IMG/VR virus record: IMGVR_UViG_3300015078_000001
Span: 18,468 to 82,467 of that record
Length of the DNA stretch: 64,000 nucleotides
Source: a virus
Strand: one strand, 5' to 3'
In this document: positions 1 through 64,000 of the stretch, piece after piece
Position numbering within the stretch: position 1 is the first letter of the stretch
Layout of the letters: the number at the start of each line of letters is the position of its first letter
The notes under the pieces: model-generated
The model's input: the letters and a program-made list of their open reading frames with translations, nothing else
Database searches by the model: none
Told to the model about the DNA's origin: nothing
Position numbers and translations under genes: made by a program

Positions 1-1165
1 CTGCATTATCCAACCAGGTATCAGTAATACCTTTCTGAAGTCGCTGCTCAGCCCCGATTGTTTTCGCCAAACCTAAAGACCAGAACGCCTCCGGTGTATC
101 CCACCATCCAACTGATAAAAAGGGAATTTTACCATAAGGATTGGGCTGATTACAGATAACTAGTTTCTTCTGCACTACCACAGTGACGTTATCGTTATCC
201 CACCGTTCCAATACTTCTAACGGATGGTTCAAGATATCGGCAGTAGAATCTACGTATCTAGGGTCTGATCTGGAATCGTATAGCGGGTTTCTGGCCGCTG
301 TTTCGTTTATAGCAGGTTGCGCTTCCTCTACAGGAGGCAGGAACCAGCTTAATACTTCTTGTTCAGAAGGTATGTTGTACCCAGGCGTCTGTCTGAGTTT
401 ATCTAAGTCCTTATATGTAAGGTACAGACGGTGTACAACATACTTCGCTTTCTGAATATCCGGAACATTTAATCCGGGATCAATTAAAACTTCCCTGAGA
501 TTAGTTATGTTCTCAAAATAAGGTCGGTCTATGTATTCTTCGTAAGTTACTTCTTCGATGTCTTCATCATTATGAAGATCGAAAGATTTATCCCCGCCTA
601 GCGCACCTAACGGATTAGGTATCTTCAGTGACGGAGTTTTACGTTCGTATATAGTACGTTTTTTTGTATATGTTTCCCATCCCCATTTCCATATACCTGT
701 ACCGAAAAGGATGGCATTACGAACTCCAAGTTCTACCTGGGTTCTGAAATTGATATCTTCTAACTGGTAACCAATAAGTGCGCCGATAGCGCGGGCAGCT
801 TCATCCTTTGTTTTAGGACGCTTCTGAATCATGAACGGAGGGCTTTCGTAAAACAATCCTTGCATGACTTTCGGAACTAATGAGTTAACTGCTATGGCTA
901 CCGTGAAGAAAGGTACATCGGCTCTAGGAGTAGTACTTCCCTCCCAGTATCTGGGAGTAAAAGGACTCTGGTATAGAATAGAAGCTTGAGGATGAAACAA
1001 CAACCAGGCTTTCGTAGCCGAGAAGTTCTCTGCCCGAATAGTATCCATAACTACAAGACGTAACGCCGGATCATCTTCATACGTTCCGGTATTTACCGCG
1101 TGCTGAGCTTCTTCCTGGTTAATCGGAAGATTAGGATCATAAACGGTTTTAGGTATTAGCGACAT
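1..1165 (-). CDS. Portal protein (partial, runs off the window start)
   Basis: Hand-translated open frame from ATG at 1165 (MSLIPKTVYDPN...) that stays in frame to base 1. It contains ILFGTGIWKWGW, LEVLERWD and NPYGKIPF, and lies downstream of the terminase. Confidence 0.7.
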   Translation of the reverse strand, partial: MSLIPKTVYDPNLPINQEEAQHAVNTGTYEDDPALRLVVMDTIRAENFSATKAWLLFHPQASILYQSPFTPRYWEGSTTPRADVPFFTVAIAVNSLVPKVMQGLFYESPPFMIQKRPKTKDEAARAIGALIGYQLEDINFRTQVELGVRNAILFGTGIWKWGWETYTKKRTIYERKTPSLKIPNPLGALGGDKSFDLHNDEDIEEVTYEEYIDRPYFENITNLREVLIDPGLNVPDIQKAKYVVHRLYLTYKDLDKLRQTPGYNIPSEQEVLSWFLPPVEEAQPAINETAARNPLYDSRSDPRYVDSTADILNHPLEVLERWDNDNVTVVVQKKLVICNQPNPYGKIPFLSVGWWDTPEAFWSLGLAKTIGAEQRLQKGITDTWLDNA

Positions 1166-1180
1166 CTATGATCCTTTATC

Positions 1181-1792
1181 TTAGTCTTTTGAAACTAGAC
1201 CGGCCTTCATATTACGAGAAGGAGGGGCACCAACGGTCACGTTATTCTGGGGAACATACTGAACCACGCCTTTTTCCCCGCCGCAGATGTATCCGGTTTG
1301 AAGGTCAATCATTTCGGTGATACCTATCTCACCTGTATCACCTTCACCTTCACCTTGATTGATTCCTATAGAGAAAGCAGCGGCTACTTTTGAACCACGA
1401 TCACCCGGAACAGGAGTCATCGGGCCGTCATCTTCGATATGACGCGGGCCTTCCTGATTGACATTGTATCGGGCTAGTTCGTTCTTTCCGCCAACGGTTC
1501 CGTAAGTCCCGCCTTGTCCGGAAAATGGACTAACCGACTTCACAGGGAAGTCTTTACCTTCAACACGATAAGGGTCTTTCTGATAATCAGACTGACCGAC
1601 TAGTTTATTTTTAGCGGCAAGATCGTCAGAAGTCTGGCCGTGACCAGGAGTGACTTTACCTTTCTTTCCGCCATGCGGCCCCGCATTAACGTCCTCTTCA
1701 GGTTTATAACCTGACGCACCTTTATATACGGGAGTTTTTGGGTCTACGCTGGAACCTTTACCGGCAACGGCAGGTTTAAATGGTGTAATCAT
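1181..1792 (-). CDS. Gly/Pro-rich hypothetical protein between terminase and portal
   Basis: 203-aa ORF, co-oriented and closely packed with its neighbours. Confidence 0.6.
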   Translation of the reverse strand: MITPFKPAVAGKGSSVDPKTPVYKGASGYKPEEDVNAGPHGGKKGKVTPGHGQTSDDLAAKNKLVGQSDYQKDPYRVEGKDFPVKSVSPFSGQGGTYGTVGGKNELARYNVNQEGPRHIEDDGPMTPVPGDRGSKVAAAFSIGINQGEGEGDTGEIGITEMIDLQTGYICGGEKGVVQYVPQNNVTVGAPPSRNMKAGLVSKD

Positions 1793-1806
1793 ATTGTCCT
1801 TTATAT

Positions 1807-3819
1807 TTATAAGGCTCCGAGTATCGCGTCGAGGCCGTGTTCGTTTCTATAATCTGGCTCAGGCTCTACTGAGACTTGCACTATTGGGTTTGGTAATTCT
1901 TCTGAAACTAATTCCATTTCAAATGTATCGGGATTGTGTCTTAAAACATATCCTTTGAACGGAGAAGCCATATTCTGAGAATACGAATCTCCGTATAGTT
2001 CACCAGTAGCGTCAAATACATTCTGCCAGTTACCATCTGACCGACTGTAGTTGTTTAACTGTTGTAGTTGGACTATCTGAGACATCCTCGGAGCATATCT
2101 TATTTGATAAGATATAACATCTGGAATATCCTCATGATGGTGCTTTCCGGTACATTTCTCAAATTCGTCGTACAATACATCTATATTGCCGCCAAGTAAA
2201 TGAGAGACGAAATAAAGCATATCGTTGGTTAGCCAGGGATGCAGTGCCTTAATTCTTGTTTGCTTGGCATCTTTACCCTGATCTGGTTTAACCCAGTCTA
2301 TTCTAGAACATACGTCATATATATCAGGAAGCTTGGTTTTGATAGCTTCTTGCTGGATAGCCATACTAAGGAATTCAGCACCAGCGGATTTTTCAACACC
2401 TATGATAAAGGGCTTATACTTAACAGCAAAGTCCACAACAGCTTTGGCTAACGCCGCAGGTTTGAACTTCGCCCGAATCATATCTATAACAATAGCCTGA
2501 TTCTTGGGATTCCAGATCATACATGATCCGGTAGTCCAGTCTCTGCCTTTTTCCGTACTATATGCAAAATCCCAGAACTGACAAATAGGGCCACTTGTAG
2601 GAATGATAGGATCGTTAAACGGTATAGTGTGCTTCATCATTAAAGCACGATCAAAAACTATATTACTAGCTGACCTTGGGTTCTGGTTCTGCTGGCCTTC
2701 GAATATCTTTTCGTTTTTATTATATTCGTACAAACACCATTCGTATGTATGAAGCTCGGGGAATAGAAGAGTACATCCTTCTTTTCCTGCTTCTGCGTAT
2801 GTAATAGGTCTGTTATCAGCTTCTAGTTTAGCGCGAACTTCGGGTTTGATTACTATACTCTTACCAATAAGAATACGTAATCCACTTTCTTCGTTATCTA
2901 TTAATTCCCAGTTATCACCAACAGTTCTTGTGATCTTACCAATATTCTTTTGAATATCTTCGCCGTACATATCTTCATCGGCGTATCTAGTTCCGATTTT
3001 ATCGGCATATCCGGTAGGAACGAGAGTTTTATGTTTCTGGCTATATCCGGTCGATATCTTTTTACACTGAGTGTCATTATTACTGTTCTGTTCAGAAACT
3101 GAATCATCCGCTTTAATAACTTCATAGTGACCACCTGTACCTGTAGCATCAATAGCATCGGCTCGCACCGTAGGTTCTTTTCTTTTAAGACCCTTCTTTA
3201 CCCACAATGCACACGGACATATAAGTTCATCAGCCTGTCCCGATTGTTTATGGTAGAAGCAGAATTCAGGGAAATAAAGGTTCATCAAACTAGGTTCATC
3301 ATCATTTATAATAAAATGACCCTTAGTTTCTCCAACGAATCCTTCTCCGAGTGGAAGAGTAGCAGTAAGATATAAAATACGTATATCAGGAAAGTTCAAT
3401 ATCCATTGAACAACATCATATCTATCCCAGGCTGATTTACCTGTACCTCTAGGGTATAATATAAGACGCTCTTTACGCCAGTCCTGCTGACCTATAGGTT
3501 TTGTCTTATCTTTCTTGACGAACATATCGCATACCCTGCGGTGTACGTGTTCACAAAAAAAGTTGTCCGTAATCGGTTTACCGACTCCGAAGACATCTGT
3601 ATCCCATAGAAAATATTTACCAAGGAACCATAAATCCTGCTCGCATCTGCGACGAACTTCTTTTACTAGTGGGTACGTGAGCAGGTGTTCTAGTCCATAC
3701 TCTCCCGCTTTTTTAACACTCTCGAAGATATCCGGACGAATTATATAGTCATATAAGTTTTCATCGGTTATATCAGTACCTTTACCTTCGTCCAGAAGTT
3801 CTTCGATATTTTGATCCAT
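1807..3819 (-). CDS. terL: Terminase large subunit
   Basis: Walker A-like LILYPRGTGKS, Walker B-like IKADD, C-terminal nuclease-like FWDFAYS and HHEDIPD; 670 aa; next to the portal. Confidence 0.9.
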   Translation of the reverse strand: MDQNIEELLDEGKGTDITDENLYDYIIRPDIFESVKKAGEYGLEHLLTYPLVKEVRRRCEQDLWFLGKYFLWDTDVFGVGKPITDNFFCEHVHRRVCDMFVKKDKTKPIGQQDWRKERLILYPRGTGKSAWDRYDVVQWILNFPDIRILYLTATLPLGEGFVGETKGHFIINDDEPSLMNLYFPEFCFYHKQSGQADELICPCALWVKKGLKRKEPTVRADAIDATGTGGHYEVIKADDSVSEQNSNNDTQCKKISTGYSQKHKTLVPTGYADKIGTRYADEDMYGEDIQKNIGKITRTVGDNWELIDNEESGLRILIGKSIVIKPEVRAKLEADNRPITYAEAGKEGCTLLFPELHTYEWCLYEYNKNEKIFEGQQNQNPRSASNIVFDRALMMKHTIPFNDPIIPTSGPICQFWDFAYSTEKGRDWTTGSCMIWNPKNQAIVIDMIRAKFKPAALAKAVVDFAVKYKPFIIGVEKSAGAEFLSMAIQQEAIKTKLPDIYDVCSRIDWVKPDQGKDAKQTRIKALHPWLTNDMLYFVSHLLGGNIDVLYDEFEKCTGKHHHEDIPDVISYQIRYAPRMSQIVQLQQLNNYSRSDGNWQNVFDATGELYGDSYSQNMASPFKGYVLRHNPDTFEMELVSEELPNPIVQVSVEPEPDYRNEHGLDAILGAL

Positions 3820-3980
3820 TAAGTAGTTCCGTCTGCCAGTTTCTTAACTGCTTTAGTCAGTCCTTCGGGAGAACTTGATTTAATTTTTAGTTTTATTTTT
3901 GTCTTGGATTTATCTGTTTTCTTAATCTTTTTTGCGTTAATTTTGGTACCTAAAATTCTTTTCGCCGCTGTACGCGCCAT
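3819..3980 (-). CDS. Small Lys-rich basic protein (MARTAAKRILGTK...)
   Basis: Hand-translated 53-aa ORF; its TAA overlaps the terminase ATG (TAATG). Confidence 0.6.
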   Translation of the reverse strand: MARTAAKRILGTKINAKKIKKTDKSKTKIKLKIKSSSPEGLTKAVKKLADGTT

Positions 3981-3987
3981 GCTACTC

Positions 3988-4170
3988 CTACGTAGTAAAT
4001 AGTTTATAAATTATATTGGCTAGGGCTACCATAGCATCGGTAGCTCCGTAATTACCGACAATAAGAAAATCCGTCTTACCTGCCGTATCTAGGGGCAAAG
4101 AAGCGGTTTTAACTTTATCGACACTTACAGCACCGTCATCAGCAATACTTACAACAAACTGAGCTTTCAT
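3988..4170 (-). CDS. Hypothetical protein
   Basis: Short ORF (MKAQFVVSIADDG...) preceded by AAGGA. Confidence 0.5.
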   Translation of the reverse strand: MKAQFVVSIADDGAVSVDKVKTASLPLDTAGKTDFLIVGNYGATDAMVALANIIYKLFTT

Positions 4171-4177
4171 GTTATCC

Positions 4178-5203
4178 TTAAGGAAGAGATTGATATACAA
4201 CAAATGCGTGCTGCCCGGCAGCGTTTGAATCCGTATTAATATTTATAAAATCATTCTGTTTCAAACCGCCGTAATAAGTAGTAATTAACATTGACGGACT
4301 GGTTACACTAGTGCCGCTTCTTATCTGGTTGTTAACGTTTGTTGATCCACCTGCGGGAACCAGATTCATTCCAATTGTTCTGCTTATCCCGGTATTATTA
4401 AAATAGTATATTGTTCCTTTAAGAGGACTTCCTGCGGCTACTCCTTCTACATTAGCCATTAGCTGAAGTCCGTTAGAAGGATTTATAAATAATGTGTTAT
4501 CTCCGGAACTAAAAGTACCTAATCTAGCTACGTTTATATTAGCAGAACTGTCAAATTCTAAAATATATGACCATAAAGATAGTCCGGTATTGTTTGCATT
4601 AACAGCAAAACTTTCTCCGGCGTTCAGAAGCATAGGAACAAGCAGAGAGGTACTGCCTATTGTTCCGGGAGCGGGAGCATTAGACACAAAATCAAAAGTA
4701 GTGTATACTCCGTTTACTTTATACTGAGCAAAACATTGTACAGTAAACGCATTTCCCGTAGGATTGGTGAAAGTAGTTTCAACTACTAAAGCTTTTTTAC
4801 CGGTCGGACACGTATACAAATCTGTTGTTCCTGACGGAAGATTTATAACATTGGCCGTGGATATTACTTTTAGATTAGTAACCGGAAGACCTATAGTTCC
4901 CATAGTTATAGTACTTACGGTTCCTCCGGGAAGAGTAAAGTCCGGTCTGTTATCCGTTATGGTATGTATACCGAGAGCATCCGTAACTATAGTGGCTATA
5001 GGAAGACATCCAGACGTAAACCCAGATGTATTGATTGAAAGGTTTCCTGAACTATTTATAAATATAAAATTAGACGCACTAGGAGTTAGACTAAGAACTG
5101 TTTGAGGAATTAAAGTTGGAGTAGTTCCGACTATAACTATTCCCGCATTTATAGTAATAACAAATCCGCCACCTACTATTATAGGGGCGAGCGGATTTTG
5201 CAA
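4178..5203 (-). CDS. Probable virion structural/fibre-like protein
   Basis: 341 aa, rich in Thr/Ser/Gly/Asn, beta-strand-like composition, in the late module. Confidence 0.5.
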   Translation of the reverse strand: MQNPLAPIIVGGGFVITINAGIVIVGTTPTLIPQTVLSLTPSASNFIFINSSGNLSINTSGFTSGCLPIATIVTDALGIHTITDNRPDFTLPGGTVSTITMGTIGLPVTNLKVISTANVINLPSGTTDLYTCPTGKKALVVETTFTNPTGNAFTVQCFAQYKVNGVYTTFDFVSNAPAPGTIGSTSLLVPMLLNAGESFAVNANNTGLSLWSYILEFDSSANINVARLGTFSSGDNTLFINPSNGLQLMANVEGVAAGSPLKGTIYYFNNTGISRTIGMNLVPAGGSTNVNNQIRSGTSVTSPSMLITTYYGGLKQNDFININTDSNAAGQHAFVVYQSLP

Positions 5204-5213
5204 GTTTAAAATT

Positions 5214-5711
5214 TTAGCCTCCTAGTTTAACTAATTCTGATAGTTCTTTCATCATCTCACTTCGGTGAGTTATATTGGTTACTAAGTCTGAAATTTCTAC
5301 CTGACTTACTTCTGAAAAATGTTTCTTATTTAATGTTTTAGTAAGATACGTAGCGCCGAAGGAAACAGGTTTTGCTTTTATAATCGATACTATTCGTATT
5401 GCCTCAGGATCGGAAAGAAGTTCTAATCTTCGTAAAGCAGTCTGCCTATCAACTAGCAAAGAAGCATCACATAATAATCCCTTTAGCTTTTCTACTAGCG
5501 ATATCTGCGGTACGATATAATCATATACTACGTGAACGTTATAGAAATTGCCTAATACGTTTACCAAACCATCGAAGGTCTGACTCATAAACGGCAATCC
5601 ATTTATAGTGACGGTATACATCTTGTCCATTTCCCGGACATCGAGTTTTCTACCGTCTATAACTATACTAGGATTTTCCTGCATTTTTAGCTTCCGATAA
5701 CGAGATCGCAA
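5214..5711 (-). CDS. Hypothetical protein
   Basis: ORF track; start uncertain. Confidence 0.5.
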   Translation of the reverse strand: MRSRYRKLKMQENPSIVIDGRKLDVREMDKMYTVTINGLPFMSQTFDGLVNVLGNFYNVHVVYDYIVPQISLVEKLKGLLCDASLLVDRQTALRRLELLSDPEAIRIVSIIKAKPVSFGATYLTKTLNKKHFSEVSQVEISDLVTNITHRSEMMKELSELVKLGG

Positions 5712-5850
5712 TGGCCTGAGAACGATCAGTTACTCGCGGGCCTTTCTTAGACCCGCTGCGAAGAGTACCCGCTTTAAATTCCTTCATTACCCGACCGATC
5801 TTTCGTTTGGTTCTTTTAGTACCGAGTACTCTTTTAGCAGCTAGTCTCAC
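5668..5850 (-). CDS. Small basic protein, DUF6496-like
   Basis: RVMKEFKAGTLRSGSKKGPRVTDRSQAIAISLSEA resembles the KVMxEFKxGxLHSGS...QAIAIALSEA family. Confidence 0.6.
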   Translation of the reverse strand: MRLAAKRVLGTKRTKRKIGRVMKEFKAGTLRSGSKKGPRVTDRSQAIAISLSEAKNAGKS

Positions 5851-6152
5851 ATACCGCCCATACCACCACCCATTGCAGCCCCTGGTGAAGGAGAAACAGG
5901 AGGGGCTGCGGGAGGCGGGGTAGACATATGGTCATCCATATGCTGATGAAGGGCGTCCATATCCGGTACGGCGTGTTCTTCATCTTGTGGCGCAGCATCT
6001 TCAGGAGAAGGTTTGAATGAATGTTTAGCTATGAATCCACCGTTAGCTGCGTGACGGATATTCATTTCGTGTACGGGTTTCTTCCCTGCTTTTTTCTTTT
6101 TCTTTTTGGGCTTGCTTCCGCCCATCGTTGTTTGTCCGCGTTTTTCTGCCAT
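5847..6152 (-). CDS. Hypothetical protein (Lys-rich N-terminus, His/Pro-rich C-terminus)
   Basis: 101-aa ORF overlapping the next gene by 4 nt. Confidence 0.6.
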   Translation of the reverse strand: MAEKRGQTTMGGSKPKKKKKKAGKKPVHEMNIRHAANGGFIAKHSFKPSPEDAAPQDEEHAVPDMDALHQHMDDHMSTPPPAAPPVSPSPGAAMGGGMGGM

Positions 6153-6156
6153 ATCC

Positions 6157-6696
6157 TTAATTAACCGCTTCTATTAGTTGTTGTCTCTGTGTCGAAGAAT
6201 TGCTTGTACTACCTGCTGAAAAAGCTACAGTAGTTTGTAAAGTTTGAGCTGCTGTAGAATCCAAAGTACCCACAGTAGCGGTATTAGTATCGCTGAATGT
6301 AGCATCGGCCACACCGGGAGTCGCTCCTAAATCAATTACCATGTTTCCATGACATTCAAAAGCTGCTGCCGCACCCGCCGTTTGTGTAGTAATATAAATG
6401 TTTGCGTTCCAGGAGTTGTTAGTAACAGTTCCGGGGTTTGCGCTGGATGTAGCTGAAAATAATGTTAGCGCGCCTAGTTTTACTTTTATTGTTATAGTTG
6501 CGGTAGACGCAATAGGAGTACTGTATACCCCCGCTATAAATATACGAAAAGTCTTTCCAACAGAGTTTAACAATCCGGCAGTTATACTACCAGACATTAA
6601 GTTTTGGTCGCCTGTGGTATTTGCATTAACAGTAACAGGAGTTACGTTTATACTTACACTGGATTCAGTAGCTGCTGTAGGATTGAATATAGACAT
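6157..6696 (-). CDS. Probable structural protein
   Basis: 179 aa, Thr/Ala-rich, late module. Confidence 0.5.
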   Translation of the reverse strand: MSIFNPTAATESSVSINVTPVTVNANTTGDQNLMSGSITAGLLNSVGKTFRIFIAGVYSTPIASTATITIKVKLGALTLFSATSSANPGTVTNNSWNANIYITTQTAGAAAAFECHGNMVIDLGATPGVADATFSDTNTATVGTLDSTAAQTLQTTVAFSAGSTSNSSTQRQQLIEAVN

Positions 6697-7031
6697 TAGG
6701 TCATCTCTTTAGCAAGATACTGATGGTTAGTTGTTGCAGCAACTATATTAATTTGCTCTACACTACACGGCCCGCTGTCACTGTCGTATGATCCACCGGG
6801 AAGAAGTTCGATACTTCCTCCGGTAGTTGAGCTGGCTCCACCTGTAAAGTTTATAAATAAGTTTTCGGCAGTACCTATTCCCTGACTGGTGGCAGTAGCC
6901 GGATTCTGAATAATCATTCTACGACGACAACCGTTGGCGGGAATCGCAATTTGAGATGTTCCGCCAACGACTATCTTACGAGACCAATCGGTATAAATAC
7001 CGGGAGTTAAATATACTTCATATGTGAGCAT
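6696..7031 (-). CDS. Probable structural protein
   Basis: 111 aa; RRRMIIQN and LFINF motifs; coupled to its neighbour. Confidence 0.45.
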   Translation of the reverse strand: MLTYEVYLTPGIYTDWSRKIVVGGTSQIAIPANGCRRRMIIQNPATATSQGIGTAENLFINFTGGASSTTGGSIELLPGGSYDSDSGPCSVEQINIVAATTNHQYLAKEMT

Positions 7032-7043
7032 CTTACTCCTTAA

Positions 7044-7718
7044 TTAAAGGGCTACTTCTTCCCACAGAAGACGACCAGCTACACTGTGAGTAACAGACGA
7101 TACAGTATTCAGAAGAGCCAAAACACCACCAGGAGGAACAATTAAGTTTCCGTCGAAGTTCTGTACACCATTAACCGAAGGAGTCGGGGTAGCAGCGGCA
7201 ACAGTAGTAGTCAGCAATCCGGATGCTGTGTTAAAATCAGCGGCATCAAAAACCACCAGGTTGTTAACTAACCCGGTCAGCAAACTAGCGGTAGACAAAG
7301 AGAATGCTTTGGCTTGCGAGCCTGTACTAGAAAGTGTTTTACGGTTAAAAGGAGCCAGACCAGCAGACAAGTTAGTATTGTTACCAGTAGAAGCCGCCCA
7401 GACAAACGCGCCGGGAGCGACAGAAGTAACGTTATTAATTTCATCAACCAGCATTGCCTGAAGAATACTAATATTAACGGGAGAGTTGGGAGGATTCCAC
7501 ACACCAACAATCGGCTGTGCAGAAGCGGTCAGAAGGATAGTTGCGGCGGATAGCGCAGTTAACTGGCATCCGATGGAGTACAAATTGCCGCGATAATTCT
7601 GTTCATAAAAACGTCCGTGAAGTTCAGAAACATCCATATCGCCCTGTTTACCAAGACGAACAGACTGAGTTGATCCATCGGAGAATTGCTGCGGGCCTAC
7701 AGTTCCTACAAATAACAT
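7044..7718 (-). CDS. Probable structural protein
   Basis: Start placed at MLFVGTVG (AAGGA RBS); Ala/Thr-rich; ends WEEVAL. Confidence 0.5.
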   Translation of the reverse strand: MLFVGTVGPQQFSDGSTQSVRLGKQGDMDVSELHGRFYEQNYRGNLYSIGCQLTALSAATILLTASAQPIVGVWNPPNSPVNISILQAMLVDEINNVTSVAPGAFVWAASTGNNTNLSAGLAPFNRKTLSSTGSQAKAFSLSTASLLTGLVNNLVVFDAADFNTASGLLTTTVAAATPTPSVNGVQNFDGNLIVPPGGVLALLNTVSSVTHSVAGRLLWEEVAL

Positions 7719-7728
7719 ATTAATTCCT

Positions 7729-7938
7729 TTACGAAATATTTTGCGTAAATTCCTGTTCGTTAAAAACAGAAAGTACATCAAAGTCGTCGGGAACTGCCGA
7801 CCTGTCTTGCGTTGCCATGTGCACAATCGCCAAGCGTATACCACGCAGTTCTACTAAAATTTGTTCTAAAATTTCTTCTGTTTGGGGAGGAAGCTGAACA
7901 AACGGATAAAGTCCATCAGGCATTATGGTCTCCTCCAT
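7729..7938 (-). CDS. Hypothetical protein
   Basis: Short ORF between structural genes; start uncertain. Confidence 0.45.
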   Translation of the reverse strand: MEETIMPDGLYPFVQLPPQTEEILEQILVELRGIRLAIVHMATQDRSAVPDDFDVLSVFNEQEFTQNIS

Positions 7939-8270
7939 ATTGTTAAAGTTCCTGCCGATATAGTTACACTAAAATCTCTCCACTGAAGAGGAACCGTAAA
8001 TTGCCAGTAGGGATCGGCACCCACAAAAGCAGCGGGAGTTGTACTGGCAAAAAGAACAGTGCCGTCTATAGGGTCAGTAACAGTGACGCTAGCCGATGCT
8101 CCGGGAGTTTTCCATAACATCTGATATATCTGAAGACCGAATTGAGCTTTAACAGGGCCTGGATTTTGCAGAGTAGCGGGTAAATTGGAAGTATTTAAAG
8201 TCTGATTGGCTTTCCAGGATACAAACGTTGTATCTATCCTGATGGGCTGACTATTATATGAGTTGGCCAT
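7923..8270 (-). CDS. Probable structural protein
   Basis: 115-aa ORF coupled to its neighbours. Confidence 0.5.
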   Translation of the reverse strand: MANSYNSQPIRIDTTFVSWKANQTLNTSNLPATLQNPGPVKAQFGLQIYQMLWKTPGASASVTVTDPIDGTVLFASTTPAAFVGADPYWQFTVPLQWRDFSVTISAGTLTIWRRP

Positions 8271-8569
8271 TAATCCGTATCCTTTTTCTGTCTGACAAAC
8301 CTACAACAGCCGTGTTCCATATCTATTTCAACACACTTCTCTCCATCATATTCTGTTCGGAGAGATACTAATTTAGGGTCTTTTAACACGGCGGGATGAA
8401 TACAAAAAGGAAGTTCACTTTCATATCCACCTATTCTGTGCAGACAATCCTCGCAATGATAAGGCCCGTCAGTCGCGTATCCGGATACTTTAGTACCTTG
8501 TTCTTTTTGGGTTCCTTTTAAAACAAGAGGAGCCTTTTCAGACTCCTCTCCGAGGATGTTCTTTTTCAT
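8270..8569 (-). CDS. Cys-containing hypothetical protein
   Basis: CxxC and additional Cys residues; 99 aa. Confidence 0.5.
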   Translation of the reverse strand: MKKNILGEESEKAPLVLKGTQKEQGTKVSGYATDGPYHCEDCLHRIGGYESELPFCIHPAVLKDPKLVSLRTEYDGEKCVEIDMEHGCCRFVRQKKDTD

Positions 8570-8585
8570 TTAAGTACCTTATAAA

Positions 8586-9182
8586 CTAGTACTGCTCCAA
8601 CGACAGTTCGATAAGAGTAGTAGAAGTAATACCAGCGGAACAGGTGATCGTAGCAAAGAAAGCCAACTGGCTGGCATTAGTAACTACGGCAGCAGCAACC
8701 AGCGGGTTAGTAGCAGAAAGAGCGGGAGTAACTACAGGAACGGCAGGAGTCGTAATCAGGTTATTATAACTACGTGTCTTAACAGCCATAACTTGCTGTA
8801 GACTGGAATCCCACATAACCATAGCTTCTAGCAATGCGACAGCGGGCTTAGAAGCCACAGCGATAGCACCCGAACCAATTAACAGAACATCAGAAGTAAA
8901 CGTGGTAAGGTTGGTGTTGGTACCTACGTTCCAGTAAATATTGAAGGTAAAGTTACCGGCACCTGTACCGATAGCTTTAGCAATACCTTTAACAAGGAAC
9001 GGATGTCCGTCAAGAAATCCGCCGGCAACATCGTTACCAGGGGCAACTAGTGCTCGAATAGTGGAAAGAGTGGGAGTAGCAGTAATTCCGCCGATACCGT
9101 TAACAGTAGCTACGGCAGTCTCTGTGGTAGAAATAGGGCCGGCGAGGTCTTGGATTTGTGCGAATGTATTTATATTAGCCAT
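8586..9182 (-). CDS. Probable structural protein
   Basis: 198 aa, Ala/Thr/Val-rich; strong AAGGAG RBS. Confidence 0.5.
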   Translation of the reverse strand: MANINTFAQIQDLAGPISTTETAVATVNGIGGITATPTLSTIRALVAPGNDVAGGFLDGHPFLVKGIAKAIGTGAGNFTFNIYWNVGTNTNLTTFTSDVLLIGSGAIAVASKPAVALLEAMVMWDSSLQQVMAVKTRSYNNLITTPAVPVVTPALSATNPLVAAAVVTNASQLAFFATITCSAGITSTTLIELSLEQY

Positions 9183-9595
9183 TTAAGGCTCCTTATTATT
9201 TTATTTATTGTACAGAGAGTCGTTCAGCTAGGCAGAATGTCTCGCTCTTGTCCATTTTCCGGACTTGTGAAGTTCACTAAAGGTAGTACCCGTCCACATT
9301 CTTTGCAAACAAGCCGACCTTCGGGATCGACTGAAAAGAGATGGAAGCACTCACCGTTCATCGTATTTGCTTGTTGTTCCATAATAGTTAATACTAAGGG
9401 GCTTAACGGCGCAATCACTATAGAGTACACGGCGACTTAAGTATCGCCCCTGTCGGCAGAACTGCTGAATCAGACTTATGTTGTCCCTGCCGAATTAAAA
9501 TTGTGCAGAAAGAGATATAAGGGTCTCTTACCGCGATATTACCCCGCCCGTATCCGCTCAGGTGCCAGAGCGCATCCATCAACTAGGATGGAAGA

Positions 9596-9748
9596 TTAAA
9601 CTTTCTTAATCAATGATTTAGCGGAAGCTTCCAGGCTGGTTACCTTAGCAACTGCTTCGTTGTACTTAGCTTCTATTTTACTGTAGTACAGGTAAACAAC
9701 CGTTCCACCCGCAACTACTCCGAGAATAAAGGGAATCAAAAAACTCAT
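9596..9748 (-). CDS. Small membrane protein (holin/spanin-associated candidate)
   Basis: Hand-translated MSFLIPFILGVVAGGTVVYLYY..., 50 aa, one hydrophobic helix, immediately after the spanin-like gene. Confidence 0.5.
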   Translation of the reverse strand: MSFLIPFILGVVAGGTVVYLYYSKIEAKYNEAVAKVTSLEASAKSLIKKV

Positions 9749-9755
9749 AACATCC

Positions 9756-10457
9756 TTATTTAATAAATTTTAATGCAAATGATCCTATAGCAACTAGTGT
9801 CACTATTACAGTATTTCTTTTAGCTTTTCTTACTTGTACTTCCAGAACTTTCTTCTCAGCTACGCACACTTTAGATTGGTCGGTTATCTGAAGATTTAAC
9901 CCGTCAACCTGACTTTTTAAACTATTATTAACGTTCTGTAATCCGGTTAAAAGGGTGTTGGCGTTATCCGTCAACTTCTTCTGGTCTTCAATGTTACTTT
10001 TTAGTACAGGAACTTCTTCAAGAGAGTTAACCGTTGTTCTTGCTGTAGTTCCGGAAATCGTTACTCTATCTCCGGAAGTACTGAAATCATCGGGGTTAAC
10101 TTTGATTAAATCGGCCCATCGTTTAGAAAGCTCAGGTAAGGTAGAAGTATTATTTACAGATTGCTGTTTCTGAAGTGTAGCATTCCTGCTAGCAAGAGCC
10201 TGAAGTAAAGAGGTATTCTGAGCCGTTACCTGAGAGAGCAATGTTTCATATTTCTGTTGCTGAGTAGTTACTAAAGCCTGTAGTTCCTGGTTCTTACTTT
10301 CCTGTATGGCTAACGCCTGGTGTGCAGTATCGGCTTGTAGTGTTGCTACATGTTCTTCGTGATCTATCCACTTACTTCCAATAAAGAAAAGAACAACTGC
10401 CGCCACAAGAACTATGGCAAGATGTTTATGTGCTGTTAGAAATTCACTTACTGCCAT
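9756..10457 (-). CDS. Spanin-like (Rz-like) membrane-anchored coiled-coil protein
   Basis: N-terminal TM segment (LAIVLVAAVVLFFIG), long coiled coil, directly after the endolysin. Confidence 0.55.
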   Translation of the reverse strand: MAVSEFLTAHKHLAIVLVAAVVLFFIGSKWIDHEEHVATLQADTAHQALAIQESKNQELQALVTTQQQKYETLLSQVTAQNTSLLQALASRNATLQKQQSVNNTSTLPELSKRWADLIKVNPDDFSTSGDRVTISGTTARTTVNSLEEVPVLKSNIEDQKKLTDNANTLLTGLQNVNNSLKSQVDGLNLQITDQSKVCVAEKKVLEVQVRKAKRNTVIVTLVAIGSFALKFIK

Positions 10458-10888
10458 GTACCTAAACTCATTTGTGTTGAAAGTCTGGTAGCTCTCGCTC
10501 CAACCTGTGCCGCCCATCGGCTTTGAAGCATATTAACTGCCGCCGCAGGATAGTTACCTATACGTACAAGATCAATAGTATTTCGGAAAGAAAGTAGTTT
10601 ACTTATTCCCATATTGAAGCACATGTTTATCAACACAGCTTCTCTTATTTCATCTAACTGGAGTACCCAGGATAAAGCATGTATCAAAGAATTTTTAGCT
10701 ACACTTATATCCTGTACTAGCCACGTATCAGACTGTGCCTGAGATATAATCTGTCCTAATTCTAAACCTTCATTATGAGATTCACAATTATGACCAACAC
10801 CTGCCGTTAATATACCGAGACTATCCTTGTATACGTAAAGCTTCTGCCCTTCGTCGCGTTTCAACTGATCAACAAGATTTGTTACCAT
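10448..10888 (-). CDS. Endolysin (phage lysozyme, GH24-like)
   Basis: QLKRDEG..YVYKDSLGILTAGVGHN, VLINMCFNMG and SRWAAQVGARA motifs. Confidence 0.9.
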   Translation of the reverse strand: MVTNLVDQLKRDEGQKLYVYKDSLGILTAGVGHNCESHNEGLELGQIISQAQSDTWLVQDISVAKNSLIHALSWVLQLDEIREAVLINMCFNMGISKLLSFRNTIDLVRIGNYPAAAVNMLQSRWAAQVGARATRLSTQMSLGTWQ

Positions 10889-11229
10889 ATATCGTTAAAC
10901 GCTCCTTTTTTAGCAAGTCTCAACATAGCCTTGTTAAACAAAGGGCCGTGATGATTTTTTTCTTCCTGATCTAAAAGATGCAGGTCTAGATGTACGCATT
11001 CATGGAGTAAAACTAGCTTCCACATCCACGGAGCATATTTAAGCTTTTTGGATAACACTATCTCGTTAGGCTTGAAAAGATCGGAAGGGTTGTGACAGTA
11101 CCCTACTAGTTGTTCTCCGGCTACTGTTATGGTTTTACCTTTAGACCATCGTACAGTTACATCGTGTAGCCTACTATTGAAATACTTAGCATTATATTCA
11201 TCGAACTGTTTTTGCAGGTCTATTTTCAT
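10882..11229 (-). CDS. SprT-like zinc metalloprotease-domain protein
   Basis: FDEYNAKYFN...LLHECVH...HHGPLF (HExxH...HG). Confidence 0.75.
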   Translation of the reverse strand: MKIDLQKQFDEYNAKYFNSRLHDVTVRWSKGKTITVAGEQLVGYCHNPSDLFKPNEIVLSKKLKYAPWMWKLVLLHECVHLDLHLLDQEEKNHHGPLFNKAMLRLAKKGAFNDIW

Positions 11230-11230
11230 A

Positions 11231-11307
11231 TGGAGCTAACGGTAAGGAATCGAACCCTACGGCCCGTATATTACAAGTATACCGCTCTGCCTCTGAGCTA
11301 CGAAAGC
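11231..11307 (-). tRNA. tRNA-Thr(UGU), atypical
   Basis: Cloverleaf with anticodon loop CTTGTAA and encoded CCA; two T-T mismatches in the acceptor stem and a 6-bp T stem. Confidence 0.75.
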
Positions 11308-11464
11308 GTAAATTTTTGACAGACTTAATCGGCATCTGTCGTGAGCATCTCCGTGCAGCCGGAACATTTCTGTTCACTATTGGTGGAGCTTTAGAGATTT
11401 GAACTCTACTGAATTTTTCTTTGCAAAAGAAACGACCACCCCGAGCAGTCCCAAACCCCAATAA

Positions 11465-11650
11465 CTATTCCTCTACTACAATATCTATCTCAATACCATG
11501 TGTATTGTGTAACTTGTGTTGTGCTTCTTTCAGCTTATGGAACAGGACTTTTACCTTATGTTCCAGAACTGCCACTCTATGTTCCAGAGTACCGGTATCA
11601 CCGGTCTTGGCGGGTACATTAAATTCCAAATTCGTCGCTTCGTTACTCAT
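11465..11650 (-). CDS. Hypothetical protein
   Basis: 61-aa ORF with AAGGA RBS. Confidence 0.5.
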   Translation of the reverse strand: MSNEATNLEFNVPAKTGDTGTLEHRVAVLEHKVKVLFHKLKEAQHKLHNTHGIEIDIVVEE

Positions 11651-11702
11651 ATCATCCTTTAGATAAGATTGCCGTCAGGCTTTTACACCTGACGGCTTGT
11701 TA

Positions 11703-12335
11703 TTAAGCAGTAACTAAGAAGCTAGCCGCCTTCGAAGTCATACCGTTAACAGTAACTATAAAATCAGCAGGGATTGCCGACGCCACAGGAATTGCAAACG
11801 TTATGGAAGTATCAGACCAGGCCGAAACCTGAGCCTTCGCTCCACCAACAGTTACCGAACTCACACCCTGGATTGCTCCAAAGTTAAGACCGGAAACAGT
11901 TACGTTAGAGCCAATCGGCCCTGACGCAGGAGAGAAGCTGTTAATCACAGGTGGATTGCCCGGATTACCATTCTGAGGGACAGCGGTACCAAGCACGAAG
12001 CTCAGACTTGTTGCTGCTCCGCCTGTACCAACGCCAGCAACCACGTCGATCAAAACCGTAGCAACTGCAACACTAGTATCAAGAGTACCGTCAGCCTTTA
12101 GAGCCGAAGCAGTCAGAAGCAGGTTAGCCTGAAGCTTACTTGCACCAAAAATGAAACCAGACGCCAGCATACCCGCTGCGGGAGTAGCATCAGGAACAAT
12201 TGTTGCCGAAGCTAAATCAGCCGAAACAACGCTGATTGTGTCGCCAAGCGGCAACGCTGCCGGGGCGAGTTTAGAATCTAATCCACTAACTGAGTAGGAA
12301 ACCTTTTGATCGGTACCTAATTGAAAATTTGCCAT
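11703..12335 (-). CDS. IPT/TIG (Ig-like) domain protein, probably virion-surface
   Basis: C-terminal PVINSFSPASGPIGSNVTVSGLNFG...WSDTSITFAIP is a typical IPT/TIG signature. Confidence 0.8.
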   Translation of the reverse strand: MANFQLGTDQKVSYSVSGLDSKLAPAALPLGDTISVVSADLASATIVPDATPAAGMLASGFIFGASKLQANLLLTASALKADGTLDTSVAVATVLIDVVAGVGTGGAATSLSFVLGTAVPQNGNPGNPPVINSFSPASGPIGSNVTVSGLNFGAIQGVSSVTVGGAKAQVSAWSDTSITFAIPVASAIPADFIVTVNGMTSKAASFLVTA

Positions 12336-12502
12336 TTTTATATCTTTTATTACTTTATTTTACTTTACTACCTCTGTCATATCTGGTCTGTAGCCTTATA
12401 AATCCTATACTACCTTCTCAGAAAAGAAAAATCTAATGACAGGAATCCGGTTACACCGGTCTTGTACCTATTGGGTACAAACTTTTAAAAACTTATTAAT
12501 AA

Positions 12503-12576
12503 TGGTCTGGGTTAATTGAATCGAACAATTTCCACATGTTTCCAGAACACGGATGCGACCACTACACCAAACCCAG
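12503..12576 (-). tRNA. tRNA-Pro(UGG)-like, atypical anticodon loop
   Basis: CTGGGTT/AACCCAG acceptor, A73, CCA and TTCGATT T loop; anticodon loop TCTGGAA (C33, A37). Confidence 0.6.
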
Positions 12577-12832
12577 ATACTTACAAACTAAAGTTTGCGG
12601 GTCGCGGGTTTGGGTTAAATACCACTATATTACCTTTAAGGGTGTTATCTTACTTTCAAAGTATTGTTCTACTATTAGAACATCAGCGTCTATCTGATCC
12701 TGAGTATATAGCTTATTATCAGATTTGTTTATAACATCCTGGTATAGTCTTGTCCAGGCTTCATATACTTTGTCTACACTAGACATATTGTCCTTATATT
12801 AACACTGAGAGTCAGGGCCATATACGACCCCT

Positions 12833-13153
12833 TTAAAGATTTTTAATCCGTTTTAGTATTGATTTTACTAATTCAAATTTTTCCTCCGACTTGAAAAAGT
12901 GTTTTGCTATTTCCTTGCTTGTCCAGCCTAAACGCCAGTAATGATATGCTATCTGATATTTCAACCTAGATTCAGTAAATATCTTATCCTGAAGCTTCTT
13001 ATCATTATATACCCAGTCAGGAGCTTTGGTCTTAGTGGGTTTACGTAAACTCTTAGTCTGGAAGCCCGGTATGTGGATTGTTTTATGTTTTACACCTTCC
13101 TGGGTTATATCAGATGCCGAGGCATCGTACATCGGAATCTCCGATCTGTCCAT
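12833..13153 (-). CDS. Putative HTH DNA-binding protein
   Basis: YQIAYHYWRLGWTSKEIAKHF resembles a sigma region-4/HTH motif. Confidence 0.4.
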   Translation of the reverse strand: MDRSEIPMYDASASDITQEGVKHKTIHIPGFQTKSLRKPTKTKAPDWVYNDKKLQDKIFTESRLKYQIAYHYWRLGWTSKEIAKHFFKSEEKFELVKSILKRIKNL

Positions 13154-13958
13154 TTTCCGGACATGAATCCTTCCAGGTACTTTGTAATAGAAACAGAGTA
13201 TGCTCCAATCGTTCTGCTAATTCTTTTGACATTTTATCTAAAGCATCTACTGTTGCCGGATTAGACATACAGTAATCTTCTATTATGGCTAAGTATTCAT
13301 CATTGGTACAGTAATCCTCCCACATTGTACCTGTTACACTTCTGTTCTTTGAGACTTTGGTAGATTCAATCCCCATAACTTCCTATCCTCCCATTTCAGA
13401 ATATCGTACTGTTCTACTACTTCCCACTTACCTTCATCCTCTTCTATTGATATAATACTTCCCGGTTTAACTTTACTATTGTAATCAAGCCAGGTTAATA
13501 TAAAGACGTTATTACCTTTTGTATTATCAGGATTTCTAACTAACCGAAGTTTTGTCTGTATTCGCTTCATACCAGATATCCCTTCTTGTACGGTCGTCCA
13601 TTTTCCGGACATCGTTCACTTGTTCTTCTGCCATTACTCTTTCCTGAGTCCAGTTAGGGCCGTACCAGGTATCAAACATACCTAATACAAATACTATATC
13701 AGATATAGGTCGCCCACATATTATGGCGTTTCTAAAAGCATTTACAGCATTCACTATTAATTCAGCATCTTTAGGGTCTTTCACATATCCCTTAACTCCG
13801 ACATGGTTGGCTGTAAGTATAAGATTATCTCCATAATATCTAGATTCCGGAGTTTCGGGAACATCTTTCTTTAAATCTCCGTTCTCTAATTTCCATAATG
13901 GTTCTTCTTTATACGCTATCCATTTACCAGACATCAATTGTTCTGCTTTTATCTCCAT
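13110..13958 (-). CDS. Three overlapping small hypothetical genes (13110-13376, 13334-13612, 13536-13958)
   Basis: ORF track; co-oriented and overlapping. Confidence 0.45.
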
Positions 13959-14143
13959 TATATCTCCGTACTCATTTGTATTCTGTGTATAAGGTATTCT
14001 CCAACCAATTTAGAGAAATGCCTGCCGATACAGAAGTTAGCTATAGAATTGGCAGCCTGTATATCTTTATCATCCATTCTGCCAAATTTCGAGCATTCGG
14101 ATAAAGGCAGTACTACTATTGGTTTTTCTATTTCTTTATTCAT
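13958..14143 (-). CDS. Hypothetical protein, probably leaderless
   Basis: ATG (MNKEIEKP) lies 7 nt downstream of a consensus -10 box. Confidence 0.55.
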   Translation of the reverse strand: MNKEIEKPIVVLPLSECSKFGRMDDKDIQAANSIANFCIGRHFSKLVGEYLIHRIQMSTEI

Positions 14144-14149
14144 AATACT

Positions 14150-14178
14150 ATTATACACAGCCCACTAGTGCATGTCAA
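14150..14178 (-). promoter_or_regulatory. Consensus sigma70-type promoter driving the leftward operon
   Basis: TTGACA-17 nt-TATAAT, exact consensus on the minus strand. Confidence 0.85.
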
Positions 14179-15173
14179 ATCTAAGTTCCAGGGACGTTAT
14201 AAGGTAGTAGAAGTGTACCGTCCCAGATGGTACCTTATTAAAGGAAACAGGACTGGCTTGTACTTTTTGTATATTGGTGTATATTGGCGTATACCTGTGC
14301 AGGCCGAGGGTATTACCAAGTCACCCAAGCCCGCTCCCCCTACTCAAAGGGGGTTGATCCCCCTGCCTAGTCTAGCTAAATCGTAAAGTAGTACTCCCTA
14401 GATATAAATATAATCATATCTAAGACTTAGCTCAGGATATAAACCCGAGAATTCTCGCATTTTAGGCCAATTGGCGTATACTTGAGAAAACAGCTATTTT
14501 GTGAATATACAGTTTGGCGTATACTTTTGCGAATGACGTAAAACAGGGGAAAATAGAATGGAGTGGTGGACTAGGTAACCCTATGGTAATCCCATAGATA
14601 TATTTACGCTGATATCTACGCCAATTGTATATTTATACCTGTAATCGGACCGCGATTCCGCCTTTTCAACGCAATCCGCTGATTCCAAAGGCTTTACGCG
14701 ATATCGCCGAAACGCTCAAAACCTGTCAAGCCCCTTTTTTCGCTTTGTTTTGAATGAGTTAGAGCCGGTCGCCGAAACACCGTGCTAGATTGCATTCACC
14801 GCAACGGAGCAGCGGCAAACATGAAAATCACTATCTACCCCGACAATAAACAAAATATCCACGTATCTGAAGTGCTAGCAATGCCCGTACATATTCCGGT
14901 ATATTTTGAAGTGTTTAACGGGACATACGAGTATTACATTTACGTCTAGTCACTATCGGGCACACTCACCGAGTGTTTCCGAGTAGAAACTAGCGTCCAA
15001 CACTGGCTGAATGCAAAGAGACGGTCTGAGACACGGGGAATACCCCTTAGCATATCTCAGGCTGTTAGATGCCGTGAAAAACTGGTATAAGTCTGGTTTA
15101 CCTGTAGGGGAATACGCTTTGGGAAATAGTTAAAAGCCTTTGTTATCAGGCATTTAGCCTTCCCTTGATTCCG

Positions 15174-15622
15174 CCGGTATGTGTAAAGCCTTTACAGGGT
15201 GCATGTTAGTTAGCGGTCTCTGAGTCTAAACGGGATTACTCACGGTTACGACCGTCACCGTCACAGAGTCTGACATGTATCCTGTTAAGGTTTTACTGGT
15301 ATCATACCGGGGATAAGCTACTACGGGATGGAAGAGCATGACAGGGTAATCTCAATACCCTATGTGATTGAATAGACTTCGCCTATGGTTAAAGCGGATT
15401 TATAACCCGCCCAGAATCGGCCTGTATTTGAGCAACGGATACAGGCGTTATCCGGTTAGCACTATGCGAGTTAGGTCAATCCATGAGAACAAGCAATCCG
15501 ATTGTCGGTTGTGAACGGTCAACGGGAAACAAACCCGAAGGGCAAACCGAATGACATCTAGGATTTATCCTACACACTCGATACAGGATTACACACGGTG
15601 ATTACCGTGTCATGCTCTTCCA
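15174..15622 (+). ncRNA. Putative structured RNA with two long stems
   Basis: 15174-15208 pairs with 15271-15310 (G-U pairs); 15329-15350 pairs with 15601-15622 (22 bp, 1 mismatch); no ORF of 60 aa or more. Confidence 0.55.
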
Positions 15623-15649
15623 ATGGCAGTCTAACAGGGTAATTACCCT

Positions 15650-15841
15650 TTGGAGGATAGTTTGAGATATCTCGTAATCGCAGTATTGCTCATGTCCGCT
15701 ATGTGCCTGGGAGAGTCAAAGCAGATTCTTCAGGTGAAGAGAATTAACCCGTCGAATGTGGTTCTCTCCTGTGCCAACGGAGCTGATCCAACGGGGAAAG
15801 AGATAAGCAAGCATGTATTGCTTATCAGTTGCGGGGAATAA
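15650..15841 (+). CDS. Small secreted/membrane protein
   Basis: Signal-peptide-like LVIAVLLMSAMCLG; a GGAGG RBS points to a start a few codons into the ORF. Confidence 0.5.
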   Translation: MEDSLRYLVIAVLLMSAMCLGESKQILQVKRINPSNVVLSCANGADPTGKEISKHVLLISCGE

Positions 15842-16016
15842 ATAGTAAACACGGTGAAGTGATTACCGTGTTAGGCTGCTAAGTTCTTTCAAGTCTTAGG
15901 GAAATAGGTTCGCTATGATGTCCATTTACTGGACATGATAGGGAATCTACGGATATCCCAACGGGAGTAAACCCTAAAAAAATCAGGACATACGCAAGTA
16001 TGTGAAGTAAATTAAC

Positions 16017-16421
16017 ATGGCTAACCCGATTAACCCGACAACGGGCAAAGAATACACTATCGCGGAACTTATGGCGAAGGTCGCCGAACTTGAGGCCCAG
16101 GCCGCCGCGAAGAACACGCTTTTCATGGGTGTTTCCGAAGAGACCGGCGTTATCTGCTTGTACGGTCTTCAGAAATTCCCCGTTTCCCTTCACCGGGAGC
16201 AATGGGAACGTGTCATCTCTCCCGAAACCCAGGCACTGGTCAAAGGATTCATCTCGAATCCCGATGTGATCACACTGACGCCTGGCAAAGCAAGCGCCGA
16301 AGATGCCAAAAAGAACGCGGCTACTCTGCGCAAGGCAAGTCAGAAACAGCTCAACGGATTGCCGATTGTACGCCGGCAGTCCGCTGAAACCAAAGCGAAG
16401 TTTGCTAAGGCATCGGCGTAG
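16017..16421 (+). CDS. Early protein, coiled coil plus VSExxGVxxYGLxxFPVxLxxEQW family
   Basis: Motif GVSEETGVICLYGLQKFPVSLHREQWERV. Confidence 0.7.
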   Translation: MANPINPTTGKEYTIAELMAKVAELEAQAAAKNTLFMGVSEETGVICLYGLQKFPVSLHREQWERVISPETQALVKGFISNPDVITLTPGKASAEDAKKNAATLRKASQKQLNGLPIVRRQSAETKAKFAKASA

Positions 16422-16476
16422 TATTGTTAGGCCGGATACTAACCTATCCGGCTTATAGAGTACTATTCAAGATGTT

Positions 16477-16716
16477 ATGAACAACACAATCATGTCCCGT
16501 CCATTAAGCGGAAACGCTTTGTTAGGCGCAATCAGGCGCATTCAAAACCATTTTACCGGCGTACATCGGTACAGGCCGGTATGTGGTGCGGTCGCAGTAA
16601 CATTCGCCGATGGTATGACTTTTGCCCATCGGTCAGCCAGGGAACTTCGGCATATCAGGCCCGTAGCAGAACGTATCGACGCAGAGTACAAACGGCATAG
16701 CAAGGCGAAAGAGTAA
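16477..16716 (+). CDS. Hypothetical early protein
   Basis: 79-aa ORF flanked by long hairpins. Confidence 0.5.
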   Translation: MNNTIMSRPLSGNALLGAIRRIQNHFTGVHRYRPVCGAVAVTFADGMTFAHRSARELRHIRPVAERIDAEYKRHSKAKE

Positions 16717-17826
16717 CATGACGGAGCATATACTTCGCTGTATGCTTCGATGATATTACTCTAAATGGAGAAAACATGGAATATACAATAAGGGAATCTC
16801 AGCCTATGACGGATGATACTGTTACTTGTCCGCATTGTGGTGCAATAACCTGTATTGCAGTACCCTGCCCACGTTGCGGGAAAATCAGTTAGTCCAGTAA
16901 ATGGACATGGCCGATATCCTTCGGGGTATCGGCTTTCTTTTTGTCTGGAGTATTCGCTTTTTGTACGCCTGGCGGAAAACGCGCCAGGATGCCCTATAAA
17001 CGCTCGACAGCATTTTGAGCATGTACCCTGCGTGGATCAATGCAAACGGGCCTGTATCGGCCACGGAGGCATCAAAAACCCGTATCCTGGTGACCGATTG
17101 AACCCCTGCCGTTCACGTTCCGCCGAATGACCGCTAGAATTTCCCCTGAATTTCCATCCTACCTATACTCTATAAGTCAAGGTATTTATTCAAAATACCA
17201 TATAAAAATCCTCAAAATACTACAAATTGTATACAAAATATAGTTTTTTGTATATGTTTTATAATATATTCGATGCTATTATATAGCCCTGGCATAGTAA
17301 TAGCCGTGCCCTGGCCGGCGAGCCGATGTCCGGAAAATGGACATAAACCGAATCGAATCAGCGGTTTAGCGGCGATGCCGCACCGTCCTGAGCAATTTCA
17401 GGGCCAAAATCTGTCAAGCCCCAAACGAAAAAAAATTTCTCGTTTGTTTTCAACGGTTTACAGCCGAAAATTTTTTGCGGCTCCGTTGTTTGCAGTCGGT
17501 CGTGCGACAATGGTGTTGCGCCAAAGCCCGTGTATAGCAGGGCAGGGAAGGAAAGATGGCACAACCAATACGGGTAAGAGTAACTAAGCCGCTAATGAAG
17601 TCTACCTGGAATCCTGGTAAGATGAACAGGAAAATAAAGGTAAATGCGGCTAAGAACAAACTTAATGAGTTTGGGAATAGGGAGGCTGTAAAATGAATAC
17701 TAAAGTACTAGCCTTTGAAGAACGTAAATCAAGGTTTTTACTATACACTATGGAAAAACCTTATAAGTTTGTATGGGCGGAAAGTTTAGGATGTTGGATG
17801 GCGTTTAGGTTAGCAAACTTACCAGT

Positions 17827-18880
17827 TGTATGGTAGCCTGTACTTACAGGCAAGCTACAGGAATTAACTCCCTGTATCTTGCTGGTAAGTATAGATTAGT
17901 CAGCGCGGTACTTGAATCCTAAAGAGTATACCGGGTGTCTTACGAGACATAAAGCCTGGTATTCAGGGTGATAAATTCAGAGCACCCAACAAGTACAGTC
18001 CATACATTTATCCGGCCATAGGCCGTAGTATAGGGCAAAAGTAGCCGCTATCATACTTGCAAGTCACGGAAGTGGCGACCAATGATGGGTATAAACAATT
18101 TGTCTGGGGTACTTTCAGCGTAGCTTTTGCTTATTTCTCTACGTTCTTTCAGCCTTGAGACACCTGCAAACATAATCCCGATTAATTCGGAATTGCACTA
18201 GTGTGCATATTGCATGTTTATATCTATCATTGGTTGCCATTTCGCAGGCATTCTATGATGTATACAATCAATATCAGGGTTATCTTATCACCTCCTAATG
18301 TATAATCCCTGTATTTGAGTTAAACTCCTCCAATAGTGCGGATAGGACTTCACTATTGCAGTGATTGTATATATCATAGAGTGCCTATTTATGGCGTTCT
18401 ATAGAGTAGATAATAGGGTCGTTAGCGGAGAAATTACCAGCAAGTGCGTAGGAAAACGGTAGTAAGCTTCGTAAGATATCCATTGATTGAATTCCTACCT
18501 TTGAGATATTCACTATTGTCTATTCTATAGAGCGTCATACGTGGCGAGGTAGTTTAATTCTGTAACAATGCTATACGGCAATTAGGGGAGCCGATAACCA
18601 CTCCATTAACATCAGGTTATCATACTTACCTAATATCAGGTAGAAAACATTGTCAGCTAAATTAGAAAGGGTCTGTCCCTTCTAGTCCTGGCAACAAGAT
18701 TCTGTCGGCTGTATAGATCAGGAATAGAATTGGCTATCTTTCCGGGCTGCTCCTGATTATAATTAATCGAGAGGCCGTTTAACCGAGTGTAGGTTTAATG
18801 CTATAGGCATATAGATTGCCGATAGTATACTCTATACTCAGTTAAGCGGCCTTTCTTTTGGTTATAACAGGGCAGCCTAG
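17827..18880 (+). ncRNA. Putative giant structured non-coding RNA locus
   Basis: About 1.05 kb with no credible ORF; four long duplexes of 25-30+ bp, many short hairpins, an 11-bp long-range pairing; wobbles are G-U on the + strand. Confidence 0.7.
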
Positions 18881-18994
18881 AGAAGGGAAGCCTTGAGAGG
18901 TAACGACTGCCGGGAGACCGAAAACGATACTTCTCCCCTTCCTATGAGCAATTATGTCCAGAAAATGGACAGATTGTTGATAGGAGAGGAAAAT

Positions 18995-19279
18995 ATGGCT
19001 AAAATTACAATTAGTGAAGGCCTGACCTGGCTTAAAACCCTGGAGAAACGTCATGCAGAACTTGTAAGATTGCGTGATAATAATTCAAAATCAGTATCGT
19101 CGAACTATAACGGTGCTGTTACTACTCAGGTACCTGAGTATAATGCCAAAGAACTTGATAAGCGTATCACATTGCTTGCCAGAGAACTAAGGCTTTGTGA
19201 AACAGCTATCAAGAAAGCTAACGCTGTTACAGTTTTGGAATATCACCAGGATGATAATGTTCTCGGTGAATTGGTTTAA
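18995..19279 (+). CDS. Helical protein resembling DIP1984/DUF6847-like family
   Basis: MAKITISEGL...IKKANAVTVL pattern; all-helical; GGAGAGGA RBS. Confidence 0.45.
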   Translation: MAKITISEGLTWLKTLEKRHAELVRLRDNNSKSVSSNYNGAVTTQVPEYNAKELDKRITLLARELRLCETAIKKANAVTVLEYHQDDNVLGELV

Positions 19280-19292
19280 TTAAGTTTAAGTT

Positions 19293-19478
19293 TTTCTTAG
19301 GATGTGGATAATCTAGTCTGTCTTGTCATTGTGGACAGACGATAAACTATAAATTTGATGACAACTACTTGCGGAGTAGGTGGGACAATACTCAAAATTT
19401 ATTAATTAGTTCCCTTTATTCTTAATTAGTAGTTGAATTATTAGTAATTAGTTATTTACCGATTATCGGCCTAAGAAA
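19293..19478 (+). ncRNA. Putative pseudoknotted RNA
   Basis: 9-bp enclosing stem, 7-bp hairpin, and loop TTGTCAT complementary to ATGACAA at 19358-19364. Confidence 0.45.
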
Positions 19479-20009
19479 CAGGAACAGGGATTAAGTTCCC
19501 TGTCTCCTGCTGAGATGTCCATTTACCGGACATTTGAGCAGGAGGGAGTATGAAGAAGATTATCACTATTTCATTTACTTATAACGATCCAAAGCACTTG
19601 GATAACAGCGTAATTGAAATGCTGCACATTCTCTATAGGGGAATAGTTACTACATTTAACTGGTTTATTGCTTCATCTTTTAAGGTTAGAGATGAAGAGT
19701 AGTTTCTCGACTCAGCCTATTATATAGTAGGCTGCGATGGGGGAATTATGAGAAAATTTGCAGTAGAGATCACTCTGTCCGATGAAGATGTACAAGCAAT
19801 AGCAAATAGCTATGGGGAAAAGAATCTGTCCGATTCTATCCTTCGTCATGACGTACAATCTGTGTATGAGGATCACGTTGAATTAGTAAAAAGCAGGTAG
19901 TATGAAATACTCTCATATTCATGCTTCTGACCATCTTACCTAATTGAAAAGAAGTTTAACATAGTAATTTTTGAAGATTACAGACTTTATCAAAAACCCT
20001 GGAGGTAAT

Positions 20010-20453
20010 ATGAACGCACAAATTGAACAAGCCCTGAAAGATTGTAGAGAAGCCTGGGCACAACATCCCGAAGCAACTATCGCCTGGTGTTGTCACCATG
20101 AAGTACAGATTGAGCCGTTAGCCTTTCCTGTTGAAGAACGTATTGAGTATATTTTAAACAATAAACCTGAACAGGAAAGAGTTTTACGGTTTACTAATTT
20201 CCGACCTTTTATCGGTACGCTACCGAGAGGAATGCAGAAAGCTGATGCTGACTGGCAGAAAGCTTATGCTGACCGGCAGAAAGCTTATGCTGACCGGCAG
20301 AAAGCTTATGCTGACTGGCAGAAAGCTGATGCTGACTGGCAGAAAGCTGATGCTGACTGGCAGAAAGCTTATGCTGACTGTAAAGATGAAATCAACGTCC
20401 TTCATCAACAGCAAGTTCCAAACAATACCTGGAACGGAAAGAGTATCTTTTAG
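20010..20453 (+). CDS. Hypothetical protein with heptad repeats (QKAY/DADW/R)
   Basis: GGAGG RBS; seven 7-aa repeats. Confidence 0.75.
   Translation: MNAQIEQALKDCREAWAQHPEATIAWCCHHEVQIEPLAFPVEERIEYILNNKPEQERVLRFTNFRPFIGTLPRGMQKADADWQKAYADRQKAYADRQKAYADWQKADADWQKADADWQKAYADCKDEINVLHQQQVPNNTWNGKSIF
20234..20380 (+). repeat. 7 x 21-bp in-frame tandem repeat
   Basis: GCAGAAAGCT(G/T)ATGCTGAC(T/C)G x7. Confidence 0.95.
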
Positions 20454-20693
20454 CTAGTTTTTCGACCTAACTTTAATTTATTAGAGTTAGGATGGAGGAA
20501 TTACCTATGTCACCTAACTATAAACAACGTCGTGAACTGAAACACGCAGAGTATAACCGTTTGCGTAGCCTTAACGTCGGAACCAAAGATATGTCGGCAA
20601 GGTTGGGTAAGGGAAGATGCAGGCAAATGATTCAGAAGATTAAGTAGTTTTTCGACCAAATACATATTTATTGTGTATTTGGATGGAGGAATT

Positions 20694-21358
20694 ATGAAAA
20701 CAAGAACAAAAGTAAAGAACGCGCTATCAACTGTCTCCGATATGATGGTAGGAGATTTGGGAGGGGAAGAGAGTAAGTTTTGGCATATTATCTCAGCCCT
20801 TCGTGGGCCTGATTTGGATAGTCATGTAATATATAAACTGTCCGAAACAGAAACTATATATGCAGATCAATTGAAAGAAGCTGTTACCGCAGTAATTCGA
20901 TATAATCTTGGTCTTTTCCAGGATAATTCCGGAGGATGTATCGTTCGTACAGATACTGAAGAGTTTGCGGAGATACGTAGGAAATTTAACAAGGGTGGGC
21001 ACGATATCTGCCGGCATTTTCTTTCCCACTCTAGGTTGGCTTTTGAAGCTCTTGATCTTAAATGGGATGAAGTTAATCCCGATCTTCAGGGAGAAATTAG
21101 TTATAAGGTTTAGGAGAAAAGATGATTTTAATGATAACTATTGAAGAAATTTGTGAAAAGGGTTTGTGGGATGAATACTGTGAACTATCAGGCACTAATG
21201 TTTGGGCTAGAAATGAAGGCCAGATATTAAGTACTGATACAGTTAACGTCCCTGAAAGTATGATCTGTAAGTTTATGCCATACCGAGAATATGTAGAAAA
21301 AAGCCGAAGAGAGTGTGGTTGCGGCGGGTTTCATGCCGGTTTTGAAAGATGTGATTAG
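20694..21358 (+). CDS. Two hypothetical genes (20694-21113, 21122-21358)
   Basis: ORFs with RBS. Confidence 0.6.
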
Positions 21359-21421
21359 TATTGATCCAATACCTGAAAAGGTATTGGGCTGAGTACTAAA
21401 ATCGTTAATCTTGGAGGATTT

Positions 21422-22051
21422 ATGATTGTTGGAATGAATACAGGTAACACCGCGCTTCAGACTGTTTTGGCTGCTTTGCAAACTTCAACCTTTACCTTTC
21501 AGCTTACAGGTAGCAGGTATTTCCAAACTCATAGTGAGTATTCTGACTACGACTTCTTTGTGCAGGATGATCTTGGAAGTCATTACGGTACAAGCAGTGT
21601 TCGTGGTTTTCTGTACGAGAATGATTTTAGCCATGAGTTTGTATCGAATATGGATTACAGTGACGACAAGTCTGTTAATGATGTTTATAAACATTCTTGT
21701 GGTGTTCATATCCAGATAGTGAAAGATTTTAAGGTGAAAGAAGCTGCTCAGATTGAGTTGTTTGTTAATGGAGTAGGTCTTTATCTTCGGGATAAGAGTT
21801 TTGCCAAAGTATTGTGGAAAATGGCTATTACTTTTGCTGAGAGAAATAAGCCCGTAAAGCCCATTACGGCAAGTTATTTGTTCAATGATGATGCCTTGGC
21901 TATTATCAGAGAGGTGTATCCCGTTTTTCCGGGGTTTGGGAAAACGAACAGTTTGTCAGCCAATAAAATTTCAGCCATTGGGCTTCATAGAAGGCTTACT
22001 GGTATGGGATTAAGAGAAAGCAAAGATGAGGTTGAATCTCTTCTGAAATAG
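21422..22051 (+). CDS. Nucleotidyltransferase-like domain fused to a ribosomal L7/L12 CTD-like domain
   Basis: LTGSRYF...SDYDFF (GS...DxD) and C-terminal NKISAIGLHRRLTGMGLRESKDEVE. Confidence 0.6.
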   Translation: MIVGMNTGNTALQTVLAALQTSTFTFQLTGSRYFQTHSEYSDYDFFVQDDLGSHYGTSSVRGFLYENDFSHEFVSNMDYSDDKSVNDVYKHSCGVHIQIVKDFKVKEAAQIELFVNGVGLYLRDKSFAKVLWKMAITFAERNKPVKPITASYLFNDDALAIIREVYPVFPGFGKTNSLSANKISAIGLHRRLTGMGLRESKDEVESLLK

Positions 22052-22096
22052 TCTTGACGTAGTGTCCATTTACTGGACATTACGATGAGGATTATT

Positions 22097-22405
22097 ATGA
22101 AACTATGGTTAGATGATATTCGTGATCCTTTAGAATATGGTGCTATCGGTTTTATATGGGTAAAGACAGTAGAAGATGCTATCACTATGCTTAAAACAGG
22201 TGAAGTGTCTTTTGCTTCTTTAGATCATGATTTATCTATACTAGCTACATTAGGTAATTTTGAGAAAGAACAAACAGGATACGAATTAGTTTGCTGGATG
22301 GAAGAAAATAATGTTTGGCCCGTAGATGGGGTAAGAGTACATTCTATGAACCCTATCGGTCGTCAAAGAATGGAAAAGGTAATAAGAAGAGCTTATGAAA
22401 CCTAA
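22097..22405 (+). CDS. Cyclic-phosphate-processing receiver-domain protein
   Basis: LWLDDIRDP, SLDHDL, TGY and HSMNPIG motifs. Confidence 0.75.
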   Translation: MKLWLDDIRDPLEYGAIGFIWVKTVEDAITMLKTGEVSFASLDHDLSILATLGNFEKEQTGYELVCWMEENNVWPVDGVRVHSMNPIGRQRMEKVIRRAYET

Positions 22406-22564
22406 ATATACCTGCAAAAGCCTTATACAATTCGTTAAGGATGGCGAAACCTTTAGCGGTAAAATTGTCGAAATTACATTGTTTCGTCGGGAAAACAGTA
22501 TTGGATATGGTGTTCGCAGCCTTGACAATACTGAACTTCTGTACATTGGAGAGGAGCAGATTAT

Positions 22565-22804
22565 ATGAGCGGAACTATGAAAATGAAACACCCTAAACGG
22601 GGTGGGTGGAAAGGTGCTAAGAAGTCCCGGCGTAACTTTGATTCTGCTGTTGCTTTTAAAGAACATCAGAAGAAAGATAGAAAGAAGCAGGTATGGGTTG
22701 TATCTCCCGTAGGTATTAGGGAAGAATGGTTGGAACCTGGTAATTTTTGCAATGAAAAAGGTGTACGAAATCTTATGCCTTTGCGTACTAAGGTACCTGC
22801 ATAG
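22565..22804 (+). CDS. Basic hypothetical protein
   Basis: 79-aa ORF ending at a family B hairpin. Confidence 0.5.
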   Translation: MSGTMKMKHPKRGGWKGAKKSRRNFDSAVAFKEHQKKDRKKQVWVVSPVGIREEWLEPGNFCNEKGVRNLMPLRTKVPA

Positions 22805-23081
22805 TTTTGATCCTGTGTCCATTTTCTGGACATAGGGCTGAGAACTAAGGAGGAATTGTGGAAATAACAGAAGTAGATAATTTGATATTCAACATGGCTT
22901 CAGGTCTTTTACCAGAAGATTTGACAGAACATGAAGTATCTCTTTTGCGTACTATGTACGGTGAAAATTGGTTTGAGAATATGGGCTATACCGAGCCTAA
23001 GTATAAAAAGTCAGTTTATTAGTTTTGACTTAGTGTCTAGGAAATGGACATTAAGATGAGAACTAATGAGAATTAGTTTAT

Positions 23082-23160
23082 CGCGCCTTAGTCCAATTTG
23101 GTAGGAGACAGAGAACTTAAAATTCTCCCAGTGTCAGTTCGAATCTGACAGGCGCGACCA
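23082..23160 (+). tRNA. tRNA-Leu(UAA) with short variable loop
   Basis: CGCGCCT/AGGCGCG, A73, CCA; anticodon loop CTTAAAA; GTCAG-TTCGAAT-CTGAC; 5-nt variable region. Confidence 0.85.
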
Positions 23161-23174
23161 ATTTTAGGAGAACA

Positions 23175-23711
23175 TTGAAAACAACTATTGAATTCTTTCG
23201 AGTTTGGCGTTCAGAAACTATAGAGTATTTAGGCGGAAAATGCGCTAAATGTGGATCAACAGAGAAATTAGAGTTCGATCACATAAACCCTGAAGATAAA
23301 TTGCTCGATTTAGCCCATAGTTGGGGTATGGCTAATAAAGCTTTACTTCAGGCTGAAATAGATAAATGTCAATTACTATGTCATGAGTGTCATAAAAAGA
23401 AAACAAATCAGGAAAACTCCCTTAGATTTAAAAAAGATCGTTCTTTATGTCACGGAACTACATCACAATATACGAGATATAAATGTAGGTGTGAGTTATG
23501 TCGTAAAGCATATTCCGACTGGAAAAAGATTTATTTAGCTAAAAAGGGTGTTACTACCGGAAACGATCAATATAGCTTACCCGTTCCTCATGGTTCCAAA
23601 CGATCATATAGCAGAGGATGTAAATGTGATTTATGTAGAGCGGCTAATGCTTTATATAATGGTAGCTGTACAAAAGGTATTAAACTATCTTCTATAGAGA
23701 GGATAGTTTAA
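23175..23711 (+). CDS. HNH endonuclease
   Basis: CAKCG...LEFDHINP...CQLLCHECHKKKT plus two C-terminal HG..Y..GCxCxLC repeats. Confidence 0.85.
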   Translation: MKTTIEFFRVWRSETIEYLGGKCAKCGSTEKLEFDHINPEDKLLDLAHSWGMANKALLQAEIDKCQLLCHECHKKKTNQENSLRFKKDRSLCHGTTSQYTRYKCRCELCRKAYSDWKKIYLAKKGVTTGNDQYSLPVPHGSKRSYSRGCKCDLCRAANALYNGSCTKGIKLSSIERIV

Positions 23712-23714
23712 ACT

Positions 23715-25324
23715 TTGATTTATACCGATTTTGTCAGTATAAATGAAAGTTTTGGAGGTAGCATGAGTTACGGTACACCACTATTGATGAACAGAAGTAT
23801 TCCGTTTCTTCGATTCCATAAACCTGCTTCTAATCCTATAAAATATAAATCTCATAAAGATTCCGCCCATCAGGGTAAGTTTGATAAAACTTGTCAGGCG
23901 TGTAAGGAATTACGGTATAGGAGGAAGTAATGGAAATTTTAATTAGGATATTATCTGGATTAATATTTATAATAATTATAGCTTTAGCGATGCTTTCTAG
24001 TAGCTATATTATTATAAGTATAGCTATTTTTATTCAAGAATACAAATGGAAATCATTGATTGTACCTGTTATAGTATACATTGCGTATCTGTTGGGCGGT
24101 GTTGTGTGGAAATAGTATACAGAACTCCTGTTATAGTAAGTAATGATGATGAGGAAGAAATAGCTTATCATCGGAGAAAGAATATGAAAGTACTCAGATA
24201 CGATGATATAGAGGTAGAAGACGGTGGAGCTTGATAATGACTTGGAAGAAATTAGAGTATCTGACGCAACTCCTTCTCTCGTATGTACTTTAGTATACAT
24301 GATACAACGGTTGAGAAATGAGTTATCAGAACAAAGACATGATTTAGTTTGTGATATCTTAACTGATGGGTTGTGAATGTCGCAGTAAGGGTAGTTTACT
24401 ATCTTTACTGAGGTATTTATTATGGGATGGTTAATTAGTATAGCGTTAGTATTAGCTTTTTGTTTGGGAGTTTTTATTGGCGCAGGTATGGCTTTACACG
24501 ATGTTCGTATAGGTCGATATAATCCAATTACCCGTAAATTTAAATACTAGAGGTATTTATGTCAAGAACAAAACGACATGTTCCGCACTGGGCCACTCCT
24601 GAACAGCTTGCAAAGCTTGTAGAGTATGTTCGGCCTAAAATTATACCTGAACGTGCGGCTTTCTATCACGGTTATGATAAAATGGGTAGGAAATCTTCTA
24701 TCTTAAATCCGGATGATAGAGAAGAAGTTTGGGGCGAGAAGAATAAGCGTTATCTCCGTACCAAGCTTTCTCGTAAGGTACGCAGATATGGGAAGAAGTT
24801 AATTCAAGAACAGTTAGAAGAAGATCAAGAGTATTGGGAAGAGTTAATTAAAGAGTTGGATAGTTATTTTGAGGAAAGTGGTTATATGTATTTACATATT
24901 TAAACCTCGCGCATAGATGTCCATTTTCCGGACATCCTTGCGGGGTGTTTAAACAGCACTCCTGGTCAAGCCATAGTCACCCAAGTATATCCCAACTATA
25001 CTTGGCGGGGCTGACCCCAATTAGATAGTGCGTATTGATTGTTTCGTATATTTATTTTGCATAGTCTAAGGGTTGCAGAAAAGACAACCCTTGGCGGTAT
25101 GCAAGGAGGTAATGTGGAAAATAGATATTCTGTAGGTAGCTGTGATCCGTGTTATTGGGTCGTGGTATCAGTTTGGGCCGGGAAACTCGGTAGTATTTGG
25201 CTCGTATAGTGTTAAAGATTGCCGATACGTAGCCGCCCATTTGAATAACGGCAGACCTTTGGAAGAAGTAAAGAAAGAGTTAGAAGCGATAAAGAAAGAA
25301 GAATCATTGAAATATTCCGCATAA
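23715..25324 (+). CDS. Cluster of small hypothetical genes (including 23930-24115, 24559-24903, 25142-25324)
   Basis: Co-oriented short ORFs. Confidence 0.45.
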
Positions 25325-25357
25325 CCTGCGGTATTTAAAAATTATTAAAGGAGAATT

Positions 25358-25714
25358 ATGTCACAGCCTACGTATGAAGAACTTCTGGCGAGAGTAAAAG
25401 AACTGGAACAGGCCGGCAAGAAGCCTGGTATCCGTAAACCTATTGAACTATTCGTAACTCCTGAAGGTCTTCTTCAGGTAAGGAATGTGCTGAAGAATGG
25501 TACGGCACATAATCTGGAACCCGAAGTGCCAGAAGTATTGTTTAACCATGCTCCCGCTATTTTGGAGTTTGTTAAGAAGCATTCAGATATCCTTACCTTT
25601 GGTACCGATACTGAAGAAGTACAGGTAAGTAAGAGTAAGAAACGTCAAACTCTAGTTAACGCGGGTAGTTTGATTGTTCGTAAACCAAGGGAAAAGAAAG
25701 AAGTTGCTGTCTAG
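25358..25714 (+). CDS. Paralog-like relative of the 16017-16421 protein
   Basis: MSQPTYEELLARVKELE coiled coil, followed by a beta-rich segment and a similar C-terminus. Confidence 0.6.
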   Translation: MSQPTYEELLARVKELEQAGKKPGIRKPIELFVTPEGLLQVRNVLKNGTAHNLEPEVPEVLFNHAPAILEFVKKHSDILTFGTDTEEVQVSKSKKRQTLVNAGSLIVRKPREKKEVAV

Positions 25715-25756
25715 CTTCGACTCGGTACACTTTTAGTGTACCGCGATGGAGGCTAT

Positions 25757-26101
25757 ATGATTACTTTGGCAACATTGGCCACAGCAACTAAACAGGAAGT
25801 GTTCGACCAGGTTAAAAACCATCTTCTTTCTCAAAAGAAAAAGGCAGTTAGTGAATATGGTAGCTGCTATTACAGAGTATTGAAAGACGGTAAAATACTC
25901 AAATGTGCCGGAGGGTGTCTTATCGCAGATGATGAGTATAACCCACATATGGAAGGACGTTTGTGGGGTACTCTTCCAGATATTACAGATTACCATGCAG
26001 AGTTTATTTCAGAACTTCAACAGATACATGATAAAAATGATCCTGATAAATGGGAAGGATTACTGAAAATTGCAGCTACGAAGCATGAATTAGCGTTTTA
26101 A
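25757..26101 (+). CDS. Hypothetical phage protein
   Basis: CYYR...CAGGCLI motif; GGAGG RBS. Confidence 0.65.
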   Translation: MITLATLATATKQEVFDQVKNHLLSQKKKAVSEYGSCYYRVLKDGKILKCAGGCLIADDEYNPHMEGRLWGTLPDITDYHAEFISELQQIHDKNDPDKWEGLLKIAATKHELAF

Positions 26102-26413
26102 TTTCGATTCAGCCTATAGTTATATAGGTTGAAATGGGGGTTAAAATGGGCGTATCTAATTCAATAGTTGAATCTATAGATTCTAAAACTCATATAGGGT
26201 GTCCGGGTGTTTTAGTAATAAGTACAGAATATACAGAAAAGGGCGAAAAATTTGATGAAAGATGGTACCAAATTGAAGCAGATAAAATTACTACTTTTTT
26301 AATACGAATTTTTAGTATTAAAACTATACGTTGTATTGCAAAAAACCTTGAACATTATTTATAGTCTTTCGAGCAAATGTCCATTTTCCAGACATTTGTT
26401 GGGGAGATTAAAA

Positions 26414-27085
26414 ATGTTAATAGGTAGAGGAAGACATGAAGAAGTGATGGGATATCAGTTTCAGGACCATGGCTTATTTACCAAAGCTTTAACTCATAAA
26501 AGTTTTAGCTTGTTAAATAACGAAAAGCTTGAATTTCGGGGTGATTCTATCCTCGATTTTGTACTAACAGACTGGTTGCTTACTAAGTTCCCTGATAAGT
26601 CCGAAGGTGATTTAGCTAAGCTATGGGATAGAATGGCATCGGCCCATAATCTTGCGAGAATTAGTAAAGAAATTGGTCTGGATAAGTGGATAATTAAGAA
26701 GCAGCATGTACCTATATCCGATCAGTTACTTGCCGATACACTAGAAGCTGTTATCGGAGCTATTTATCTTGACGGAGGATTAGAACCTGCTACTTTGTTT
26801 ATCCATAGATGGGTTACTAACATCATACCCGAATCTGTAGACTATAAAACTCAGTTACAGGAAAAAACCCAGGCGTTTGGATATACCCCTGTATATGAAA
26901 CAATACAAAATACAGCTTCTCAGGGAAATAGATTGGTATTTACGGCTAAACTAGAAATTCCCCAGAGAGTTGTTCGGCGATATGATGGCGAGCTACATGA
27001 CGTTGTTATACGGTTTCTTGCAGAAGGTTATACCAAGAAAGAAGCAGAACAGAACGTAGCTAAAAAAGCTTTGGAGGTATTATGA
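26414..27085 (+). CDS. rnc: Ribonuclease III (catalytic domain plus dsRBD)
   Basis: ALTHKSF..NNEKLEFRGDSIL, ADTLEAVIGAIYLDGG, DYKTQLQE, GYTKKEAEQNVAKKALE. Confidence 0.93.
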   Translation: MLIGRGRHEEVMGYQFQDHGLFTKALTHKSFSLLNNEKLEFRGDSILDFVLTDWLLTKFPDKSEGDLAKLWDRMASAHNLARISKEIGLDKWIIKKQHVPISDQLLADTLEAVIGAIYLDGGLEPATLFIHRWVTNIIPESVDYKTQLQEKTQAFGYTPVYETIQNTASQGNRLVFTAKLEIPQRVVRRYDGELHDVVIRFLAEGYTKKEAEQNVAKKALEVL

Positions 27086-30000
27086 GCGTGGAACTGAAAA
27101 CTACTGTGGCAGGATTTACTATAACCGCCGATAGTTTTGAGCCGAAAGAAGACGGGTCTGCAAGAGTTTTTACCCTTGAAAAAGTTAATTGGAGAGATGA
27201 GTTAGAGATATGCAATAGACCCGCTACTTTGGCAAAGGCATTACGAGAAATAGCGGATTGGCTAGATACTTTTCCAGCTAGTAAACCTTCTACTATATTC
27301 TAATTCTTACCCAACCTGTAAAGGTTGGTGGAGGAATTATGTGGAGACTTTGGTGGTACCGTTTCAAGTATTTTATGAAACCAAGAGTTCAGTACATAGT
27401 AATTACTAAAACTGATAAACAAGATTGCTATGACGAGATTTTAGTTCGTAAATCTGTACAGCTTAGTATCTGTCCGGAAGAAGATGGTGATTGGTTTGAA
27501 GATCAGTATTTTCTTGCTAATGTAGAAGATATCAAACAAGATGCTCTGACCATTCGAGCTAAGTTGCCTACATTTGAATTAGGTGAGATTCTTATAGTTA
27601 ATCGTAGCGGAAGAGAAATAGCAGGAAAAGGTCGTAAATCTGATAAATGGTACGTAGAATATGAAACATTCTGGACTCTCAGAGCTGCTATAAAAAGAGC
27701 TAAAAACATACAAGGATATTAATCTTACCGAAGTCTTCGGACTTCGTGGAGGAATTATGTCAAAAAGTACAAATAGATACGGGCCTGTTACGAAAGTTCT
27801 TCGTAGTGCATTAGAAGCCAATCCTAAACCTTCTCCTGTATTGGTAGCAGAATGGAAGTTTTTAGATAGAGTTAGTAATTTTTTGTTTGGTAGCAGGTAT
27901 TTTAATCTTTCTAGTAAGATCAGGCTGTCTATCCATGAGATTATTAAAGGAGTTTATACTGATCCCGAACCAAGAATGAAATTAGTAAAAGCTAAAATTC
28001 TTTAATCTTACCTGAGTATCCGTACTCAGCGGAGGATATATGTTTATTGATGTTGACTGGAAAACAGAAGTATTAAAACGTTTGGATGTATTGGCGGATA
28101 AACTTGGAACTACAGGAACTTATCTTTGGCACGTATTGGTGAAGCAGGGAATAGTTATAGGAGCTATAGATTTATTTATAGCATCGGTATTTCTTATACT
28201 AGCTATTCTTGCTTTTAAGGTATCTTATAGAGGGTACTCTAATTTTGCTAATGATTGGGATGATACAGAATTTAAACACGGAAGTCGTTTTGCTGTAGGA
28301 TTTATAGCTGGTATTGTTGCTAGCGGAGTATTTTTGGTACATCTTACCGACGGTCTCCAGGAATTGCTAAATCCTGAATTTTATGCCCTTAACACTATTC
28401 TTGAGAAATTTGGTAAATAATCCTACCCTATACTTTGGTATAGGTGGAGGATATAAATATGAGCTTTAATACCAGTTCACTCGGTTCTGCCAAGACTTTT
28501 CCAGGTGGTAGGAAAGACTTTAAAGACTTTCAGGAAATGAGACATTTGGTAATAGAAGAACAAAATATTGTCGATAGTCTGGATGAACCTGCTGATGAAG
28601 TAGCTGCCGGTATCGTTGTAAACAATCCAGCTATGTTGGCCGATGCTATACAAAATACTCAGGAATTGAATGAAAGTGGGGTATAATGATAAAACTAACT
28701 TTATTCTCAGGTCATCCTATTTGGGTAAATCCTGACCGAGTAGCATCTGTACAAGATGTTATTAAAAATGATTCTCGTACAGGAAATGCCCGTTTAATCA
28801 TGACTTCAAGCGAAGTTATTGAAGTTAAATGCTATGCAGAAGTAGTAGTAAATATGCTTGAAGGATAATCCTGCCGATGTCCATTTACCGGACATCGTGG
28901 AGGACTATTATGTTTCTAGACTGGGAAGATGATTACTATGAATTTCCGTTAGGTGGTTTAGATTATGATTCCGAAGAAGAACTCTGCGGAGATGAAGATT
29001 GTCCGTGGTGCTATCCGAGAGACAGTCAATACATTCCTTTGTATTCGTACAGGGTGGAGGGATTATGTTTGGAATAGTAACCGCAGCAGCAGGAGATAAG
29101 AAACAGCTTATAGAAGGGCTAAAACAAGCTGTTCTTGATTTAGAATCAGAAAGCGGGGATAATTTTATAGGAACTGCGGCAGGATGTGACGTAGAAGCCG
29201 ATATTTTTGGTTGTGGGTTTAAGTATATGTCGGAATTTCTAAAGATTAATAAATTGAGATAAGGAGAAGTATGACAGTTGAAGAATTGATTGATATTTTG
29301 CTTGATATGCCCCCTGATTTAGAAGTTATCTATCCTTTTGATGGTACTGTAATTGTAGTTTCTGACGTAGATGAAGGAACAGATCACGTAATGGTTTCAT
29401 AACTTACGGAAGGTTTCGGCCTTCCCGGAGGAATTATGACTGAAAAACCTTTGAATTCACCAGGGCCATTGGGCCACCACTATGGGCCTCTACATCCTAG
29501 ATTATATTCACCTAGTATTCCGGATAAGAATAACGCGTATACAGAGAGATTACAGCCTTTGGAAGAGGGAGAAAAGATTGAATTTCCCTGTAACGCTAAT
29601 ATAATTATCGGTGATATGTCTATGAATGTTTTAGATGTAATGTTGTATAATGGCGGGGTAACTATATTAAACAATGATAAGCAAAAATACGTTCAAACAG
29701 CTAGTATTTGCGTAGCTAAAGAAGCTGTTCCTTTGCTTATTGAGACTCTGCAACGGGCTTTGATTAGTTTTAAACAGTAAATCTTGCTCATGTCCATTTA
29801 CCGGACATGACGGAGGACGTATGTCTAAGAGTAGAAACCATCGGTTAGTAGTTGGACAACTAGGATCAGGATGGGCTGCTATCGAATTAGCTGATTATGA
29901 AGATATGGAATGGGGTTCAGATGTAGCCCAAACGGGTATTGGAAGATACGCAACTAAAGAGGAAGCTATCGAAGAAGCAAAAGGTTGGTCGGAATCTGAT

Positions 30001-32269
30001 GAACTTCCTTTAATATTAGAAGGTATGGGAGGTTAGTATGTGGCTACTTTGCTGGCTATTTCATTTTGGCCATAATGATAGATATCTCAGACCGTACTGT
30101 TCTATAGCTACCTGTATCAGGTGCGGCAGAGAAAAGAATAAGCCGATAAGTTGGGAGGAATAGTGGCTTACGTTAGGTTTGGAAAGAGAAGTAATGTGTA
30201 TCTCTATGGCGATGTAAATGGTATGTTTTGCTGTTGTGGTTGTCAGTTACTTTGTGGTAGTTATCCACACCGGCGAGATAAATTGAAGTATCGTCAGGAA
30301 GATAGTGTTTGGCTTCCTGACAGATCAGCGGCTATTTTGCATCTTCGTCATCACCGTTTATATGGTCATGCTTTTCCTAAATATGCTGAAAAAAGACTTA
30401 TAGAAGAGCTTAAAGAAAGTGGCGAAAAACTTACTGGTAAAAAGATACCTTTTGCCAAATATTATAAAGAAAAGAAGTCTAATTTAGCTAGATTTTTAAA
30501 ACTCCTTAAAAGTAAGGAAAACCGCTAATGGAAGAGAAAGAAACAAGCCTATAAAGTGGGAGGAATAATGGAAAGTATGAAATCTATGTACAATGACTAC
30601 CTTGCTACGGGACAGGAATACGACGAACTAGACGATAGAATTAGCGATTTTATAAGATCGGTTTACGAAGAATGTAAACATAATAATATCAGTTTTCGAG
30701 ATATGTCCCATTTTATTGATATTATAAACAGAAATATAGAATCTGAATTCGTACTACTACGGGCAAGCGACATGTATAGAGAGGCACATCCGTCATGTCG
30801 GAAAAAGATATAAATCATACTATTCGTTACTATATTCAGGTATTTAAACGTAGTATAAGAGATGACGTATCTCCTCACTTCGGAGAATGGTGGAATTCGC
30901 TTTCTGATGCGATGAATGCTATAATGAGAGGGTTTCTCTCATTATTTGCTCTTATCTTCACGTTGTTAGCTGATATGTGTAATAGATGGAAGAGTAAGTG
31001 TTATAGAAAAGAAGCTGTTAGGTTAATACCAGGTAGTTGTGCCATACCACATGTAGAAGTTCCAAAGCTTGTATTGGTAGAAAAGAAAAAAGATATAAAC
31101 AATAAATTCTCGTTTTAATCCTGCTTGAATGTCCGTTTTCTGGACATTCGATGGAGGGCTTATGAAGAAATTGTGGAACATATTCCTTCATGTATTTGCC
31201 TGGGGGTGTGTGCTAGGCCCGCTTATTTGGTGTATAATAGATAATCAAAAGCATCCTGCGGAATATAATCCTTGTCAGGTGGAGAATAAATAATGTTTAT
31301 TATTAAATATAGTTATATGTTCGGAACTGCACTATATACAGAGTATTTTAAATCGAAATTCACAGCCAACGAAGCTTTTAATATTAAAGCAAAGTTACAT
31401 CATCAAGGATATAGATTTGTAGATATTATACCTGCATAATCCTGCCTAGTCCCTTTTCCGGACTAGCGGAGGATTTATGTCAATATCTTTGGATGAAATT
31501 CACGTATCAGATAGTATACAACGTAAAACAAGCCTAGTTACTTTAGAACAAAACATAGATACGTCTATTAGAGAAGCAATACGTAGAATAGAAAGAACTT
31601 CTATAGTTTTAGTAGATTATAAGCTTAATGATGCAGAGTTAGAAGATTTGAGACGTAAGTATACTGGAATTCAAATACAACAAAGTAAAGCTCTTTCAGG
31701 TATCGGGTATAAATTAGCATTTCTATGGAACTTGCCCACGTATTAGTACGTGGCGGAGGATATATGAATATTAGTGCAGAACAATACCAGGTACTCAGGG
31801 ATGCAGAAGAAGAGGATATGTATACAACATATGTAGAAGAATCTACTGTACACATTCTTACCTTTGGCAGTAAGCCTGTAGGGGTTTATTCTACTCCTGA
31901 ATTAGCTTTGGATGCCCGAGACAGATTCATAGAAACTGTGGACAAGCATCACGATAAAACCTGGATTGATATTATGTTTGACGTAGTACCAATGCAATTG
32001 GACATGCCTGTAGATATCACTAGAATCAGGCCAAACTAATGAATATTATAAAAATTAAGAGAATATCCGATCTTAGACAAAAACATCCTGGTATAGAAAA
32101 TATGTATCTATCTCTACAACGAGCCCCTATATGGGAAAATATACCGGGAATTCTTAAACTGGCGGAACAGTACATTCAAAATTTTAAAATGTGTCCCGAT
32201 CTTAGTTCTTTATTGCGTAGAAAATGTTCTTTTACTGATAAAGAAAGGGGTTTAATATTAGAGATATGA
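27082..32269 (+). CDS. Array of about 20 small hypothetical genes separated by junction hairpins
   Basis: ORF track; most have GGAGG RBS; 28040-28420 has two TM segments. Confidence 0.6.
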
Positions 32270-32730
32270 TTCATATAGGTTTTACGGGAAGTTCTTCTGT
32301 TATTACTCCTGTACAGGAAAAGATGTTAGAAAGAGAGATGACAGAATTTATCCTAGAAGATGTCTTTCTACACCACGGTGATTGCGTAATCGGAGATGCT
32401 ATAGCGGATAAAATAGGGCGGAAATTGGGATTTGATATAATAATCCATCCGCCTGTTAATCCTAGAAAGCGGGCATTCTGTAAGGGCAGAAATACGACTA
32501 TATTGCCTGAAAAAGATTATCTTGTACGTGATGTGGATATAGTCGTAGCTAGCTCTGTATTAATTGCCTGTCCTGAAACGAAATACGAAGTTATTCGATC
32601 AGGAACCTGGTATACGTATAGACAAGCTAAGAAAAGACACCTTCCTATTATCATAATAGAACCTGATGGTACGGTTTCTCATATAGATTTTAACGATATA
32701 TTTCGGAAACTGCACGATATTACTGTTTAA
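32266..32730 (+). CDS. SLOG-superfamily (DprA/YspA-like) nucleotide-binding protein
   Basis: IGFTGS, HHGDCVIGD and RSGTWYTYRQAKK motifs. Confidence 0.7.
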   Translation: MIHIGFTGSSSVITPVQEKMLEREMTEFILEDVFLHHGDCVIGDAIADKIGRKLGFDIIIHPPVNPRKRAFCKGRNTTILPEKDYLVRDVDIVVASSVLIACPETKYEVIRSGTWYTYRQAKKRHLPIIIIEPDGTVSHIDFNDIFRKLHDITV

Positions 32731-33262
32731 TCCTGCTCATGTCCGAAAAATGGACATGATGGAGGAAGTATGCATATTTTCCATAAATGGAAGTTCTGGA
32801 ATAGTCAAACAGGGAAAACGTACTCATCGCTTAGTACAATACCTGTAGATCATTGGACTCAGGTAATGTATAAGTGTTTTTGTGGTAAAAGAAAAGTAGT
32901 GCGATACGATGGAATCTGGGAAGATAAGGATTTTCAATGAGCATAGAAACTGAAGGTGCTGCACGATATTATAGACGTAAGATAGATCAAGCCTGGGAAA
33001 TGGCAGGACTTGCAAGGCAAGATGGGGATAAAAAAGATGAAGAAAGATGGATAAAAGAAGCACTTGAGTTTCAAAGGCTTCTTGGAGAAGGCTAATGGCC
33101 TACGGAAAACGACTATTAACCGCTCAGTTAAAAGAGCTTATGAAGAGTGATAAAGCTTCTATAGCTCAGAAGATAGCGATAGCAAAACTAATCGCTGAAA
33201 TCAATAACTATAACAAATCTAAACAGTCGAGTATTAAAGGTCTCGGCAGAAAATGAGGAAGT

Positions 33263-35366
33263 ATGAGTTTTAATGTGAAGTTGTTTGATAAAGTAGTAAA
33301 GCACGTAGTAGAAGTTCCTGACCGACTTGCTATGGGCGTTCCTGTAGAAAAAATTAATGAAGATGGTTGTGTAGTCGATTATACAATAGGTAAAACTGTA
33401 GAAGTTCGTCCTCCTTGTGGAACAGCAGGATGTTTTGGAGGATGGACTGTTCTTCTTGGAGAACCGGGAAGAATGAGAGATAAAGTTAATAAGTGGTCTG
33501 CTAAAGGATGGATGTCCGTTTCGAAGGTTGCGGCTAACTTGCTCGGAATTGAAGAAGGGATTTTAGACGATAAACTCTTTCATGTATATAAATGGCCTGA
33601 GAAATATGGTAAAGCCTGGAAGAAAGCTCGTAAACCTTCTGACCGTGTAGCTATCTTTGCAGAACGTGCTGCCCAATTCAGGGCGTGGGCGTTAGAAGAA
33701 GGCTTGTAGTAGTAAAACCTTGCCGATGTCCGGAAAATGGACATCGTGGAGGGTCTATGGCTTGCGATTTATATGAACATATACCTTATACGTATTTAAG
33801 AGTAGAGTTAGCTGAAATAGATGCGATGAAAGTACAGCACGCCAGAGTATACGGTATCTGTAGAAAATGTCAAAGCAAATATTTGATTGGAAAAATACAT
33901 GTTCCTAAACTTCCTGCGTAGTCCGGAAAATGGACTACTGGAGGAATGTCATGAAACATTTCTATTTGCGCGATAAACATAGAAGGCCCGTTGGCTGTGT
34001 AGTCAGTCAGCGATTCGAAAATAACAAATTAGACGTGGTTATGTTTGCCGTATCCGCACATAATCCCTTAGACCGTTTCAGCAGGAAAGAAGCGTTTGTA
34101 GAAGCAGTACGAAATTTTGAAAAGAACGGTGTTATTCTTCCTACCAGGAAGGGTATTAAGATCGACATCATGAAAACTATTGTAGAGCATCCGGTATTAT
34201 TCCCACAGCGTACAAGAGATGCGGCTAAACTATGGTTGAAAGAGCATTCTAATTCCGCTAAAAATGGCTCTTATGTTGAGTGGCTCGATAAGAACGGAAT
34301 AACGTAGTATGCCTGAACCTATACTTAAAGATCATGGAGACGGGCACTATGCAATTATAGCGGATAATTGTATAATTCGTCTTCCTGCTGACGGGTCTAT
34401 TCAAATAGACCCTATGATAGATGGCGCAGTAGATATCAGTCTATACGATTGTTGTGTATCTATTACTCAGCGTAATTCTGAACTAGAACAATGGCCGTAT
34501 ATGAGAATCATAACAGAAGAGGAAAAAGATGCCTAAACCATCCTTAAAAGAGCCGTTCAGGTCTTTGGAATGTGCTATAATTGAAACTCTTATAGCAGGT
34601 CATAAAGAGTGGCGTCCCGATCTTTCTTACCCTGAAAGTCATTCAGATATGCAGGCAGCGGTAAGAGGATTACTTCGTATGTTTGACGTAAAACGCAGAC
34701 CGATTGCGTTAGAATCAAAAGACCTGATAGATATGGAGGATTAGTGAAAAAAGTATTGTATTGTGCAATGGAATATGGTGAATTTGAAGATTTAGTAAAG
34801 AAAGAATATGGCCAAGACTACGAGTTTGTGCCTGATATTGAATGTGGAAATGATTCCGATCATTCTTATAGTATAGAAAAAGAAGAATTAGATAGTTGGG
34901 ATGCTAAGTCGATAGAAGAGTTTAAGTCAACCGGAAAATATAGTTTTATGGCTAGACGATTACTTCAGGATTTGGTCAATAATGATAAACTTCCTGAAGG
35001 TGATTTTCTTATAACTGTGTCGTGGTAGCTTCGGGGGTATCTCAGGATACCTACGGGGGCTCAACTCTCGTTGGAAGAAATTCCGTAAAACATTTTAAAT
35101 TGGAGAACATAATTATGTCGAGTATCACTACTGTAAAGACCACTAAGACCGTCTCGAAGCCTTCTTTCACCTTTTCCGGATTTTCTGTCGGCCAGGCTTT
35201 CTTGCGTCCCGATACCGGAAACGTGTATCTGAAGACCGATTCGAATACTGCGGTTAAGATTGGTCAGGTTGGAAATAATGAGTTTAAGCAGCGTACCCGT
35301 TCGGGTAGCTATTTCGACAACCAGGCTGTTGTTCCTGTCGATGCTACTCTGACGATTGCGGTCTAA
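33263..35366 (+). CDS. Cluster of small hypothetical genes
   Basis: ORF track (33263-33709 with CGTAGCFGGW; 33951-34307; 34309-34536; 34529-34744; 34744-35028; C-terminal part of 35022-35366). Confidence 0.55.
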
Positions 35367-35400
35367 TCCTACCGAAGGGGAAACCCTTCGCGGAGGACGC

Positions 35401-38400
35401 ATGAATGACAAGTTTTTAGGTTCATATGATACTATAACTAATCCAGCAAAGTTGGATTTAGATTCGATAGAGCAATCATTAAAATTAATAATGAATGCTC
35501 CGAATGCTGATTCACTACAAAACTGGACTCAGTCTAAACTTATAAAAATACCCGATGATCCCTGGATCAGCTCTAATAGTGTAAAAAAACAAGAATCTGA
35601 TGTGCCTAGTACTATTCTTGATTTAGTGCCTGGATCAGTCCCGGAAGATTGGCATCATCATATCAATCTTTGTGATAGAGTTGGCGGACTTAATTTTTTA
35701 GGGGGTGGAATTCCTGTACAAGGTGGGTGGATTTATAAAAATACCGTTGTACATGAATCCGCCATAATTGGGTCTGATTGCGCTGTATACGATAACGCTG
35801 TAATAGGTGTAAATGTTCAGATATTTAATAATTGTAAAATATACGGCAATGCTAAGATTTTAAAAGGTATAATTTACAATAAAGTAAAAATATATGGCGA
35901 TGTAGTGATCGATAACAGCAGTATGATGAGTGTTAACGCACCGTATATACACCATAACGTAGAAATTTTCGGGAATGTAAGTATTTTTGGAGATTGTTAC
36001 GTCAGAGACGACAGTAAAGTTTATGAAAATGTCGTTATCAGACAAGATGTCAAAATTATTTCTTCAAAAGTATGTGGAAACGTCACTCTTTGTGATAATT
36101 CATACGTAAGCCGAAGCGATGTCTCAGGTACGGTAGTATTATTTAAAAATGCTTGTATAGTAGACTGTACTTTTATGGGTAAAGATTTTATATGTACAGA
36201 AGGTGTTATATATAGCCAGGAACAGGATGAAAAATACAGGTTAAAACCAATTTTATATAGAACTCAAAAGGCTAAAGGTCTTAAAGTTTTAATGAATTTT
36301 AATTTGTTAGATTCTTCTACTAGTTCTATTTTTGATATAAATACAGTTGAGCCTTGCGTACTATGTAAGAAGTTTGTACGTCCGTGTCCGGTTACTCCCC
36401 GACACGGTTTTGTCGATTCAAGGGTTGTTAAAACGATAGAAGAAGCGACAAAACTAATCGAAGAAACTAAACTTGCCGATCCAGAAGCGGAAATTATAGC
36501 TATGATTGCTTATGATCCGCCTTATTCCGGTGTATGGACACAGGGTAAAATTACTATCGGGCCTGGTAATGACGGGGCTACTTCAGGAAAAGATACCATA
36601 ACTATCCCTATTTCAGGAAGTATTACATATCCTGAAAAAATGGCTGTTATGTGTAAATATGCCGGGGTTACAGAATCTCCTTATGTGGAAATTTTATGGC
36701 TATCAACCTCTACTTATCACGGGGGTAATTATAATAACATATTTGCTCCAATATATGTTCAGTTAAGAGATGGCCCTAAACTTCCAGTTACTGTTGATTT
36801 TATACCTGAAGAATTTACAGTATCTTCTGTTGTTTTAGCAGAAGGAAGTCTTCTTGAATGGGAAGAAAAAGTAAAGACGTTTACACCCGGAACAGTTGTA
36901 TACCATCCCGGAGGCAGTCTTTCCAGCCATTATTCCGTACACTGTGTTTTGAATAACATCCCCGTTCTTATTAGTAAGCAGCCTAAAATCGAGGATAAGA
37001 TAAGGCCATGTCAGAATCAAAATTTTATTATGGATTCTGAAAAAATCAGGCAAGGGTTTGTATACTCCCTTACTTACGATATATCATATATGTCAGCTAC
37101 GTATATGATGCTCGTAGGGTGCCATTCTATATACGATTGGCGGGGAAAAGAAGATTTCCTGCTTGGATTTAGTTTAGGATGTGCGTTTCGGCTGACAGTA
37201 ATAGCCGGAGTAGCGGAATATCGTCACTACCACCATATTAAATCCATAGACGGTGAAAGAAGTACCGTTTATGATAATTTATGGGAATATACCGCGAAGT
37301 TTAGTACCCGCCATATGTTTTTGGAAGCATTAAAAGCCTTTAAAAAAGGTCCAAAACCAGGTTCTGGAGGCATCGGCGGGCCTAAATGGTATGATTATGG
37401 TATTCATGCTGTTGAAATCATGAACTATTTAATTCAGAATGATATTTCTAAATCATTTGAAGTACTGAATACTCTGATTAATGCTGTTCATAACGGTGGA
37501 TGGGGGTTTAATAAATTTGCCAATCAGTCTGATCTGGATGATGCAGCGGCCTCCCCTTCTATAGTTATGATGAAAGTAGCTCCGATTTTATATGAAATTA
37601 AGAAGCATGTCCGGAAAATGGACACGGTTGAATTTCAAAATCTGAGCAAATTCTTCGTAAATCGTAGAAAATGGGAACTTGATATGAGTAAGAGTATAAC
37701 TCAGGTCAATACTGATATCTGCGGATGCGAGGAACATGAGTGTCTTGTATGCTATCCTGAAGGCTGTAAGTGTAAGAGTAAAACATGTCACGATTGTGGT
37801 ATTTGTGGTAAGTGCTGTACTTGTAATAAATGTTTTTGCTTAAAATGTAAGCCTGAAGGTTGTAAATGTAAAAATAAATCGTGTCATGATTGTGACAACT
37901 GTGCGAAATGCTGCGGGTGTCAGAAACACGATTGTATTAAATGCTATAAATATGGTTGTGGTTGTAAAAGTAAAAAATGCCATGATTGTAAGCTTCCCGA
38001 TTGTATATACTGTACTAAAAAGAGTAAGATAACAGAAGTTCAGGCCAGAATACTTGGTAAGTTTATTCTTATTCATTATAAACGACAGGGTGCATCTGGA
38101 TATGAAACCATAAAGAAAGAAATACCGATCAATAATCTGGATAAAATAAAGTTGTGGATTAGTGAAAATAGTACTTCTTCTTCGTGGACAGATAGTACTA
38201 CGGTTATGTATGCTCCCGGTGTATGGAAATATACTACTTGGATGCTCGGGCCGTTTGCTGTCGAGTTACCTTTTCCTTTGGGTAGTTGCGGGTGTGATGG
38301 CCATACCTGTGTTATATGTTACCCTAAAGGCAATTGTCCGTGTAAAAATAAGTATTGCCACGATTGTTATAATCACTGTTGTCTGTATTGTTTTCCTGAC

Positions 38401-38601
38401 GGTTGTGCATGTAACTGTAAAGATTGCCATAAAATACCGTGTATATGCGACGTTATTGACGATGATTACTGCGGATGTCACGATCATGACTGTTCTAAGT
38501 GTTTTCCGGACGGATGTGACTGTTCCTGTGATAGTTGTCATGATGACGGATGTGATAATTGTATAACTCCGGACGAGCCGGAAGAAGAGGTAAGTTACTA
38601 A
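35401..38601 (+). CDS. Giant multidomain protein: left-handed beta-helix, PEP-utilizer-like phosphohistidine domain and Cys-rich repeats
   Basis: Hexapeptide repeats (AIIGSD, AVIGVN, VQIFNN); GTVVYHPGGSLSSHYSVH...NNIPVL; repeated CGCxxHxCxxCxPxGCxC units. Confidence 0.65.
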   Translation: MNDKFLGSYDTITNPAKLDLDSIEQSLKLIMNAPNADSLQNWTQSKLIKIPDDPWISSNSVKKQESDVPSTILDLVPGSVPEDWHHHINLCDRVGGLNFLGGGIPVQGGWIYKNTVVHESAIIGSDCAVYDNAVIGVNVQIFNNCKIYGNAKILKGIIYNKVKIYGDVVIDNSSMMSVNAPYIHHNVEIFGNVSIFGDCYVRDDSKVYENVVIRQDVKIISSKVCGNVTLCDNSYVSRSDVSGTVVLFKNACIVDCTFMGKDFICTEGVIYSQEQDEKYRLKPILYRTQKAKGLKVLMNFNLLDSSTSSIFDINTVEPCVLCKKFVRPCPVTPRHGFVDSRVVKTIEEATKLIEETKLADPEAEIIAMIAYDPPYSGVWTQGKITIGPGNDGATSGKDTITIPISGSITYPEKMAVMCKYAGVTESPYVEILWLSTSTYHGGNYNNIFAPIYVQLRDGPKLPVTVDFIPEEFTVSSVVLAEGSLLEWEEKVKTFTPGTVVYHPGGSLSSHYSVHCVLNNIPVLISKQPKIEDKIRPCQNQNFIMDSEKIRQGFVYSLTYDISYMSATYMMLVGCHSIYDWRGKEDFLLGFSLGCAFRLTVIAGVAEYRHYHHIKSIDGERSTVYDNLWEYTAKFSTRHMFLEALKAFKKGPKPGSGGIGGPKWYDYGIHAVEIMNYLIQNDISKSFEVLNTLINAVHNGGWGFNKFANQSDLDDAAASPSIVMMKVAPILYEIKKHVRKMDTVEFQNLSKFFVNRRKWELDMSKSITQVNTDICGCEEHECLVCYPEGCKCKSKTCHDCGICGKCCTCNKCFCLKCKPEGCKCKNKSCHDCDNCAKCCGCQKHDCIKCYKYGCGCKSKKCHDCKLPDCIYCTKKSKITEVQARILGKFILIHYKRQGASGYETIKKEIPINNLDKIKLWISENSTSSSWTDSTTVMYAPGVWKYTTWMLGPFAVELPFPLGSCGCDGHTCVICYPKGNCPCKNKYCHDCYNHCCLYCFPDGCACNCKDCHKIPCICDVIDDDYCGCHDHDCSKCFPDGCDCSCDSCHDDGCDNCITPDEPEEEVSY

Positions 38602-39896
38602 TGACTTGTCCTAAAAATAGCGGACTAAACCATGAGTGGCAGAGCAAAACTGCCACTCAGATATCTTGTATTCATTGTGACATGAACTGGAATGACTATG
38701 CTCCTGACACCGTAGAAAAAGAGCTAATACAAACAAACGATGGCCGACAGATTTATAAACCAAACGGTCATACAGTTTCGTGTATGTGTACCGATTGTAA
38801 CCCAGATGTAAAACAACACAATGTAGACTGTATTTGCTCGGACTGTGTAGATGATAATCTTGGATGGGTTGTAGTTTGCTCTACTTGTAAGGATAATGAT
38901 ATAGAATACCCTATAAAAGAGGGTGAAACAGAAGACCATACAGTAGCCTGGTGTAACAAATGTAATGCAAATTTTGATCCGTTTTGGGATATAGGAAACG
39001 ATACTCCGCCTGTTTCTACTCCCGGAAACAAACCGTTTCTGTTATCGTCAGGCGATCCTAACGTAAATAAACCTGTTAGTTATATTTCATATGCTTCTAC
39101 GGTGTGTAGTCATCCTCCTACTCATGTTATTAATGGTACGACATGGAATATATATGCAGGTAGACAGAACGACGTAGATAAAGCGGCAGATAATTTCGAT
39201 ATAGTTCTTAATCTTACCGGTTGGCCGTTACAAAGTGAAAAAGAACACGTTATTCCGTTCCAGGAACTCAGTAAATGGAAAAAGAAGTATAAAACTGACT
39301 ATAAATATAAAGAAATTTGTTTAAACTGGCCAGATATGGGAGTTGTTAATCTTCCTAAGGAATTCTGGCTAGATTTAATCAAACTTTTTGATAAAAAGAA
39401 GTCTAAAGTATTGATGTTTTGTATAGGTGGTCATGGAAGAACTGGTACAGCGATGGCGGTTCTTATGGTACTTGGTCTTGGCTATACTCCTGAAAAGGCA
39501 GTAGCCTGGGTAAGAGATAACTATTGTAAGCAGGCTATTGAAACCTGGAAACAGATTAACTATGTTTATAGTATGGTGGGAGAAACCGCACCACCTTCTA
39601 AAGAACGTAAAGACTTCGTATCTAATACATCTGCGACATCTATGTTTAAAAAAGATTGTAGCGCAGATGACAAATGTATTTGTATTACTTGTATGCCTGA
39701 TGCTGAGTATAAAATTCATAAAGAATCTAACTTTACTATCTGGCCACAGTCTTATTTAGACAGAAAAGCAGAACTTATGAAGAGAAAAAAAGAAACGGAA
39801 ACTATACAGGAAAAAATAGATAAAGATTTTGATAAAACATGGTTAAGGGATGGAGAAACAGAAGAAGATTATTTAGCGATGTGGTCAGGATTATAG
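38601..39896 (+). CDS. Protein tyrosine/dual-specificity phosphatase with Cys-rich N-terminus
   Basis: WPD loop (LNWPDMG) and CX5R P-loop FCIGGHGRTGT. Confidence 0.85.
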   Translation: MTCPKNSGLNHEWQSKTATQISCIHCDMNWNDYAPDTVEKELIQTNDGRQIYKPNGHTVSCMCTDCNPDVKQHNVDCICSDCVDDNLGWVVVCSTCKDNDIEYPIKEGETEDHTVAWCNKCNANFDPFWDIGNDTPPVSTPGNKPFLLSSGDPNVNKPVSYISYASTVCSHPPTHVINGTTWNIYAGRQNDVDKAADNFDIVLNLTGWPLQSEKEHVIPFQELSKWKKKYKTDYKYKEICLNWPDMGVVNLPKEFWLDLIKLFDKKKSKVLMFCIGGHGRTGTAMAVLMVLGLGYTPEKAVAWVRDNYCKQAIETWKQINYVYSMVGETAPPSKERKDFVSNTSATSMFKKDCSADDKCICITCMPDAEYKIHKESNFTIWPQSYLDRKAELMKRKKETETIQEKIDKDFDKTWLRDGETEEDYLAMWSGL

Positions 39897-39929
39897 CTTA
39901 CCCGAATCTTTGGATTCGGCGGAGGTTGT

Positions 39930-42560
39930 ATGAAAATTACACCAGACTTAGCAGAAGTAGTTGCTCCAAAACATAGCAGAACATCATGTTCAGATACTGA
40001 CCCTTGTAACGGAAGCTATTCTATTACAGAAGAAACCCTCAAAGGAGTGTTAATATCTAGAGAATTTATACAAGCTCCTAGATGTTTACGATGTTTTTTC
40101 TTATCTAATATAGATGTTTGGGACTGTAGATTAAGTCTATCGTGTACCTTATCCTTAGTACAACCTAGTTTTAAAATACAACAGGTAATTGAATAGTTAG
40201 TATTGCTCATGTCCATTTTCCGGACATGATGGAATATAGGAGACTAAAATGAGTTGGAAGTCACAAGATCGTACTCGGCTATATATCTACCCTAACTGTG
40301 AATGTTTGTTTTATCCTGGACGTACTCATTGCTATAATTGTGTACAGGATAACTATGAAGTAGATGAAGCAAGACAGAGAAATGAGTCAGAACCTAAGAA
40401 ACCTATCTGGTGGTGGAGATGGGCAAAAACAAGGCTTAATCAGCAAGACTTAAACTTTCTATCGGGGTTTATTCCTACAGTAGGGTGGAAGCCTTTTAAG
40501 GGAAAGAGAAAATAATGACTAAATCTAAAGAAGCCATCCTAATGTTAGCTTTATTTTGTCCGGAAAATGGACTAAATATGACACCAACAGAGATAGCATT
40601 ATTTGTCATAAACAGGTTAATTGACACAGAAGAAAAGGTATTGGATTTAGAGGAGGAACTTAGTAATGTCGGATGCTTCTAACGAAGTTAGTACGGGCAA
40701 TATAATTGAATTATGGCTATGTATTACGAGTGGCGGCTGTTTTGGGGCCGCTGTACATAATTTTTGGGCTGGAGCGTGTTTTTCTATGGTAACTTTATTA
40801 ATTTGGTCGCAATCAGAAGATTGGAGAACGGCATACAGGAGTAAAAAGTAATGGCGGATAACGGTACTATAAATCCTATATTCAAATACCTGCAAGGCCG
40901 AACTACCACGTTATTGTGGTTTTTCTCTGTTACAGGTACTGTGTTACAATATATACATAGACTAGACCCCGTTTATATAGGGTTAGCAGGGTTGATTCTT
41001 ACTGCCGCTATGGGGCACAGTATTAAAGAAGATTATAAAGAGTTTAAACTGTCTCCTAACGGCAACGGAAATGGCCATAAAGATGATGACAAGAACGCAG
41101 ATAAAGACGATAATTCTGCTTAAACGTCCAGAAAATGGACGTTTTACGGAGGATTTATGAGAGTATACAGGCATGAAATAAAGATTTTACCTTGGGATAA
41201 TATAACAGAACTAGAATCTCAAATGAACACAATGTCTAATGAAGATGACGGATGTAAGTGGAGAGCGGAGAATCATAAATTGAGCGGTACAGATAGCGGC
41301 GGATGGACTATGTATCGAAGAAGTTGGGAAGAAAATCCTCCGTTACTAGAAGCAAAAGTTAGAGCTTCGGCGGTATTTAATGCACTAAATAGTGCTTCTT
41401 TTCGTACTTTATGTGGTGATAATGAAGAACTTACTCATAAAATAAGTAAATATATCACAGATATTATTAAAGAAGCCGTACAGAAGGAAAACTAATGGAA
41501 ATAGAAAAGGTGTATTTAAATATAAAATTAACTTTAGAAGAAGCGGTTATACTTAAAAGTTTAATAGATAGTGTTTCAGGTACGGGAAGTACAAGAAACA
41601 CAGTTAATCACATTTCAGATACATTAGAAATAGCAGGAATACCTGTAAATTTTACACTTTCTGAAACTATATTTAGGGGTGAATTAATCGCTATTGATCC
41701 GAAGATGGGGAATAATGACCGAACAACACGTAAAATTTATTAGAACTAATGAAAATTGGTATGGTACTTTCGACCCTTTTGACGAGTCAGAGAACATAGA
41801 ATACTGTAATCCAAGACCTTTCCCGTGTTTTAAGTTAACTGTATCTAAGTTTCCCGGTAAAGATACATGGTATATATCTGCTACAGGTACAGATGACGGA
41901 GTATATCAAAAAGAATATAACACTCGACTTGAAGCTTTAACCGATTTTGAATATATAGAAGATTTTACTACTAGAGATTATTTCTCAGAAATGGGGTTTG
42001 AATACTGGTAATGAACTCATTTATATGTCCTCAATGTCATAACACTATAACTGAAACCGATTTCCACAAAATGAGCTGTAGTTATGCTGATTTGTCCAAG
42101 CGACAGATAGATGTAGAAGAGGGAAACAGAATTCGCAGACGTTTTGGTAGTTACGAAGAATAGGAGAATTATGGACAATATTATTAATTTAGTTATTGGC
42201 GATTGGTCAGATGATGGTCATGGAAAGACCCATACTGTAACGGTAAAATCCAACCTTCTTAAAGAAAACATTGATAGGGCGTATTTGGAAGGTGTTAAAA
42301 AAATAGGTGTAGATATATCTGAATATTGTGAAGATTACGAAGATACTTTAGTTCCGATGGAAGCTTTAAAGAAACTAGAAACAGCCGGATTTGATTTATA
42401 CACGTTAGACGGATATGGTGAAGATGAAGAATTTGGCATTTGGTATGAAGATTTTGCTAAAATCTGGATGTTTATAGCTAAAACAGGAAATCCTGATTTG
42501 ATCCTCGTACCCGCTGATCCTAATAGTATAAATATAGGCGGATACGGCCTATTTACTTAA
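39930..42560 (+). CDS. Cluster of small hypothetical genes
   Basis: ORF track; several preceded by family A hairpins. Confidence 0.55.
40851..41123 (+). CDS. Small two-TM membrane protein (holin-like)
   Basis: Two hydrophobic segments and a charged C-terminal tail. Confidence 0.4.
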   Translation: MADNGTINPIFKYLQGRTTTLLWFFSVTGTVLQYIHRLDPVYIGLAGLILTAAMGHSIKEDYKEFKLSPNGNGNGHKDDDKNADKDDNSA

Positions 42561-42591
42561 GTAACCTATACCTTTGGGTATAGTGGTACTT

Positions 42592-42682
42592 GCCGGCACG
42601 CATAGGTTGCCTGGGTGTCTTATAAACATCATAAACAGTAGATGACTGTTCTGAGACGTTTCGAATACGTCTGCCGGTACCA
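42592..42682 (+). tRNA. tRNA-Ile(UAU)-like with long variable arm
   Basis: GCCGGCA/TGCCGGT, A73, CCA; anticodon loop CTTATAA; AACAGT/ACTGTT variable stem; reduced D arm. Confidence 0.65.
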
Positions 42683-42687
42683 AATTT

Positions 42688-42762
42688 CAAAGGTTAAGTT
42701 AACAGAATAAACCTCGTTCTTCTAAAGCGAGAATAGCGGTTTGAGTCCGCTACCTTTGTCCA
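42688..42762 (+). tRNA. tRNA-Arg(UCU)
   Basis: CAAAGGT/ACCTTTG, CCA; anticodon loop CTTCTAA. Confidence 0.85.
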
Positions 42763-42767
42763 AGCTA

Positions 42768-42849
42768 ACTCTTAATGTGCGTTCCGTGTTAAGAGTCGTA
42801 TCGCCCTAACGGAACTATGGTAGAGTCAGACCGGAAAGACTCAGGGGCG
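42768..42849 (+). ncRNA. Putative pseudoknotted RNA inside the tRNA cluster
   Basis: Three stems plus a 7-bp loop pairing GTTCCGT/ACGGAAC. Confidence 0.5.
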
Positions 42850-42855
42850 GCCTTT

Positions 42856-42967
42856 GGGAAGTTAGCTCAACTAGCAGAGCAGCTACAGCAAGACCTCTCC
42901 TATAGTTCATTACTATAGTGAAGTCCCTAGTGAAGAAGGTTACAGGTGCGAGTCCTCGTACTTCCCA
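42856..42967 (+). ncRNA. tRNA-like RNA with greatly extended anticodon arm
   Basis: GGGAAGT/ACTTCCC acceptor, GCTC/GAGC D stem and T-like arm, with about 60 nt in place of the anticodon/variable arm. Confidence 0.65.
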
Positions 42968-42972
42968 TCAAT

Positions 42973-43049
42973 GTGTAAGAAGCCAACGTAGTGAGGCGCA
43001 AGATTGTGGCTCTTGTCTATAGCGGACGCAAGTTCCGCCTTACACTCCA
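42973..43049 (+). tRNA. tRNA-His(GUG), atypical
   Basis: GTGTAAG/CTTACAC, U73, CCA; loop TTGTGGC; T loop CGCAAGT. Confidence 0.75.
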
Positions 43050-43082
43050 AATTCATGTCCATTTTCCGGACATAGGAGTAAT

Positions 43083-43340
43083 ATGCATATAAAACGATTC
43101 TTTTGCTTTGAATGCAGACCTTATAGATGGTTCCGTCGCAGAAGAGATTTAAAAAATCATATGATAGATGGTGCTCACCGAAGAGGTCAATATATGATGT
43201 TTCTTACTGAAAGAGCAATAATGAGAAAACATACTTCTGCGGCTAAATGGCTTAGAGTAGAGAACAAACGATCCGATCATTGGTTTGAGAATAGCGAAGT
43301 TTTAGAATTTAGGTGGTGGGGTAGAAGGAAAAAGAAATGA
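43083..43340 (+). CDS. Basic hypothetical protein
   Basis: 85-aa ORF with RBS immediately after a dyad site. Confidence 0.5.
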   Translation: MHIKRFFCFECRPYRWFRRRRDLKNHMIDGAHRRGQYMMFLTERAIMRKHTSAAKWLRVENKRSDHWFENSEVLEFRWWGRRKKK

Positions 43341-44347
43341 TAAACATCTCGATTGACTTTGAAAGCGCGTCATCTGTTGATCTATCCGTATGCGGCTTAG
43401 ATAGGTATGTTACAGATAAATCAACTAAAATTTTGATGATGGCGTATGCTTTTGAGGATGAATCTGTACAGATATGGGAACCGCACAAAGAGAAATTTCC
43501 TGACCGAGTATTGAAAGCTTTCTATGATTCTGAAGTAACTATATTTGGGTGGAATGTAAGCTTTGAACGGCAGATACTTGCATATTGTTTAGGTCATGAA
43601 CTTCCGTATGTTAAATTCAAAGATTCTATGGTCATGGCCCGGTATATGGCTTTACCAGGGTCGTTAGATGAATGCGGAAGTGTGTTAGGAATTGATACTA
43701 GCCTTCGGAAGATGCAGAATTCTGATAGATTGAAAGATATGTTTTGCCTACCAGCTAAAGAAGGTGGAGAAGAAACGCTTTTCGGTATATCTGAAGATGT
43801 GTTTCGTACACATGAAACTAATCCTGTTGAATGGCAGGATTTTGTCTCATACTGCAAACAAGACGTAGTTGCAGAACGTGCTATTAAGAACAGATTAAAG
43901 AACTTCCCTCTCCCTGAACATGAATGGGAGGCCTGGTACTTAGATCAGGAGATAAATGAGCGGGGAATAGCCGTAGATATGGAATTAGTTGAAGGTGGTA
44001 GCTATATTGCGGGTATAGATAAGCAAAGACAATTAGATAAAATACAATCTATTACTAAACTTGATAATCCTAACAGCCGAGATAAAATTCTTCAATGGTT
44101 AAGAGACCGTGGCTACCCTTTTCATGAATTAGGAAAAGCTTTCGTAGCTAGAGCTTTGGCTGAGAAAAATGAAATGACTGACGAAGCTAAAGATATTCTT
44201 TTATTAAGACAAAAATCAGCTAAAACTTCATCACAAAAACTTATCAATATAGCTAATCAAGTTAGTAATGACGGACGTTTACGCTTTCAATATAGTTTTA
44301 TGGGTGCGAGCCGAACCGGAAGATTTTCATCAGGAAGTGGAGAATGA
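43337..44347 (+). CDS. polA: DNA polymerase family A, N-terminal part (3'-5' exonuclease plus thumb)
   Basis: ISIDFES (ExoI), WNVSFER (ExoII), YCKQDVVAE (ExoIII); ends GASRTGRFSSGSGE. Confidence 0.88.
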   Translation: MINISIDFESASSVDLSVCGLDRYVTDKSTKILMMAYAFEDESVQIWEPHKEKFPDRVLKAFYDSEVTIFGWNVSFERQILAYCLGHELPYVKFKDSMVMARYMALPGSLDECGSVLGIDTSLRKMQNSDRLKDMFCLPAKEGGEETLFGISEDVFRTHETNPVEWQDFVSYCKQDVVAERAIKNRLKNFPLPEHEWEAWYLDQEINERGIAVDMELVEGGSYIAGIDKQRQLDKIQSITKLDNPNSRDKILQWLRDRGYPFHELGKAFVARALAEKNEMTDEAKDILLLRQKSAKTSSQKLINIANQVSNDGRLRFQYSFMGASRTGRFSSGSGE

Positions 44348-44532
44348 TACTTTACGCAGCAACTTATTACGAAACTGATGGGTATACCTATGGTGTAGAA
44401 ACAGTTCTAGCAATTTGTGATAGCAAAAGTAAAGCAGATGAAGTGTGTTTAAAAGATAACGAAGTTTATCCCGCAAGAGATTTAACCTATTATGAGGTTA
44501 AAGAATTCGAGATTAACCAACTGTGGGAATAA
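44344..44532 (+). CDS. Small ORF inserted within the polymerase gene
   Basis: 62 aa; ATGA overlap with the upstream stop and overlap with the downstream GTG start. Confidence 0.65.
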   Translation: MILYAATYYETDGYTYGVETVLAICDSKSKADEVCLKDNEVYPARDLTYYEVKEFEINQLWE

Positions 44533-45566
44533 ATGTTCAAAATTTAGTTCGACCAGGAAGTGAAGTATCTAAAAACTTAGAAGAAGCTATCTCTCTTGTG
44601 AAGGCAAAAGACCTTGAAGGTATTCAGAAAAGATTTAAAACTGAGCCGTTAGATTTAGTGGGAAGTCTTATCCGATCAGTTTTTGTCGCACCTAAAGGTA
44701 AAAAGCTAGTTATATGCGACTTATCGGCGGTTGAGAATAGAGTTTTAGCTTATATTTGCGACGCACCTTCTATCTTAAAAGTATTTCAAGATAAACTTGA
44801 TCCGTATGTATATTTTGCTGTTGATCTTTATAACGAACCATACGAAGTTTTGTTAAAAGATAAACAGAAAAGACAAAATGCTAAACCAGCAGTTTTGGGC
44901 GCAGGATACGGATTGTCTGGTGGAGAACAGATTACTTCCGATAATGGCGATATCGTTTTCACCGGACTCATGCAATATGGGCGTTCACTAGGAGTGGAGA
45001 TATCTAGGGAACTAGCTCACAAATCTGTAGAAGTATTTAGAGAGAAACATCATGAAGTGGTTAGTTGCTGGTATGCTTTAGAAAAAGCAGCTACTAAGTG
45101 CATTCTTACTAGACAGCCACAAATAGTCAATATAGTTAAATTTAGTATGGTAGAAGATGTTATGTGCATAACTCTTCCTAGTGGCAGAGATTTACACTAC
45201 GTTTCTCCTAGAATAATAGACGATGTTTGGCCTAATGGTAGAAAGAAAAAATCCATAGAGATTTTCGGTATGGATTTAGTTACTCATGTTTGGAACAGAA
45301 CTAGAACTTATGGTGCCAAAATTTTGGAAAATATTGACCAAGCTATATCGAGAGATTTGTTAGTAGAATCCATGTTTAATGCCCGAAAAATGGGATTTGA
45401 TATAGTTATGCATTCGCACGATGAGTTGGTAACAGAGGTAGAAAAAGATTCAAAACTAGGGATTGACCAACTACGTTCTTGTATGATACAATCTCCTATA
45501 TGGAGTAACTCTAATTTAATTTTAGACGCCGCTGGATTTGAATCAAAAATTTACAGAAAAGAGTGA
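44523..45566 (+). CDS. polA: DNA polymerase family A, C-terminal part (palm/fingers)
   Basis: INVQNL, motif A ICDLSAVENRVLA, motif B RQNAKPAVLGAGYG, motif C MHSHDELV. Confidence 0.9.
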   Translation: MGINVQNLVRPGSEVSKNLEEAISLVKAKDLEGIQKRFKTEPLDLVGSLIRSVFVAPKGKKLVICDLSAVENRVLAYICDAPSILKVFQDKLDPYVYFAVDLYNEPYEVLLKDKQKRQNAKPAVLGAGYGLSGGEQITSDNGDIVFTGLMQYGRSLGVEISRELAHKSVEVFREKHHEVVSCWYALEKAATKCILTRQPQIVNIVKFSMVEDVMCITLPSGRDLHYVSPRIIDDVWPNGRKKKSIEIFGMDLVTHVWNRTRTYGAKILENIDQAISRDLLVESMFNARKMGFDIVMHSHDELVTEVEKDSKLGIDQLRSCMIQSPIWSNSNLILDAAGFESKIYRKE

Positions 45567-45567
45567 T

Positions 45568-47311
45568 ATGAAACTTAAAAGTTTAATCGGAAAAACCATA
45601 GATAAACTAGAACTTAACACACAATCAGACGAATTTACCATCCATTTCACAGACGGATTGTATATTAAATTCGGAGTAGAAGGAGATTGTTGCTCCCATA
45701 GCTGGATTGAACACTTAACAGCCCCTAATGACGTACATGGTGCGGTAATAACGGATGTATTTGAAGGCGGTAGTGCGGCCTGGGATAACCATGAATGTGT
45801 AGATGGAAAAGATAAATACGGATATGTTACACACGTATGTGGTCATGACTGTCTACAGGTATATAATACTCAGTTTGATACGGATAGAGGGTCGATTATA
45901 TTAGAATATAGAAACGATTCTAATGGCTACTATGGTGGTAATTTAACACTTATTGACACTAATTTGCCTAAAAATGACGAAGATGACTGGAGTTGGAATT
46001 ATATCTCTTACTAATTCTGCCTATGTCCATTTACCGGACATAGAGGAGGAGAAAATGAGAAAAAGCTTAGTATTGTTATTTTGTTTAATACTTGTTATAT
46101 GTGGTTGTAATTCAGTAGGATACAAGCAATTCTATGTAAGGTCACACGGTAATGGGTACAGTGTATCTTGTCATCATTCTGGTGGAGACGTAGATATAAC
46201 TAAATCATTTGTTAGCCCTAAAGAAGCTCAGGATTTGGCTGAAAAATTAAATAAAGAAGTCGGAGATAACTGGGCCGCAAAGGACACGAATTAATATGAG
46301 AAAAGAAGTTCCGATAACAGATACTATAGTAGAAGCTACTTGCGATCTATGCGGCGATATACAAGAGTTTGTGGGTGACGTAGAAAAATGTCCGGGGTGT
46401 AAAAGAGATTTTTGCCGAAAAAATACTTGCTATAAATCCCTGTATCCATTAGACTATGTGTTCTCCTATCCTAACGCACTATGCTCCATATGCTATCCAA
46501 AAATAGATATGTTTATAGACAAAGCCAGGCAACTTCAAAAAGAATTAGACGACAAAATTTCTGCATTAAAAACTAATATAAAACAGGTGCTTAATTATGT
46601 CAAGTGAACCTAATGAACATATAAATAAATACGAGAAAGTAGAATTTGATTGCGGTACTACAGCTACTTTAACTCATATGTCTCCGCAGATGGCCCAACC
46701 TGTAGACCATGATTTCCTTGTAGGTGTAACTATAAATGCAGAACACAGCGGAGGACTTCGTATTCATAACGGCGTTTATACGGGTGAAGTACAAATGCTT
46801 TTTTATTTACGTAATATACCCGCTATTATACATATGCTACAGAGAATTTATAAATCGGGTATGGGTACACATTAATGAGTAAACTCAGCAGATGTACCAG
46901 ATGTGACAGAACTTCAGATGACGTTGAAACTATTCTAGACCCCGACGAGACATTTGAATCTTCTTTATGCTATTTTTGCAGAGTAGATTGGCAGAATTTG
47001 TTCGAAGAGTTTATAAACAATGAAATTTAGTTTGCTCGGAACCAAAGCCTCGTTATCTGGGAGAGGACTCACCCTTTGGTTTCGTGGAGGCGAAAATGAG
47101 TAAAGAACTAGAGTTACTACAAGAACTTGAAAAGCATCTACGAAATACTATACTAGAGGGCGAATTTGTACTTTTAAACACCGAAATTTTTATGTATGAT
47201 CCACCCAATTATGAAGAGTTTCGCGTAGAATCTTGTTATATCGGCGGATTAGAAAGTATCTTAGAGGAATTAGATGAAATACGACAGCAAAAAGAACCGC
47301 TGGAAAACTGA
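45568..47311 (+). CDS. Cluster of small hypothetical genes
   Basis: 45568-46014 (GDCCSHSW...NDSNGYYGG), 46055-46294 (lipoprotein-like), 46296-46607, 46597-46875. Confidence 0.55.
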
Positions 47312-47852
47312 CCGAAAAGTATTTGTAGCGAGTGACCATCATATAGGTCACAAGAATATCATAGAATATGACGGCAGACCGTTCAAAGATGTCCAGGAAA
47401 TGGACGAAATTCTGGTATTAAACCACAATAGTGTAGTATCTCCCAATGATGTAGTTATATTTGCCGGAGATTTTGCGTTAGGTAGTCTGGAACATGCTAG
47501 TAAGATAAGAGATAGATTGAACGGTGATATTTACATTACCTGGGGAAACCATGACGGTCACGCTCGTAACCTTCCCTGGAAGTCTTCAAGTGAGAGAATG
47601 GTAATAAAAGTACAAGGGTATCCTTGTATGGTTATATCTCACTATGCTCAGAGAACATGGTTAAAACAAAGTAAAGGGTATTGGCATCTGTATGGCCATT
47701 CTCACGGTAGTTTACCAGAAGATGGCTCGTTGTCTTTCGATATAGGGGTGAATAGTCACAACTACTATCCCTGGAGTATGGAAGAAATAGCAAAGAAAAT
47801 GAATACAAAACAGATAAAAATAGTCGATCATCACAAAGGAGATAAAGAATGA
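47274..47852 (+). CDS. Calcineurin-like metallophosphoesterase
   Basis: SDHHIGH, GDFA, GNHD and HLYGHSH. Confidence 0.9.
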   Translation: MKYDSKKNRWKTDRKVFVASDHHIGHKNIIEYDGRPFKDVQEMDEILVLNHNSVVSPNDVVIFAGDFALGSLEHASKIRDRLNGDIYITWGNHDGHARNLPWKSSSERMVIKVQGYPCMVISHYAQRTWLKQSKGYWHLYGHSHGSLPEDGSLSFDIGVNSHNYYPWSMEEIAKKMNTKQIKIVDHHKGDKE

Positions 47853-48076
47853 AAGTCACAAATAAATACGTATTTAATGAATTAGAATCAATTATTTCTA
47901 ATCTTAAAAGTGGGTATACGACCACATCAGATGCTCGCGTATCTTTAGCAACTCTTAGAGCGCAAGCTAAAGAAATTGGACTAGATTTGACAGTTCCTTC
48001 TGATACAGAACTTATATTGTTGTTCAACGTAGATGACGAAGATTACAATTCTAGTGAACCTTGGGGCAGCAGCTAA
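47849..48076 (+). CDS. Hypothetical protein (paralog of 48997-49218)
   Basis: Shared ELESI...QAKEIGxDLTxPS. Confidence 0.65.
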   Translation: MKVTNKYVFNELESIISNLKSGYTTTSDARVSLATLRAQAKEIGLDLTVPSDTELILLFNVDDEDYNSSEPWGSS

Positions 48077-49000
48077 ATGCTTATTATAGGGTCTACTGCA
48101 CTTAAGGAGGGTCTCAAGAAATACGGCCTGGAATTAGGCAGAGACCCTAAAGATTTTGATCTTATTTGTAGCTACAATGAAATGGAAGAATTTTGTCAGG
48201 AATATCAATCAATACCTGAAAAACTAGCCGATTATAAATGGCACGTAGTTCTTCCGCAGGGTTCTCATGTAGAATTTGAATTATTAGAGCGTAGTATATC
48301 CGGGCAGATGTATATAGAGTATATAAAGAAATTTAAAAATAACACTGTTCAGTCTACTATACAAAATAGATACTATGCTCCGTTAGAAGTAATGCTGTCT
48401 ATTAAGCGTAGCCATAGACACTATCCTCGACAATTTGACAAGCATATACGAGATTATTCTCTTATTAAAACAGTAATGCCTATAGATATATTAGATGGTA
48501 TTACTAAAATAAGAGAACAGGAAACAGCAGAAAGATACGGCAATTTAAAAACTCCATCACTGAATAAATCGGCTAAAGATTTCTTTACTGACAACGTGTC
48601 TAATCGTGTATTTATACACGATTAAATACATAAGATTATGGCGTATAACGATAATATTCCGATGTACGAACTATACAGTTTGGGTGACGGCACGGTAAAA
48701 TGCAGCAAAGACAAGTTCTTTGAGCTAGGGCATAATCAAAGAGTTATGGGTGTATTGGAAGAAGCGTATGTAATAGCATTAGAACGGGTACTTATACCCA
48801 TGATGTACCAAGGCGGGCCGCTATCTACTCCTGAGAAAGCATTTAAAGGGGCATTAATGAGAATCTGCACTACACTGACTTCAGGTTGGTTTAGAGATTT
48901 TGCTACAGAAAATTATGTAAATATATACAATACCTGTCGAAAAGACTATGCAGAATTATTCTTTGACGCAGTAGATTCGGGAAAGATTAAAAGAATATGA
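48077..49000 (+). pseudogene. Nucleotidyltransferase-like gene interrupted by one in-frame TAA at 48623-48625
   Basis: IIGSTAL...PKDFD N-terminus; the frame continues HD*IHKIMAY directly into 48638-49000. Confidence 0.55.
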
Positions 49001-49218
49001 ATCAAACTGTAACAAAAAGCTATATCTTTTACGAGATAGAATCTATTCTCTCTTATCTCAAAGCCGGATATTATACTACATATTGGAAAGCTTACGATAA
49101 ACTTAAAGAACTACAAATACAAGCTAAAGAAATTGGTATAGATTTAACTATTCCGTCCATAAAAGAACTGGAATTAGCGCAGGATATAGATTATTTAGAT
49201 AAGGAATCGGTATTATGA
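48997..49218 (+). CDS. Hypothetical protein (paralog of 47849-48076)
   Basis: Shared motifs as above. Confidence 0.65.
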   Translation: MNQTVTKSYIFYEIESILSYLKAGYYTTYWKAYDKLKELQIQAKEIGIDLTIPSIKELELAQDIDYLDKESVL

Positions 49219-49640
49219 AAGCTTTTTCAGGTATAAAAGCATTTCTATCCAATATGTACGTGGATAATGAAGGATTCTGCGTAGAATATAGATATCAAGC
49301 AGAAAAAGCTTGTAATGATGGGGATAGAGAATGGATATTATCCGCTAAAACTCCTTATGAAGCTAAGAAGAGGGGTAGAAAAGTACAAAAATGGGATAAA
49401 TTTGACGAGAATAAAGAAGCTATTATGTTGAAATGGACTCGTCGAAAGTATCAAAATCCCGAACTTAGACAAATGTTATTAGATACAGGCAACGAAACTT
49501 TGACCGAGTTTAATTATTGGCATGATACGTTTTTTGGGATATGTGACGGTACGTGTAGAAATCCTCACAAAGACCCCATAGGTGAAAATAGATTAGGTAA
49601 AATACTTATGCAGGTACGGGAGGAAATTAGAAATGCGTGA
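49215..49640 (+). CDS. NADAR (YbiA-like) family protein
   Basis: FLSNMY, YQAEK, LLDTG..L.E and GENRLGKILM. Confidence 0.88.
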   Translation: MKAFSGIKAFLSNMYVDNEGFCVEYRYQAEKACNDGDREWILSAKTPYEAKKRGRKVQKWDKFDENKEAIMLKWTRRKYQNPELRQMLLDTGNETLTEFNYWHDTFFGICDGTCRNPHKDPIGENRLGKILMQVREEIRNA

Positions 49641-50250
49641 AATAACAGTAGAACATCACATGGATAGAAGTATAGTTAGTTATGAAGGATCGGATAAAGA
49701 AATGAGAGGGGCGTCCTTTTGGGGCGCAGGTATGGTTGGTAGAGCTAATGACTATAAAGATTTTGTTGAAGATATGCTAGAATCAATAGAAGAAGATAAA
49801 TTAGAGTTACTATCTGACGGTGATTATGACTAGTTTATTTATCACTACTCAACACATATTTAGTGGTATATGTATATGCGGGCATAGCTGGTCAGCACAT
49901 CATGGTATGGTTATAGCAAATAGAGAAGCTTCTTTAGCTATGAAATCGGGTACCTGGTATTGTGAATGCCTGTATTTTGGCAGAAATGAGTACGAAGAAC
50001 CCTGTCCTTTCTGTCCCAGAGGATTTATAGATAAAGATGATCCGCTAAGAAACGAGAAAATAAATGAATGAATCCGATGTATACATATCCGCAGAAACAT
50101 TAAAAATCCTAAAACAAAATTTATACCCCTGGGTCATGGCGGCTGCTTTAAGCGACTTACCAATGCACATGGCTGTAGAAAGATATAGTCCGCACCGCAC
50201 CGAACGTATTAATAGTGCTTTTGGCACGATGTGCCGGGATTTTAAACGTA

Positions 50251-51183
50251 CTATTGATTCGCTTTTCGACAATAATTCCATATAATACCCGTCAAAGCTC
50301 CTAAATCACATCCACTATTAACAGAACTATACAGTGCAAGTTCACGAAGTGTGCTTGCCAGTGTGTCGTTCCCATACTTTAGTAATTGAAATCTCATAGA
50401 ACTGGATATCATAGTTCTGAGAGCGTTAGAATCAGAAGCTTTTGCTTTCAACAAGGCTTGAGACGCTAATGTCCATTTTCCGGACATGCAAGACGCTACG
50501 ATAGATTTCAATTCAGGGTCTGAATCTACATTCTGAACACATTCATCGGCAGGTAGTCCATTAGCATATAGCTCAGTACTACGAATGATATCTCTGGGCG
50601 CGGTCATACCTACAGATTGAATAGCATCCAGAATTTTATCTGAAGTCTCAAAACTATCCATCTTTATTAGAACTTTATCTACCAGAATTTGTATATCGTC
50701 TGAGTCTAAACCCTTTAGGTTGAACGACATACAACGATTACGTAACGCAGGTATCAGTTTTTGAGGATCGGTAGTAGTCACTATGAAAATAGTAGGGCTG
50801 TTCTTCTTCTCCATAGGTTCTAGCAATACATTCTGAGCGGCGTCAGTAAGTTGTTGAGCTTCGTTGAGAATGATTACCCGATAATTACCTACTAAGGGTA
50901 GATAGTCTGTACGAGACACAAGTTCTCTGATGTCGTCTATGCCCCTGGTATCGGCGGCATTAATACTCAATATTTCAGGTTCATCATCAAAATCTTTCCC
51001 CTGTACGAGTTTAGCTACGATGCCCGCTAATGTCGTTTTGCCCGTCCCAGAGGCACCGGAGAACATAAACGCGGTGGGAATGTTGCCGGACTCAATCTGG
51101 GCCTGTAAAGCCGCTACAACGTCTTTATTGCCGATTACCTGCGAGAAATTCTGGGGGCGGAGTTCGATAGTGAGATTTTGCAT
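50251..51183 (-). CDS. dnaX: DnaX (tau/gamma)-like clamp-loader AAA+ ATPase
   Basis: LRPQNFSQVIG, GASGTGKTT, INAADTRGIDDIREL, RVIILNEAQ and RNRC. Confidence 0.85.
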   Translation of the reverse strand: MQNLTIELRPQNFSQVIGNKDVVAALQAQIESGNIPTAFMFSGASGTGKTTLAGIVAKLVQGKDFDDEPEILSINAADTRGIDDIRELVSRTDYLPLVGNYRVIILNEAQQLTDAAQNVLLEPMEKKNSPTIFIVTTTDPQKLIPALRNRCMSFNLKGLDSDDIQILVDKVLIKMDSFETSDKILDAIQSVGMTAPRDIIRSTELYANGLPADECVQNVDSDPELKSIVASCMSGKWTLASQALLKAKASDSNALRTMISSSMRFQLLKYGNDTLASTLRELALYSSVNSGCDLGALTGIIWNYCRKANQ

Positions 51184-51188
51184 GAATT

Positions 51189-51238
51189 TCATTATAGCAC
51201 GGTCTGACGGTTTTGCAGCCGTTTGAGCGTGGTATAAT
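51189..51238. promoter_or_regulatory. Back-to-back extended -10 promoters
   Basis: TGcTATAAT on the minus strand (-10 at 51191-51196) and TGgTATAAT on the plus strand (-10 at 51233-51238). Confidence 0.7.
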
Positions 51239-51651
51239 GAACCAATGTCCATTTTCCGGACACGAGAGGCGATATGAAAATATACGTTATGTATGTAGAA
51301 TATGATTATGAAGGGTATAGCGACCCATCTTTAACCACCGACAGAGATAAAGCTGTAAAATTTATTAACTTTAACATGGGTGATGGTATGACTGTAGATG
51401 TATATGATACTATTCCCGATGAAGATATAAAACTTATTAAAAGTTACTTCCGTCGGGAAGAAGACAAATTAATAGAAGAAATGTTATGATATTAGTTTCT
51501 GACGAATGGTTAGAACGTATGGCTAAGTTAGAAGAAAATTCTGATGTATCGGCAGGTATACCGTGTGACTGTCCCTGCCACGATGATACGTGTACGGCAT
51601 ATAAAATTCTTAAAGATAGCATACCATTAGGTAAATGTAGTTGTTGTGAAT

Positions 51652-51725
51652 AGCCGGATCGTTCAATGGTAGGACGTAATCCTTTGGAGATTACTATAAG
51701 CGTTCGAATCGCTTTCCGGTTACCA
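51652..51725 (+). tRNA. tRNA-Gln(UUG)
   Basis: Cloverleaf; loop CTTTGGA; CCA. Confidence 0.9.
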
Positions 51726-51727
51726 AT

Positions 51728-51816
51728 GCAGGTTAGGCCGATACGGTTTAGCGGCGTGAGTCTGTAAAACTCATTTCCTTCGGGGAGTACAAGTCCGAAT
51801 CTTGTAACCTGCACCA
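51728..51816 (+). tRNA. tRNA-Tyr(GUA)
   Basis: Loop CTGTAAA; long variable arm; A73, CCA. Confidence 0.9.
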
Positions 51817-51824
51817 GTTTTTAC

Positions 51825-51911
51825 TTGGGGTTGGTGGAAAGGCAGACACACTAGTTTTAGGAACTAGCGGGAGAAATCCTATTAGGAGTTCAAATCTCCT
51901 ACCCCAAACCA
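51825..51911 (+). tRNA. tRNA-Leu(UAG)
   Basis: Loop TTTAGGA; long variable arm; A73, CCA. Confidence 0.9.
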
Positions 51912-52546
51912 ATTTTTAATGGAGAAGTAAATGATCTTTAATGAAGATACTCTTACTAAATATAACAAAGCCATCAATGAATATAGAAATAGAATAAGGA
52001 GAAATGATATGGGCGGGTGTATAGATTTAGAGGATATACCGTTTGGGTATATATCCGATGAGAAACTTCCCTGCGGGTGTCGTAAACCGTGGGCAGTACC
52101 TAACATACAATGTGTACTAAATAAACCGTTAATGATGGTGATTCCTCCGGATGGAGCTCATCTTTCATGCCCTGCTCATGCCGAAGGGCATCATGTATTT
52201 GGTAGTCAGGTGACTTATTAAATGAGTAAAGCCCGTAGACGTACACACATTCGATTTACAAAACAAGAAACCATAGTACACAGATTTGATCTATACCCAC
52301 AGGTTAACAAGTATTCTAGTAGTGTTGGCCCAGTCTTATCAGGCCTCCAGCATTCAGCAAAACATGAAAAAGAAGAAGAATATAAAGCTTTTAGAAAGTG
52401 TAATGAGATAGTATACTCCTTCTATAAAGAATCTTTGATGTCTCAGAAACCTCCACAAGAGTCAGCCTTTGACGAACAACTTCGTCATAATGACAGTGTA
52501 CATGCTTTGAAAGAAATGTATAAACGTTTTACAAGGGAGTCATTAG

Positions 52547-53689
52547 GTGTCTGAAAAACCATTAAGTCATCAGGTAAAAGTAGTAAGAGTTCCTGCGCCG
52601 AGAATCCATTCAAATGCAGATAGCTTGGAAATCCTGGACACGCTTGGATTCCAAACTGTAGTAAGAAAGGGAGAGTACAAAGAAGGCGATCTAGCATTTT
52701 TTGTTTGCCCCGATTCTATAATTCCGCCGGATAAATATCAGTTCTCTTTTCTTTGGGATGGAAAAACTGCTCCAGGAGAAGATATTCCTGTAAAATATCG
52801 AAGAATAAGGGCCGTAAGATTGCGTTCTGTTTGGTCTGAAGGCTTACTAATGCCGGTTAAGTCTTTTCCAGAATTGAAAGATTGTAAAGTAAATGACAAT
52901 GTATCAGATATATTAAATATCCAACACTACCAACCGCCCGATCCCGAAGATATGAAAGGTCAGAACGAACGTGGGCCTAAACGTCATCTTCCTAAGACAT
53001 TTAAAGGCTGGTGCTTCTATATATACTGGAATATAATTGGTAGACTAGGGTTTTCTACTCCTTTACAAGGTAGTAATGAGAAAGGGCCGAAGAACGGAAA
53101 ACCGTATTACGATATTGACAATGGAAAGCACTTCCCGGATGTATTTCAAGAAGGGGAACAGGTAGTAATTACAGAGAAGCTCCACGGTTGTCAGGGAAAA
53201 TATGTATACCAGGATGGTAAAATGTACGCAGGTTCTCGTAACTATTGGAAGAGTAAGAATAGTACCTGTGTATGGAGAAAGACTTTAGCACAAAATAGCT
53301 GGATAGAAGATTGGTGTAAAAAGAACGAAGGACTTACGCTTTATGGAGAAATTGTGCCTGTACAGGGTCAAAACTTCATGTACGGTTGTAAGCCCGGAGA
53401 ATTAAAGTTCTTTGTGTTTGATATACTGAAATTTAATCATACGTGGGTTAGTAAGAAAGATACCGAACCTAATGATTTCTTCGGCTTACTGAATCATTGG
53501 GTTCCGATATTATACATAGGTGAATATGTTAAAGAAGAAGTGAAGAAACTAGTAGAGGGTAAAAGTACTCTCGATAAAAACACCGTTCGAGAAGGTATTG
53601 TTATTACGAGTTACGAAGAAGAACATGTACGGGGTTTGGGAAGAAAGATTTTGAAGCTAATTTCGAACGACTATTTATCTAAAAATTAA
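52547..53689 (+). CDS. RNA ligase (DRB0094/Rnl2-like family)
   Basis: HSNADSLE...VVRKGEYKEGDL OB-like N-terminus; TEKLHG, YGEIV, FVFDI and REGIVI. Confidence 0.88.
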   Translation: MSEKPLSHQVKVVRVPAPRIHSNADSLEILDTLGFQTVVRKGEYKEGDLAFFVCPDSIIPPDKYQFSFLWDGKTAPGEDIPVKYRRIRAVRLRSVWSEGLLMPVKSFPELKDCKVNDNVSDILNIQHYQPPDPEDMKGQNERGPKRHLPKTFKGWCFYIYWNIIGRLGFSTPLQGSNEKGPKNGKPYYDIDNGKHFPDVFQEGEQVVITEKLHGCQGKYVYQDGKMYAGSRNYWKSKNSTCVWRKTLAQNSWIEDWCKKNEGLTLYGEIVPVQGQNFMYGCKPGELKFFVFDILKFNHTWVSKKDTEPNDFFGLLNHWVPILYIGEYVKEEVKKLVEGKSTLDKNTVREGIVITSYEEEHVRGLGRKILKLISNDYLSKN

Positions 53690-54019
53690 TCTTGCCGATG
53701 TCCGGAAAATGGACATCGTGGAGGATTATGAAAACCAATGGAACTTGAATATTTAGTATTGACAAAAGACGAAGCCTGTGATATTCTGAACGGTGATAGC
53801 GAATACAAATCCATTTTGGAAGAATTTATAGGCAATGGCAGATGGTCTCTACATTATAGACTGGTATTCGAAAAAGATGGTATGTTTTACGAGACTAGTT
53901 ATAGCCGTGGTGCAACAGAAAGTCAGGACGAACAGCCGTTTGAATACCAAGATGAAGTAAAATGTAAGAGAGTTTACCCGTACCAGAAAACAACAACTGA
54001 TTACAAATAAGGAGAACAT

Positions 54020-54865
54020 TTGTCAGAATTACCCGTTATACAAGTAGATAAAGGAATTGCAGAACCTACGTTTACACCTAACATAGATATCACCATGTCG
54101 TCTGGTATAGGAAAGCTTTCAGCAGCTATTGCTAAAGCAAGACCGAACTTTGACGCTATTAAAAAGAATCAGACTAACCCCTTTTATCATAAGAAATATA
54201 GCGATATTTCTGAGTTGATAGGTGCTACCGCTTTGCCGTTAGCTGAACAAGAAGTAACTATCTTTCAGTTTCCCGGTAAAGTAATAGGAAAAGATGTCTT
54301 CGTAACTACTATTGTCGCTCATTCATCCGGAGAGTTCATCCAGTCTATTGCGTCGGGGCCAGGAGAACAAAAGAACAAAGACGGCAATAAGTTTGATATG
54401 CAGACGGTGGGCATTGCTATTACGTATCTTCGCCGGTATTCTCTTGGGGCTATGTTGAATGTAGCTGCGGACGACGACGATGCCAATGGTCTGGCAACTA
54501 ATAGAGCAGAACCCGCTAAGTCTGTCATTCTGCCTACTATACAACAGGCTCGTATAGACGGCCCTAAAGGCGGGGCTTTAACAGCAACCGGGGTATCTTC
54601 TACTGAAGCACCTAAAGCTATTCCCGAGAAAGAAGAGAACCCGCTTCCTACTCCTGAACAGCGTACTCAGTTGTTTGATAGAATTAAGGCTTTGAAATTA
54701 GACGGAAGAGTAGTCAAAGGCCATATCCTCAGAGCTACAGGTAAAGCTTTCACCGAAGTTCCGTTTAAGGAATTTGAAGAATTAGTCCAGAAAATGGAAA
54801 AGACCGCAGAACAAGGCCAGGAAGCAATCCAGGAACTTGTAAGTAAGAAAGATGAAAAAGATTAG
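54020..54865 (+). CDS. erf: ERF-family ssDNA annealing protein
   Basis: KKNQTNPFYHKKYS, HSSGEFI and ITYLRRYSL..M..ADDDDAN. Confidence 0.88.
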   Translation: MSELPVIQVDKGIAEPTFTPNIDITMSSGIGKLSAAIAKARPNFDAIKKNQTNPFYHKKYSDISELIGATALPLAEQEVTIFQFPGKVIGKDVFVTTIVAHSSGEFIQSIASGPGEQKNKDGNKFDMQTVGIAITYLRRYSLGAMLNVAADDDDANGLATNRAEPAKSVILPTIQQARIDGPKGGALTATGVSSTEAPKAIPEKEENPLPTPEQRTQLFDRIKALKLDGRVVKGHILRATGKAFTEVPFKEFEELVQKMEKTAEQGQEAIQELVSKKDEKD

Positions 54866-55255
54866 GTAGTATACTGCCTAGCAAGCTGGTGGCCTGTAAA
54901 TATACAAATAGCGGGGGAATAGACCTTGTTCTAAGCACCACCAGCTTTTTAATTTTGTCCGGAAAATGGACATGAAAGGAACATATGGGAACTTTATTGT
55001 CTCCGGCATGTACAGAAGAACTACATTTAGCTTGCTCAGGAGAATGTGACGAAGATGAGTATACCAATTCATTGACAGGTTTAGCGGAAGCTTGCGAATG
55101 TAAATGCCATTGGCCGAGGAGAGAAGACTAAATGACTACCGAAATCTGCCATTTTTACTACACTCATATGTCGTGTTTTATGATTGGATTTGTTGGTGGT
55201 TTGATTATTTTTAACGGAGTAGATTTTGTAAAGTATTTACTTTGGAAAAGGAAAC

Positions 55256-56200
55256 ATGCCAGGATTTAAAGCAAAAACTATAAAAAGTATAATTCGACGT
55301 AAAATAGATCAATGGCTGGAAACGATAGAAGATATTCCGCTACGAGAACAAGTATCTAAAAATGTCATAGTTACAGGCGGCAGTATTACTTCTATGCTAC
55401 TAGGTGAAGAAGTAAATGACTATGATTTGTATCTGCGAACACATGATTCAGCTTTAAACTTAGCTAAATATTATGTAGAGAAGTTTAAACTCAGAAAACA
55501 AAACGGTATTGACTGTCCTATGTTTATAGAAGACAAAGACGGTCGTATTAAGATAGTTGTTAAATCGGCGGGTATCGCTAATTCAGAAGGAACAACCAAG
55601 CCTTATGAATACTTTGAGGGTTCGCCGGATGAACATGCTGCTGCATATGTCGGGGAAGTATTAACCGATCCGGAAAAGATAGAAGATGTTTATCAGGAAA
55701 CAGAAGAAAAAGCACTGAAAACTACGGATGAATTTAAATATAAACCTGTGTTTTTGACATCTAACGCTATTACTCTTAGTGATAAAATACAGATTATAGT
55801 CAGATTTTATGGTGAACCGGATCAGATACATGAGAACTACGATTTTGTACACTGCACTTGTTACTGGACTAGCTGGAATAATCAGTTAGTACTACGTCCA
55901 GAAGCATTAGAAGCTATGTTGTGTAAAGAATTGAAATACGTGGGCAGCAAATATCCGCTTTGTTCGATAGTTCGGTTACGTAAGTTTATACAACGTGGCT
56001 GGAAAATTAACGCGGGGCAGATACTTAAGATGTGTATGCAGCTAAGTCAACTGGATTTAACTAATCTTTCTGTACTAGAAGATCAGTTAACAGGCGTTGA
56101 TACCGCTTTCTTTTTGCAATTGATAGATAAATTGAAAGAGAAAGACCCTGAGAAAGTAAATGCAGCGTATTTAATTGAAATTGTTGATAGGATATTCTGA
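55256..56200 (+). CDS. Nucleotidyltransferase-fold protein
   Basis: VTGGSITSML...DYDLY, YDFVHC and RLRKFIQRGW. Confidence 0.6.
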   Translation: MPGFKAKTIKSIIRRKIDQWLETIEDIPLREQVSKNVIVTGGSITSMLLGEEVNDYDLYLRTHDSALNLAKYYVEKFKLRKQNGIDCPMFIEDKDGRIKIVVKSAGIANSEGTTKPYEYFEGSPDEHAAAYVGEVLTDPEKIEDVYQETEEKALKTTDEFKYKPVFLTSNAITLSDKIQIIVRFYGEPDQIHENYDFVHCTCYWTSWNNQLVLRPEALEAMLCKELKYVGSKYPLCSIVRLRKFIQRGWKINAGQILKMCMQLSQLDLTNLSVLEDQLTGVDTAFFLQLIDKLKEKDPEKVNAAYLIEIVDRIF

Positions 56201-56377
56201 TGAATATTTTTTGTAAAGTAGGCATACATTTCTGGGATAAAATATTTATAGACTATATACCTTATAACGACTGTAGGCAGTGTATTATGTGCAGTAATAT
56301 AGAAGTATTTGTACCTATTATAGGGTGGATGTCAGAATCAGAATCAGAACAATACGAACCGGAATAAAAGGAGAATA

Positions 56378-56779
56378 ATGAGTAAGAGTATTAATGTAGT
56401 AATTTTATCAGGTAATTTGGGCAAAGATGTTGAAGTGCGTTATACCCAAAGCGGAAAGGCTGTAGGAACATTTAGTCTTGCAGTTAACTCTTCTGCTAAA
56501 GATTCGTCAGGTAACTGGGCGGATAAGACCGATTGGTTTAATATACTAGCCTGGGATAAATTAGCAGAACTTGCACAACAATATCTAACTAAGGGTAGTA
56601 AGGTATCTGTACAAGGTCGATTGAGCAATTCCTCCTGGGAGGATAAGCAGACGGGAGAAAAGAAATATCGTACAGAAATCGTAGCCTCGGATATTATCTT
56701 TCTCGATAGTAAAGGAGATTCTAAAAGTACAGCAAGTAATAGTTCTACCGCAGAAGAAGACCAAGAGTTGCCATTCTAG
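56378..56779 (+). CDS. ssb: Single-stranded DNA-binding protein
   Basis: INVVILSGNLGKDVEVRYT, KGSKVSVQGRL and acidic ELPF tail. Confidence 0.95.
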   Translation: MSKSINVVILSGNLGKDVEVRYTQSGKAVGTFSLAVNSSAKDSSGNWADKTDWFNILAWDKLAELAQQYLTKGSKVSVQGRLSNSSWEDKQTGEKKYRTEIVASDIIFLDSKGDSKSTASNSSTAEEDQELPF

Positions 56780-56841
56780 TGTAATAGTAATACCGTTTAT
56801 AAGTAGTACAGATTTACCAAATATAATACACAAGGAGAATT

Positions 56842-57341
56842 ATGAGTTCTAAAAAGAAGAATGTTTTGAATATCGAAAAGGAAGTTTTGCCTGTCGAACC
56901 TATAACCATTAAGAATACTATCGTCTTTACTTTTGAACCTGATGATGAAGATGGTGTTAATCTTATGGGTACCGGATGCGGAGATACTTGGTATCTGTTG
57001 AACTTTAAAACAGATGGAACTGTGCGTAAATACTCTAGTATTCCGGGAGAACTTGGATTTAATTTAGATGGATTTGGTAACTTAATTATAGAAGAGGAAG
57101 AATAATGGCGACTAAGAAAAGTGAAATCGTTCTGAATGTCGAAACAATCACAACTAATAAACTTACTTTCAAACTAGAGAAAGAGTATAATGAAGTAATG
57201 CTTAGAGTAACAAACAGTGACGGAGATGAATTTACACTGATTGAGTTTGGTTCTGACGGCACTGCTACTACATGGGGTGGCTTGCCCGCTACATTAGGTC
57301 TTAAGATAGATAAGGAAGGAAATTTGCTTCTTAATAAATAA
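56842..57341 (+). CDS. Tandem pair of paralogous small proteins (56842-57105, 57105-57341)
   Basis: Both have FxxDGT...P..LGxxxDxxGNL. Confidence 0.6.
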
Positions 57342-57952
57342 TGGTAAAACAATTAATTGTATTTTTGTTGATTGGTACTTCTTTTGTTGGCGGTGTATCG
57401 AGGCATGTAAAACCTCGGCACCGCTGGCATTATACTTCCATAATAGCCGGTAGTCATGAAAGCATGGATATACAGAATAGAGAAATAGATAAGCTTCAAC
57501 TACCGAGAATATCCGATGATAATCAGTTACACAGTTTGGAATCGCAGGGCGAATTAGTTCGTATCTCCAGTAAGGTTGAAGTAGCTACCAACCTTCGGGA
57601 TGATCGGAAGTATCTCCGGCCCTGGGCAGAGTTGTTCCTGGAAGACATGGCGTATGAATTTTCTAGTAAGTGGAATATTCGGTTAAGAGTAAACTCCGCA
57701 GTCAGAACTATGGAACAGCAACATGAACTTCGTAAACATAATAAATATGCCGCACCTGAATCAAGAAGCTCTCACTTAGCGGGTATTACTTTTGATCTTA
57801 GTAAGAAATATAACAAGAACCAGAGAAAATGGATAGTTAATTATCTGTATAATATGCGGCAAAAAGGTTATATTACTGTCGCCGAAGAACCAAATTGTTA
57901 CCATATAGTAGTCTTCGAAAGGTACAATGAAATACTTAGTTCTAAGCTATAA
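57341..57952 (+). CDS. Secreted M15-like (DUF5715-like) zinc peptidase
   Basis: Signal peptide; VNSAVRT, SSHLAGITFD, EEPNCYHI. Confidence 0.7.
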   Translation: MVKQLIVFLLIGTSFVGGVSRHVKPRHRWHYTSIIAGSHESMDIQNREIDKLQLPRISDDNQLHSLESQGELVRISSKVEVATNLRDDRKYLRPWAELFLEDMAYEFSSKWNIRLRVNSAVRTMEQQHELRKHNKYAAPESRSSHLAGITFDLSKKYNKNQRKWIVNYLYNMRQKGYITVAEEPNCYHIVVFERYNEILSSKL

Positions 57953-58090
57953 ATTAGAGGCTGGTAATATAAATAAACACACTAAAGAATTTAAAACGTA
58001 TGAAAAAGCTAAACCTTATTTTGAGTCAGAATGCGCTGACGAAAGTAATACCCATGTCCAGTTAATGGACGTGATTGAGGAGAAAAATAA

Positions 58091-59046
58091 ATGAGTAAAA
58101 CTCCTGTTTTAGATAAATTTAGGCTGCACCCATTTGGCGGATATTGTACATGCTTCTCCAGCCCGTACTCCGAGTGTCGTATATGCAAAGCTTCTGCGGA
58201 ATCTGTAAAACGTTGGAAGGAGTTATCGCCGAAAAACCGAGCCAAAGCTATAGAAGAAATGGATGAAGCTTACCCACGAACCTCAAACCAAGATGGGAGA
58301 TAGTATGATCCGAAAATTTAATGTTATTTGTCAGGTAGATATACCCGTAGAAATAGATGATTCAGATATAACTGAAGATGAAAGTATAGAAGATATTGCC
58401 GTAAATGAGGCAATAAATGAATTGTATATGTTTAATGATGTGGTAGCTAATAGTGTAGGGGAGATATAATGGGATACATAACTAGCTATTCGTTAAAGAT
58501 TTGCAGGAAAGATCAATCAAATATCGGCCACAATTTAGCTGAAGAAGTTATTGAACTACTTAGAAAACAAGATAGTCCTAGATACGCGCTAACCGAATGC
58601 GGGGATATTAAGAACTCTTGTACATGGTACGACCACGAAGAAGATTTAATTAAATTTTCTAAGTACCATCCCGATTTATTATTTACTCTTAGCGGAGAAG
58701 GTGAGGAAGCGGGAGATATCTGGAAGAAATATTTTATAAACGGTAAAGTACAAGTAGAAAAAGCACAGATAACTATAAAAGAATTTAATCCTAAATATTT
58801 TAAGGACGTATAATGGATATAAAGAAAACTCTGGATAATATTATATCTGATAAAAGAATATCTCTATTATGCGCCATAGAACAGGGTTTTTATATAGGTG
58901 ATAACCATCCCTGGAACGATACTTTATTAGATATGGAGAAGAATGGTCTTATTGAAAAAGTATGGGAATACGAAATAACCAAAGAAGGCTACCAGGTTAT
59001 GAGAAATGCTGGACTAAGTGTATTAGAATTAGAGGATGCTGAATGA
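58091..59046 (+). CDS. Cluster of small hypothetical genes
   Basis: ORF track, translationally coupled. Confidence 0.55.
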
Positions 59047-60038
59047 AACCTGGCTTATATACAAATATACTCGAAGAACAATACCATGCCGATGAAGCGG
59101 TATCTAGCCACGGTCTAAAGGCTCTATCCCGTAGTCCGCTACACTACTGGGCTTATTATAAGAATCCTGAAAGACCGCCTCAGAAGGAAACTCCCGCTCT
59201 CAAGATAGGTTCGGCTATCCATAAAGCCATCTTAGAACCCGATAAATTCGAAAAAGAGTACGTACAAGAGCCGCAACTTACTGATTACAAAGGAGTTCTG
59301 GATAAATTAGAGGATTATAAGGAAAGAGCTAAGACACTAGGTTTGCCTGTTTCAGGAACGAAGGGAGTGTTAAAGTCTAAAATCCTACAGGCAGAAACGC
59401 TCCAGGATGCCCCAGGAAGCGTTTTCTGGGATGACATAGTGGGTACCATCACCCAGGGTCGTATCAGCCTCTCTAAAGCCGAATACAGAGCATGTAGGGG
59501 TATCTCTTATCGCGTTCATAAGCATCCTGCGGCTAGTAAGATATTTTCATACGGTACTCCCGAAACGTCCATTTTCTGGACAGACCCTGATACAGGTGTC
59601 AGTTGTCGTGGTAGAATAGACTGGATGCAACCCGATACTGAATATGTTGATTACCGTACTATAGTAGATATTAAATCTACTCAGAACGCTAGTCCTGAAT
59701 CTTTCCAAAGAGATGTATTTAAGTACGGGTACCATATACAGGCTGCTATGTATTGGGATGGTATGACAGCTTTAGGATATTATCCCCAAAGCTTTGTATT
59801 CTCTGCATGGGAAAAGAAACCGCCTTTTGCTACCGCTCTTTACTATATGACAGAAGAGTTATTAGAAGCTGGTAGGAAAGAATATAAGAAGTTACTCAAA
59901 ATATATGCCGAATGTCTAAAGACTGATACCTGGCCTGGGTATAGTAATAGTATAGAGCCTTTACTATTACCTGACTGGTATGGTAAAACTGAGATATCAG
60001 AGGAAGTAGAGAGCGATGACTGGTTATCTGAACTGTAA
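59043..60038 (+). CDS. RecE/exonuclease VIII-like PD-(D/E)XK nuclease with SAP-like insertion
   Basis: GSAIHKAILEP, ETSIFWTD, CRGRIDW, IVDIKST and YHIQAAMY. Confidence 0.88.
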   Translation: MKPGLYTNILEEQYHADEAVSSHGLKALSRSPLHYWAYYKNPERPPQKETPALKIGSAIHKAILEPDKFEKEYVQEPQLTDYKGVLDKLEDYKERAKTLGLPVSGTKGVLKSKILQAETLQDAPGSVFWDDIVGTITQGRISLSKAEYRACRGISYRVHKHPAASKIFSYGTPETSIFWTDPDTGVSCRGRIDWMQPDTEYVDYRTIVDIKSTQNASPESFQRDVFKYGYHIQAAMYWDGMTALGYYPQSFVFSAWEKKPPFATALYYMTEELLEAGRKEYKKLLKIYAECLKTDTWPGYSNSIEPLLLPDWYGKTEISEEVESDDWLSEL

Positions 60039-60151
60039 GCATAAATGGTTTGATCTGGCAGAACCGATACAAGGTAAGTACGCAAGGGTTTGTCTATCTT
60101 GTAACTGGTATCAGTATAGAGATGATTTAAGTATTATATGGAAGGATTTTA

Positions 60152-61402
60152 GTGGAAGAGATTAAAAACACAAAGAAAGATATAGATCAGATAATTCTTG
60201 GAAAGAGGATTATAGGATTTCATAAGATATTTGCCGACATAACAGGGAATATTAATTCAGCTTTATTCCTATCTCAGGCATACTTCTGGAGCGATAAAGG
60301 TAAGAAAAAGAAGGGGTGGTTCTATAAAACCCAAAAAGACTGGAACGATGAAACAGGGTTAACTCGATATCAGCAGGAATACTGCCGTAAAGTCCTTCGA
60401 GAAAAGGGAATTCTTCTTGAGAAGAAAGAAGGGAATCCGTATCAGTTATTCTTCAAAATAGATTTTGATCGAGTCAGGCAGTTGATTTTAGAGGTAGAAG
60501 AAACCGAGGACGAAGAGGAAACCGATGAAAACTCCGATACGACAGGCCTAGGTTGCAGCCCAACCCCTAGCCTAGACAGTCGAGAAACTAGCAAGGCCTT
60601 TGCAGACGAACCCCTGCCTGAGGGTGCAGGCGAACCCCTTACTCTATATACAGAGAGTACCAGAGAAAAAGCAGAGAACACTCTCATAAAGCCCAAGACG
60701 AGTTCAAAATCTATTTTGCCTGTATGTCCGGAAAATGGACATGAGCCTATTCTCAACAACGGGGTTTCTACTCAAGACAAGCAAAAAGCGTTTAGTACAT
60801 TTACTCCCGCTGTATCGCAGAAGGAACTCATACCGGCAAAGCTCTTCCCTCGTATCTGTAGAGAGAAAGGTCTTACTATAGAATCAGATAAGTTCTGGAA
60901 AGATGATATAAAGAAACTTACCTTAGCTTATGGGGGTACTAGTGTAGTAGATGCATTCCAAAGATGGGTAGATATACAAGTAGGAGATATAAAGTATCCT
61001 GTAGGTAAGTTCTGTAAAGTAGCTTCTTCTTATATCCAAAACTTAACAGAAGCTAAGAAAGAACATCCTGATCTTCAGGCTTTATGTATTTCCCTATACA
61101 AGCTAGGTGATAATCCTTTTACAGGAAAGTATAAATCTTTTCTTAATACTTTATTAGACAGTTATAAGTTTCAGGAAATAGAAAAAGCTTATAAAGACTT
61201 TATCAACGGTAAAGATGATTATGATATGAAGTTTGCAGCTAAGAACTTTACAGAAGGTGCTGCTGAAACTATTATACTTACTAACAGGGAAGAATCAGAA
61301 CGCAAACGTTTACAACTATACCAAATGAATGAGGCTGCTAGGATGGAAAGAGAAGCTATAGAATCTGAACCTATACCTGAAACAGTAAAGGAGGAGTTAT
61401 GA
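60152..61402 (+). CDS. Phage replication initiator (N-terminal wHTH)
   Basis: ALFLSQAYFW...GWFYKTQKDW.DETGLTRYQQ pattern followed by an acidic linker. Confidence 0.7.
   Translation: MEEIKNTKKDIDQIILGKRIIGFHKIFADITGNINSALFLSQAYFWSDKGKKKKGWFYKTQKDWNDETGLTRYQQEYCRKVLREKGILLEKKEGNPYQLFFKIDFDRVRQLILEVEETEDEEETDENSDTTGLGCSPTPSLDSRETSKAFADEPLPEGAGEPLTLYTESTREKAENTLIKPKTSSKSILPVCPENGHEPILNNGVSTQDKQKAFSTFTPAVSQKELIPAKLFPRICREKGLTIESDKFWKDDIKKLTLAYGGTSVVDAFQRWVDIQVGDIKYPVGKFCKVASSYIQNLTEAKKEHPDLQALCISLYKLGDNPFTGKYKSFLNTLLDSYKFQEIEKAYKDFINGKDDYDMKFAAKNFTEGAAETIILTNREESERKRLQLYQMNEAARMEREAIESEPIPETVKEEL
60554..60639 (+). repeat. Three iteron-like repeats TGCAGnnnAACCCCT
   Basis: 60554-60568, 60601-60615 and 60625-60639. 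Confidence 0.7.
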
Positions 61403-61461
61403 TTAAGTTTATAAAAAATCTTGATCCTTTTGTACAGGGGGTGTTAACCGGGTCTATAACT

Positions 61462-61490
61462 TTGATACTTAGCACAGTAATTAGTATAAT
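61462..61490 (+). promoter_or_regulatory. sigma70-type promoter
   Basis: TTGATA-17 nt-TATAAT. Confidence 0.7.
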
Positions 61491-61511
61491 AATTTGTCAA
61501 TGGTTACTAAA

Positions 61512-62105
61512 ATGAAAGTACTTATAGGCTGTGAGTTCTCAGGTATAGTAAGAGAAGCTTTTAAAGAAAGAGGTCACGATGCATGGAGTTGTGACTTAGT
61601 ACCTACTGAGATACCTGGTAATCATATACAGGATGATATACTAAATCATTTAGATAAAGGATGGGATTTAGCTATCTTCCATCCTCCCTGTACAGATATA
61701 GCGTGTAGTGGGGCCAGATGGTTTGAACAAAAGAGAAAAGACGGTAGACAACAAGCAGGTATAGATTTCTTTATGAAACTTACAGAGGCTCCTATACCTA
61801 AAATAGCTATAGAGAATCCTATCGGGGTGATGTCGTCCATTTACCGGACACCCGATCAGATTATACAACCGTGGATGTTCGGAGAACCTTTCCAGAAGTC
61901 TACCTGTTTGTGGTTAAAGAATCTGCCACTATTGATTCCTACTAACATAGTAGATAAAGGTGAATTTATTACTTATAAGAGTGGTAAGAAGATGCCTAAA
62001 TGGTATGCAGATGCATGGAAATTATCTAAAGAAGAAAGGGCAAAACTTCGTAATCGTACTTTTAAAGGAATAGCGGTTGAGGGTTTTGCTAATCAATGGG
62101 GTTGA
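61512..62105 (+). CDS. DNA cytosine methyltransferase-like protein
   Basis: MKVLIGCEFSG...SCD...FHPPCT (PC catalytic motif), ENPIG. Confidence 0.8.
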   Translation: MKVLIGCEFSGIVREAFKERGHDAWSCDLVPTEIPGNHIQDDILNHLDKGWDLAIFHPPCTDIACSGARWFEQKRKDGRQQAGIDFFMKLTEAPIPKIAIENPIGVMSSIYRTPDQIIQPWMFGEPFQKSTCLWLKNLPLLIPTNIVDKGEFITYKSGKKMPKWYADAWKLSKEERAKLRNRTFKGIAVEGFANQWG

Positions 62106-62594
62106 TATGTTTTTTAAAATAGAAGAAAGTTATTTTGGCGGATTTAACTTATACGTACTCAGTAGTGGAAGAATAATTCATTCTACTCATCCAAAACCTT
62201 TACTTAGATATATAGAGGGATATCTGAAAGGATTGTATAGATGAATATATATAAGCAAATAATATATTTTCTTTTTAAAGTATACGCAACAGTAGCGGTA
62301 GTTTTATTTACTGGAGGCTTTTATCTCGCTTGTGAATCCTATCATAACGATACTATATTCATTCAGATATGGGTGAAACGATCTGAAGTAAATGAGCTTA
62401 AGAACTGTAAACTTGGTACTCATGTACGAGTAGAAAGACCTAACGATGAATATTATATCCTACCTTGTAGTGCTATAAAGGAATTGCGATGAGACATTGT
62501 TTTATTTATAGACTTATTAAATATCCGTTTTATATTATAGCTTACGTAGTATTTGGAATATTATATTATTTGGAAGAAATATGGAAGGCAACCG

Positions 62595-63062
62595 ATGAAT
62601 GCTAGATTAAAACTCGCATACAGTTTAGCCGAATACGCTCACGAAGGGCAGAAACGTAAGGGCGGTCAGCCTTATATATATCACCCCTGGGCAGTAGCAG
62701 AAGCAGTTAAACACTTAGGAGAAGACTATCAAATAGTGGGAGTTCTTCATGATGTAATAGAAGATACTTTTATTATATTAGATACAATAGATAACTCGTT
62801 TGGAGAAGTAGTTTCGGATGCAATTTATTCTGTTACAAGAATAGAACGAGAAGCAAACTGTACCGGAAGTATACCGCACTGGAGCGAACCATACGAGAAA
62901 TTTATTCTACGGGCTAAGAAAAATACTATCGGTAAACAGGTAAAGATAGCCGATATTAAACATAATCTATCTACGTTAGATGGTATTCAATCTGAATCTG
63001 AGAAAGAATATCTTAGAAACAAATGGGTTAAAGCTCTATCTATACTGGAGGATAGTGACTAA
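62595..63062 (+). CDS. HD-domain hydrolase (SpoT/Mesh1-like)
   Basis: AHEGQKRKGGQPYIYHP, LHDVIEDT, VKIADIKHN. Confidence 0.88.
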   Translation: MNARLKLAYSLAEYAHEGQKRKGGQPYIYHPWAVAEAVKHLGEDYQIVGVLHDVIEDTFIILDTIDNSFGEVVSDAIYSVTRIEREANCTGSIPHWSEPYEKFILRAKKNTIGKQVKIADIKHNLSTLDGIQSESEKEYLRNKWVKALSILEDSD

Positions 63063-63531
63063 AAAAGAATTAATATCTTTATTCGAGAAACATAATCCCG
63101 CTAACTATGAAGAAACTGTCGATTTAGGTATACGATTGAAGTGCATAGGCGTTGGAGTATACCGGGAAGTGTACTCCGTACCTAGACTAAATATAGCAAT
63201 TAAATTTCCAAGAATGTCTGATGAATACGATGAAAGCTGGTATGGGTGTAATGTTAGCCATGCTATCTTAGAAATGGAAGCTATAGAGCTTATTAACTCT
63301 ATAGATAGAAAATTAGCTAAGCATGTTCCTGAAGTGTATTATTTTGACGAAGGAACAGGAGTGCTTATAACTAAAAAGTACAAACAAACTCACGCATACA
63401 AGCACTATAAGTTCGTAGATAAGATATCAGAAATACTTGGAATAGATTTAGGTAACAACGATTTTATAGGAAGTAATATAGGAATAGATAAAGACGGTAC
63501 TAAAATACTGTTAGATTTGGGGTTAAGATAA
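63055..63531 (+). CDS. Protein-kinase-like protein
   Basis: IGVGVYREVY, IAIKFP, E helix, NDFIGSNIG and LLDLG. Confidence 0.55.
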   Translation: MTKKELISLFEKHNPANYEETVDLGIRLKCIGVGVYREVYSVPRLNIAIKFPRMSDEYDESWYGCNVSHAILEMEAIELINSIDRKLAKHVPEVYYFDEGTGVLITKKYKQTHAYKHYKFVDKISEILGIDLGNNDFIGSNIGIDKDGTKILLDLGLR

Positions 63532-64000
63532 ATGCTAGTAACTTTTTTATCTGATACGCACGGGCTTCATAATCAGGTACAGATAGAGCCTTGTGATATA
63601 CTTATACATGCCGGTGATTTTACTAATCTAGGTGAGAAAGACGTTCATAATAGCTTTGTAGAATGGTTTGAGGAACAGCCTGCTAAACATCGCATTTTAA
63701 TAGGCGGCAACCATGATTTACATTTGAGCAATTTTCCTAATAATATACATACGTTTAACGATCATGGTATAACCTATCTTGAAGATGAAATGACTGTTGT
63801 AGATGGGATAAAGATATACGGAAGTCCGTGGACTCCTAGATTCGGAGACTGGGCCTTTATGATGTCGAGAGAAACTATCGGGTATATGTGGGATAAAATT
63901 CCCGATGACGTTGATATCCTAGTAACTCACGGCCCTGCTTATGGTATACTAGATCAACCGTGGGGCGGATATGAACACGTAGGGTGTAAATCCTTACTAG
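63532..64000 (+). CDS. Metallophosphoesterase (partial)
   Basis: Hand-translated SDTHG, HAGDFT, GGNHD and THGP. Confidence 0.88.
   Translation, partial: MLVTFLSDTHGLHNQVQIEPCDILIHAGDFTNLGEKDVHNSFVEWFEEQPAKHRILIGGNHDLHLSNFPNNIHTFNDHGITYLEDEMTVVDGIKIYGSPWTPRFGDWAFMMSRETIGYMWDKIPDDVDILVTHGPAYGILDQPWGGYEHVGCKSLL

Follow-up and report, generated by a model that had tools for sequence, protein, structure and literature searches.

Rifampin phosphotransferase (RPH), a non-pyruvate dikinase whose mechanism and domain plan have been described (RPH-Lm, 5HV1/5HV3; PMC4844700), is the best structural match to the larger protein of the gene pair reported here. The product of gene A has in common with RPH an ATP-grasp domain and a phosphate-carrying His swivel domain, and it too appears to be a dikinase that does not use pyruvate and that has an acceptor domain specific to its family. 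The two acceptor domains share no relationship, however, and sequence similarity is undetectable; in RPH the acceptor is central and the His domain C-terminal, whereas gene A has the order ATP-grasp, His, acceptor; and RPH, unlike gene A, has no phosphatase partner. PPDK and PEP synthase (1DIK, 1KBL, E. coli PpsA) do have the gene A order, but an all-helical domain replaces their PEP/pyruvate TIM barrel, and the ATP-grasp and swivel domains of gene A are much shorter than theirs. In nature, a PPDK-type dikinase paired with a Cys phosphatase on a common substrate is well known only from plants, where glucan water dikinase works alongside the dual-specificity phosphatases SEX4/LSF2 (PMC13553574, PMC12892837) and both partners bear targeting modules of one class. 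The plant enzymes are not encoded together, their acceptor-site homology to gene A is undetectable, and, unlike them, genes A and B have no carbohydrate-binding modules that we could find.

The window analysed—64,000 nucleotides, positions 18,468 to 82,467 of IMG/VR record IMGVR_UViG_3300015078_000001—derives from the 109-kb genome of an uncultured phage, and gene A matches its own record at 100%. The gene A start codon (ATG) is preceded by GGAGGA, and its stop codon (TAA, 38599-38601) overlaps the ATG of gene B (38601-38603) in the sequence TAATG; gene B is predicted to be translationally coupled to gene A. Both the protein of about 1066 aa and its coupling to a phosphatase gene had been recognised in the initial annotation, although the term "giant protein" used there is an overstatement, as the functional core takes up ~450 aa and stand-alone forms 470-600 aa long occur commonly. 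Features of the two genes are listed in Table 1.

Table 1. Features of the gene A and gene B locus (coordinates are those of the window).
Feature	Coordinates	Strand	Extent and basis
Gene A, multidomain dikinase-like protein	35401..38601 incl. stop (coding 35401-38598)	+	1066 aa; ORF, RBS
Left-handed beta-helix, hexapeptide repeats, accessory	35713..36216	+	aa ~105-272; Pfam, NCBIfam, PDB, PHROGs
ATP-grasp nucleotide-binding domain	36244..36810	+	aa ~282-470; AF2 model, Foldseek, VIA-align
Phospho-His swivel domain	36811..37020	+	aa ~471-540; predicted phosphocarrier His510 at 36928-36930
All-helical putative acceptor (substrate) domain	37033..37665	+	aa ~545-755; AF2 pLDDT 92.6
Cys/His repeat block 1	37720..38010	+	three units, 32-aa period, aa 774-864, plus tail; regex and direct reading
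Conserved C-terminal non-Cys domain between Cys blocks	38011..38280	+	aa ~871-960, ~90 aa; conserved alignment columns
Cys/His repeat block 2	38287..38568	+	aa 963-1056; regex and direct reading
Gene B, Cys-based phosphatase	38601..39896 incl. stop	+	431 aa
CxxC/CxC-rich N-terminal region, putative Zn ribbons	38601..38990	+	13 Cys in first 165 aa of gene B
PTP-fold catalytic domain	39093..39605	+	gene B aa ~165-335; Pfam, PDB matches

An AF2 model of the gene A core (pLDDT 92.6, pTM 0.90) aligns with RPH 5hv3 (Z 13.3, 231 aa, 3.3 A) and with PPDK 1dik (Z 12.5, 236 aa, 3.7 A), in each case across both the ATP-grasp and the His domains; the alignments (chain residues 12..860 of 5hv3 and 12..501 of 1dik) reach model residue 264, some 70 residues past the ATP-grasp domain. 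The ATP-binding domain of RPH matches model residues 8-186 (Z 10.2-10.5; VIA-align). With Foldseek, the top PDB match of the core is RPH 5hv1, the ATP-grasp enzymes Ddl, RimK and synapsin are matched at a probability of 1.0, and AFDB cluster matches (probability 0.99-1.0) carry the names PEP synthase, PPDK and PEP-utilising mobile domain. The structural searches thus found both PEP-utiliser and ATP-grasp matches, and the early proposals of a phospho-His swivel domain and of an ATP-grasp domain at about aa 300-470 hold at the level of the fold. The GGSLSSH motif (aa 504-510) is followed by NNIPVL and retains its His, as first described, and this residue, His510, is unchanged in all 96 aligned homologues. 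Invariant ATP-grasp residues in the homologue alignment (Q289-K290, R327, E364, E430, and Q454-x-R456) correspond in register to the GGK, E, and LQxR motifs of PEPS/PPDK, and hhalign pairs GGSLSSH with GGRTCH of E. coli PpsA (residues 400-470), both in non-significant alignments (probability <1%). Neither the PF01326 (PPDK_N) nor the PF00391 (PEP-utilizers) HMM matches gene A at E <= 10, and a profile search of PDB sequences with the core returned no match. By the fold of its model, without sequence-HMM support, gene A is a probable ATP-grasp and phospho-His swivel enzyme.

The all-helical domain has no convincing relatives, the best PDB match having a Z of 5.9, with no named AFDB match and ESM Atlas TM values of at most 0.34. 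Thirteen of its positions, mainly polar or aromatic, are invariant, including H575, E606, R608, R620, G659-G660, W663, N690, H697-N698, and K705.

Gene B has a WPD motif at aa 243-245 (Asp245, 39333-39335) and a CX5R motif, C-I-G-G-H-G-R, at aa 274-280 (Cys274, 39420-39422; Arg280). Its best Pfam match is PTP-SAK (30.0 bits, cut-off 27), followed by Y_phosphatase (23.0 bits, cut-off 20.9), and it matches SsoPTP and KAP in the PDB; the WPD/CX5R phosphatase seen at the outset is therefore confirmed, as is its CxC/CxxC N-terminus, which has a weak match to NCBIfam ECs_2282_CxxC (E 0.008). With the atypical Cys phosphatases PTP-SAK (PF22784), SsoPTP (2I6I), and KAP/CDKN3 (1FPZ), gene B has in common a P-loop of the type C-x-G-G-x-G-R-[ST]-G, an upstream general-acid Asp, and a downstream I/V-E-T-x-x-Q-x-x-Y helix, but sequence similarity is marginal (E 3e-4 to 1e-2), and gene B is set apart by its obligate dikinase neighbour and by its extensions, which resemble Zn ribbons at the N-terminus and are coiled at the C-terminus. 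The motif CxG[GS][HK]GR[ST] or a near variant occurs in 51 of 51 phosphatase partners, and the WPD Asp, the Cys, the Arg, and the downstream E...Q pair are invariant in 46 phosphatase sequences; minimal partners are plain phosphatase domains of ~190 aa.

The hexapeptide beta-helix noted initially is supported by Pfam Hexapep (27.6 bits, cut-off 27) and YdcK 2f9c (E 8.9e-5), with further matches to LbH_EIF2B (Pfam), YdcK_fam (NCBIfam), and PHROGs 5070/7964/5353, to which no function is assigned there; Pfam finds it in only 5 of 50 full-length homologues scanned. The last 307 residues contain 58 Cys and 13 His. Two blocks of Cys units are present as reported, but each has three units (six in total) rather than about six, and in block 2 full units at 963-990 and 1024-1051 flank a single degenerate one. 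Pfam and PDB searches revealed no family for block 1, and the conserved domain between the blocks has no family match. Family members differ in how many Cys repeats they have and where these lie, and minimal members have none. Cys-rich extensions recur on both partners, with Cys counts that correlate (Spearman 0.60, n=46, uncorrected for phylogeny). The repeats look like structural Zn modules, and "metallothionein-like" is a descriptive term only.

The gene A core family contains 943 cluster representatives (50% identity, E <= 0.001), almost all from phages; the features observed are not due to chance. The core has a phosphatase homologue beside it at all 50 viral and all 7 bacterial loci, usually with overlapping genes, and no third gene family is conserved at these loci; GenBank MW202572 carries the same pair. 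The cassette is self-contained and occurs in variable early-gene contexts, often with replication or recombination genes as neighbours.

The same three parts are found in a split "PPDK" cassette of cultured phages: Vibrio phages Virtus (OK381870), SIO-2, and Ares1, Stenotrophomonas phages DLP3/DLP5, and Rhodobacter phage RcZahn. In these, dikinase head, helical protein, and phosphatase are separate genes with small extra genes between them, whereas gene A joins head and helical domain in one polypeptide; in Virtus the proteins of the module are no longer than 181-691 aa. The separate 347-aa helical protein of Virtus, annotated as "hypothetical" in 41 records, is homologous to gene A aa ~590-710 (hhalign probability 93.8%, E 1.7e-7), and the Virtus phosphatase belongs to the gene B subfamily (hhalign probability 97.4%). 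The heads themselves are too divergent for a significant hhalign match (probability <1%). Since two of the cassette's separate genes have homologues in the helical domain and the phosphatase, we regard gene A, on these profile comparisons, as its fused and divergent form.

On balance we favour, with rather more confidence than doubt, the reading that the gene pair represents, in fused form, a phosphoryl-transfer cassette that is self-contained and widespread in phages, gene A being the dikinase and gene B a hydrolytic phosphatase. As a PEPS/PPDK/RPH-type dikinase, gene A would bind ATP in the ATP-grasp domain; His510 of the small swivel domain would attack the beta-phosphate, with AMP and Pi or PPi as expected products, and the swivel domain would ferry the phosphate to the conserved all-helical domain, where a hydroxyl or comparable group of a non-pyruvate substrate would receive it. 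Gene B, with its P-loop Cys/Arg, WPD Asp, and E...Q pair, would strip a phosphomonoester from this substrate or within its pathway. It is from linkage at 57 of 57 loci and from the matching Cys-rich appendages only that we infer a writer and eraser of one target. Against this reading, phosphorylation and dephosphorylation of one abundant substrate would make a futile, ATP-consuming cycle, and the enzymes may instead differ in the groups or the molecules that they target.

Cooperation of the enzymes on different nucleic-acid ends, on the principle of T4 Pnkp, would account for strict linkage and avoid a futile cycle: here the dikinase would phosphorylate 5'-OH ends, the phosphatase clear 3'-phosphate or 2',3'-cyclic phosphate, and a ligase rejoin RNA or DNA that a host defence nuclease had cleaved. 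The Pfam family that gene B matches best is the phosphatase domain of the "Swiss Army Knife" proteins, which we take to be linked to RNA repair; an RNA ligase is encoded within the window, the neighbours are often replication or recombination genes, and Zn-type modules often bind nucleic acids. We nevertheless think end healing unlikely, as no nucleic-acid-binding fold can be recognised in the helical domain, we know of no polynucleotide kinase of the dikinase type, and RNA ligase PF09414 is present in only 12 of 50 carrier records (4 of the 21 that are at least 90% complete); obligate RNA repair is unsupported. Comparably doubtful is RPH-like inactivation of a small molecule, in which the dikinase would phosphorylate a hydroxyl of an anti-phage metabolite or signal from host or competitor and the phosphatase would serve a separate or regulatory function. 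RPH is the closest solved structure to the core, the cassette is self-contained in its variable contexts, RPH-like enzymes are a large unexplored group with unknown substrates (PMC4844700), and known relatives mostly phosphorylate small hydroxylated molecules (PMC12167813); but the obligate partner is left unexplained, RPH has its domains in a different order, and its rifampin-binding domain shares no relationship with the acceptor domain of gene A.

Reversible phosphorylation of host glycogen or an envelope polysaccharide, on the plant model, would fit the Cys-rich modules borne by both partners, but we found no carbohydrate-binding module in 50 full-length homologues or 10 long phosphatase partners and, on reading the gene A and gene B proteins, no secretion signal, and we give it little credence. 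Equally little attaches to a phosphatase acting on the dikinase itself, either to reset phospho-His510 or to take the phosphate on Cys, as PTS relays hand phosphate from His to Cys; linkage and translational coupling are in its favour, whereas the invariant general-acid Asp and E...Q pair suit a hydrolase better than a carrier, and minimal partners are plain phosphatase domains. Phosphorylation of 5-hydroxymethyl-pyrimidines in phage DNA, creating a leaving group for further substitution, seems most improbable: phage hypermodification pathways include a kinase step and the cassette is often near replication genes, but no further modification gene is linked to it, and hydroxymethylases of the thymidylate-synthase type (PF00303) are absent from the present genome and present in just 2 of 50 carrier records (1 of 21 near-complete), a co-occurrence that weakly refutes this substrate. 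Just as improbable is an auxiliary PPDK/PEP synthase interconverting pyruvate and PEP. The ATP-grasp and His domains are shared and the Virtus gene is annotated as PPDK with a glycolytic role (PMC9229204), but a PEP/pyruvate-binding barrel is absent, the third domain is all-helical, the PEP-utilizers_C HMM is as silent as PPDK_N and PEP-utilizers, and the conserved phosphatase has no role in the reaction; pyruvate is unsupported as substrate.

For the favoured dikinase-phosphatase cassette, the beta-helix and the putative Zn-type Cys/His repeats would be lineage-specific appendages that probably scaffold or target the enzymes. The acceptor substrate is not made by another conserved phage gene, and is therefore probably supplied by the host.

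Gene A opens with an ATG that has a GGAGG four bases upstream, and its TAA stop overlaps the ATG of gene B, the phosphatase gene that follows it (TAATG). Searches of the 1066-residue product against Pfam, NCBIfam and PHROGs recognise nothing beyond a beta-helix at about residues 105-270, where hexapeptide, left-handed repeats are matched in Pfam and NCBIfam and the PDB structure of YdcK aligns with the same stretch. The core of the protein (residues 275-760) belongs to a large family: among 1.84 billion proteins, 943 cluster representatives (50% identity) match it at E ≤ 0.001, and 600 at E ≤ 1e-30. A word-indexed search with the core returns more than 280 matches, all of them unnamed or 'hypothetical'; none has a Pfam domain precomputed for the core, and in many cases the contig is about 95-110 kb long. 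An alignment of 96 core homologues has 33 invariant columns, and His510, the last residue of the motif GGSLSSH (residues 504-510, followed by NNIPVL), is invariant.

An AlphaFold2 model of the core was built from this alignment (pLDDT 92.6, pTM 0.90). Its best PDB match in Foldseek is rifampin phosphotransferase (RPH; 5hv1, E 5e-4); dozens of ATP-grasp enzymes rank next, with probability 1.0 across about 195 columns. The VIA-align superpositions on RPH (5hv3; Z 13.3, 231 residues aligned at 3.3 Å, model residues 8-264 on chain residues 12-860) and on PPDK (1dik; Z 12.5, 236 residues aligned, chain residues 12-501) extend beyond those that cover only an ATP-grasp domain, which end near model residue 186 with about 155 residues aligned and Z of about 10 (10.2-10.5 to the RPH ATP-binding domain); the additional ~70 residues thus correspond to the His swivel domain. 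Matches among AFDB clusters bear the names PEP synthase, PPDK or 'PEP-utilising enzyme mobile domain'. The initial annotation had noticed something real here, and its domain calls are good: the ATP-grasp domain that it predicted is borne out, at the level of fold only, by the Foldseek and VIA-align matches, and its phospho-His swivel by the RPH and PPDK alignments that run to model residue 264, by the invariance of His510 and by the alignment of this residue with the His motif of PpsA.

Sequence searches are far less revealing. Neither PPDK_N (PF01326) nor PEP-utilizers (PF00391) matches anything in the whole record at E ≤ 10, while the control genomes do give matches, and a protein scan of gene A shows neither at E ≤ 1; phmmer and profile searches of the core against PDB sequences return nothing. 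When the core alignment is compared with E. coli PpsA by hhalign, the sole alignment sets GGSLSSH on GGRTCH (PpsA residues 400-470), and comparison with six PEPS/PPDK sequences pairs Q-K290 with GGK, E430 with the conserved Glu, Q454-x-R456 with LQxR and His510 with the catalytic His. All of these alignments have probabilities below 1% and are not significant alone, but they agree with the structural superposition, and on this agreement the predicted dikinase fold and mechanism class of the core can be regarded as well supported, while sequence does not place it within the PEPS/PPDK/RPH family.

The third domain of the core (about residues 545-755) is all-helical, with a pLDDT of 92.6 when modelled alone, and carries 13 invariant positions (Gly551, His575, Gly589, Glu606, Arg608, Arg620, Gly659-Gly660, Trp663, Asn690, His697-Asn698 and Lys705). 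When it was compared exhaustively with 48,161 PDB representatives, the highest Z was 5.9, to generic helix bundles; the AFDB clusters return just one unnamed family member and weak matches, the ESM Atlas gives TM ≤ 0.34 by shape and no match by features, and matches in BFVD are restricted to generic ATP-grasp proteins and Gp139 of Bacillus phage G. The PEP/pyruvate TIM barrel (PEP-utilizers_C) has no Pfam match, and the third domain is helical in two confident models. In every dikinase known to us the phosphoryl acceptor is bound by the third domain, and the helical domain is a candidate acceptor site.

The last 307 residues of the gene A protein contain 58 Cys and 13 His. The repeating unit is 27 residues long (C-G-C-x2-H-x-C-x2-C-x-P-x-G-C-x-C-x3-C-H-D-C) with a period of 32 residues, and a direct count finds two blocks of three units rather than the two blocks of about six first described: one at residues 774-864, and a second with full units at residues 963-990 and 1024-1051 and a degenerate unit in between. 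Many relatives have Cys-rich extensions at one end or the other of the kinase, and many of the phosphatase partners have them too; the Cys counts of the partners' extensions are correlated (Spearman 0.60, n=46), which is only suggestive since relatedness is uncorrected. Pfam scans of 50 long kinase homologues and 10 long phosphatase partners identified no informative extra domains. Stand-alone forms of 470-600 residues are common, so that the unit is about 450 residues long, with the beta-helix and the Cys repeats added to it as appendages; the gene A protein of the window is the most elaborate among the set examined.

Gene B encodes a 431-residue protein that scores above the Pfam cut-offs for PTP-SAK (PF22784; 30.0 against 27 bits) and Y_phosphatase (23.0 against 20.9), with PDB matches to SsoPTP and KAP. 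It has a WPD motif at residues 243-245 and the P-loop C-I-G-G-H-G-R at residues 274-280 (Cys274 to Arg280), and the C-x5-R motif or a near variant is found in all 51 partners. The residues invariant across 46 distinct aligned partners are the WPD Asp (Asp245), the Cys, Gly, Arg and Gly of the P-loop, and a Glu...Gln pair downstream of it, a pattern of conservation that fits an active hydrolase. The first 165 residues include 13 Cys in CxxC and CxC pairs. Matches of gene B to TALE repeats are repeat artefacts, with no single significant stretch.

In every one of 50 viral loci retrieved with the core profile, a phosphatase homologue adjoins the core, immediately downstream in 47 (often overlapping) and upstream in three. 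The same pair is present in seven bacterial-genome loci: four from Acidobacteriota, one of them the isolate Acidobacteriaceae bacterium TAA 166, and one each from a Chloroflexi MAG, a Salinarimonas MAG and a candidate-phylum MAG. TAA 166 (ATWD01000001.1; positions 7914-10174 of fetched locus L052) has a minimal form, a 511-residue core and a phosphatase of about 296 residues, on the chromosome of this cultured isolate, beside phage-like genes that include a DNA polymerase processivity factor. Clustering of all ORFs from 51 loci reveals no third conserved family. An apparent one, of about 88 residues, is an artefact: its members are not genes, and the ORFs (60-200 residues, in 33 loci, at about 8000-8500 of each locus, L003-L048) lie antisense to a conserved core motif, opposite the F-V-R-P-C-P...H-G-F-V-D-S-R region. 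Recurrent neighbours, each in six to ten loci, are primase/helicase, exonuclease, annealing protein and terminase genes, and a podovirus with a complete 41-kb record in GenBank has the pair in a block transcribed divergently from the terminase gene. PADLOC reports nothing for gene A, gene B or the Acidobacteriaceae pair, and a literature search found no paper on the core family.

A related arrangement occurs in cultured phages with the parts encoded separately. In Vibrio phage Virtus (OK381870), for which PMC9229204 reports a PPDK 'auxiliary metabolic gene', the gene order (positions 13446-17621 of fetched locus L075) is a 691-aa 'PPDK', a 162-aa protein, a 181-aa tyrosine phosphatase, a 347-aa hypothetical protein, a 'transporter' and DNA polymerase I. 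The helical-domain profile aligns with the 347-aa protein (hhalign probability 93.8%, E 1.7e-7) with the motifs E-x-R-H, G-G-x-x-W and H-N-x-G-x-x-F-N-K in register, and the phosphatase profile with the Virtus phosphatase (97.4%, E 1.1e-11). The head of the core aligns with the Virtus 'PPDK' at the His motif only (0.6%), and we infer, by way of PPDK, that they share a fold class; the remaining two Virtus genes have no counterpart in the window pair. The helical-domain and phosphatase homologies make the window pair a fused, highly divergent member of a broader three-part cassette. Its architecture is new, a fused form of a phage cassette that is uncharacterised and has been mis-annotated elsewhere. 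Among cultured phages, 41 records contain the 347-aa protein (Vibrio 34, Stenotrophomonas 4, Rhizobium 2, Rhodobacter 1), nearly always as 'hypothetical protein', with two putative membrane proteins and one unannotated record. The metabolic annotation of the Virtus gene as 'pyruvate phosphate dikinase' looks wrong, and the glycolytic PPDK 'auxiliary metabolic gene' label in phages of these four host genera is contradicted by the domain content. Only 4 of the 50 viral loci have a family-A DNA polymerase in the flanks that were fetched, so polymerase adjacency is not a feature of the fused family.

The source virus record is 109 kb long with an estimated completeness of 72%. The nearest cultured relative of its large terminase is that of Tunturiibacter phage Tunturi_3, an Acidobacteria phage (27% identity), although the host is uncertain because the G+C content of the window is only about 38%. 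Genes A and B lie inside a long block of early and replication genes on the plus strand. Among the products of this block are an RNA ligase, an exonuclease, a replication initiator and a family-A DNA polymerase in two parts, whose ORFs match PHROG 17 at positions 673-979 and 979-1225. In most relatives neither the RNA ligase nor a phosphoesterase of the same block is linked with the cassette. The tRNA genes of the window include a Gln-Tyr-Leu cluster.

Coordinates of the gene pair and other features in the window
Feature	Position	Strand	Remarks
Large terminase	1807-3819	-	
tRNA genes (eight)	11231-12576, 23082-23160, 42688-42762, 51652-51911		Thr, Ala, Pro, Leu x2, Arg, Gln, Tyr
Gene A, dikinase-like protein	35401-38601	+	ATG at 35401; TAA at 38599-38601
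Gene B, Cys-based phosphatase	38601-39896	+	
Family-A DNA polymerase, two adjacent ORFs	43337-44347, 44523-45566	+	175-base gap between
Phosphoesterase	47274-47852		phrog_547; early block
RNA ligase	52547-53689	+	phrog_968, PF09414; early block

We propose, with fair confidence, a phosphate relay for gene A and a role for gene B in the same pathway. ATP would be bound in the predicted ATP-grasp domain, its beta-phosphate would be taken by the putative phosphocarrier His510, and the swivel domain would then hand the phosphate to the helical domain; the Cys phosphatase of gene B would act in the same pathway. The predicted order in gene A is ATP-grasp, His and helical domains, whereas RPH has a central rifampin-binding domain and a C-terminal His domain (PMC4844700). 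A writer/eraser relation between the two genes is plausible, with one substrate both written and erased, a logic that recalls plant glucan water dikinase and SEX4; the pairing likewise recalls the kinase and phosphatase of T4 Pnkp, and two groups handled in sequence are the other way in which such a pair could work.

Several substrates can be weighed against these models. A glucan, as the plant parallel would have it, is not favoured, as no CBM family was found in the Pfam scans of 50 kinases and 10 phosphatases, and pyruvate is excluded because the PEP/pyruvate barrel is missing. Obligate RNA repair, for all that the window encodes an RNA ligase, is unlikely: in a count confined to ligases of PF09414, they occur in 12 of the 50 records and 4 of the 21 that are near-complete, so that the RNA ligase that should co-occur with a T4 Pnkp-type system is mostly not seen. 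Hydroxymethyl-pyrimidine DNA is also an unlikely target, with ThyA-type genes in 2 of the 50 records and none in the genome from which the window derives. The cassette is self-contained, and the substrate of the proposed relay is therefore probably supplied by the host.

About 940 phage protein clusters share the core, none of them with a name or with a Pfam family for the core, and the presence in phage early regions of a conserved, self-contained pair of an ATP-consuming kinase and a phosphatase implies an as yet unassigned activity directed at the host. Cultured phages carry the cassette, so the question of its function is directly testable, and the minimal pair of TAA 166 could provide an experimental handle. 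A helical acceptor domain would widen the known repertoire of dikinase acceptor sites. We suggest, only tentatively, that the cassette is a phage-specific system for phosphorylating and dephosphorylating a host macromolecule or signal in the course of takeover or counter-defence, with an acceptor-domain fold not seen before; if true, this enzymatic strategy would be new for phages, and the class of substrate new for His-relay dikinases.

Follow-up and report, generated by a model that had tools for sequence, protein, structure and literature searches.

The DNA polymerase A (PolA) encoded in the genome of this uncultured soil phage is very likely a split enzyme made of two separately translated chains, rather than the product of a ribosomal hop or of splicing, as judged from the sequence of the locus and of its relatives. 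The window, i.e., the whole stretch of 64,000 nucleotides that was analysed, carries three overlapping ORFs arranged end to end: an N-terminal half of PolA (N-half), a small gene encoding 62 amino acids, and a C-terminal half (C-half; Table 1). The small ORF overlaps the N-half stop through an ATGA and the C-half start by 10 nt, and 175 nt lie between the N-half stop and the C-half start. The letters themselves, matches to PHROG 17 and alignments with unsplit homologs confirm that the polymerase is broken between RTGRFSSGSGE-stop and GTG-GINVQNL, with a complete 62-aa ORF overlapping both halves, as the original prediction had it. That prediction left the choice between a two-chain PolA created by gene insertion, which is now strongly supported, and a long ribosomal hop or splice, which is not. 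Support for two chains comes from the inheritance of the break by a clade of at least 15 phages, and from the position of the halves, which are 0.2-2.7 kb apart with unrelated genes between them and with stop and start signals of their own.

Table 1. Features of the split PolA locus (positions in the window)
Feature	Position	Strand	Description
Upstream gene, 138 aa	42144..42560	+	homolog lies between the polymerase halves in the relative L008 (578-976); by eye from translations
PolA N-half, 336 aa	43337..44347	+	3'-5' exonuclease and thumb, up to RTGRF; end SSGSGE-TGA; PHROG 17
N-half end, GGA GAA TGA	44339..44347	+	conserved Glu codon between the proposed take-off GGA and the stop
62-aa gene	44344..44532	+	small free-standing phage protein family; weak DUF7336 match; start overlaps the N-half stop
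C-half initiation site, GTG GGA ATA A	44523..44532	+	overlapped by the TAA of the 62-aa gene
PolA C-half, 347 aa	44523..45566	+	GTG, GINVQNLVRP, palm and fingers; Pfam DNA_pol_A, PHROG 17/10285

Two collinear halves of one polymerase

The halves are collinear, since the PHROG 17 profile (DNA polymerase) is matched by the N-half up to position 979 (positions 673-979, E 8.5e-51) and by the C-half from 979 onwards (979-1225), the latter also matching PHROG 10285. For the N-half, neither Pfam nor a PDB sequence search returned a match, and unsplit phage PolA sequences align with it over their residues 1-332 (35-38% identity, 97-99% of the N-half covered). The C-half matches Pfam PF00476 (DNA_pol_A; E 1.2e-13, 51 bits for a cut-off of 34), and its motif A-B region aligns with Taq polymerase. 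All polymerase motifs are intact in the split PolA, including motifs A (CDLSAVE), B (RQNAKPAVLGAGYG), and C (HSHDE, seen in the translation) of the C-half. The N-half would thus supply the proofreading exonuclease, the thumb and the TGR motif (~38 kDa, estimated from length), and the C-half, starting at G-I-N-V-Q-N-L, would supply the palm and fingers with motifs A, B, and C (~40 kDa, estimated from length).

Alignment with unsplit homologs, which had been proposed as a check, shows that these run across the break point. In the window, the TGR...QN(L/I)P continuity of a single polypeptide is lost: a stop follows SSGSGE, the C-half has its own GTG start, and nine in-frame stops lie upstream of it. 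Two collinear ORFs, each with its own stop and start, thereby correspond to one gene elsewhere, and the split PolA is probably a case of genes-in-pieces, an already known kind of arrangement. No polymerase of a cultured phage is nearer than ~40% protein identity, and a DNA-level search of phage records found just one 123-nt patch at 70-73% identity. A search for related loci with the N-half alone returned only one, distant, locus.

The window comes from a metagenome assembly, and an assembly artefact had been named as a concern; the chance of an assembly or sequencing artefact, for instance a chimeric join or an erroneous stop, now appears vanishingly small. Positions 43900-45000 are identical in the contig of an independent assembler from the probable source run (depth 25), another study contributes a 211-nt contig (93% identical) that extends over 44431-44641 and hence over the end of the 62-aa ORF and the start of the C-half, and the same architecture recurs in seven independent contigs from other samples. 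Of note, a 15-nt direct repeat (44331-44345 and 44554-44568, 13/15 identical) flanks the insert. It was rejected as an explanation, because recombination between the copies would delete QNL and chance alone would be expected to produce two-copy repeats of this size.

A single split with a variable gap

At least 15 related metagenomic phages, at about 50-60% identity, have their polymerase split at the same residue. The C-halves of the relatives are 345-360 aa long, 50-62% identical to that of the window, and begin at the same residue. In seven contigs the N-half also terminates at the corresponding residue (six read SGSGE-stop and one SGGST-stop), and a C-half begins 215-2667 nt further downstream. 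In the trees, all 15 split sequences group in a single clade without any unsplit member inside (FastTree 99, IQ-TREE SH-aLRT 100). At this site the polymerase is contiguous and in frame in the ~140 loci from IMG/VR and JGI in which both halves could be located (none above 48% identity), L112 and L162 being exceptions; the original prediction, too, took the motif to be normally unbroken in PolA. Further classes of split polymerase were seen among P0039-P0045 and P0073-P0085. A possible second independent split, P0020 (MGINLQNL..., 45% identity), lies on a 1.1-kb contig and falls beside the unsplit L091 (...ASLGINLQNL); it is most likely a truncated gene call and was left out of the count. P0086 also has a start near the junction and sits on a very long branch.

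The content of the gap in the seven relatives ranges from one to about ten ORFs and differs between phages. It includes HNH endonuclease genes in L009 (1423-1812, Pfam HNH) and L173 (3216-3830, PHROG HNH, E 5e-19), a partial HNH gene in L170, and Metallophos phosphoesterases; no homing endonuclease gene is present at the break in the window. Diverged remnants of the 3' end of the N-half gene are found downstream of inserted genes, and members of the split clade carry inteins at motif B. The split PolA was probably created and remodelled by homing endonuclease traffic. According to this scheme, the split would go back to a single event in the common ancestor of these uncultured phages, after which cargo genes and HNH homing endonucleases would have come to settle in the space between the halves. 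The 62-aa gene of the window would be one such cargo gene rather than an intron, an intein, or a stretch that ribosomes bypass.

The product of the 62-aa gene matches Pfam DUF7336 (PF24024) with E 4.8e-4 and 20.3 bits, under the cut-off of 25, as does its L008 homolog (21.4 bits, also under 25); by sequence it is likely a distant relative of DUF7336 and is not assigned as a member. The L008 homolog (2761-2991) occupies the same place, directly upstream of the L008 C-half. The family has 13 representatives among 1.8 billion proteins, two members being encoded away from any polymerase gene. No match was obtained by tblastn against 50,697 phage records, nor any nuclease match in Pfam or PHROG. 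A search of the whole 109-kb record with the family profile returned only the ORF itself, and the likeness formerly claimed to the ORF 51274-51489 and to the C-terminus of 31725-32039 did not hold: BLASTP gave nothing and profile probabilities were 0.2% and 3%, respectively. The best profile-comparison result was an hhalign match with E 0.015 and 3% probability, over a VGVY...A motif. Fusion of the 62-aa ORF to either half by frameshifting was also considered and rejected, as neither overlap shows a slippery sequence and the relatives have upstream ORFs that bear no relation to each other.

The window gene at 42144-42560 provides a further link with L008. Comparison by eye with its L008 homolog shows conserved blocks GDxxxDGH..., ...YCxxYED..., and ...NIGGYGL; since this homolog is flanked by the two polymerase halves in L008, the halves behave as independent genes.

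Another reading is that of a decaying gene, i.e., a polymerase broken by insertion and nonfunctional in a phage that relies on another polymerase. The record is only 72% complete, so that such a polymerase could be off the contig, and the C-half start codons of some relatives are very weak. However, in 15 diverged phages both halves have remained open at 50-62% identity and retain the catalytic and exonuclease motifs. Conservation extends to the break point, the terminal Glu and the position of the start, and no second PolA, nor any PolB, was found on the 109-kb record, where the split PolA is the only recognisable DNA polymerase. Decay is thus quite improbable.

The junction loop and translational bypass

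The break would fall in a flexible surface loop that, judging from the unsplit sister lineage, was lengthened and glycine-rich before the split. In the unsplit sister group, the sequence reads RTGRW-SGGGGEVKNVQM-QNL, with 12 residues between the two elements, and the split pair with nothing removed reads RTGRF-SSGSGE + MGINV-QNL, with 11 residues. Concatenation of the N-half tail with the C-half head thereby reproduces the extended Gly-rich loop of the sister group (SGGGGE-VKNVQM), in which a Glu occupies the same loop position as the terminal Glu of the N-half (SGGGGE-VKN).

This bears on the possibility of a T4 gene 60-type hop, in which peptidyl-tRNA-Gly would leave GGA 44339 and land on GGA 44526, skipping 184 nt to yield a ~78 kDa fusion. 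The two GGA codons, 187 nt apart, are indeed matched, a stop lies two codons after the first, and the joined product, ...TGRFSSGSGINVQNL, has a loop of 8 residues, which falls among the lengths seen in unsplit homologs. The loop is nonetheless restored by plain concatenation, without any need to join GGA to GGA. The match of the codons, although real, is neither beyond chance nor conserved: GGA represents 35% of the Gly codons here, two Gly codons are identical with a probability of 0.30, and the codons match in 4/8 genomes. In addition, GAA intervenes between the take-off codon and the stop (GGA GAA TGA), and the take-off region folds no better than shuffled sequences (z = 0.26), with no take-off hairpin. 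The stretch to be skipped is a conserved protein gene with homologs elsewhere, and the corresponding distance in relatives is 215-2667 nt, with up to about ten genes inside. Finally, the terminal Glu and the start-like codon are both conserved even though a hop would skip them. Bypass is therefore highly improbable.

Splicing of RNA or protein

Group I introns are known to reside in phage PolA genes, according to papers cited in PMC10580990, and the 187 nt could in principle be a self-splicing intron; alternatively, the two halves could be ligated through split-intein parts. The latter would have precedents close by: P0025 and P0061, from the same PolA family and other lineages, carry at the same loop a split-intein C-fragment of ~24 residues ending in IVSN and followed by Ser (SG..VQ), and inteins at motif B occur in clade members. 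Yet Rfam contains no intron model that matches at the gathering threshold over the whole window, or with E up to 10 over 44200-44700, these scans returning tRNAs and noise only, in line with the earlier remark that no intron-like core is visible. A conserved ORF fills the insert, which measures just 175 nt from stop to start. Extein sequence continues to the very end of the N-half, so that an N-intein would have no space, and the C-half starts with M-G (M-G-I-N), where both an intein block and a Cys, Ser, or Thr nucleophile are lacking. The many independent genes in the gaps of relatives also argue against splicing, which appears improbable in the extreme.

Initiation and assembly of the catalytic chain

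With the two-chain reading retained, the expression of the C-half becomes of interest. As consecutive ORFs overlap and nothing resembling a terminator separates the N-half, the 62-aa gene, and the C-half, the three are probably carried by one mRNA and translated in a coupled manner. The overlap of the 62-aa TAA with GTG 44523 likely reflects termination-reinitiation coupling, in which ribosomes finishing the 62-aa gene at TAA 44530-44532 would restart at GTG 44523. The Shine-Dalgarno sequence of this GTG is weak (GAG, ~14 nt upstream), and C-half expression in the window would hence depend on the proposed coupling.

The C-half first codons in eight genomes are GTG, GTG, ATG, ATC, ATC, ATC, ATT, and ACG, each of them AUG or a one-base neighbour; P0002 and P0004 start with V and L. 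In-frame stops are found 1-16 codons upstream of the C-halves, and in 8/8 genomes the stop of an upstream ORF is located between -19 and +10 nt of the first codon. A recognisable Shine-Dalgarno sequence at suitable spacing precedes 5/8 C-halves, e.g., AGGAG-8 nt-ACG in L173, GAGGAG-8 nt-ATC in L009, AAGAGG-5 nt-ATC in L171, and AAGGAA-4 nt-GTG in L008. For an essential replicase subunit, starts as weak as ATC, ATT, and ACG in about half of the relatives are unusual. Alternatively, these codons could encode ordinary aliphatic residues, in which case the probability of all eight being start-like is ~0.002 (a rough estimate that ignores shared ancestry).

One could go further and suppose, tentatively and with more doubt than confidence, that the C-half is made solely by termination-reinitiation and that the gap is a dedicated HNH homing site. 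The upstream small ORF, whichever it is, would then deliver ribosomes to a deliberately weak start (GTG, or AUC, AUU, or ACG in relatives), and the amount of catalytic chain would be tied to translation of the upstream genes. HNH endonucleases recognising the DNA of the invariant TGR motif would repeatedly bring cargo genes into the gap.

The break adjoins residues through which solved PolA enzymes contact the primer terminus, and tolerance of a chain break at this place is thus not self-evident. As the surface loop was already long and Gly-rich, the chains may nonetheless be able to fold into the usual PolA architecture without being joined. Association of the two halves is predicted by modelling of the complex. 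The N-half and C-half pair scored 0.88, compared to 0.02 for the best control, a mark that is reached by 51/78 solved complexes and 2/108 mismatched pairs; at least 91% of contacts were common to runs, the partner pLDDT was 89, and residues 325-332 of the N-half tail were predicted to contact residues 2-5 of the C-half. Because single-chain PolA structures have been solved, this result may reflect likeness to those structures.

Significance

A tempting 187-nt ribosomal hop is thus replaced by a replicative polymerase that would have been kept as two chains over long phage evolution. The locus offers a natural break point of family A polymerases, between the TGR and QNL elements, that may be useful to engineers of split polymerases. 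It also brings together, in one short loop and in related lineages, three kinds of events: a split with endonuclease cargo, split inteins, and loop expansion. In about half of the members sampled, translation of an essential subunit appears to begin on AUC, AUU, or ACG, behind a Shine-Dalgarno sequence that is strong in three of these four members, which makes for a testable case of non-AUG, coupling-dependent initiation. Were the more speculative reinitiation and homing-site proposal true, the clade would be a natural experiment in how a replicase tolerates a permanently open insertion site, and an essential replicase would be regulated through an insertion site in the loop of its catalytic site. 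For annotation, such pairs should be labelled 'DNA polymerase subunit' rather than pseudogene or frameshift.

Comparison with known systems

The sole likeness to T4 gene 60 is the presence of matched GGA codons flanking an interruption in a replication-related gene. The gene 60 gap is 50 nt of non-coding sequence, whereas that of the window is 184 nt of conserved coding sequence, with kilobase gaps in relatives. In contrast to gene 60, the stop is not adjacent to the take-off codon in the window, and a take-off hairpin is missing.

Closer parallels come from split phage genes. In Aeromonas phage Aeh1, the gene of the ribonucleotide reductase NrdA is interrupted by mobE, which encodes an HNH endonuclease (Friedrich et al. 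2007 PNAS, as cited in PMC5418858 and described in PMC2677866). NrdA resembles the window PolA in being an essential replication-related enzyme encoded by two collinear genes with their own stop and start, and in both cases the halves are expected to assemble without ligation. They differ in that the endonuclease gene sits at the break in Aeh1, while here such genes are found only in the relatives L173, L009, and partly L170, the window having no endonuclease left and only the 62-aa cargo gene. In addition, the enzyme is PolA, its split is old and common to a whole clade with variable cargo, and two-chain activity is here putative.

Certain T4-like Aeromonas phages also have a split family B polymerase, gp43, whose halves lie 2-3 kb from each other; in one instance, a GIY-YIG gene occupies the interval (Petrov and Karam, as described in PMC2677866). 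This is again a phage replicative polymerase encoded by two genes, with up to about 3 kb of other genes in between; the polymerase family (B versus A) and the break point are different. A similar layout is that of a marine Zobellviridae-like phage, from a lineage other than that of the window, whose PolA is encoded by two ORFs separated by a small ORF of unknown function. A split PolA is also carried by the OM43 phages MEP401 and MEP402. While the paper on the Zobellviridae-like phage left the intron question, and hence the mechanism, open, the present case adds comparative evidence that, at the level of sequence, settles on the two-chain reading.

Lastly, fractured genes, in which a free-standing homing endonuclease lies between the halves of a gene with a split intein (Dassa et al. 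2009, PMC2677866), have the same layout as the window locus, namely N-part, mobile gene, and C-part. A split-intein C-fragment is found at this very loop in P0025 and P0061, and such intein parts are absent from the window halves, for which no protein ligation is therefore expected. The model put forward for fractured genes also covers endonucleases invading intein-less genes (PMC2677866), and this version of it fits the window split better than the split-intein case.

Two polymerase halves in the window

The window encodes one family A DNA polymerase (PolA) in two parts, termed N-half and C-half, with a 62-aa ORF between them. The N-half matches the PHROG 17 DNA polymerase profile up to position 979 (E 8.5e-51) and the C-half from position 979 on (E 3.3e-42), the latter also being above the Pfam DNA_pol_A threshold, and alignments with unsplit phage PolA, such as those of Xanthomonas phage Seregon and Erysipelothrix phage phi1605, run through the break. 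The ORF ends and starts described in the original prediction are thus correct. An assembly artefact at the break is ruled out by an identical contig obtained with a second assembler from the probable source run, and by a 211-nt contig of another study (93% identical) that reaches from the small ORF's end into the start of the C-half. The window belongs to a 109-kb IMG/VR viral record with an estimated completeness of 72%; in a search of public runs, a soil metagenome was the sole one with the full sequence.

The exonuclease motifs lie in the N-half and all catalytic motifs (CDLSAVE, RQNAKPAVLGAGYG, and HSHDE) in the C-half. This pair is the sole PolA on the 109-kb record, where no PolB was detectable. 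Complex prediction for the two chains gave 0.88 versus 0.02 for the best control, with at least 91% of contacts in common between runs and a partner pLDDT of 89; the mark was attained by 51 of 78 solved complexes and 2 of 108 mismatched pairs, and this pass may reflect likeness to solved single-chain PolA structures and is not proof of binding. The approximately 180 predicted contacts include those of N-half residues 325-332 with C-half residues 2-5.

Of note, a DUF7448 gene (45538-46014, E 3e-16) directly follows the C-half, and L008, a relative's contig, also has one shortly downstream (4678-5112), indicating conserved synteny. A 15-nt direct repeat (13/15 identical; 44331-44345 in the N-half tail, 44554-44568 in C-half codons 11-16) flanks the 62-aa gene and is probably a chance match.

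Polymerase halves, gap genes and start signals in the window and seven relatives' contigs (gap, N-half stop to first C-half codon; SD, Shine-Dalgarno)
Feature	Contig	Position	Strand	Particulars
N-half PolA	window	43337-44347	+	336-aa ORF ending ...MGASRTGRFSSGSGE-TGA
62-aa ORF	window	44344-44532	+	ATGA overlap with N-half, 10-nt overlap with C-half
C-half PolA	window	44523-45566	+	347-aa ORF, start GTG-GGA-ATA-AAT-GTT-CAA-AAT = (M)GINVQNLVRP; gap 175 nt
C-half start	L171	4917		ATC; gap 215 nt; SD AAGAGG-5 nt-ATC
C-half start	L170	4759		ATT, GTG two codons on; gap 273 nt; SD AAGGG-6 nt-ATT
C-half start	L172	4902		ATC; gap 322 nt
C-half start	L007			ATG; gap 462 nt
C-half start	L173	4175		ACG; gap 959 nt; SD AGGAG-8 nt-ACG
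C-half start	L009	2908		ATC; gap 2017 nt; SD GAGGAG-8 nt-ATC
C-half start	L008			GTG; gap 2667 nt; SD AAGGAA-4 nt-GTG
HNH endonuclease	L009	1423-1812		Pfam HNH match
HNH endonuclease	L173	3216-3830		PHROG HNH, E 5e-19
HNH endonuclease	L170			truncated
N-half 3' end remnant	L009	1080-1121		...ASRTGRWSSGSGE-stop, after 53-aa ORF
N-half 3' end remnant	L173	3830-3865		...ASRTGRWSSGSGE-stop, directly follows HNH gene
N-half 3' end remnant	L170	4648-4743		...ASRTGRWSSGSGE-stop; SGSGE-TAA end four codons before C-half, in its frame

The same break in relatives

With the C-half as query, many homologs of 345-360 aa and 50-62% identity were retrieved that start at its first residue (e.g., VGINIQNL, LGINIQNL, or MGVNIQNL). 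On all seven fetched contigs encoding such C-halves, on which both halves were mapped, the N-half ends at the identical position (ASRTGRWSSGSGE-stop on six contigs, AARTGRFASGGST-stop on the seventh) and the C-half lies further downstream. The gap ORFs vary among phages, and include, besides HNH endonucleases, Metallophos phosphoesterases and small zinc-ribbon-like proteins; the L008 gap also holds a homolog of window gene 42144-42560, itself upstream of the N-half in the window.

In the unsplit sister group, 12 residues separate the two conserved elements (RTGRW-SGGGGEVKNVQM-QNLPRP); more distant homologs have 7. The split pair (RTGRF-SSGSGE + M-GINV-QNL) has 11, the terminal Glu of the N-half being the counterpart of the sister-group Glu, and this comparison places the break within a loop whose length and glycine richness predate the split. 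Simple juxtaposition of two complete chains would restore the ancestral loop, with nothing to skip. The GGA-to-GGA join also envisaged in the original prediction, through a ribosomal hop or splice, is possible by length alone but is unneeded for this. The defining features of a T4 gene 60-type bypass are, moreover, absent: take-off codon and stop are not adjacent (GGA GAA TGA), the take-off region folds no better than shuffles (z = 0.26), and the Gly codons are identical in only four of eight genomes, with a chance match of 0.30 because GGA represents 35% of Gly codons here. Finally, the relatives' gaps contain up to about ten translated genes, which makes a hop implausible; the halves are therefore independent genes. 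No intron family matched at the break, and neither window half contains intein parts.

Translation of the C-half

The start was taken as the codon preceding the conserved Gly in eight genomes. Five relatives (L009 and L170-L173) have no ATG, GTG, or TTG at this place, and their C-halves seem to be translated from ATC, ATT, or ACG, gene callers setting these starts 14-36 residues too far downstream. All first codons listed are AUG or one base from it; among homologous proteins, P0002 starts with V and P0004 with L. A recognisable, suitably spaced Shine-Dalgarno is present in five of the eight genomes (strong in L173, L009, and L171), that of L172 being weak. In-frame stops occur 1-16 codons upstream of the start, and the upstream ORF's stop falls within -19 to +10 nt of the start codon in all eight genomes, as a TAA formed within the G-I-N codons in the window, L171, and L009. 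This layout suggests that C-half translation is coupled to the upstream ORF, and weak start codons would be tolerated because of this coupling. No terminator-like site was found between the three window ORFs.

The 62-aa gene

Judging from its conservation, the 62-aa ORF is a real gene. Its L008 homolog (76 aa; 37% identical across the whole alignment) shares the start MILY.A..Y.TD..TYG and is likewise sited just upstream of the C-half, and a profile of these two sequences retrieved, from 1.8 billion proteins, 13 cluster representatives with a common pattern, two of them encoded apart from polymerase genes, near Metallophos genes. Both proteins match DUF7336 under the Pfam cut-off. The proposed likeness to ORFs 51274-51489 and 31725-32039 found no support in comparisons. 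Homologs lie close to Metallophos phosphoesterase genes on L175 and L176, and such a gene occurs in the polymerase gaps of L008 and L009; the two may form a recurring gene neighbourhood.

Origin of the split

Trees of the C-half region recover the 15 split sequences as a single clade that includes no unsplit member (support 99 with FastTree, 114 rows; SH-aLRT 100 with IQ-TREE, 45 rows), which points to one origin. Among 160 further loci of at most 48% identity fetched from IMG/VR and JGI metagenomes, the approximately 140 with both halves locatable are contiguous and in frame at the break site, apart from L112 and L162, which show gaps. No cultured phage polymerase closer than about 40% identity was found.

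Other interruptions were seen in the family. Three split-clade C-halves carry inteins within polymerase motif B (AKPAVLG, then C...IVHN, then CGYGLSGG), of about 105 aa (mini-inteins of P0006 and P0008) or 330 aa (P0018); the window has Ala at +1 and no intein there. In other lineages (32-40% identity), the C-halves P0025 (L174:466-1677) and P0061 open with a 24-residue intein C-fragment (M.TYDI.NAGP.NRFMA.GRIVSN, then SG..VQ.(Q/H)N), a split intein at RTGRW/S, in the loop of the window break and 5-6 residues upstream of it; a basic 155-aa partial ORF precedes P0025. Two more classes of PolA C-terminal fragments (P0039-P0045 and P0073-P0085) have other apparent break points, one roughly 40 residues ahead of the TGR motif and the other roughly 40 past QNL. 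These two classes suggest several independent splits within this polymerase family. The polymerase of Streptococcus phage Javan630 (L003, MK448997.1), annotated as two CDS (435 and 209 aa), is broken elsewhere and out of frame, and may be a frameshift or pseudogene.

In three relatives, short remnants of the N-half 3' end lie downstream of inserted gap genes, with an HNH gene adjoining in L173 and L170. Protein-level conservation of these remnants is good; their DNA is 73% identical to the resident tail in L170, where a run of ten N makes the layout less certain, and nothing was alignable in L009 and L173. These remnants resemble scars left by donor exons during endonuclease-mediated insertion: a homing endonuclease gene would have brought flanking donor sequence, leaving foreign exon remnants beside endonuclease genes, and the invariant TGR-coding DNA would be a typical kind of target. 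The window gap, which has no endonuclease, presumably once held one.

Comparison with known split genes

Phage polymerases and nrdA genes in split form have been documented before (PMC2677866); this example adds a clade-wide comparison, a loop break between two active-site elements, and unusual start codons. The pattern of remnants and endonucleases is consistent with the Aeh1 nrdA/mobE 'genes-in-pieces' model, as well as with that of endonucleases invading intein-less genes (PMC2677866).
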